Below, piece after piece: positions 1 through 64,000 of a DNA stretch of 64,000 nucleotides. Both the position numbers and the translations under genes were made by a program. Source of the DNA: Blastocystis sp. Blastoise (lineage: Eukaryota > Protista > Bigyra: Opalinata); contig JBBPEB010000025.1 in assembly GCA_039096225.1 (NCBI GenBank), positions 558,001-622,000 of the forward strand, written 5' to 3'. How positions within the stretch are numbered: the stretch's first letter is position 1; the number at the start of each line of letters is the position of its first letter. The notes under the pieces are model-generated. The model saw nothing but the letters and a program-made list of their open reading frames with translations, made no database searches and had not been told where the DNA came from.

Positions 1-100
1 TAGTAGTATTATTAGTATCTTCTTTATTATTAGTATCTTCTTTATTATGATTATCTTCTTTATTATGATTATCTTCTTTATTATGAATATTATCTTCTTT
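1..100 (-). repeat. 18-nt coding minisatellite (DNHNKE/DTNNKE-like units) in the SMEK C-terminal tail
   Basis: tcttctttattatgatta / tcttctttattattagta units repeated about 5 times. Confidence 0.75.
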
Positions 101-2610
101 ATTTTCAGAAATAATTTCATCTTTTGTAGATATTTCAGACTTTATATCATGTATATTATTAGAACTAGATTCTTTACTATTTTTCTTTTCTTCATTATTC
201 TCTTTATGAATATCTTTATTATTATTATCATCTTCATTATTACTATTATTATTATCAATAACTTTATTCTCTTTAATCTCTTTCTCTTCATATATATCCC
301 TTAAAGAATGAACAGGTAATAATCTTGTTTGAGTTAACTCTAAATTCTCATCTATATCTATATCAGCAGAAGTAGTTGAAGTTGTAGGAATAGAATCTAA
401 TATAGAATGAATAGAATAAGGATTATTTAATGAGATTTCTTTTTCGACTATTTTAATACATTTTTCATCTTCTTTCTTTATAATTGTTTCATCTTCTTTC
501 TTTATTGATTTTTCATCTGTTTTAATAGATTTTTCATCTTTTTCTTCTTCTTTTATAGGAAGCGTATCAACAGTATTATTATTATTATTATTATTAATAA
601 CATCATTATTAGTATTCACTTTATGATCAATCTCTTCATCAATATCTTTATATATATCATCACTATCACTATCATTATCCTTTATATTCTTATTAATACT
701 ATTTGAAGCATTTTCATTTTCTTTCTGATTCTTATTATTGTTATTTATATCATTATTATTATTATTATTAGTATCACTATCACTATCACTATCACTATCA
801 TTATAAGGTACTAAATGTAATTGTTGATTCATTTTCTTTCCTGCTTCTAAACTAGTTTCTAATACTCCTTTTTCATTTAATAATTTCTCTATACTTAAAT
901 CAACACTATGATATTGATTATAATGTATTTTATCCATTTCTTTAAAGAAATCAATTGTATCTTTATCTTTATATTTATAAGCTTCTGGATCATTAATATC
1001 TATTAATTTAATACTTCCATCAGGATTATGTGGACATCCTTCTTTATCTATATAGGTTTCTTCTTTCTTTATATATGTATTAGAATCATTATCATATATA
1101 TAATCTTCTATTTTAGGAGTGGTATTCAATTCATCATCATCATCATTATTATTCTCAAGAATATTCTTCGAATTCGTTGAATTATTCGTAGTATTATTAT
1201 TATTAGTAGTATCATCATCATCATCATCATCAAAATATTCCTCTTCTTCTTGTTGAGCTCTAAAACGTGAATCTTCATCATCACTATATATATATATATG
1301 TTAAATAACATTGAAATAATATTGAAATAATATCTAAATATTATTTAAAATAACAAAAAAACAAAAATAATAATAATATATATATATATACATTTTTCGT
1401 TTATTTCTTTTTTCTAATTCTTGTAATTGTTCATATTGAGTAATAAATATAGCTATTGATCCTAAATGTCTTATAGATTCTAAGTGATTCATATGATCGA
1501 CTATATATTTTAACATTATATTACATTTATTATCACGATTACGTATATAAGCAAATATCTCTAATATTGCACTTATTATAATACCCGATTTATAATAATT
1601 CTCATCTAAATAATCCATAAATGGTAAAAATAAATTATTTTTTACTATATTTTGTGTATACCATTCAGTCTTTATAACTATACATTGCTTATAAAAATTT
1701 ATACAATCTATAGAATATATAATATTTAGTTATTTTATATATATCAAATATGAATAGTATAATTAAAATAATAATAATAATATAATAATATATATACTTA
1801 ATTGAAGATGTTTTTGTGGTGAATTCATATATCTTAAAATAATATCAAATAATTTATTTTTTATTAAGAAATATTTCATATGGAATCCATGATCATTTAA
1901 GAATTGACTTAAGAAATCCATACATAAATATTGAGCTTGACATAAGGATGTATATGCTTTATATATATATTTTTATTAATTAATTATTATTAGTATAATT
2001 ATTATAATTAATTACTAATTATAATAAAATAAAATATTTAAGATTAATAATAAAAATAAAATAAAATAAAATAAAATAAAATAAATAAAAAACAACAGCA
2101 AGAATATATATATATACAGTTTTGTTTCCTATATATAGGATCAGTAAATAAAAGAGGAAAACAGATCCAAATAGCATAATGGTCATAAAAACAATTTACA
2201 AATGTAGAATTTCCCTATATATAATATAATTAATTATAGAATCAATTATATATATATACAGCATTATCTTTAAAATCAACAAGGGATTGAAAGATATTTA
2301 GTACACTTAACTGATTACCATAATCGTTATCCGTACAAAAAATAACACATAGATAATATAATAAACTATAATAAGTTTTTGGATTTTCTGTTTTATATAA
2401 AGGGAAATTTTCTATATATATATGTGATTTTTGAGTAGGAGGAGGAGGAGTATTTTTTTCTAATTTAAAATATTGACGTATATCTGAAGGAGATAGGAAT
2501 ATTATAGATTCTATTGTTTGTAAACTATATATATAATAATAATTGTTAATTATTTATTATAATAATTATATTTATTTATTTATTATATAATGTTTATAAG
2601 AATTACTATC

Positions 2611-2650
<40 letters not shown>

Positions 2651-2823
2651 GGATTTCTTCATAGGATGAGTAAGAGTAGTTGATGCTAATATAGGTATAA
2701 ATGATGATAATAGAGATCGCTTCTGAAGACAAGTAGACCTACAATAAGATATATACATATATAAAATAAAGGATATTGTTACTAATATATGTATAATAAT
2801 ATATGTATAATAATAATAATAAT

Positions 2824-2862
<39 letters not shown>

Positions 2863-3181
2863 AAGGTCCTTCTTTTCTATATCTAACAGAGGTCTAGCCC
2901 TATAGAATAATTCTTCAATTAGACCCAAACAATATTCTAATACAGAAGGAGATGCAGATAAATTCTCTAAAATACAAAACCTATATATATAAATGTAAAC
3001 AAAAAATTATTGAAATAATATAAAAATAATAATTATATATATATATATATATACAATTGAGATATATATAGATCATTTGAAGAAATTCCTTTAATTAATT
3101 CACAATTGTTTTCTTGTAATGTCTTTTGTAAAATATCCGTGGTTATATCGTCTTTTGGTTGAGGATAAATCGCATTCTATA

Positions 3182-3231
<50 letters not shown>

Positions 3232-3379
3232 AAGAAAGATAATCTGAAATTTTCATGAATCATGTCTAATAATTGTTTATTATCCAATTTTAGTACTTCC
3301 TTATACTTTTCATTCTCCTTCAAATAATCACGGAAATTTCCTTTATAAGGTAACTCATGATTATCTATTTAAATAAATA

Positions 3380-3473
<94 letters not shown>

Positions 3474-4837
3474 TATATACATTCCATAGTTCCAAATACA
3501 AGTAGATATAAATCGTCCGAAAAGAGACTTTTAATTAAGGGCTTATAATCAATATATACTAAAGATAATAATAGTAATATATATATTATTTAAATAAATA
3601 GTAAACATAATTATAATAAAAAATAATAATAAATAAGAAAAAGAAAATTAAATAATAAATATATAAATAAATATTATAATAAAAATATAGAACATTATAA
3701 TAATATATACCTATCATTTTTGTGATATCTGCAAATGTTTCTAAAATAACAGTTTTCTTCTTCTTCTCCTCTTCTTCTACTTCTAAGAAACGACCATATA
3801 AACTCTTTAAATACTGAGAATTCTATATATAGTATATATTATAATATCTTATAATATAATACATAATAATTTAATATAATATAATATTATATTTATAATA
3901 CTATATATACATTATTAAGAAGTGATTTAATAAAGCTCATTTGATTCTTTTGATATTGTGTTCTAAATTCATCTAATATATCGATAACTGGCGTAATCTT
4001 AACATCTGGTAATTTTATTAATGCGGCTGTATTGACAGCTATAATATATATATAAATAAACATAATATATATAAATAAATAAACATAATAATATATATAA
4101 ATAAACATAATAATATATAAATAAATAAACATAATAATATAAATAAAAAACATAATATATATAAATAAATAAACTAATATATAAATAAAAAATAAATATA
4201 TTAATAAAAAAAAGCCATAAAAAAATAACTATAAATAATATATATATATACATTCAGGACTTAAATTATCTTGATATGATCTCATATACACTATAAATAA
4301 TAAAAATAATACTATATATAATAAATAATCTTACTATATATATTAGAAAAAGAGTTTTGTTGTGATTGTTGATATTCTTGGATCATATCTCTAAAGATAT
4401 ATAGTATAATCAAATAAAATTTTAAAAAAAATAAATTATTTACAATATTTCTTTTCGTTTACTAGGAAGTTTGAAGCTGAGAGCTATTTCATCATCATTA
4501 TCTTCAGTCCACATAAGAATAGTATCTATAAAATAGAATAAAATACAAACTAGAAACACGAACAAAAACGAATTTTCAAATAATAATATACCTCCAGAAG
4601 GATTATAACTTCCATTGTCTTTAATTTGAGTTTCAAAAAGAACTTTCTCAGGATTATCAACGTCATGAAGAAATAATTTCAATTGAGAAGATTCCTATTT
4701 GAAAAATAATAATAATACACAAAAATAAAATATAAATATACATCAATAGTAGCTAACTCTACATCACCAATACATTTTTCATCCCATTGACCATCTTCAC
4801 GAAGCTTATATAATTTTGCCAAAGTTTTTTCTTCCAT
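1..4837 (-). CDS. PPP4R3: PP4 regulatory subunit 3 (SMEK/Psy2) homolog; multi-exon, 3' end runs off the window
   Basis: The ATG at 4837 gives MEEKTLAKLYKLREDGQWDEKCIGDV, matching the SMEK EVH1 start (VKVY.L..D.QWDD.GTG.V). Later exons read ILMWTEDNDDEIALSF, VFGTMEY, FLSQFLNDHGFHMKYFLIKN and KNNLFLPFMDYL..IISAILEIFAYIR. The GT-AG junctions checked splice in frame. An acidic low-complexity last exon stays open to position 1. Confidence 0.88.
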
Positions 4838-5586
4838 ATTTTAATTTTACTTTGGTTGTTATAATTTAATTAATTTAATTTTTATAAATTTATATAAGAA
4901 AAACCTATAATTTCAATCAATAAAAATTAAAATAAAAAAAAGTGGGAATGCAAAATATAAGAAAAAAAAAATGAAATGAATTTCTTTGTGAATACTAATA
5001 AAGACAGAATTTGACTTAGCTTCAGTTTACCGAATAATACCGTGGTTCTTTTTTCATTTAGGCTATATTAAAAAGAGGAGAATTTGATTTGGCGGCATAA
5101 ACCTTTTCAAACTTGATTTATGATTATTTTTTTAAATAAACCGATTTGTTCTAATATTTTTACATTTATTTTTCATATTGTGTTTTTTTCATTTATTTTA
5201 CCCTTATTATGAATATTTATTTGGTTCTTATTGCTTTTATATGATTTGTATTAATAGAGAGATATGAAAAATCAATTTAATAATAAAATAATTTATAATA
5301 ATATAAATAATTGAATTAATTCCAGGTCACATGTAATAAAAGCGCTTTAAATTCTTCATCATAATGAGATATATACTTAATAGTATGTTTCAAAAGACTT
5401 AAAAATAGATATAAAAGTTGAAATCACAAAAAGTGCTAATAATTACGTTTTTCGTAACATAAAATAAAAATAAAATGATTATACTTTAATCAATACGCAT
5501 TTAATTGAAAAAACTAGAAGAAAAACAGAAAAAGAGTTACAAAAATAAAATAATTATACAAGAATTATAATAAACTACAATTTATA

Positions 5587-6657
5587 TTAGTTTTTCACTT
5601 CTGTGTTTTGAACCATTTTTTGACGGCATTCAGGACAAAACCTATAAAATAAATAGATATGATTAGAAACTTTAAATATTTTTTGAAATCATATAAATAT
5701 ACCATGTTTCAGTTTCAGGAACTTGATAATCTGCAGGTAGACCAACACAACTATAATGAAACCATTTATAAGGGCAATTTGGATTATCACATTCAATCAT
5801 TAATCCATAACTACGTTGATTACATAAACAATATTTTTCTTCTGTTTCTTTTTCTTCATCACTATCAACTTCCATCTCTTTTACTACAGTTTTTTCTTCT
5901 TTTTCTGTTGTAGAATCATCATTCGATTCATGTATAGGATACTATATTATTATAATGTTTTATTATAATGTTATTATAATGTTATAATTATTATAATGTT
6001 TTATTATAATGTTATTATTATTATAATTTTTTATTATAATGTTATTATTTACATAACAACATTGAATATCATTAATAATAATATATATATACTCTTCGAT
6101 TTCTTTTTGGTCTTCTTTTAGCATCATCTCGTTTATTTTCTTCAATAGATTTCTTTTGTTCTTCTTTATACTATATAATATATAATTATCATATTAAGAT
6201 TATTATAATTCTTCTTTTTTCTTAATATGTATACAACTATAATAAAACACAATATATATATACTTCTTCAAGTCTACCGACGAATTCATGAAGTAACGTT
6301 GTTTCTTCAACATTGTTCTGTGTTAAATGACTACAATAATTAATGAATTATAAAAATATTTTAATAAAAATTTTGAAAAAAAAACAAAAATTATCAATAA
6401 AAACATACCTTGACACGATTTTTGCAAGATCATCCTTCTTGTTACCCTTCGATACAGGAATATGATAATAATCTATGTACTTTTGAAGTGTTTGTTCCTA
6501 AAGAAATACATGAAATAACATTTAGACTTTATAAAATAATAGAAAAATCAATAGTGCTCAAACACTAACGCAGGTATAAAAAGAAATATATTCTGGAAGA
6601 AAAAAATACACAAAGGACATTAAAATTAACTAAGGGCATCGATTCTGATAAAGACAT
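5587..6657 (-). CDS. ING-family PHD finger protein; multi-exon, 5' exon structure uncertain
   Basis: [33 protein letters not shown] joins across a GT-AG intron to [11 protein letters not shown] (5587-5589), the ING-type C4HC3 PHD. Upstream exons are charged/coiled-coil-like. Confidence 0.85.
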
Positions 6658-7372
6658 TTTTTGTTATTTTTATAATTTTGAATATGTTGATATTTTGCTA
6701 ATTGAGCAATAACTTATTTTAATCTTTTCGTGAAGAATAGAAAAGAACCTTATCTATAAAAAAAATAGAAATGTTTTTTTAAAATAGGGACGGTCTTCTT
6801 CAGTTATTAATGATTATTTACTATAATCATGAAGTTTCTGTCATTTTTCCCAGATTCAAAACTTGATTTCTCTGGTATTGCGTTTCTCATTGATTCTAAG
6901 ATATATAGAAAGAAGTCATTATTAAATTCATTTTTTTCGCATTATACAGAATAATATTTATAGAGTAATGGATAGTATTTTTTATTAGTATACTATTATG
7001 TTAATGTCGATAATATTTTGTTTCCTTTTTATACTAGTTTCATTCTTAATAGAAAGAGACTGGCTATTCAAAATGGGTTTTACAATCAAACACAAAATAT
7101 TAAAGGAAGATAATTACTCACGACTAAATGAATAGAGTGAAACAAAACAAAAAATTAGTAAAACATAGATAAAAATAAAACAAAACAGACAAAAAAGAAA
7201 AATAGATATAACATAGAAAGAACTTATAGACTTTAGTCATAGACACAAACATAGTATAAATAATGACTTTATAAATAATAAACAAATGACAATTCGAAGA
7301 GTATCGACAAGAAAAAAAGAAGAATAAACTTTAAAATTGAGAGACAAGAACAACAATAAATAAGGAAAAAAA

Positions 7373-23255
<15,883 letters not shown>

Positions 23256-23579
23256 TTTGCTATTTACTATAAATAATCAAACAAAATTGTTTTTCAAACA
23301 ACGATTTAATGTGATAATTGATGTTCAAAGCAGACTCTCTTTATCTATAAAGTGATGAATATGACAAGTTATAAAGTGATACATAGATTACTTGATAGCA
23401 AACAAAATAAACTAATAAAAAACAAAAGAATGTGAAGTTTTAAGTTCCCGTAAAAAAACAGTCTCTCTAACCGCAAAAAACTATTGGATTCTTGATTGAA
23501 TTCATAATTCATAAAAAAAGAAAAAATTTCAAAATAACAATAAATAAAATAAGATGAGTATAATAAAAGTTCATATTCA

Positions 23580-25040
23580 TTACGAGGAGTTTATAATTAA
23601 TCCGAAATAACTAAAGAATCTACTTTTTTTTGTTCCTTCAAGTTGATCATACATTTCTTGAATCGTGTTGATAACAATAGTTTTCAATTTTTTATTTGGA
23701 GATATAAATAGATGGTTACATCGATCATATAAATTCATTAATTGCTTATCATTTTCGTCAGTGTCTAATAAAGTGAAGTTGTTTTGTAATATAATTTTCA
23801 GAGTATTTATATATATAATAGCGAAACTTGCCATTTGAGTTGAGAGATCAGCACAAAGATGAGGAGAAATATTTTGACATATATATAGTTTGGTCTATAA
23901 CATAGTATACACATTTATATTATTATATATTATATATACATTATTATTTTCTAAACAGATTTCAAGTAGTTTTCCTAGCACATTTCGTTCATGTATATAT
24001 TTTTTTTTATTATATATAGGATATAACTTTGTTGAAATATCATTATTACGTGTGTTATAGTCATATATAGTAATATCTTCAGATTCCTCAAGATATGTAT
24101 ATAATATACTCCATAATAAGATTTCCTATATAGACAATGAACAATAATTATATGAATATTATATACTATTAATTAATATAATACACATATATAATCTTTA
24201 TATAACATTATATCTTATTATAATTACATAGATATACAATATAGTTATTATTAGTTTTGAATAATATAATTAGTTTTTGTAAAAGTAGTTTCAATTGTGT
24301 TTTCATATATTCACCATTATAAAGTAACGAATTAATTAATTGTAACAATGATTTTGCAAGTGACATAATTATATGTGTTTTAGGTTCTAATTTATATTTA
24401 CAGCAATAATTATTTTGGAATACAGATCTTGAAGTCTCTATATATAAATATAATATGTATAAATAAACAACATATACCGTTCTCAAATAGTATAACAGAA
24501 GTAATATAATTGAGGATGGATAAGAATTGAATTACATGGTTTTGAGATTGAATACGATTCATTAATAACTATATAAAGTTTTATTTATAGAAAAAAACAA
24601 TAAATATAAGCATACATCTAAAAACACACTAGAATATATTTTTGTTTCAGCAGAGATAGTTTGATATCGTTTACATGAATCAATAATAATTGCTAATAGC
24701 CGTTCATTGTTATCATCAATGAAATAATGACTGTTTACCAAACAATGCAAGAAAAAAGAATATGAATCGAATGGCAGATTTAGGGCATTAGAATCAGAGA
24801 ATTGTATATTTTGAAGTAAACAATCAAATTGTTCTTTTGAATATAAACTTATTTTCTACAAGAATATCAATAGATTGTGTTCTGCTAATGTTTTAATGAC
24901 TTATTAGAAAATACTTTATCCACTAATTGACATACACTCTCAATTTGTTTCATATATTCTTGATTCAGTGATTGAATATCATGTGAATTTATTAGTTTAA
25001 TAAGGCTTACAAAAATATCAATGCAATTCTCATCATTCAT
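23580..25040 (-). CDS. Hypothetical multi-exon protein, Leu/Ile-rich and probably alpha-solenoid
   Basis: ATG at 25040 (MNDENCIDIFVSLIKL). GT-AG introns link ORFs 24562..24750, 24208..24486 and 23580..23834. No recognisable family motif. Confidence 0.55.
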
Positions 25041-25526
25041 TTAAAGAGCTTTTTTAAAAAAAATTAAGAAATGAATTTTTGCTATTTAAACAACCATATT
25101 TTTTTATAAAATAAAATAAAAATTGAAAATAGATGATTAGTGTGAATTCAAAGACTTAGGGAACGGTCAATATCACCATATACAAAATTGTCCATTTGGG
25201 TTTTGTGATCATTCAATGTAATTTTTGATTTCATTCGTATATTTTTATTCTAACGATATATAGAACAACTATACAATGATATATAACTGAAATTTCATTA
25301 AAGTAATCAAGAATTTTTCTAAAATTATATTGAAAATAGATAAAAACATGGATACATTGGTTTACAAAAAAGTAAATATCAAATATATGCTGATTTCATG
25401 AGCAAACCAAGTTAAATGAAAAATATTAAGTTTCGGTTCAAACAATAAAAATAAAAATATAAATAAATAATAGAAAGATCATATATATTAGAAGATCATA
25501 TATGAATAACAACTACACTGTTTTGA

Positions 25527-26589
25527 TTAAACAACAGTTTTGCTTTCACTCTTAGCATTGGGACAACCAAGAATATACCTATATTAATATTATATATTTC
25601 ATGATATACATAGAAAAAAAAATATATGTAAGTTGAACAATGATAAGATATATATACCAGTAAAGGAAAGCAACTAATAAACTACCTCCAATCATATTAC
25701 CTAAAGTGACAGGAATAAGATTATTCCATAAATATTGACCCCAAGTAACAGTACCATAATGAATGCCAAGAGGAATCATAGTCATATTGGCAACACTATG
25801 TTCAAATCCAAGAGCACAGAAAGAAAATATACCTACCCAAATACATAATGCTTTATTAACAGCATCACTATAGAATCCAGCCATCCAAAGAGCAAGATTG
25901 ACAAGCCAATTACAAGCAATACCTTTCATTAAAGCTCTTCCCCAAGAAAGAGAAGTTTTAGAAACAGCGAGATTCACTACCCAACTCTTATAAGGATCAC
26001 TATCAAATGTACCACTATATAATAATAGTAATAATAATAATAAATATAATAATAATAATAAAGAAATATAAATATATACCAAGGAACAATAATACACCAG
26101 ACAAATAAAGAAGAGCCAACAAAGTTACCTATATAAGAAACAAGAAGATTCTTAAGAACTTGCATCCAAGTAGTTGTTTTTCCTAATAAGCCATAGGTCA
26201 TAGATCCAACGTTACCAGTGAATAATTCAGAACCAGCTATAAAATTATAACAGGAATAATAAAATGGTGAATACTATATTCCATAAATATATAGAGGAAC
26301 ATATATATTCACATACCAATAACAACAATAGTCAGTGCAATAGGGAAAAACAAGCTGAAGAGAATCTTCGAAACAACAACGTTAGAGTGACCAGAGGCAC
26401 AAACAGCAGCAACGGTACCTCCCTAATATTTAAAGTTTATTTCATTGTTGTTGTTTTACATACAACACCAATATAAGCACCAGCAAGAATAGATGAGACA
26501 AAGAGTCTGTCTATTCTGACGTCCGCCTTCTTAGGAGCACCCTTAGCCATGTCTTGGAAGTTTTCAGTAGGTTTTTTAGCACCGCTCAT
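25527..26589 (-). CDS. Formate/nitrite transporter (FNT family), 5 exons
   Basis: SILAGAYIG, FPIAL..GSELFTGN, SYIGNFVGS, KGIACNWLVNLA, GFEHSVANM (conserved His), LIPVTLGNMIGG; ATG 26589, TAA 25527. Confidence 0.93.
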
Positions 26590-26769
26590 GTTGTTCTCTT
26601 TGGATATTAATAAAATAAATATCAAGACATTACACAAAACATTTTCTTTATGGCTCAATTGTTCAACAAATGAATGATGAGGAATCATAACCTTTGAAAA
26701 TCTTGGGAAATCTATTGATTGTAGTCAATATTTTCAAAAAAACAATTTTTCTCGAGATTCTAGGAGTCG

Positions 26770-26940
26770 GAAAAATAGCCAATGAAAAACAAAAGAAATC
26801 GACATTTCTATCTACAATTCCTCAAAGACCTCAGATACAATAGGCTCGTCATCAAGTAAGAATGACGAAAGAGTTGTCAATGATAGGATTTATTGGTTAT
26901 TCGAAATGCAAAACTTTTCCTTAAAGAATGACGTTCATAC
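26770..26940. promoter_or_regulatory. Candidate FNT promoter with ATGACG/CGTCAT half-sites and CCAAT boxes
   Basis: CGTCAT at 26847, ATGACG at 26862 and 26928, GCCAAT at 26778, ATTGG at 26892. Confidence 0.45.
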
Positions 26941-27736
26941 CCCCACATTGACAAAACAACAATAAAAATCTATGATATTGAAAAAAGAATTATTTAAGGG
27001 CTGGATTCATAGCAATTTACATAGTTTACCTATAGAACATGACATAATTGAAAGATATTTACAATACATGAATGCATTGATTAAATAAAGTTGTAATAAA
27101 GGAAAACGAGGGTTAAAAGTCTACAATTAGAGAATGTAAAAGTTACAAAATAATATAATACAATGAGCAGAAAAGCTAATATAATGCTCTGATGTTTTAC
27201 ATATCATTCTGAAAATTAATTGAAGAATAAGAAAAAATGTAATTGTGAAACTAATCAGAATTTTAAAGTGTACACGAATCTAAAATGTACAATATATATC
27301 ATATATCTTAGAATACCGGTTTGTTTAGATAGCGTAATAATTTGAGAATTCTAAAATGTATTTTATAATACTCAACTCGTACCTTTTAGAATATATATTC
27401 ATCTTGATTAAGAATAGAATCTATGATCTTGAATTTTATTCGTTAAATCTTTTCTGATAATTTGATAATATGTAAATAAAAAATATGATTAGGAGTTTAT
27501 AACAATATTCTTCAATAAATGTACACAATATAAAAATATAAGATGATCGTGTGATATTAATAAATAGCAAATAAATAAAGAAAACATTTATTATTAGAAT
27601 CACGATTATTTAGTTTCCAAAAGTGAGAAAAAGAGAAACAAACAAAAACTTCTGAATATAGAAGGTTTCGTCAAAATAAAAAGAATTGCATAATTGCATT
27701 TCCCCTATAAATAAATAGTAAAAGGATAATAGGAAT

Positions 27737-28158
27737 ATGTTTGTATTGAATGAGGAGATGAATAAGGTGAAGAGTAAGACTGGGATGCCAGTAGTTGAAG
27801 GTTCAAGTTCGAAGGTTGTACAAAATTTGTATATAAATTAATATATAAAAAAAATATTATATATTAAAGAATATTATATATTAAAAAGTATTAAAAATTT
27901 AAAAAAAAAGAAAATATTGAATAAGATTATGAAATAAGAAAAAAATAATAATAAAAATATATATAGAACATTATTACAAAAGATGAAAATGATATGTATA
28001 AATATGTCAAAGGTAAATAAATATAAATAAATATAAATAAATATAAATAAATATAATATAAATAATATATATAGGCTCCATTTGTTCATAAGTTTGTAGT
28101 ATTTATAGCATCTGGTTTTGGTTTTTATTTTTTTGGTTCAAAATTATTATTAGAATAA
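27737..28158 (+). CDS. Unannotated 73-aa protein with C-terminal TM helix, copy 1 (exons 27737-27828, 27967-28012, 28075-28158)
   Basis: MFVLNEEMNKVKSKTGMPVVEGSSSKVVQNLTLLQKMKMICINMSKAPFVHKFVVFIASGFGFYFFGSKLLLE*. Two GT-AG introns with matching phases; differences from copy 2 are mostly synonymous. Confidence 0.8.
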
Positions 28159-28440
28159 ATGAAATAAAAATATTAATTAATAGTTTTGTTATTAAATAAT
28201 GATATTCGTTTGTTATTAAATTAAAAAAAACAAAACAAAAAATATTTTTTTTTTAAATATTTTTTTAAAGAATTAAGGATTTATTTATTTATTATTATTA
28301 AAAATAAAAGAATATATATTATATATATATTATAATAATTGATTTATTATAGAATTACCAAAAAAAAAAGAAGAAGAAGAATAAGAATACGATGAATTAT
28401 AATTATTTATATTAAAATATAAAAAAAAATATATATTTTT

Positions 28441-30450
28441 TTAATAAACACGTTTCTTAGGAGGAATAGGAGCAACTTCAGATTCATCAAGAGTATTCAT
28501 ATGAACAGGTCTATACATAAGTGTAGTTTTACCAGTACCAAATAAGGAATCATCATAATAAGCAACAGTATGTTTTAACCAATTCTTATCATCACGTTCA
28601 GAATAATCTTCACGAGCATGAGCACCACGAGATTCTTTACGAGCTTCAGCAGAAATCATAGTAGTATGAGCTTGAGCCATTAAATTTTGTAATTCTAATG
28701 TTTCAACAAGATCAGTATTCCAAACCATAGAACGATCACTAGTCTTAACATCCTTAAGAAGACTAACAACTTCATTCATCTTCTTACAACCTTCTTGTAA
28801 AGTTTCTTCAGTTCTAAATACAGCAGCATAATCTTGCATAGTTCTTTGCATCTTTAATCTAAGTTCAGCAGTAGGAATATGACCATTAGCATAACGAAGT
28901 CTATCAAGATTTTCTAAACAAGATTTACCAGCATCATTAGGAAGAGGTGTTTTAGCTTGACCAGGTTTACTAATTTCTGTAATTCTATTAGCAGCAGCAC
29001 GACCAAATACAACAATATCAAGAAGTGAATTAGCACCTAATCTATTAGCACCATGTACAGATGAACAACCAGCTTCACCAGCAGCAAATAAACCTTTTAC
29101 TACTTTTTCAGTATCTTCTTCACTTGGTTTTAATACTTCAGCAGTATAATTTGTTGGTAAACCACCCATATTATAATGTACAGTAGGTAAAACAGGTACA
29201 GGTTCTTTAGTAACATCAACACCAGCAAAAATACCAGCAGTTTCTGAAATACCAGGAAGACGTTCATGAAGAAGATCAGCAGGAAGATGATCTAAATGAA
29301 GATAAATATGATCTTTAAGAGGACCAACACCACGTCCAGCTCTAATTTCCATTGTCATAGCACGAGATACAACATCACGACAAGCTAAATCTTTAGCAGT
29401 AGGAGCATATCTTTCCATAAAACGTTCACCTTCAGAATTTCTTAATACACCACCTTCACCTCTACAACCTTCAGTCATAAGACAACCAACACCATAAATA
29501 CCAGTAGGATGGAATTGAACAAATTCAGGATCTTCAATAGGAATACCAGCTCTCATAGCCATAGCAGTACCATCACCAGTACATGTATGAGCAGAAGTAG
29601 CAGAGAAATAACAACGACCATAACCACCAGTAGCAATTATTGTATTATTACAATGGAAACGATGAATAGAACCATCTTCTAAACATAAAGCCATAACACC
29701 AACACATTCATCACCATTCATAATTAAATCAAGAGCATGATATTCAATAAAATAAGATGTATTATAAGCAAGAGATCTACCATATAAAGTATGAAGCATA
29801 GCATGTCCAGTACGATCAGCAGCAGCAGCTGTTCTATAAGCTTGACCACCTTCACCAAATTCTTTAGTCTATATATATTATTATTATTATTTATTAAATA
29901 CTTGATTATATAATATTATTATTATTTTATATATATAATACGCTTATTTAATATTTTTATTATATTCTAATTATATTTATTTATTTATTTATTTTATATA
30001 TATATATTATTATTAAAATAATAAAATATATTATTTATTAGAAATTATTTTATTGATTTGTCTCATTATAAATAAAAATAAAAAATTATATATATATATA
30101 TATATATACTTGACCACCAAAAGCTCTTTGATAAATCTTACCATTTTCACATCTAGAGAAAGGAAGACCATAATGTTCTAATTCACGAACAGCACGAGGA
30201 GCTTCACGACACATATAATGAATAGCATCTTGATCACCTAACCAATCAGAACCTTTTACAGTATCATAAAAATGCCATCTCCAATCATCAGCATGCAATA
30301 TATTATTATTATTATTTATTATTATTATATATATACATACCATATTACCTAAAGCAGCATTAACACCACCTTGAGCAGCTACAGTATGAGAACGAGTAGG
30401 GAATAATTTTGAAATAACAGCTGTTTTAAAACCCTATATATTATTATTAA

Positions 30451-30490
<40 letters not shown>

Positions 30491-30887
30491 TTTCAGAAAG
30501 ACCCATAGCAGCACGAAGACCAGCACCACCAGCACCTACAACAACACAATCATATTCGTGATCAACTATATATATATTTATTTATTATTTATTATTTATT
30601 TTAATAAAATTATTTATTCTAATAAAATTATTTATTTTATATAATTAATTAATTATTAATAAAATAAATATTAATATTAAAAATAAAAAAAATAAATAAA
30701 TTAAATTAAATTAAAAAAAAAAATCTTTTTATATAATCTATCTACCTATAGGATAAGCTTGAGATAAATCTTTAGTTATTTTAGCATCAGAAGTAGAACC
30801 AATAACCTTAGAACAAGGAAGAGTAGAAGAATAGGCACGAACAAAAATGCTAGATGCCTTTGAGACTGAACGGAGATTTGCAAGCAT
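28441..30887 (-). CDS. SDHA: Succinate dehydrogenase/fumarate reductase flavoprotein, copy 1 (4 introns: 30566-30745, 30434-30488, 30296-30340, 29869-30109)
   Basis: Presequence-like [21 protein letters not shown]; [13 protein letters not shown]; [10 protein letters not shown] (covalent FAD His); QFHPTG; HYNMGG; [11 protein letters not shown]; C-terminal PPKKRVY. Confidence 0.96.
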
Positions 30888-31810
30888 ACTATACAATTTA
30901 TTTTATATTATTCATTTTCTATATATATACTTTATATAATATTGCAAAATGCTTTCAAGTGACAAAAAGTATAATGATTTGTAAAAGAACCAAACAAACA
31001 AATACACTTCACTTTCAATTTTATGTATAGTCATCTATTATTTATCTTTGATTATCATATATTTTTATCTACTCTTTTTTTGTATTCCTTTTTATTATCC
31101 TTTTTATTCCCATTATTATTTTTCTTTTCTTTTCATTCTCTTTCTCATTTTCCACGATTCTTTATTTTATCTTCCATTTACTCTTTTTTTTTTTTATTAT
31201 TATTTCATTTCTTTTTTTTCGATCATTCTTTTCCCTTTTTCCACAATTATTTTTTATCTAAATTTTTTTCTTTTATTCTTAATTATTTTTTTTTATTAAC
31301 TATCGCAAAATATTTTTTTAACTATTTATAAAATGAACCTTTGCTATTGACGCTAAATATATATTTTAAAATCGATCATTTACTTATATAATCTTATATA
31401 TATATTTTTATTTTAATAATTCGAAATTCATAGCATTTATTATATAAATATCAAACTGAAAGAACCCATTTTCATGAGTATGTTATTTTTCTTTCAAAAA
31501 ATTTAAATGTGTTTATTTGCATATTCGAAACTTTATATTATGATAGATCATATTAGTTCACTATTTTTAAGCACAATCGTATATTAACATATGTTAGCGA
31601 TAATTCAAATATTATATAAACTGGATAAACACAAAATCCAAAAAAATTGACATAATCGTTTAAATATCTATTTTTATCGGCTGTTTACATGAATTCCCAT
31701 ATTTCAAATTTTGTTAAAGTTATTTTTTTTAATGAATTCTAGTCTGTTTCTGTCTATCTTAATTGTATAGTTATACTTTACAAACATTTAAGTAAACAAT
31801 TTAACTAGAT

Positions 31811-34800
31811 ATGAGAATTATTATTTTGCATCTATTCTTCCTATTACTGGTTCATTTCTGTATGTGTTTTTTTTATTAAACTATAATTATCTTCTTAGGC
31901 TATTCAGATTGTTTAAATGGACAAATAGAACTTAAAATAAGAAGAGTTTTTGCGAGTACGCCACTTCAAGAATCATGGAAGATTTATGAAAATTCTGTAG
32001 TAGATCTAAACTTGATATATGAAGGGCAAGGATCAGAATCAGATGGTCAAAATAGTCAACGTACAGAAGCAACATGCGTTTCATTGGATACAACATACAT
32101 TCTTGTTTTAATAGATACGTAAGTGTTTGAATAAAAAAATGTTGAATTTATACGTTACTAGTTTCAAATCAGTTTTATTCTAATAAATCTAATTAAAATG
32201 AAATTATATATATAGAAATGGTGATGGTTGGGGTGGTTTTTCTGGTAATAAAGCTTTGATATCTCTTGAAGTTGATGGTTTTGAAATCCTGTCTACGACT
32301 CTACCATTCGAAACTGGTAATTCTAAAGGAAGACTTACACAAAAATTTATGAGTATAGTTTATAATATATATATTTCGTGATTCACTTTAAAAATCCTAT
32401 GAATAAAGTTCTTTGATACATAATATTTTATATATAGTAACGTTGCCTATATTACCTACTTCTGCAATTAAATATACCAACGGTGCTCAAACAACATCTG
32501 ATTGGACTATTCCTAGTTTTGATGATTCTGGTTGGTTAACAGGTACACCCGGTCAAATACCTGATGTCACTCAAATTACTCGTTATTATAGAACAAGTGC
32601 TACTATTACAGATTTAGATCTTTATTACGTTCTTTATCTTGGTATATATACTTCACAAGGTATTGTTGTCTATGTAAATGGAATCGAAATATTAAGATAT
32701 TATATGACCTCGTATATATATATATATATCATATTCTATATGATTAGCTACTTGTGTATGAAATAAATTATTTTATGAAAAAATATAAATATATAAATTA
32801 TTATACGACTAGTTGTTATATATATTCTCATTATTCTATTACTGTTGAATCTATAGAGATACTATAACAGCTACAACACAGGCATTGACTACTGATGAAG
32901 ACTCAAATTATAGAAAGTATATATATAAATATACATTTTTTATATTAATATTTTGATTTTTTAATATTCACTACATATTATCTTTGTATTACAATTTCTA
33001 TAAATATATTAAGCTTTATTTATTGTATTAATGATTATATATATATAGAATAAGTATTCCTGTTCGTGCTATACGTTCTACTACTTCTCCTAATCAGGTT
33101 GTAATTGCTGTCGAAATTCACGGGAAAGCGTCAGAATCAAATCGATGGGATGATACACATATATTATTATATAAACCACTCTATTCTGGTATACTGATTC
33201 ATTAATTATTTAAATATTAATTTATATATATATATATATTTAATTTGTTTTTTATTATATTTTTTTTTAAATTTCTATGTGCTAAGAAAATAACTTGAAT
33301 ATATATATATATATAGAATCTGATATTTTTAATGTTGGTGGTGATACTCTCTGTTCTCCTACTACTACAAAATGTCAGGAGAGTATAGATACAGTATCCT
33401 CGAATCAAGTTATTAATAATAATCTCGATGGTGATCCTTTTACTCTTACTGTCTCTATGCCACAATTCAGGTATATATACATATATTTATATATCTATGT
33501 TTATATTTATATTTATTTATATTTATATACATATATTTATATACATATATTTATATTTATATACATATATTTATATTTATATGTTTACATTTCTATTAAA
33601 AGCCTCAAATATACAGTACACTTAAATTATATAAATACATTATATATATATAGATTTACCTTTTTGAATCGATATTCTATAATATCCTCCGGTAATCCTG
33701 AATTGATGGATCCTTATGAATGGACTTTATATGGTTCTAACGATGGTACTCACTGGATATTTCTTGATTTTGTTACTGATGTTATATTTAGTCAACGAAA
33801 AACAGTGTATAATTATGATTTGAAATCAAATAAAAAACCATATTCGAAATATAAATGGGTTGTTAGTATGATTATTTAATAACCTTTATTATTTTATACA
33901 TTAAATATTATATAGATATATATATGTATATAATAATCTAAATGATTACTATTTTATAGGTAAAACAAATAATGATTTAGATAGTATATCTTATAGTGGA
34001 ATAAACTTTTATTCTTATGATCAAGAACTTCTTTCTTCTGGTCTTCATTATAGTAAAACATATTTCTCTTATATACAGAGAGATCATATTGAATTATCTC
34101 CAACATCAAATGGATTTATTACTTTTAGTTGTACTGATATTCCCACGGGACTGAGTATTACTAGTACTACCGGTAAGATTGTAGGTAGTCTTATAGACAA
34201 TGGAAACTATACTCTTTCTGTATCTGCTACTGATGCCCTCTCTATGACTGTATTTCAAACTACTCTTACTATTTCTATTAGTGGTATCTATATTATGTAT
34301 TTTTCACTATTATATTATTACTATTTATCTAAATAATTGTTATTTAATGTTTTTTTAAATTTATTTCATTTCTTTTTAAACTATTCTATGTTTTATTATG
34401 TATATATATATTTAAATTTTGTTTACTTTAATTAATGACATAACAATTTCTTCAGTAATATCACTAATTCTAATATATACATATATATAGATTGTTCTCA
34501 GCCTGATATGTCACGTCTTCTTATTTCTCCTGTTGTTGCTAAAGTATCTTCAGTAGTCTTTTCATTATATAATATTGAAAATGATTCTTTGTATTACACA
34601 TTTAATGAAGAAGATTATAATATAGATGGTGATTATTATATGTGTATTCCAGCAGCTCTTTATAAAATGAACATTCAAATTGAAAGAAATCTAGCTATTA
34701 CCGATCATTATTTCTTTACTGTTAATTTATTAAATACAAATAATGTACAATTTCAGTTATTAATAGTGCCTGCATTTGCTACTCGACAATATAATTATAC

Positions 34801-37800
34801 AATTAACACACAAATGAAATTATTTAGTGGAATGACCTGGAAAACATCTTATGATATTCCCGCGATTAATAGTAATACATGGATGCAGAATACATATGAT
34901 ATATCTGACTGGACAGATTATTCTTCTTATACCTCAAGTGTTGTTTCAAATCATATCCAACTCTATAGAAATACATTCACTTTAACATCTATATCAAATA
35001 TACAAGGTATTTCTTGTAGTGTCAATATTCGTTATGGAGCTATTATATATATAAATGAGGAACGTCTTCATACTTATAATTATGCAGATACAGAGCCATT
35101 AACAATTGAAAGTATACCAAGTCGGTCTGAAACCTCTTATTTTTATCATTCTTTTACTGCTCCTATTGATTGCTTAAATGCAAATGGTATAAATACAATA
35201 TCAATTGCTATTATCAGTAGTACTTCAACTCCAGTTGCTCAACAAACATTCGACTGTTTATTTGTTTTATTAGCTTCTTCTTCTGAAATGACTCGAATCT
35301 TTGACGCGTCCAGTGGAGCCAATAGAAATCACCTTGGATATCCTCCTTCAAATCTATTTGATTATGATTTTAATACTTATTGGTCTGCTGAATATATTAC
35401 TGGATCTTCAAAAGCTATTATATATATTTATATAAAGAACCAACGATATGAATATATTAATAAGTATTGCTTAGTAAGTAGTGTTATTCCTGAAAAGAAT
35501 GATCCTTTAGGTTGGAATGTACTTGGATCACAAGGTATATATACAAATCCATTAGAAAATCAATATCAAGAAACATCTACTAAAAATCTTGGCTTTCGAA
35601 ATAGTATCTATTGGGAAGAACGTGGTCAACGACGTTGTTTCTATATTACTAATAATCCTGATCAATATAATCGATATACATTTGAATTTTTAGGAATACG
35701 AAATGAAGATTCAGAAACTAGTATTGCTCTTTCACAAATAGAATTATATTTAGAGGATTTATCTCATATAAATTATCCATCCTTTGCTTTTACTAGAACT
35801 AATATTCAAGCTATAAAATCATTAGTATTTCCTACAATATATTGTACTTCTCCTTATTATCAGAATTTCACAATTACTCCTCGTCTTCCTACTACCTTAT
35901 CTATGGATAGTTCTAATGGTTATATAACAGGTATACCTTTAACTACACAAGAAAGAGTTACATATACTGTATATGCATATAGATTAAATGGATCTATTGC
36001 TTCTACTTATATTTCTATTACTATTAGTGATTGTATATCTCCTAATATATATATTACTATGGCAATATTCTTAGATGGAGAAACATCAGAACAAGGATGG
36101 TCTTTTGAAAATGCATTAACACATGATATTGTTGCAAATCGTAATGGAGGATTAGCAGAAACAGTAGAAACCTTTTATTATTGTATTCCACGTGCGTTAT
36201 ATACAATGACATTACGTCATACATCAACAAGTGGTTGGGGTAATGGATATTTCCGAGTAATTGGCCAATCAAATATGGTTTTATATACAGGAACATTACC
36301 ACGTGGATTAACAACACAATCATTTTCTGTGAATTTACATTATTTATTTATTCCTACATTAGATTCATGGACATTTGCTTTAGATGTACGTAATATTGAT
36401 AGTGATTGGATACAACCAAGTTATAATAAACAAGAAGGATGGCAAAATGGATCTCTTCCAGATCGTATTAACTCACTTACTCAATTCTATAGAACTAAAT
36501 TTGCTGTTGCTATTAATGATCCTCAATTTGCAGGTTTAGAATTTATGGTTATTGCTGTAGCAGGTATGGTAGTATATGTTAATGGTCACATGGTATATCA
36601 CGTGCGAATGCCAGCGGATGAATCATGGACGATTACAACACAAGCAACAAATGCTCTATCATCCGCTGTACAACATTATATAACTGTTAGTATAGAAGAG
36701 AATGAATTAACAGCTACAGGAAATGTTTTTGCTGTAGAAATCCATCAAACAGATGTTGGTGAAGAAGGTAATTGTTTTAATGGTCATATTCGATATGTAT
36801 ATGATTGGGAATATCGTGTAATAAATGGTGTAGCAAGTAGTGATATTCTTGTAGAAGGAGATTATGGTATAGATAAGTTATTTGATAATAATTATATTAC
36901 TAAGACAGTTAGTGGAAGTCGATGTGCACGTGCTCAGTACAAATGGTGGTATAGTGATAATCGAGTAGATTTCGTAACAGGATACAAATTAACTAATGGT
37001 GATAATTGTAATCAGAATCATCCTTCAGGTTGGAGAGTTGAAGCAAGTAATGATAATACACATTGGGATATACTTCATAGAGTACATAATGTAACATGGG
37101 ATAGTTATACACAAACAAAACAATATTCTATTGTTACTAATAAATCATATAAGATGTATCAATTATATATTTTAGAATGTAAAAATGATCCATTACCTGA
37201 TTCACAAATGGAATCATGTGATCCTGGAATACAATTAAGTGAATTTGAATTATTTAGTCATCGAGTAGAAGCTTCTTGTGATCAATTAGATTCTTTTGTT
37301 GCTGTTATTAATAATACTTATAGTTATAGTGATTGTAATCATTGTTATCAAGGATATAGACGTCGATTCTGCTTAAATGGAGTATTTCAAGATATTGAAA
37401 CTTTCTGTACACTCGCTGAACCCTCTATATTAACATATCCACTTACAGATAATGTTATTTATATTAATATGCCTAATGAGATAGGACCTCCTAGTACTGA
37501 TGCTTGTGAAATGACTTATAATATTACAGAAGGTCTACCTACAGGATTCAGCTTAGATTATTCAACAGGAAAGATTAGTGGTACTTCAGAATATCCATTC
37601 CCTCGTACATCTTTCACTGTTTGTGGTACAAATATAAAAGGATCTATTTGTACTACTATTACTATTCAATTAAAAGAAGGTATTTGTGCTGCAGAACCTG
37701 GTTGGCCAAGTATTAAAAATGGAGGTACTTATAGTATTGCTTGTGAAAACCCTCTTTTATATTCAGGTAGTATTGTACGTTCTTGTACGGTTAAGAATGG

Positions 37801-39840
37801 AACTGTTATGTGGACAGAAGCACAAATCGAATGTTATTTACGTACTCCTACAATTAGTTATTCTCCTTCTTCTTATGAATTAACATATAATCAGAGAATC
37901 GAATCAATATATCCTATAGTGAATGGTAATAATATTACTTCCTATACTATACAACCTGATTTACTATCTGGATTAGCTATTGATCCTGATACAGGTGTAA
38001 TCTCCGGTACTCCTAATGTATATGGTTCTACTACTTATACTATTATTCTTAATTGGATTGGAGGAATGGTTACTACTACTCTTTCTCTTATTGTATATTC
38101 AGGATCGACTTGTTTAAGTGAAGACAATTGGTTACAAACTAAAACTGGATATACTTGTCACATTCCATGTGAGAATCCATTATTATACTCTGGAAGTATG
38201 TCACGTTCATGCACAGGTTCAGGAACATGGTCATCTATAGTTAATGGATGTGTATTAGGAAAACCAATAATAAAATATGAACGAGATATTAATGCTTATA
38301 CTGGTTATCAAATTCCAAAATTAAAAGCTTTTATTGTTGCTGAAGATGGATATACTGTTTCTATATCTCCTTATTTTAATCATACATTATATTTCAATCA
38401 AATGACTGGAGATATTTCAGGTACAACTTCTTCTTTAGTAGATCAATCTTATACTCTTTCTGTAAGTAATAGTGCAGGTAGTAGTAATGCAATAGTACAT
38501 ATAAAGTTGATAGAACCACGTTGTCCAAGAGATGGTTTATGGGAATCTGCTAGAAGTGGAGAAAGTAAATATATTAATTGTGATGATCAAGTGAATTATT
38601 CTGGATATAAATCCAGATATTGTCATTTTATTACTCAACCAATATGGAATGATGTTGTAGATAATTGTGTTCTTAATATACCCACTATTCGATTTAGTCA
38701 AACTTCTTATAAGATTTATAAGAATTTAAATATATCTCCAATAACTCCTATTGTTACTGGTTTACAAATAACTCGTTTTTATTTAGATCGTGATATAGTA
38801 ACAAATTTAATAGTAAATGCAACTAGTGGTACTATTACTGGGTCTGCTTCTAAAGATGGTAAATATGAATATAAAATGTTTGTATCCAATCCAACAGGGT
38901 CTAGTTCTGCTACATTTAACCTTGAAATTGTTACTTTAAAATGTGATGTTTCAGGAACATGGGCTGCAACAGATATTAATAGTTATCGATATGCTTCTTG
39001 TCCTGATGGATTATTTGGATCGAAGAAACGATACTGTTTATATGATGGATCATTAGCTACATGGCAAGATGAAAATTTTGATGGTTGTTATAATCAACAA
39101 GAAAAAGGATCTATTGGATTTGGACAATTATTAATTTCTTTCCCTATTATTGTATATAGTTGTTGTTTATTTATTATTTTTTATTAATTAGTTTTATATA
39201 TTTATATAATTATTTTTTTTTATATACTATAATTTATATATATATAATATATATATTTTTTAACTATAACATATAAATATATATATTTTTTAACTATAAC
39301 ATATAATATAACATATAACATATAATATATAATATTCTTTTGTTTTAGGTTGTTGGTTTGAAAGAAGCTCAGATGGCTAGTCCTGCTTCCTTAGAAATAT
39401 ATAGATTGACTCTTTTTGAGTTAGTAAAGAATTATATTGCTTCCAATACAGATCTATATATATCTTCTATTCAAACTCAATTGTCTATTGATAATAATGA
39501 AATAGTTGTATATACATCTATGGTCGTCCCCCGTTCTTATAATAATGAAGTTATTGATATTATTACAAGTAAAGTTACAAGTGGTGAATTATTAAGTATT
39601 TTAATAAGTACTGGAGATACACGTTTAGTGTCTATTGATGACATTCAATTAAATAAGGATGCAATCACTACAAAAGATCTTATGATCTATGTATATATAG
39701 CTATTACTGTAGTTGTCATCATTATTATTGGTATCATTATTGGTATTCTCTTATATAAGCGAGCTACAAGAGTACAAATAGTAAGAAAAGTGAATGTTGT
39801 AAAGTTCTTTGATGGAGATAACAACTATGCTTTCAATTAA
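31811..39840 (+). CDS. Large type-I membrane surface protein, paralog 1 (galactose-binding/F5-8C-like, He_PIG Ig-like and Cys-rich repeats); ~11 exons
   Basis: Signal peptide MRIIILHLFFLLLVHF; W.L.GSNDG.HW discoidin-like motifs; LP.GLS.D..TG.ISGTP Ig repeats; five C..W..T..G..C..R.C..W..C modules; TM IYVYIAITVVVIIIIGIIIGILLY; TAA 39840. Confidence 0.85.
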
Positions 39841-41352
39841 TCTTTTTTCATCTCTATTTTATTGGATACTATTCAATATAGTATTATCATTTATTTATAT
39901 CTTTTTATTTTATCCTCATTTATTTTTGTAGATATTTATATATTATTATGAATACTATGTATCTATCATATTCTATATTTTATATCTATTCTCTTCTTTT
40001 CGTATATGTTTTCAAATCAATTTTTTTTTAAATTTTATTGTATTCTATTTTTATTATATATTCTTCTTTTCTATTCTAAACAAGTATCTACTATTCAAAC
40101 TCAATATATATCTTTTTTTTATTCATATTAATAATTATATTCTATATACTTTTTGTATCTGTATATTTTAATGTTTTTTAAAAACGAAATCTTTTTTATT
40201 TTAATATATTTCTTTTGCCTCTTTGTTACCCATACCTTAAATGTCTTTCTATACTTATTGTTCCTATTTGATTTGTTTTCATTTTTCAGTTTTCTATAAT
40301 ATATATATATATATTGAGGTTCTTTCTTATTTATTACATATCTAATTTCTACTCTTATTTTATAGGCATATTTATATATATATATCGTTTTTTTACGTAT
40401 ATGTTGTTAATAATTCTTTTCATATGCGTTTTTTTCTCTTTTTCTATATAACACTCTAGATCTATTGGTTTGCTAATAGTATTTTTCAATGTTTTTCTAT
40501 TCATATTATTGTTTTGTTCAGTACTATGCTATTTTTTCATGAACAAGCTTTAAAAAATATTTTTATTAAATGTATTCAACTAAGACTTTTATAAAGTAGT
40601 GAATAAAAGTAGGATTCTAAAAAAAGGATTATTATAATAAATAAATTATTAAACTATTCATTTTGACTTGTTTTCCCATTTTTTAAATATGGAATAATAC
40701 TGGTACATTGTCTCTTGGCTATCTCCATTGTTTTATCACATATTTATATTAAAAACAAATGAGAAACTACGAATTTGTTTCTCAAGCTATATAATCTATT
40801 TCTTGGGTTATTGAAGCATGATATATGATCTTATTTAGCAACAGTACATTGATCAACAAGGAGATTAAAAAAGAATGCTCCAAATTGTGTTAAATGAAAC
40901 AGAGAATTCGAAACAATTCTCTGTTCAGTTTAGAGTACCGGATAATACAACGCTATATTCTATATATAAAACCGACAGAATATTTAGAAGACTTATACTA
41001 ACAGCAAATAGAGAGAAAAAAGAGAATATTAGATTTATTTTCGCCACTTTGATGCGTCATCAGTGACAAATGAAATGAATTTCCAGTTTCTCCATAAATT
41101 GAGATTGCTGAAACACATTTTATGACACATATAAATAAAAGAGAGTTATCATGATGATGCAGAAGATCACAATTCATAAACCAATAATAAACAACGAAAA
41201 GAAATCATAGAAGTATGTCTAAGATGTTCGACCACTATTGTCGAAGAATAAGTCAGTAAGGGAAGATCTCGTTAGGGTTTTCTTTTATATTTTTTTGAAT
41301 TCTTTCATTGAATTATAATTCATATTTTTTTTGTTATTAATCAAAGAAATAA

Positions 41353-42573
41353 ATGAAGATTTGTGTATTGTTACTGTTAGTATTAAGTCTTAACATCGCT
41401 TTTGCTGATAAATGGGCTGTTTTAGTTGCTGGTTCCGAAGGCTACTGGAACTACAGACACCAAGCTGATATCGCGCACGCCTATCGTATCCTTATTAACA
41501 ACGGTTATAAACCTGAACACGTTATTGTTTTTGCTAATAATGATGTTCCTACATCTGAAGATAATCCCATTCCTGGTACTCTTTACAATAAGCCTGGTAA
41601 TAATTCAATCAATTACAATGAAGATTATGTCGTTGATTATCAAGGAAAAGATGTTAATACTGCCAATTATATTAAAGTATTGACTGGTGATGAATCTGCT
41701 GGAGGTAAAGTCTTAAAATCTACTGAAGAAGATACTATTTTCCTTGTATATTCTGATCATGGTGGTCCAGAAGTCGTTGGTTTCGTAAATGATAATTTAT
41801 TACGTGAAGATTTAGAAGGAGCCTTTAAGGTTATGAAGGAAAAGAAAATGTTTAAGAAGATTGTTTATTATTTAGAAGCTTGTTATTCAGGTACTATGTT
41901 TAATGACTCACCTACTGATTCCGGTATTTATGCTTTAACTGCTGCTAATACTGATGAATCTTCTTGGGGTTATTATTGTAGTGATGCTGTTGTTAATGGA
42001 GTTGAATTTGATACTTGTCTTGGTGATGAATTCTCTATTCAATGGATGGAAAACGTTGATGAAGGTGATCTTACTCAGACTTTCAAGGAACATGCTGAAT
42101 TAATTACTGCTAAAACATTAAGATCTCATGTATCTCGTTATGGTGATTTATCTTTTGAAAATCTTCCCATTTCTGAAGTTATTACTGGTGATCTTGCTAC
42201 TGTCAAGAATGGTAAGAAGATTGCTCAAGAAAAGATTGAAGGTGTTCGTGGTGATATTTACTTAAATAAACTTAATTATCTTAGACGTAAGATGGAAAAA
42301 TCTAATGATTCTCAAGCTGAAAAGGAATACAATCACGAATTAGAACTTATTCAAAAGATTGATACTTATTTTGGTACTCTTAAAACATCTTTTAAGAATA
42401 TTCAAAAAATATCTTTCTCTCCTTTCAGAGGCCATCTTAAGAACACAAAGTGCTATAGACAAAGTATTGATGAAGTTAACAATAAATTTGAACATAGCGA
42501 TTATTTATTCAAATATTATGAAGTTTTATATCTTGCTTGCAATGAATATTCTGATGCCTATCTCTACTTATAA
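41353..42573 (+). CDS. LGMN: Legumain (asparaginyl endopeptidase, peptidase C13), secreted, intronless
   Basis: Signal peptide; WAVLVAGS..NYRHQAD; catalytic dyad YSDHGG and LEACYSG; CLGDEFS; SHVSRYGD. Confidence 0.95.
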   Translation: MKICVLLLLVLSLNIAFADKWAVLVAGSEGYWNYRHQADIAHAYRILINNGYKPEHVIVFANNDVPTSEDNPIPGTLYNKPGNNSINYNEDYVVDYQGKDVNTANYIKVLTGDESAGGKVLKSTEEDTIFLVYSDHGGPEVVGFVNDNLLREDLEGAFKVMKEKKMFKKIVYYLEACYSGTMFNDSPTDSGIYALTAANTDESSWGYYCSDAVVNGVEFDTCLGDEFSIQWMENVDEGDLTQTFKEHAELITAKTLRSHVSRYGDLSFENLPISEVITGDLATVKNGKKIAQEKIEGVRGDIYLNKLNYLRRKMEKSNDSQAEKEYNHELELIQKIDTYFGTLKTSFKNIQKISFSPFRGHLKNTKCYRQSIDEVNNKFEHSDYLFKYYEVLYLACNEYSDAYLYL

Positions 42574-43632
42574 ATATATAAAGAATTGTCCACTATTTAT
42601 CTAGAAATAATTTTTAAATTATTCTTTAGTAAAAAATTGTTTTGTTTGTAATTAATTAATTTAAACAATTTATAAATATGCACAAAAAACACTTTTAGAT
42701 ATTTTAAATATTTTTAGCACAAATTACATATATAGAAAAGAAATGAAGAATATACAAAGTACTCAAAAAGTGTAATTAGTGAATAAAATGCAGTTTTACT
42801 TATCTAATAAAAAGGGATGATACAAAATTTATAAGGTTATGATACATAGCATAATTTATATCATTATTAGCCGATTTTACAAATAAAGAAACAAGAATCA
42901 TCCACAATACTTAATAGATTCATTAAATTATAATTAATGCTGCAAATAAATGTAAAAATAAAAGACATAGCATTCGAATAAACTTATAAATATATATATA
43001 ACTTCAATAATGAAAACTATAATAAGCATTTCTATAAAATAACGACTATGAAGATGTTCTATATCGAATTATATAATATAAGGTAAAGAATTGTGCCATT
43101 AATTATACTTTCGTCATACGCAAATACAATTAACTAAAATACTTTCAAAAATTATACACTGATATAGATTCAATACATCTTTCATAATGCAGATAAACTA
43201 ATAATTTATTCATCTATCAAAAAAATACAAAAACTACAAAAAAAAAATTAAGAATAAAAAATAAATATTTAGATAAAAAATAATTGTGGAAAAAGGGAAA
43301 AGAATGATCGAAAAAATAATAATAATAAAAAAAAAAGAGTAAATGGAAGAGAAAATAAAGAATCGTGGAAAATAAGAAAGAGAATGAAAAGAAAAGAAAA
43401 ATAATAATGGGAATAAAAAGGATAATAAAAAGGAATACAAAAAAAGAGTAGATAAAAATATATGATAATCAAAGATAAATAATAGATGACTATACATAAA
43501 ATTGAAAGTGAAGTGTATTTGTTTGTTTGGTTCTTTTACAAATCATTATACTTTTTGTCACTTGAAAGCATTTTGCAATATTATATAAAGTATATATATA
43601 GAAAATGAATAATATAAAATAAATTGTATAGT

Positions 43633-45974
43633 ATGCTTGCAAATCTCCGTTCAGTCTCAAAGGCATCTAGCATTTTTGTTCGTGCCTATTCTTCTACTCT
43701 TCCTTGTTCTAAGGTTATTGGTTCTACTTCTGATGCTAAAATAACTAAAGATTTATCTCAAGCTTATCCTATAGGTAGATAGATTATATAAAAAGATTTT
43801 TTTTTTTTTTTAATTTAATTTATTTATTTTTTTTATTTTTAATATTAATATTTATTTTATTAATAATTAATTAATTATATAAAATAAAAAATTTATTAGA
43901 ATAAATAATTTTATTAAAATAAATAATAAAATATAATAAATATATATATAGTTGATCACGAATATGATTGTGTTGTTGTAGGTGCTGGTGGTGCTGGTCT
44001 TCGTGCTGCTATGGGTCTTTCTGAAAATGGTTTTAAAACAGCTGTTATTTCAAAATTATTCCCTACTCGTTCTCATACTGTAGCTGCTCAAGGTGGTGTT
44101 AATGCTGCTTTAGGTAATATGCATGCTGATGATTGGAGATGGCATTTTTATGATACTGTAAAAGGTTCTGATTGGTTAGGTGATCAAGATGCTATTCATT
44201 ATATGTGTCGTGAAGCTCCTCGTGCTGTTCGTGAATTAGAACATTATGGTCTTCCTTTCTCTAGATGTGAAAATGGTAAGATTTATCAAAGAGCTTTTGG
44301 TGGTCAAGTATATATATATATATATATATAATTTTTTATTTTTATTTATAATGAGACAAATCAATAAAATAATTTCTAATAAATAATATATTTTATTATT
44401 TTAATAATAATATATATATATAAAATAAATAAATAAATAAATATAATTAGAATATAATAAAAATATTAAATAAGCGTATTATATATATAAAATAATAATA
44501 TTATATAATCAAGTATTTAATAAATAATAATAATTAATATTTATAGACTAAAGAATTTGGTGAAGGTGGTCAAGCTTATAGAACAGCTGCTGCTGCTGAT
44601 CGTACTGGACATGCTATGCTTCATACTTTATATGGTAGATCTCTTGCTTATAATACATCTTATTTTATTGAATATCATGCTCTTGATTTAATTATGAATG
44701 GTGATGAATGTGTTGGTGTTATGGCTTTATGTTTAGAAGATGGTTCTATTCATCGTTTCCATTGTAATAATACAATAATTGCTACTGGTGGTTATGGTCG
44801 TTGTTATTTCTCTGCTACTTCTGCTCATACATGTACTGGTGATGGTACTGCTATGGCTATGAGAGCTGGTATTCCTATTGAAGATCCTGAATTTGTTCAA
44901 TTCCATCCTACTGGTATTTATGGTGTTGGTTGTCTTATGACTGAAGGTTGTAGAGGTGAAGGTGGTGTATTAAGAAATTCTGAAGGTGAACGTTTTATGG
45001 AAAGATATGCTCCTACTGCTAAAGATTTAGCTTGTCGTGATGTTGTATCTCGTGCTATGACAATGGAAATTAGAGCTGGACGTGGTGTTGGTCCTCTTAA
45101 AGATCATATTTATCTTCATTTAGATCATCTTCCTGCTGATCTTCTTCATGAACGTCTTCCTGGTATTTCAGAAACTGCTGGTATTTTTGCTGGTGTTGAT
45201 GTTACTAAAGAACCTGTACCTGTTTTACCTACTGTACATTATAATATGGGTGGTTTACCAACAAATTATACTGCTGAAGTATTAAAACCAAGTGAAGAAG
45301 ATACTGAAAAAGTAGTAAAAGGTTTATTTGCTGCTGGTGAAGCTGGTTGTTCATCTGTACATGGTGCTAATAGATTAGGTGCTAATTCACTTCTTGATAT
45401 TGTTGTATTTGGTCGTGCTGCTGCTAATAGAATTACAGAAATTAGTAAACCTGGTCAAGCTAAAACACCTCTTCCTAATGATGCTGGTAAATCTTGTTTA
45501 GAAAATCTTGATAGACTTCGTTATGCTAATGGTCATATTCCTACTGCTGAACTTAGATTAAAGATGCAAAGAACTATGCAAGATTATGCTGCTGTATTTA
45601 GAACTGAAGAAACTTTACAAGAAGGTTGTAAGAAGATGAATGAAGTTGTTAGTCTTCTTAAGGATGTTAAGACTAGTGATCGTTCTATGGTTTGGAATAC
45701 TGATCTTGTTGAAACATTAGAATTACAAAATTTAATGGCTCAAGCTCATACTACTATGATTTCTGCTGAAGCTCGTAAAGAATCTCGTGGTGCTCATGCT
45801 CGTGAAGATTATTCTGAACGTGATGATAAGAATTGGTTAAAACATACTGTTGCTTATTATGATGATTCTTTATTTGGTACTGGTAAAACTACACTTATGT
45901 ATAGACCTGTTCATATGAATACTCTTGATGAATCTGAAGTTGCTCCTATTCCTCCTAAGAAACGTGTTTATTAA
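43633..45974 (+). CDS. SDHA: Succinate dehydrogenase/fumarate reductase flavoprotein, copy 2 (only 2 introns: 43775-43951, 44308-44546)
   Basis: Same protein as copy 1 (452-aa ORFs identical). Exon 43952-44307 is continuous across both sites where copy 1 has introns. Confidence 0.97.
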
Positions 45975-46248
45975 AAAAATATATATTTTTTTTTATATTT
46001 TAATATAAATAATTATAATTCATCGTATTCTTATTCTTCTTCTTCTTCTTTTTTTGGTAATTCTATAATAAATCAATTATTATAATATATATATAATATA
46101 TATTCTTTTATTTTTAATAATAATAAATAAATCCTTAATTCTTTAAAAAATATTTAAAAAAAATATTTTTTGTTTTGTTTTTTTAATTTAATAACAAACG
46201 AATATCATTATTTAATAACAAAACTATTAATTAATATTTTTATTTCAT

Positions 46249-46655
46249 TTATTCTAATAATAATTTTGAACCAAAAAAATAAAAACCAAAACCAGATGCT
46301 ATAAATACTACAAACTTATGAACAAATGGAGCCTATATATATTATATATTATTTATATTTATTTATATTATATTTATTTACCTTTGACATATTTATACAT
46401 ATCATTTTCATCTTTTGTAATAATGTTCTATATATATTTTTATTATTATTATTATTATTTCATAATCTTATTCAATATTTTTTTTTTTTTTTAATTTTTA
46501 ATACTTTTTAATATATAATATTCTTTAATATATAATATTTTTTTTATATATTAATTTATATACAAATTCTGCGCAACCTTTGAACTTGAACCTTCAACCA
46601 CTGGCATCCCTGTCTTACTCTTCACCTTATTCATCTCCTCATTCAATACAAACAT
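46249..46655 (-). CDS. Unannotated 73-aa membrane protein, copy 2 (exons 46655-46564, 46427-46382, 46332-46249)
   Basis: Same exon lengths as copy 1 (92/46/84 nt); one amino-acid change (V28A) and otherwise third-position changes. Confidence 0.8.
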
Positions 46656-46964
46656 ATTCCTATTATCCTTTAACTATTTATTTATAGGGGAAATGAATAA
46701 ACACTTCCAATTATTCTTTACTTGAAAAAAATATAATCACGAAAAATTATCGAATTATCACGGAAATTTCATTTGATTTCCATTTTTGTTTTATTCTTTG
46801 TCTTTTATAACCTATTTTAAAATAGATGCCATAAGAATATTAAATTCATTCTGTACTCTACATTTAATGATATTGATATAAATATAAAAAGTAAACAACT
46901 CCAATTATTTATCTTATCTCAAAAAGCTAATGAAGAACGGTGATAAATTAAACTAGTATCATTC

Positions 46965-47600
46965 AACTATGCGTCAGTTACTCGGATTATGTCATAAATT
47001 CTAAAATACAAAAGAAATGTCATTTTTCACGATGTCAAGCAGATCTTTATCCTAAATGAATTATCAAATATATATATTTCATATTTGTCGGTAATGATAC
47101 ACTATATTACAACAAAAAAGTTAATATTTTAGCTGATAAATATGTTAGTTATAAAAAGCAAGGAATTTGTAATGAAAGCCGTTTTCATTACAAACCTTTC
47201 ACGCAAAATAAGACATTCAACTATGCTTCGTCATAAATATTATTCTCCCTTTATTATGACAGAGCTAGAATAATATTTCAATTCTTTTTAGTTTCAGTGA
47301 GAATTATTCAATAAGATGAATTAAAAATATCTGTTTATTGTGGAAATATTTTTGAAATATTCTCTACAACGCGTCATAGCAATTGCAGAAATATTTTTGG
47401 CTAATTTGGAATTACGAATCACTATTCATAGATTACAAGTTTCCCTACTTCTCTGAAGAGAAAGATATAAGCATAAATATTGAGTCTTTTGCATCATTGA
47501 CTGATGCACGTCATTTCCACATATACCGAAGAGAAAAAGAGGTAAACTGATGATCACCTTCTTTTTACTGGAGACTTTTTTATAATAGCCAATAAATTAT
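46965..47600. promoter_or_regulatory. Candidate promoter of surface protein paralog 2 with repeated CGTCA(T) sites and a CCAAT box
   Basis: CGTCA at 46972; CGTCAT at 47229, 47372 and 47509; CCAAT at 47589. Confidence 0.45.
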
Positions 47601-47749
47601 AAGAAATCTTGTTGCGAAGTTGATTCTACAATGATTATTGTCCAAAATATCTAAGAAATCAATATTGTCTACATTTGCGGAAACTTGTTTTTATAAATCT
47701 AGGTCGTTTTTATATAACATTTCTTCACACTTTTATATTATTATCTAAG

Positions 47750-50700
47750 ATGAGAAACGTTTGGTTTATTCTCTTCTCTGTTGGTTTCTTCTATTTTGGT
47801 ATATAAATATTCATATTACTAAATAAATAATCCTTTTTTTCATTTAATAATTTGGTTCATTAACTTATTTGAATATATTTATTTAGCAAGTGCCCAATGT
47901 GCAACGCCTACTGTTGGCTTCACAGCTACTAGAAATTTAAAGATGTATCCTGCTGAAGAACGTTGGTCAATTTATCAAGGTACCGATGTTTCTGATTCAG
48001 GCGTCTTAATCTTTACTAATCCTATTGTCAGTGATAATGACAGAGGTATTAAGACTTATGAAGTATGTCTTCAAACTGGTGCTCAATACACTTTAGCTCT
48101 TTGGGATGGTTATGGTGATGGTTGGAGTAGTGGCTCTACGATCAGTATTAGTATTGGTAATCATGTATTCTTTACTGAAACCTTAAAGAATGGTGAGGCT
48201 CTTAAAGATGTAAAAAAAAACATTCCTTTTACATGTATATAAAAAATTTTTTTTTAATTTAGATTTATTATTATTTAATATTATATAGTATCATTAACTG
48301 TTTCTCCTGGATCTACTTGGAAAACTACTATTGCTCCTCAAGTTGGTAATACTTGGACTCAAGCTTCTTTTGCTGATACAACTTGGATTCCTCTTGCTCC
48401 TGGTTCTTTTCCTACTATTTCTACTACTACTCGTTATTATAGATTTACAACTACTCTTACTCAAACTGGATTCCATGCTATAGGATTATCCTTAAAAATG
48501 AATTCTGGTTATATTATTTATGTTAATGGTCAAGAAGCTTCTCGTGCAGGATTACCTATGTATTTATATTTATAAAAATTTGTTTATAAAAATTTATTTA
48601 TATTTACTATTTACTTTCGATTTAGATCGATAAATATATATTTTATTTGTTATTTCTAGTGGTTCAGTTGATTCAAATACAGCTTCTCTAAGTGCTGAAA
48701 ACACAGCTACATTCAAAAAGTATATATAAATATTTTATTATCATCTTTATTATTATTATTACTTTTATATTTCTATAGTTTGGCTATTCCTGCTTCTATA
48801 TATATGACTTCTGGTAATTCTATTACTTTTGCTATTGAGGTTCACTCTCATTCAACCCAACTTAATACTGCTGATCCATTTGTTTTCTTTTCAGAAATAG
48901 TTAATGATAGTATATAACTATTCTACTTTATATATATATATATATATATATATAGATGGTCTCATTGTTGGTGGAAATGGTGATACTACATGTTTATATG
49001 ACAGTAATGCTAATACTGAAACTTGTGATAAAGGATTTGATGGTAATTTAGAAACTAAATTTTCATTTACAGGAACTGAGAATACAATCACATATTCTTT
49101 CCCTGGTGGTATGCAAACTTGGTTTAATGGTTATCGTATTGTTTCTGCTGGTTATTTTCCAGAAAGAGATATGAAAGCATGGAAATTATATGGTTCAAAC
49201 GATAATGGTGTTACTTGGCTATTTCTTGATAGTATTACTGGTAATTCTTTCCCTGAAAGAACTACTTCTTATAATTTCTACTTACCTTCTAATAGAAAGG
49301 CATTTAGTCAAATTAAATTAGTGACTACAGAAAATAATGGTAATACATATACTGAATTCTATGAGTTTAGTTTAATGGCCTATTCTAAACCTCTTCTTAA
49401 TGCTGGTCTTCAATATTCTTCACCTACTTTAATAGGTAAAACAAGTATAGATGTATCTCTTGCTCCTATCTCTACAGGTATTCATACATATACTGTCTCT
49501 CCTCCTTTCCCTACTGGTATCTATTTAAATCCTGAAAATGGTCTTATTTATGGTTCTACCGATCTTCCTCAAAATAATGTTGCTTATACTATTAGTGCTA
49601 TTGATGGTGCTACTAATGCTTCTACTTCTACCGTTGTTACTTTTAATATTGTTGAATGTGCTCAACCTGCAATGGCTTTTATATCTCTTTATAAATATGA
49701 AATGGGAAATGCTAAAGATGAAAGAATTGTTATTTATTCTGAAACTAATACTGAAATAACCACTATTCAAGGAGTTAACTTTGGTGCTGCTCAAACGAAA
49801 ATTCTCTGTGAACCTGCTGGTCGTTGGAAATTTGTTCTTTTTGATGATAATAATGATGGTTGGGATACTGGTTCTCGTTTTGATGTTTCTATTAAATATA
49901 ATTCAAATACTCTTCTTCGAATTGCTCGTTTATATTTATTAGAAGGTACTACTGCTACTTATTATATTAATACTCGTCTTGATGTTGGTCCTAGATCTGG
50001 TTGGAAATATCAACTAGGTGCTCCTACTGATGTTAATTGGAAAACTGCTCTTTTCTCTGATGCTGCTTGGCAAACATTAACTTATATTCCTTCTATTTCT
50101 GTTACTCAAAATATCGTTCTTCTTAGAAGAACATTCACTATTATGTCGAAGACTAATATGGTTGGTTGGGAAATTGACTTTAAATCTAAAGCTGGTTGTG
50201 TTATTTATGTTAATGGTAATGAAGTATATAGATACTATATTAGCGCTGGTGAAGTAAACTCTGCTACTGTTGCTACTGGTGGTGAAAACTCTTTCTTATG
50301 GAGATCTGTATCGGGTCCTATGACTACTCTTTCTAATGGTAATAGTGTTACTATAGCTATTGCTCTTGTTAATCTTGGTACTACTTCTTATAATCTTGAA
50401 TTTGATGGTTTGTTCCGTCTTCTTGGAGATGCGAATGTCATTCAAAATGCAGCTGATGGTAATTATGATTCTAGTGGTGTTTTCTCTGATGGTAATCCTG
50501 AATATCTTTTTGATTCAGTTCCTAAAAGTCGTTGGATATCTGATGAACATGATTCTGTAACTGAAAAATGGGTTACTGTAGAATTTAATAACAAAAGAGC
50601 TATCTACATGAATAAATATTGTCTTATTTCAAATAGAGATTCTCCTCAACATGATCCTGCTGATTGGACTATTTATGGTTCTATGGATGGTACTACTTGG

Positions 50701-53700
50701 ACTTCTATTACTTCTCAATCTAATGTTTCTTGGGAAGAAAGAAAACAAAGACAATGTTTCTTTGCTCTTGGTACTACTCAAGCTTATACTAATTATAAGA
50801 TTTCAATAACAAAAGCTACTGAAATATTACCACAAAATAAATATGCTTTTGCTGAATTGGAATTCTTAATGATTGATGCTGCTTCTATTGTTATTCCTCC
50901 TTTTACTTTCAATCCTACTAATCTTGTTGCTTATAAAGGTGGAATTATTCCTGCTCTTTTAGTTTCTTCTGAATATTATCATGATTTCAGTATTTCTCCT
51001 GCTCTTCCTGCTGGTATTTCTATGGATACTTCTAATGGTTATTTCAATGGTATTGCTACCCAACTTCAAAATCCTACTACTTATAGAATTAGTGCTAAGA
51101 ACATTCAAGGTGTCCCTGTTACTGCTGATATCACTTTCTCTGTTGTTACATGTGCTTATCCAAATAGTCTTTTTAGTCTTCAATTCACTTTCTATTCTTA
51201 TGCTAATGAAGCTTCTTGGGTACTAAAAGATTCTGCTGGTACTACTGTTGATAGTCGTAGCATGTCTATTAATTATTCTACTCAAACATTTACTTTCTGT
51301 AGAAGTGTAGGTATTTATTCTTTAACTCTTGCAGATAGTGCTAATGATGGTTGGGGTGATGGTACTTATACTGTTCTTTTAGAAGATGGTACTATTATTT
51401 CTACAGGTACTGTACCTTATAATCAATCTCCTAGAGTTGTTTCTCTAAATATCGGTCGTGTTATTAATCTTGAGACTTCTAATTGGAAATATTTCATTTC
51501 TGGTTCTGCTGCTCCTTCTGGTTGGAATACAGCTTCTTTCTCTGATGCTACTTGGACTTCTGGTATTGCTTCTACTCTTCCTGCTCCTACTGGTACTACT
51601 CAATACTATAGAACTACATTTACTATTTCTACAATCGATCCTGCTTTTGCTGGTTTAGATATTGGTGCTAAAACTTATGCTGGTATGATTATTTATTTAA
51701 ATGGTCAAGAAATTAGAAGAGTTAATATGCCTACAGGTACTGTCAGTTATAATACTGCAGCTACAAAAGAATTCTCTGAAGCTAAATTATATAGTGGATC
51801 ATTAAGTCTTATTGGTTCTACTATTCTTACTACTGGTACAAATGTTATTGCTGTTGAAATACATAAAAAAGATACTCTTCCTACTATTAATATATTTGAT
51901 GGTTTTGCAGGATTTATTGCTACTGGTGAATATAGAGTTCTTGATGGTATTCCTTCATCAGATATTACTGTAACAGGTACAGAAGGAATTGAAAAATTAT
52001 TTGATGATAATATAGCTACAAAAACTACTTCTGGTCCTCGTTGTGTTGGTGCTATATTCCAATGGACTTATAGTGAAGGTCGTAGAGAATATATTAATCA
52101 TTATAAAGTATCAAATGCTAATGATTGTAATAAGAGAACTCCTTCTGCTTGGAGATTAGAAGGTTCAAACGATGGTAATACTTGGACTTTATTACATTTT
52201 GTACGTAATCAAATATTTTCTTCTCACAGATATACTTTATCTTATGATTTCTATGCTGCTCAAGCTTATAATATGATTCGTATGGTTGTTACTGAATGTG
52301 AAAACATTAATCTTGTGAATGAGCAATGTGGAGATTCTTTAGTTCAATTATCTGAATTAGGTTTTTATATTACTAATAAAGCTCCATCTTGTGCTGCTGA
52401 AGGTACTTGGAGTCCTGCTCCTGAAGGTGGTTATTCATTCCAAGAATGTGCTACTGGATATTATGGTGTTAAAAGAAGATTCTGTTCAGGTGGTGTACTT
52501 AGTGATATATTAGATCTTTGTAGTTTAATTGCTCCTTCTGGTCTTTCTTATCCTGGAACTCCTTTCACTTTCCATAAAAGAATTCCTGTTAATATATCTC
52601 CTGCTATTACAGGTGCTGAATTATCTTTTTCAAGTCAACCTATTCTACCTGCTGGTCTTACTCTTAATTCTATTACAGGTGCTATTACTGGTACTCCTTC
52701 TTCTAACTCTCCTCTTACTACATATACTATAACTGCTACTAATACTGCTGGTTCTATTACTTCTCCTATTATTATTCAAATTGATACTGCGTCATGTACT
52801 ACTGATAATGGTTGGCCTACAACTGAAGCTGGTCTGCAAGCTACTTTACCTTGTACGGATACTATTAATTATGAAGGTTCTAGAACAAGATCATGTCAAG
52901 TCAGTTATCCTGCTGTTTGGGGTTCTGTTGTTGATGGTTGTCAATTAAAGATGCCTACTATTATATATTCTACTACTACCATTACTGGTCATAAGAGTGA
53001 TGCTATTACTCCTGTTGTTGCTACTATAACTGGTGGTAGTCTTAATCCTCTTACTATTGCTCCTACTCTTCCTACTGGATTATCATTCAATGCTCAAAAT
53101 GGTCAAATCTCTGGTACTCCTATTTCTGCTTCTTCTGGTACTTATACTATTACTGCTTCTAATGGAAGAGGTCAAGCTACTGCTACGATAACTATTAATA
53201 TTAGTGTTGTTAACTGTCCTCTCGATGGTATTTGGGCTGCTACTGAAAGAGCTACTACTGCTTATGTAGTTTGTCCTACAGGCCAATTAGGTGTTCAAAG
53301 TCGTGTTTGCCAAAATACTGGTGTTGGTACTGCTGTTTGGCAAGTTGCTGATTCTTCTAACTGTTTTACTTATGATGCTAAAGAAAATCCTGGTGATAAC
53401 AAAATCTTTATTAATGTTCCTATTAAACTTGAAGGACTTACTGAAACTGCTTTCAAAACTGCTTCTACTACTGAGATATTCAGAACTATAATTGTTCAAT
53501 CTCTTACCACTTATTCTATTCCTTCTTCTGCTGTGAAGATTATCAGTGTTTCTAGTGTATCTACTTATGCTGGTGGTGTTGTTGCTAATATCAGAATTAC
53601 TGCTAATGATTCTGATAAAGAAAGAATTATGAAAGATATGAATACTTATTGTAGTGGTGCTAATTCTGCTCTTCTTAGCGCTTGTAGATATAGTTTTGAT

Positions 53701-53958
53701 AATAATTTAAAGTCTGTTACTGCTACATCTCTTTCTGGTGAAATTACTACTAAGGGAAATTCTCTTTCTACTGGCATTATTATTCTTATTGTTGTTTTAG
53801 TTATTTTGGTTGTTGCTATAGTTGCTGTTGTCGTATTTTGCGTTGTTAATCGTAGTAAAGGGAAGAAGGGTAAGAATGGTAAGAAATTAGGTTCAAGTAA
53901 AAAGTCTTCAGATAAAACAAAAGGAGCTTCTACTTCAACTGCTAAACCTAAGATTTAA
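47750..53958 (+). CDS. Large type-I membrane surface protein, paralog 2; 5 introns all in the 5' 1.2 kb, then a 5 kb exon
   Basis: Signal peptide MRNVWFILFSVGFFYF; same domain series as paralog 1 with three Cys-rich modules; TM GIIILIVVLVILVVAIVAVVVFCVV; Lys-rich tail; TAA 53958. Confidence 0.9.
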
Positions 53959-54311
53959 ATACAAATTCTAGTAGTTATTCTTATTATCTGAATTATAAAA
54001 TATTTATATTTTTCATTATAGATTTAGATATATCGTTTTATTTCTTTTAATTAATTTAATATTGTTATTTGTTTTGTTATATATATAAAGATTATGATAA
54101 TATAATTTTTTATACAAAAAGAAACAACAATTTTTTTATAAGATAAAATATTAGTGAATGAGAAATAATAATAATTGGTGGGAAAAGCAATAATAATAAT
54201 GAATATAGAATTATTTTTTTTTAAATATAAATAATTTGGCAAAATAAAACTAATAATAATAGTACAGATAAAAAATAAATGTTTGAAAATCACTTTAATG
54301 TAAAAATCACT

Positions 54312-54674
54312 TTATCCTGAAGAAGAACTCTTTACAGAAGATTCAGGAAGTAATTTATATATATGTGTATGAATTGTTGAAAATGGACGTACTTTTGTAC
54401 TGTATATATATAATAATGATTCTGGATTGGTATATAGATTATTATAGTTTATAGAATTAATATGATTAATATAATTAATATAATTAATATAATTAATATA
54501 ATTATTAAAGATTAATATCGTTAATATAATTAATATAATTAATTTAGTAAATATTATTAATATAGTAAATATATATACAATATTGCCAATGGTGTGATAT
54601 CTAGATTAGCATCCTAAATAGTATATATATATAATAATTAAATAATAATCACCAGGAAATAAAAACTAATAATT

Positions 54675-54709
<35 letters not shown>

Positions 54710-54765
54710 GGTAACTGCTTCATCTTTTTGTGACTGATGATACATTAAAACTAATTGTTGATTTG

Positions 54766-54802
<37 letters not shown>

Positions 54803-57175
54803 TATATATATATACTTTAGTATTTGTTCACAATTAAAACAAACATTTTGTTGCTGATTTGTAAATGGAGTATATACCTATATACATATATATATATATT
54901 ATCAATTCTTTATAGAAATGAAAAATAACAATAAATATAAATCGACATAAATATATATTTAAATACATATTACAATACACTAAGCATATAATAATTATTA
55001 TTATATATATATATATATAATGAAAAAGAATATACCTTAGCTGTGAGGCATTTTCTGCATACAATCATACCACATGCTTCACAGAAATGTTTAATATTGA
55101 AAATAGAGAAGGGAGCTTGGCATATATCACATTCTTGTATAGTATTATTCATAACTAGAGGTGGTGCAATAAAAGGAGATTTGAAATAATAGAGAAGAGC
55201 TACATATATATAAGTGAGTATATTTGTAATGAATATTATTCTATAATAATTTGACTCTTTGATAGAATAATAAAAAATATTTAAATAAATTGATATATAT
55301 ATGATTTAAAAACATATAAAAAAATGAATATATATATATATATATACCAATATTATCTTGTATTTTTGTAACCCATGTATTTCTAATATCTTCTGAGTCA
55401 CAGCATAAAAGAATACTTTTCTTCTGTGAATATACAATAAATGCATAAGGAGTAGGATAGAAGGGAAGAATAGAATGAGTTGGTTCTACCTAGAATAATA
55501 TAATTGTTAGGGAAAATAAGAAGAAGAAGAATAGTAGTAGAAGAAAATAAGCATTATGAAGAAGGAATTATAATGATTGTGAAAACATGAGAAGAAGAAT
55601 AAAATAATAAGAATATAAATAAGAAATATTATGATAAACAATTGAGTAATAATATATAAAATGTTAATAATAATCATATAAATAATATTTATATAATTAC
55701 AAAGCAAAATAAAATATTATTTCAATATTATATATATATAAATATAATTATGAATGCAGATATATAAAAAAAAATAGAAATCATATTAAAAGAAGAATGA
55801 GTATATGAATCATACATGACTATATCTTATTTCTCTTTGAGTTATATCATTTCCTTTGAAAGGTATGTATTCAATAATATCACTGTATAAAAACACTCGA
55901 TATCTATAGAAAATAATATATATATATAATGATTTAATATGAATATAATAATATACTTTTGGATTTTATAACGACCTATTTTAAACATAATATCATGACG
56001 AATCTATATAGATATTATATAAAAAACATTATAAAAAAATAGAATAATATAATATCATATATATATATATAATAATATAATATCATATATATATATACAA
56101 GGAAACGATTTGGATTCATTGAATTATCTTTCGTTTTTGACATAATATCAGAGTCTGTACCTGTTTTCTATATATATAAATATATATATAATAAAACATA
56201 TATATTTGTTAATAAGTAATAAAAATAAATACAAATTTTTAATATATATCTTATATACAATTATAGAAGGAAGATGTTTTTGTTTCTGTAAAATAACATT
56301 GATTTTCTTTAATTGATTTAATAAATTCATAATATTATTTAATTCGTAATCTATAATTTCTAACGATGATAATTCCTATATATATAAATAAAGAATATAT
56401 ACATCAAAATAATATACATTTTAATAATATATATATATATATATACCATAATTTGTTCAAATAAATTCATAATATAAATTGTAGGTTCTTTGAAGATAAC
56501 CTTAAGAGGAAGTGTATTTGGTTCTGATTGGATAGCTCGAATAGAGGAGGCAAAACGATCTCTTTCTGTGTCAAATAATGACTATATCAATTATATATAA
56601 TAGTATTCAATCTATATTTCTTAAAATAGAAATAAAATACATCATAATAAAGTTCTAGTTCGGAGAGGCTCTCAATATAAGTTTTAAAACTACAATAATA
56701 GTAATAATTCAGGAAAAAAATGCATACTCCTCTAATGATTGAGTAATAATTGTAATAGCTTCTACACAGGAAGGAACAATATAATCATCTGATTTTGCAA
56801 CATTTAGTGCATCCTATTCATAAGATAATAATAAATAAGAAGAATATCGCAAAACAACAAACATACTACAATTGCCTTCTGATCTTTTTGAATAATTTGA
56901 ATTCCACTGAATAGTTTTCTCATTTCTTGAACGGATAATACCAAATTATGAGAAAACAGATTAAAATAAAGTTCTAAACACATACTATACAAATAATTAT
57001 GAATGAAAATCATAATAGATTGCATTAACCTATACTCCATGTATTGTAGAAAAACTTGACTACTTTGAAGAATTGATTCATATATAATTACTCTACATTT
57101 ATCTTTATAAAGTTGACGAATAATTGCATTTGGTCCTTCTTTCTGTTGAGAAGGAGTAGGATATGCTTTATCCAT
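54312..57175 (-). CDS. FGD-like DH(RhoGEF)-PH-FYVE protein with degenerate motifs; multi-exon
   Basis: FYVE Cys pattern CDIC..FSIFNIKHFCEACGMIVCRKC..VCFNC; PH-like AFIVYSQKKSILLCCDSEDIRNTWVTKI; DH-like FASSIRAIQSEPNTLPLKVIFKEP; TAA 54312. Confidence 0.7.
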
Positions 57176-57959
57176 ATAAATAATCTTTTTAAAATATTAT
57201 TATAAAAAAATTATGAAAAAGAACTTGTTTCAAATTATTTTCTCTTTAAGTATTTCTTTTTAAACTATTAATCAAATTGAATATATTTATTAGTTTATAA
57301 AAATACTATTTGTGTACCTTAATCTATTCGTGATAATATAGTTGATATATTTACAGTGAAAATGACTTTTTCAAACTCAAAAATTGAACAAATTAGGTCA
57401 AAAAATGAATATATTTATGTATATAAATATCCTATTTTATTGCTGATATACTATGTGAAAATATCATATATAACTGATAGAGAAGAAAACGTAATATATC
57501 ATTATACAAAAAATTGTTCTCATATTCTATAAACACTAGTTTCTTTTTGTACTATAAAAAGTCTAATGTAGTGAATAGTGTTCAATCAATAGCTACTTGA
57601 AGAAATGGTTCACATTCAACATAACATGTATCTTGATTCTATCCTTATTTGTATTGTATGTATCTCAAAATGGTATGTGTCTTCAGTTACACAACTCTAA
57701 ACATGATTTTTCAAGCATTGATTTTTAATAATTGTAAACTATTAAATTGATGAAATAATCAATCCACAATACGATATATAGAACCTGTAGTAATAAATAA
57801 AGTCAATTGAAGAAGAGTTCTCATATCCTATAGACAGATTCCTGCAAAGAAGAAAAAGAGAGCCACCAAACCATCCGTTAAAAGAACGAAAAGACTCTTT
57901 TTTTTATCCACTTATTTTTATTTTTTATAAGGCAACAAAAAATTTATATGAGACCAACA

Positions 57960-58250
57960 TTAATGTACCAATAGGGACATATGGATGTTAAAAAACACTA
58001 AAAACCAACCAATAATTGATCAAATTGGGACCAAAAATTTTCTAATCTTATTTAAACAATGGTCATTTTTCTTATTCAATAGAATTCCTTGAAAGTGGTT
58101 ACTATTCCCCTGTTTTTTTAATTTTTTCCTTTGATTGGAGATTCATTGAAAAAGATGAGGAATTCTGTTGACCAATAATCTTGCTTCTTTCTCGATGACG
58201 AACCTAGTGACGCAGTTCTCCTTTGAAGCTTCTAATTATTCTGGAAGAGC
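57960..58250. promoter_or_regulatory. Candidate promoter of the acetate-CoA ligase with multiple CCAAT boxes and TGACG sites
   Basis: CCAAT/ATTGG at 57968, 58009, 58024, 58134 and 58172; ATGACG at 58195; GTGACG at 58207. Confidence 0.45.
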
Positions 58251-58337
58251 CTTCTATCTATGGGTAACAAGGCATATATATTTTTTAATAAATATATTAA
58301 TATCTTTTCTATAAATTATATTTTTATATAATTAAAC

Positions 58338-61076
58338 ATGCAACGTAAAGATTCTATTGTTTGGGATGTTACTGGTAGTCAATATGAAGATGCTTTCAAG
58401 ATCTCTGGTACCAATGAATTAGAAGCTCTTTTCAGCCCTAATAATGTAGCTCTTATTGGTGCTACTGATAGAATTGGATCTGTCGGTCAAACTATTCTCT
58501 TCAACCTTATTACTTCTCCTTTTGGTGGTGGTGTTATTCCCATTAACCCTAAGAAATCTAAGGTTCTTGGTATCCCCGCTTATAAGAACATTAAGGATGT
58601 TCCTGAACATGTAGACTTAGCTATTATTTGCATTCCTTCTAAGGCCGTTCTTGGTTCTGTTAGAGATTGTGGTGAAGCTGGTGTTCGTGGTATTATTGTT
58701 ATTTCTGCTGGTTTCAAAGAAGTTGGTCCTGAAGGTTTAAAGATGGAACAAGATGTTGTTGCTGAAGCTAAGAAACATCATATGAGAGTTATTGGACCTA
58801 ACTGTCTTGGTTTAATGAGACCCCCGACCGGTCTTAATGCTTCTTTTGCTAACCATATGGCTCTTAAGGGTCACGTTGGTTTCATTTCTCAATCTGGTGC
58901 TCTTATGACTGCTATTCTTGATTGGTCTCTTAAGGAAGGTCTTGGTTATTCTGCTTTCATTTCTATTGGTTCTATGGCTGATATTGATTTCTCTGATCTT
59001 ATCTATTACTTAGGTGATGATGAAGAAACCCACTCTATTCTTATTTATATGGAATCTATTGGTAACGCCTCTGCTTTCTTATCTGCTGCTCGTGAAGTTG
59101 CTCTCCGTAAACCTATTATTGTTATTAAGCCTGGTCGTTCTGCTGCTGCTGCTCAAGCTGCTGCTTCTCACACTGGTTCTCTTACTGGTTCTGATGATGT
59201 CCTCACTGCTGCTTTCAAGAGAGTTGGTGTCGTTCGTGTCAATACTATTGAAGAACTCTTCTACATGGCTGATGTCTTAGATAAACAACCTAGACCTCAA
59301 GGTCCTAGACTTTCTATTATTACCAACGCTGGTGGTCCCGGTGTCATCTGTACCGATGAACTTGTCACTGGAGGTGGTGCTCTTACTCACATTTCTGATG
59401 AAGCTATGGCTGCTTATAACTCCTTCCTTCCTTCTGCTTGGTCTCATCACAATCCTATTGATATTTTAGGTGATGCTTCTCCTGCTGTTTATGCTGAATC
59501 CCTTAAGGTTGCTGGTTCTGATGCTAACTCTGATGGTATGCTTGTCATTCTTACTCCTCAATCTGTTACTAAACCTACTGAAACTGCTAGAGAACTTACC
59601 AAATATGCTCATATTCCTGGTAAACCAGTTCTTGCTGCTTGGATGGGTGGTGTTTTCTTAGATGAAGGTAGAAAGATTCTCAGAGAAGCTGGTATTCCTG
59701 CTTTCGGTTATCCTGATGCTGCTGCTAAGATTTTCAATTATATGTGGGAATATTCTTCTAATCTTGAATCCCTTTATGAAGTCCCTGCTGTTCCTATGGG
59801 TAAAGCTAATCAACAAAAGGCTGCTAAGCTTATTGCTGATGTCATTGCTTCTGGTAGAAATCTTCTTACTGAAGCTGAATCTAAGGAACTTCTTGCTTCT
59901 TATGGTATCCCCACTGTTCAAACTCTTATTGCTGAAACTGCTGAAGATGCTGCTAAGCTTGCTGATTCTATGGGTTATCCCGTTGTTGTTAAACTTAATT
60001 CCGAAACTATTACTCACAAATCTGATGTTGGTGGTGTCCAATTAAATCTTAAGAATGCTGAACAAGTTAAGGAAGCTTTCAATACTATTAAATCTAATCT
60101 TGAAAAATTAGGTAAAGTTGATGGATTCCAAGGTGTTACTGTTCAACTTATGCTTAATCTTTCTGAAGGTTATGAAGTTATTTTCGGTTGTAATAATGAT
60201 CCTCAAGTTGGTCCTATTATTGTTTTCGGTACTGGTGGTACTCTCGTTGAAGTCTACAAAGATTCTTCTATGACTCTTCCTCCTGTAAATACTACTCAAG
60301 CTCGTAACTGCATGAAACAAACTAAGATTTACAAGGCTCTTCAAGGTGTTCGTGGTAAGAAGGGTTGTGATCAAAATAAATTAGATCAAGTCTTTGTCCG
60401 TTTCTCTGAATTAGTTTCTGATCAACATTGGATTAAGGAACTTGATATTAACCCTATGTTTGTATCTGAAAATCATATTGTTGCTCTTGATGCTCGTGTT
60501 GTCTTATATGCTCCTGGTACTCCTGAAGAAAAACTTTCTCATCCTGCTATTCGTCCTTATCCTTATCAATATTGTTCTGAATTCACTGGTAAGACTGAAA
60601 CTTATGAAATCAGACCTATTCGTCCTTCTGATATTCCTGCTATGAAGGCTTTCGAAGAAACTCTTTCTGAAGAAACTGTTAAGAACTACTTTGCTAATGA
60701 TCTTGCTCTTGAAAAGAGATTAAGCCATAGCAGACTTATTCCTTCTTGTTTCATCGATTATGAAAGACAAATTGCTTTAGTTGCTGAAACTAAGACTGAA
60801 AATGGTGAAACCATTATTGCTGGTACTGGTCGTATTTGTAAGGTTCCTAATACTAACGTTGGTCGTCTCCTCGTTTGTGTTTCTGATAAACATCAAAAGA
60901 ATGGTTTAGGTAAGTACTTCGTTGAACAAAGTATTAAGGTTGCTCAAGAAGAAAAACTTTCTCTTGTTTTCACTAAATTCAACAAGAATAATACTGCTTT
61001 CAAGAATCTCCTTGAAAAGTATGAATTTACTTTTGAAGAAGAAGGTGATAACGTTGTTGCTATCAAAAAGTTTTAA
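58338..61076 (+). CDS. ADP-forming acetate-CoA ligase (fused alpha-beta) with C-terminal GNAT domain; intronless, bacterial-type
   Basis: CoA-binding [14 protein letters not shown]; IGPNCLG; SQSGAL; AASHTGSL (phospho-His); TNAGGPG; NPIDILGDA; ATP-grasp [10 protein letters not shown] and ELDINP; linker PAIRPYP; [12 protein letters not shown] and [11 protein letters not shown]. Confidence 0.93.
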
Positions 61077-61280
61077 ATAAATTGTATCTTGCGTTGTTTG
61101 TGTGCTTAAAATAAATTGATGTTTTTTTCAATTAAAATAGTTATTTAATTTTATTTTCATTATTTTTTTTTTTTTTGTTTTATTTTGTTCATATTGAAAT
61201 ATGAATGATTAACCATTTTTGGAAAACAAAAATCAAATTATAATAAACAGTTTACGTGTATTATATATAAAAGTTTTTCA

Positions 61281-63956
61281 TTACTGTTTGGTTGTTTGAA
61301 GAGAGGAGTAAAATCTATAATCCAATATACTATTTAGATAATATGAATATACTCTTTTAATGAATTGAATGCAACTTTATAATCTGTAGATACGGTGATA
61401 TTTTTGTTGATCCAATCAGGTAATAAGGAGATGAGATAGGTCTGTTTGAATCGTTTATCGAGAAATACTATAGCTGCCCAATCATCTTTGTGTCTTAATG
61501 CTCTTCCAACACTTTGATTGGTTGCTTTCATACATAGATTTATATAGTATTGTTGACCTGTCGACTATATATAGAGGTATATAAAAATGAAATATAAGTA
61601 ATAGTATACTTGTTTCGATATTATTGTATTTGAAGAGAGTTGATCTATATATAAGTATATTATTAGAGAATAATATATATATTATTATGATTATTAATTA
61701 TATACAAGGATGTTGATTCAGATAATTCATTTTTTCTTTTATAATAATATCATATACATTAGGAAAAGGCACTCCCATCATTATTACACATCTAGCAAGT
61801 TCATCACTAAAGTTAATGCCTTCAGACAGTTTACCGCCAACAACAGAAAAAAGGGCGGCATTTTTTGTTGAATGAACACTTTCTGTATATTTTCTAAAAT
61901 ATAGAAATAATAAGTAGATTATATAAAATATTAATAATAATATAAAAAAATATTTATTATAATATAAGCAAATTCAAATAATAATATATTAATTATAATA
62001 TATATATAATAATAGCATATAAATAAATATATATAAATAATGATAATAATATATAAACATAATAGTATATAAATAATAATAACATGTATAGTAGAATATA
62101 CACAAGTATATCGTCACATTCTTTGGTTCCCCGCGGTTCAACGAATATCTCCTTCTTCTTATGTAAAACATCATAAAAATTGTGTGTTTTGAGGAGTTGA
62201 ATATAGTCTGAAAGTGACTGAAATGAAGGAAAGAAAAGGACAATTCCCTAAAAATAGTGAAGTAACAATATATACCGATGTGAAAGATGAAATAATTTTT
62301 TTTACATATATTCATAAATTTATTCTTATATAATATATATACACCAGGGGTAATAGTAAATAGCGATCGAAGAACATTAATAGAGTCTAAATACTATATA
62401 TATATATATATATATAGAAATAATAATACCTATCTTTATAATTATAAAGAATATAAATTACTATACTTGATTAATTAATTAATATTCAAAATAAAAAATA
62501 TAACTTACCATTTCTGTATTCCCACGATTTTTAAAAGAAAATTCAAATTCTTTGCCTGAAGGTCCTGAAGTTATAATAATGGGTTTAAATTGTTTTGGCG
62601 GGACAATATGAGGGAGAGAAAGGGTTGTAATGGTGGCAGGATCTTTGGCGGGAAAAAGGGAACAAGTAAGATCAGATATCTATATATATAAACTATATTA
62701 TCTACTGTGATGATGCGTACAATAGTATTATGTATATAATAATATTTTTAAATGAAAATGGAATATATATATATATTTAATTGTATACAGGTTTTAGTGT
62801 CCCTCCAGTAAAGAGAATACTCCATGCTTGTTCTTCAATTTCTCTATATAGATGAATATATAATATAATATAATATAATATAATATAAGTTGTCTATATA
62901 CTTGAAATAAGAAGCTGGGTTGAGATTAATATATTTAATAGAAACACTAGTAATGTCTGTACTTGAAGAAGGAGTATATATACATATTCGACCATTCTAT
63001 AGAATAAGTATAATAATAATAATAGAAATAGAAATGATGATTGTAATATATTATAATAATACTATAATATTATTATACATTATCACTGTTTTTTAAACTA
63101 AGAATAAATTGAAAAACAGTTGGAAAATAAGATCTATAATAACGGGAATCCACTTTATTTGTAGTCATTGATTGTTTTTCACATTTTACTTCGTTCTCTT
63201 TTTCCTTCTCTTGTTTTTGTTCTAAACGATCACAAAAACCATTGAGCTAATAAAATATGTATATAGTATAATGATTCATATAATATATTATAATACTATG
63301 ATAAATAAATGTAAATATTCAAATAATAACAACTATTAATAGATTTATAATAATCATTTTTTTATACTTTACGAAATAAGTTAGCTTTCTTAATATATGT
63401 ATTTATAGAGTATATATTTATATCTTCTAATTCTAATAGTATTAGTATATCACTAACGGAATATACAGGCTTTGATACTATATATATTTTATAGTTATAA
63501 TAAGAATATGTAACAAATAAAAATATAGTATACTCATAAAATACAAGAATATTCGAATGAAATAAATAGTTTATATATATATTATATATAATGTATATAC
63601 ACTCTTTCTTCTCAATTTTATCAAATAATAATAAAAGTTTATTTAAAATCATTAGTAGTTGTTGTATATAGAATATATTCCTTCCTCTTAAGCGTAACTT
63701 ATAACGATCAAGATAATTTTGCAACTGAAATAAACTACTATCAACCTATTATAAATCATTATATATATATATATATATATTTATAAAAGGTTCTAATCAG
63801 ATTAAGGAATCAGTCATAATAAATAAAAATATGGACTAAAACAATAATTATAAATAATATATATATATATACATGATATCTTTCTAATGATGGACTATAT
63901 ATATCATTTAATGAATCGATAACATTATGAGCTTCATCAAATATTATTACACTATT

Positions 63957-63987
<31 letters not shown>

Positions 63988-64000
63988 AATATATATAACA
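61281..64000 (-). CDS. DDX11: DDX11/Chl1 XPD-family DNA helicase; 3' part, multi-exon, 5' end outside the window
   Basis: [102 protein letters not shown]; TAA 61281. Confidence 0.92.

Follow-up and report, generated by a model that had tools for sequence, protein, structure and literature searches.

As assembled, the two SDHA genes of Blastocystis sp. Blastoise (33.34 Mb, 34 contigs) encode identical proteins and differ by two adjacent short introns, kept in copy 1 and missing from copy 2, which comparison with relatives marks as ancestral. We consider an assembly artefact slightly more likely than an event in a living cell. The reading towards which we lean is that spliced RNA reads entered short-read polishing and removed the introns from copy 2, while altering one splice acceptor in copy 1.

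Two SDHA copies in inverted arms

The window (the whole 64,000-nt stretch of DNA analysed here) carries an inverted repeat with one SDHA gene in each arm. A search of the genome found these two SDHA copies and no others. The top protein match, at 100%, comes from Blastocystis sp. Blastoise, and the genome matches that of strain Rus-B, from a Russian tortoise, described in the genome paper (PMC12129017). Arm limits were obtained from blastn and pairwise alignment, and the features are as follows.

27697..31295 (approx.), minus strand: inverted-repeat arm 1, with SDHA copy 1
28441..30887, minus strand: SDHA copy 1, five exons, 641 aa when spliced, apparently NCBI WA158_004582
30746-30887, 30489-30565, 30341-30433, 30110-30295, 28441-29868, minus strand: exons of copy 1
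30566..30745, minus strand: intron 1 of copy 1, 180 nt, phase 1, GT-AG, ancestral position
30434..30488, minus strand: intron 2 of copy 1, 55 nt, phase 0, GT-AG, ancestral, missing from copy 2
30296..30340, minus strand: intron 3 of copy 1, 45 nt, phase 0, GT...TG, ancestral, missing from copy 2
30296..30297, minus strand: non-canonical TG acceptor of copy 1 intron 3
29869..30109, minus strand: intron 4 of copy 1, 241 nt, phase 0
28546 (minus strand), partner 45869 (plus strand): sole CDS difference between the copies, synonymous
43235..46695 (approx.), plus strand: inverted-repeat arm 2, with SDHA copy 2
43633..45974, plus strand: SDHA copy 2, three exons, identical 641 aa, apparently NCBI WA158_004585
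43633-43774, 43952-44307, 44547-45974, plus strand: exons of copy 2
43775..43951, plus strand: intron 1 of copy 2, 177 nt
43952..44307, plus strand: fused exon of copy 2, 356 nt, with base-precise junctions at 44028/44029 and 44121/44122
44308..44546, plus strand: intron 4 of copy 2, 239 nt

The initial annotation had placed the two copy 1 introns and the two precise copy 2 junctions at exactly these positions. It had also noticed a single synonymous difference in the CDS, which we confirm over the full 1,926 nt of the spliced CDS in either copy, and had described introns 1 and 4 as retained in both copies, as they are (180/177 and 241/239 nt). The identity of the gene is clear from full-length matches to PF00890 (FAD_binding_2) and PF02910 (Succ_DH_flav_C) in an open frame and from a match to the solved mitochondrial SDHA chain 9qdl_A (E 1.8e-276). 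The last exon alone shows 87-88% identity to SDHA of human-subtype Blastocystis.

The SDHA duplication itself is genuine. Each arm is about 3.5 kb long with unrelated flanks on both sides, and divergence between the arms is graded, with SNP densities rising from 0.05% in the CDS through 0.4-1.5% in introns and promoter to 2.6% at the outer end. Because CDS and outer end differ so strongly, the duplication probably predates what the identity of the CDS would imply, with the centre homogenised later. Homogenisation specific to the exons was not significant, with one synonymous SNP at ~438 sites against ~4 expected.

Copy 2 lacks introns that its relatives keep

Introns 1-3 are found at the same codon and phase, with GT-AG ends, in every other Blastocystis lineage fetched. 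The outgroups comprised ST1 NandII (three copies), ST7, two further gut-metagenome Blastocystis contig groups and a GC-rich relative; a JGI scan added one Blastocystis locus (L045), and its other 79 loci were left out. Protein identity to the Blastocystis lineages keeping introns 1-3 is 87-92%. Because the outgroups hold introns 2 and 3 at the same site and phase, the comparison with related isolates proposed in the initial annotation polarises the difference as a loss from copy 2, not a gain in copy 1.

Introns 1-3 are thus kept throughout the sampled radiation, and intron 4 alone varies: its position is common to loci L003 and L004, the GC-rich relative also has it, and it is absent from the other Blastocystis loci fetched. 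Against this background, two losses within ~1-3% neutral divergence are far above the long-term rate for SDHA introns.

A splice acceptor that matches the mRNA

Intron 3 of copy 1 ends in TG, a feature on which the initial annotation had not remarked. The two bases equal the last two of the upstream exon, that is, the bases of the spliced mRNA, and the TG is derived, with AG at this acceptor in all relatives fetched. In a rough scan of the window it was the one clear non-canonical splice edge against ~65 canonical ones, so that non-canonical edges equal the mRNA base in 1/1 cases, a single case for which the chance of a match is 1/3 to 1/2.

If retained, intron 3 adds 15 stop-free codons in frame. 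The NCBI models are 676 and 691 aa long; the 691-aa model, WA158_004582, reads through intron 3, gaining 15 extra residues, and also carries an extra N-terminus. Exact look-ups of the ORFs of the fused exon and of the read-through gave no match, a result of little weight because the records of this genome may be absent from the collection searched.

Spliced reads in polishing as the favoured source

The route that we infer would start with spliced RNA-seq reads of at least 125 nt entering a polishing step that is not splice-aware (bwa mem with FreeBayes, as in POLCA). Such reads would bridge introns of up to ~60-100 nt as deletions but never those of 180-241 nt. Between near-identical duplicates, all bridging reads would map to the copy with the slightly shorter intron, giving a precise loss there, and reads overhanging the junction by two bases would tie between the copies, so that the AG of the other copy could be overwritten by the TG of the mRNA. 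The favoured copy would receive all of the bridging reads but half of the clipped ones, and the regime in which this operates would have to be narrow. This account of how spliced reads act on introns in polishing is our own, built on general knowledge; a literature search returned no paper describing exactly such an artefact and no follow-up on the assembly.

The behaviour of reads under bwa-mem-type scoring agrees with this route. A spliced read of at least 125-150 nt aligns across a 45-55-nt intron with a deletion, which it never does across one of 180-241 nt, and at the intron 3 acceptor two bases are the sole ungapped overhang accepted end-to-end, which votes exactly for AG to TG. We ran a toy simulation, which is our own approximation of mapping and variant calling rather than bwa or FreeBayes, with introns in both copies and those of copy 2 assumed to be shorter by 2 nt, in line with the 3 and 2 nt by which its introns 1 and 4 fall short of those in copy 1. 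All bridging reads went to copy 2, deleting both introns there, and the T vote reached copy 1; when copy 2 was truly without introns, zero reads voted T.

Several observations favour spliced reads as the source. The missing introns are just the two within reach of the aligner, and the single odd edge of copy 1 is the one substitution that the overhang rule predicts there, so that one process gives both oddities, whereas a biological reading requires a second rare event. Introns 1-3 are also stable in all Blastocystis lineages fetched, and a recent double loss exceeds their long-term rate. Among the sequencing runs searched, the best contains 0.79 of the query words, compared with 0.80 expected from exons alone, as for spliced RNA. 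POLCA applies a variant once more than one read carries it, provided that such reads are at least double the reference reads in number (PMC7347232). In the genome paper, the POLCA round is termed 'short-read' only, and Rus-B was sequenced apart, on MiSeq v3 (PMC12129017).

Other observations weigh against spliced reads. The genome paper gives Illumina DNA as the input for Polypolish and nowhere states that RNA was used in polishing (PMC12129017). Short introns to which reads map uniquely are still present: the window's formate/nitrite transporter gene, whose codon bias exceeds that of SDHA, keeps GT-AG introns of 41, 65, 79 and 80 nt, and Rab genes keep introns of ~32-62 nt (lengths estimated from coordinates). 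A blanket loss of short introns from expressed single-copy genes was therefore not found in these genes, and the version of the artefact that remains is the one favouring duplicates. Because unique short introns survive, it could work only within a narrow range of read lengths and allele-fraction filters, and in the simulation reads of 75 nt could not produce the deletion. Most of the remaining SDHA edges would be just as exposed to such overwriting but are canonical, the NandII assembly from the same study is undamaged in its three SDHA copies and in 7/8 neighbouring genes, and the TG may match the mRNA by chance, as given above.

Introns of ≤55 nt number 0/54 in chaperonin and proteasome genes and 0/17 in weakly expressed MCM genes, compared with ~27% in a rough scan of the window, and this test of expression on intron length failed to discriminate. 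Among duplicated genes, the two copies of RPL13A have an identical intron set. In the TLDc family, a 38-41-nt intron is present in two paralogues and precisely missing from at least 15 others (75-90% identity).

Possible loss through a reverse-transcribed mRNA

The strongest alternative, which we regard as a serious contender though less probable than spliced reads in polishing, is a genuine and recent loss from copy 2 by recombination with reverse-transcribed SDHA mRNA, over a tract from exon 2 to exon 4. The initial annotation had proposed an RNA-templated conversion of this kind. The difference is a precise loss in copy 2 and the genome has a source of reverse transcriptase, so that such a conversion may have occurred, but the artefact that it had named as an alternative gains weight because of the TG acceptor, the absence of only those introns that reads can bridge and the long-term stability of these introns. 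Under cDNA-mediated loss, the TG of copy 1 would have arisen by a mutation of its own, or would mark where a conversion tract from copy 2 ended, and would be tolerated, with the retained intron in frame and copy 2 making the normal protein.

The genome holds a plausible source of the enzyme. The search for reverse transcriptases suggested in the initial annotation yielded 20 RVT_1 matches above the Pfam cut-off, 13 of them in open frames of >2,400 aa. They belong to two young retrotransposon families whose copies are 98-100% identical, and the intactness and near-identity of these copies point to reverse-transcriptase activity. In the one retrotransposon that we read, a C-terminal Cys-His motif occurs together with a nuclease motif of the PD type, which are typical of restriction-like-endonuclease non-LTR elements.

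Precise, concerted loss of neighbouring introns is the signature of the reverse-transcriptase model (PMC4683709, PMC3652778, PMC3629103), and the precise junctions, adjacency and loss polarity seen here fit it. The persistence of short introns in single-copy genes elsewhere likewise favours a real loss, as does the TLDc pattern, which shows that such exact differences arise in older families as well. A retained 45-nt intron that is a multiple of three and stop-free would also be expected if selection had filtered a real mutation. However, such a loss would have to outpace by far the long-term rate seen for these introns, and it calls for a further, independent change at an invariant splice base; nor does it predict that both long flanking introns are retained. 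The statistics of position, drawn from one gene, are weak: losing two of four introns gives an adjacent pair 1 in 2 times and the two shortest introns 1 in 6 times by chance, and with regard to 3' bias the 3'-most intron, intron 4, is kept.

A broader version, which we think improbable as a whole, would have young non-LTR retrotransposons driving a genome-wide burst of RNA-templated gene conversion. Duplicates would then be shedding short introns tens to hundreds of times faster than the long-term rate, and splice sites would acquire mRNA bases from incomplete tracts.

Remaining explanations

All readings other than spliced reads in polishing and cDNA-mediated loss are, taken together, quite unlikely. 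Genuine deletions by end-joining repair, with no RNA template, are very unlikely: the junction repeats of 1 nt at intron 2 and 2 nt at intron 3, as assembled, offer some purchase for such repair, but two separate base-precise deletions with almost no microhomology would be needed. Still less credible is a mis-assembly in which a single locus, or a pair of haplotypes, appears as two arms; the strain does have a diploid k-mer signal (PMC12129017), but the unrelated flanks on both sides of each 3.5-kb arm and the graded divergence speak against this, and Nanopore reads normally span a repeat of such length. Two recent gains of TA-rich introns in copy 1, the other possibility raised in the initial annotation, can be dismissed, as ST1 (in three copies), ST7 and every other Blastocystis locus fetched have introns at both sites and in the same phases, and TA-rich intron sequence, the one point in favour, is general in this genome anyway.

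Implications

If spliced reads in polishing are the source, a published reference genome bears their imprints. Neither its intron counts nor its seemingly non-canonical splice sites can then be relied on, and the same holds for some of its gene models, among them WA158_004582 with its 15-residue insertion. If the loss is real, it is a clean, polarised and very recent example of a mechanism already described, and the state before the loss is preserved 12 kb away. Even then the mechanism is well known and this is a new instance only, whose importance depends on the pattern being genome-wide. Were the retrotransposon-driven burst true, it would offer a culturable system for directly watching spliceosomal intron loss.

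Comparison with known systems

The present gene is an ordinary member of mitochondrial SDHA, the flavoprotein of complex II, and SDHA is likewise multi-copy in ST1 Blastocystis (three copies).

A polishing artefact under the bwa mem and FreeBayes rule of POLCA (PMC7347232) predicts that short introns alone are deleted, that duplicates are affected asymmetrically in one copy and that edges turn to mRNA bases. The first two are matched here, and one splice edge carries the mRNA bases. Unlike that expectation, many short single-copy introns persist, and polishing with RNA is not mentioned in the genome paper.

Read-through of an intron as coding sequence, or de-intronization (PMC3629103), resembles copy 1 intron 3 in its broken acceptor, its length of 3n and its lack of stops, and the NCBI model of copy 1 likewise keeps the intron; the resemblance is known here from sequence and gene model. 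In that study, the sole testable case with a changed splice signal was disproved by RNA data, and its authors caution that such calls hinge on annotation quality (PMC3629103).

The known cases of the reverse-transcriptase model, in Dictyostelium (PMC4683709), fission yeasts (PMC3629103) and rodents (PMC3652778), show the same precise removal of adjacent introns, and share with the SDHA pair the ancestral presence of the introns and a retrotransposon reverse transcriptase in the genome. They differ in that the comparison here is between two near-identical copies in one assembly, and known from that assembly, rather than between species, in that the 3'-most intron is retained and in that a splice edge copying the mRNA lies alongside.

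Inverted arms and the spacer between them

The two inverted arms, each carrying one SDHA copy, diverge by 2.6% at their outer end (27697-28159 against the outer end of arm 2), compared with 0.05% in the SDHA coding sequence. Between them lies a 12-kb spacer (31296-43234 of the window), which the inverted orientation of the arms could allow to flip. Within the spacer are:

about 31.8-39.8 kb: large, multi-exon surface-protein-like gene
41353-42573: intronless legumain gene (Peptidase_C13)

Outside the spacer, the stretch at 47750-53958 looks like a paralogue of its surface-protein-like gene.

Introns of other genes in the window

Two further genes of the window are:

25579-26590, minus strand: formate/nitrite transporter gene with four canonical introns (41, 80, 65 and 79 nt)
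58338-61076: intronless gene for an acetate-CoA ligase (ADP-forming)-type protein of 912 aa with a C-terminal GNAT domain

The transporter gene is one of two in the Blastocystis sp. Blastoise assembly (G000), and the ligase-type gene shows strong codon bias. At 22374-22616 on the minus strand, an intron whose start resembles ATATCC also carries a motif like a branch point; it is possibly of the minor (AT-AC) type.

Retrotransposons

The G000 assembly harbours two young families of non-LTR retrotransposons with frames of 2,400-2,800 aa (loci L015-L020), located on contigs C4, C10, C13, C14, C15, C23, C29 and C33. Copies of the second family follow one another in tandem, about 8.6 kb per repeat.

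Intron presence and absence in duplicated genes

Two TLDc paralogues (loci L034 and L036) share an intron site, occupied by a 38-nt GC-AG intron in one and a 41-nt GT-AG intron in the other; the intron is precisely missing from at least 15 other TLDc paralogues. RPL13A is present in G000 as near-identical inverted duplicates 21 kb apart (contig C15, about 1,162,000 and 1,184,000; loci L042-L044). Both duplicates retain a 140-nt intron, and both lack a second intron that is present in ST1. About 20 papain-family protease genes in G000 are intronless and frequently form tandem or inverted pairs.

SDHA is itself multicopy in the outgroup strain ST1 NandII, where three copies (loci L006-L008) encode identical proteins. 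Their neighbourhoods differ, and every copy contains three introns, all 32-35 nt long.
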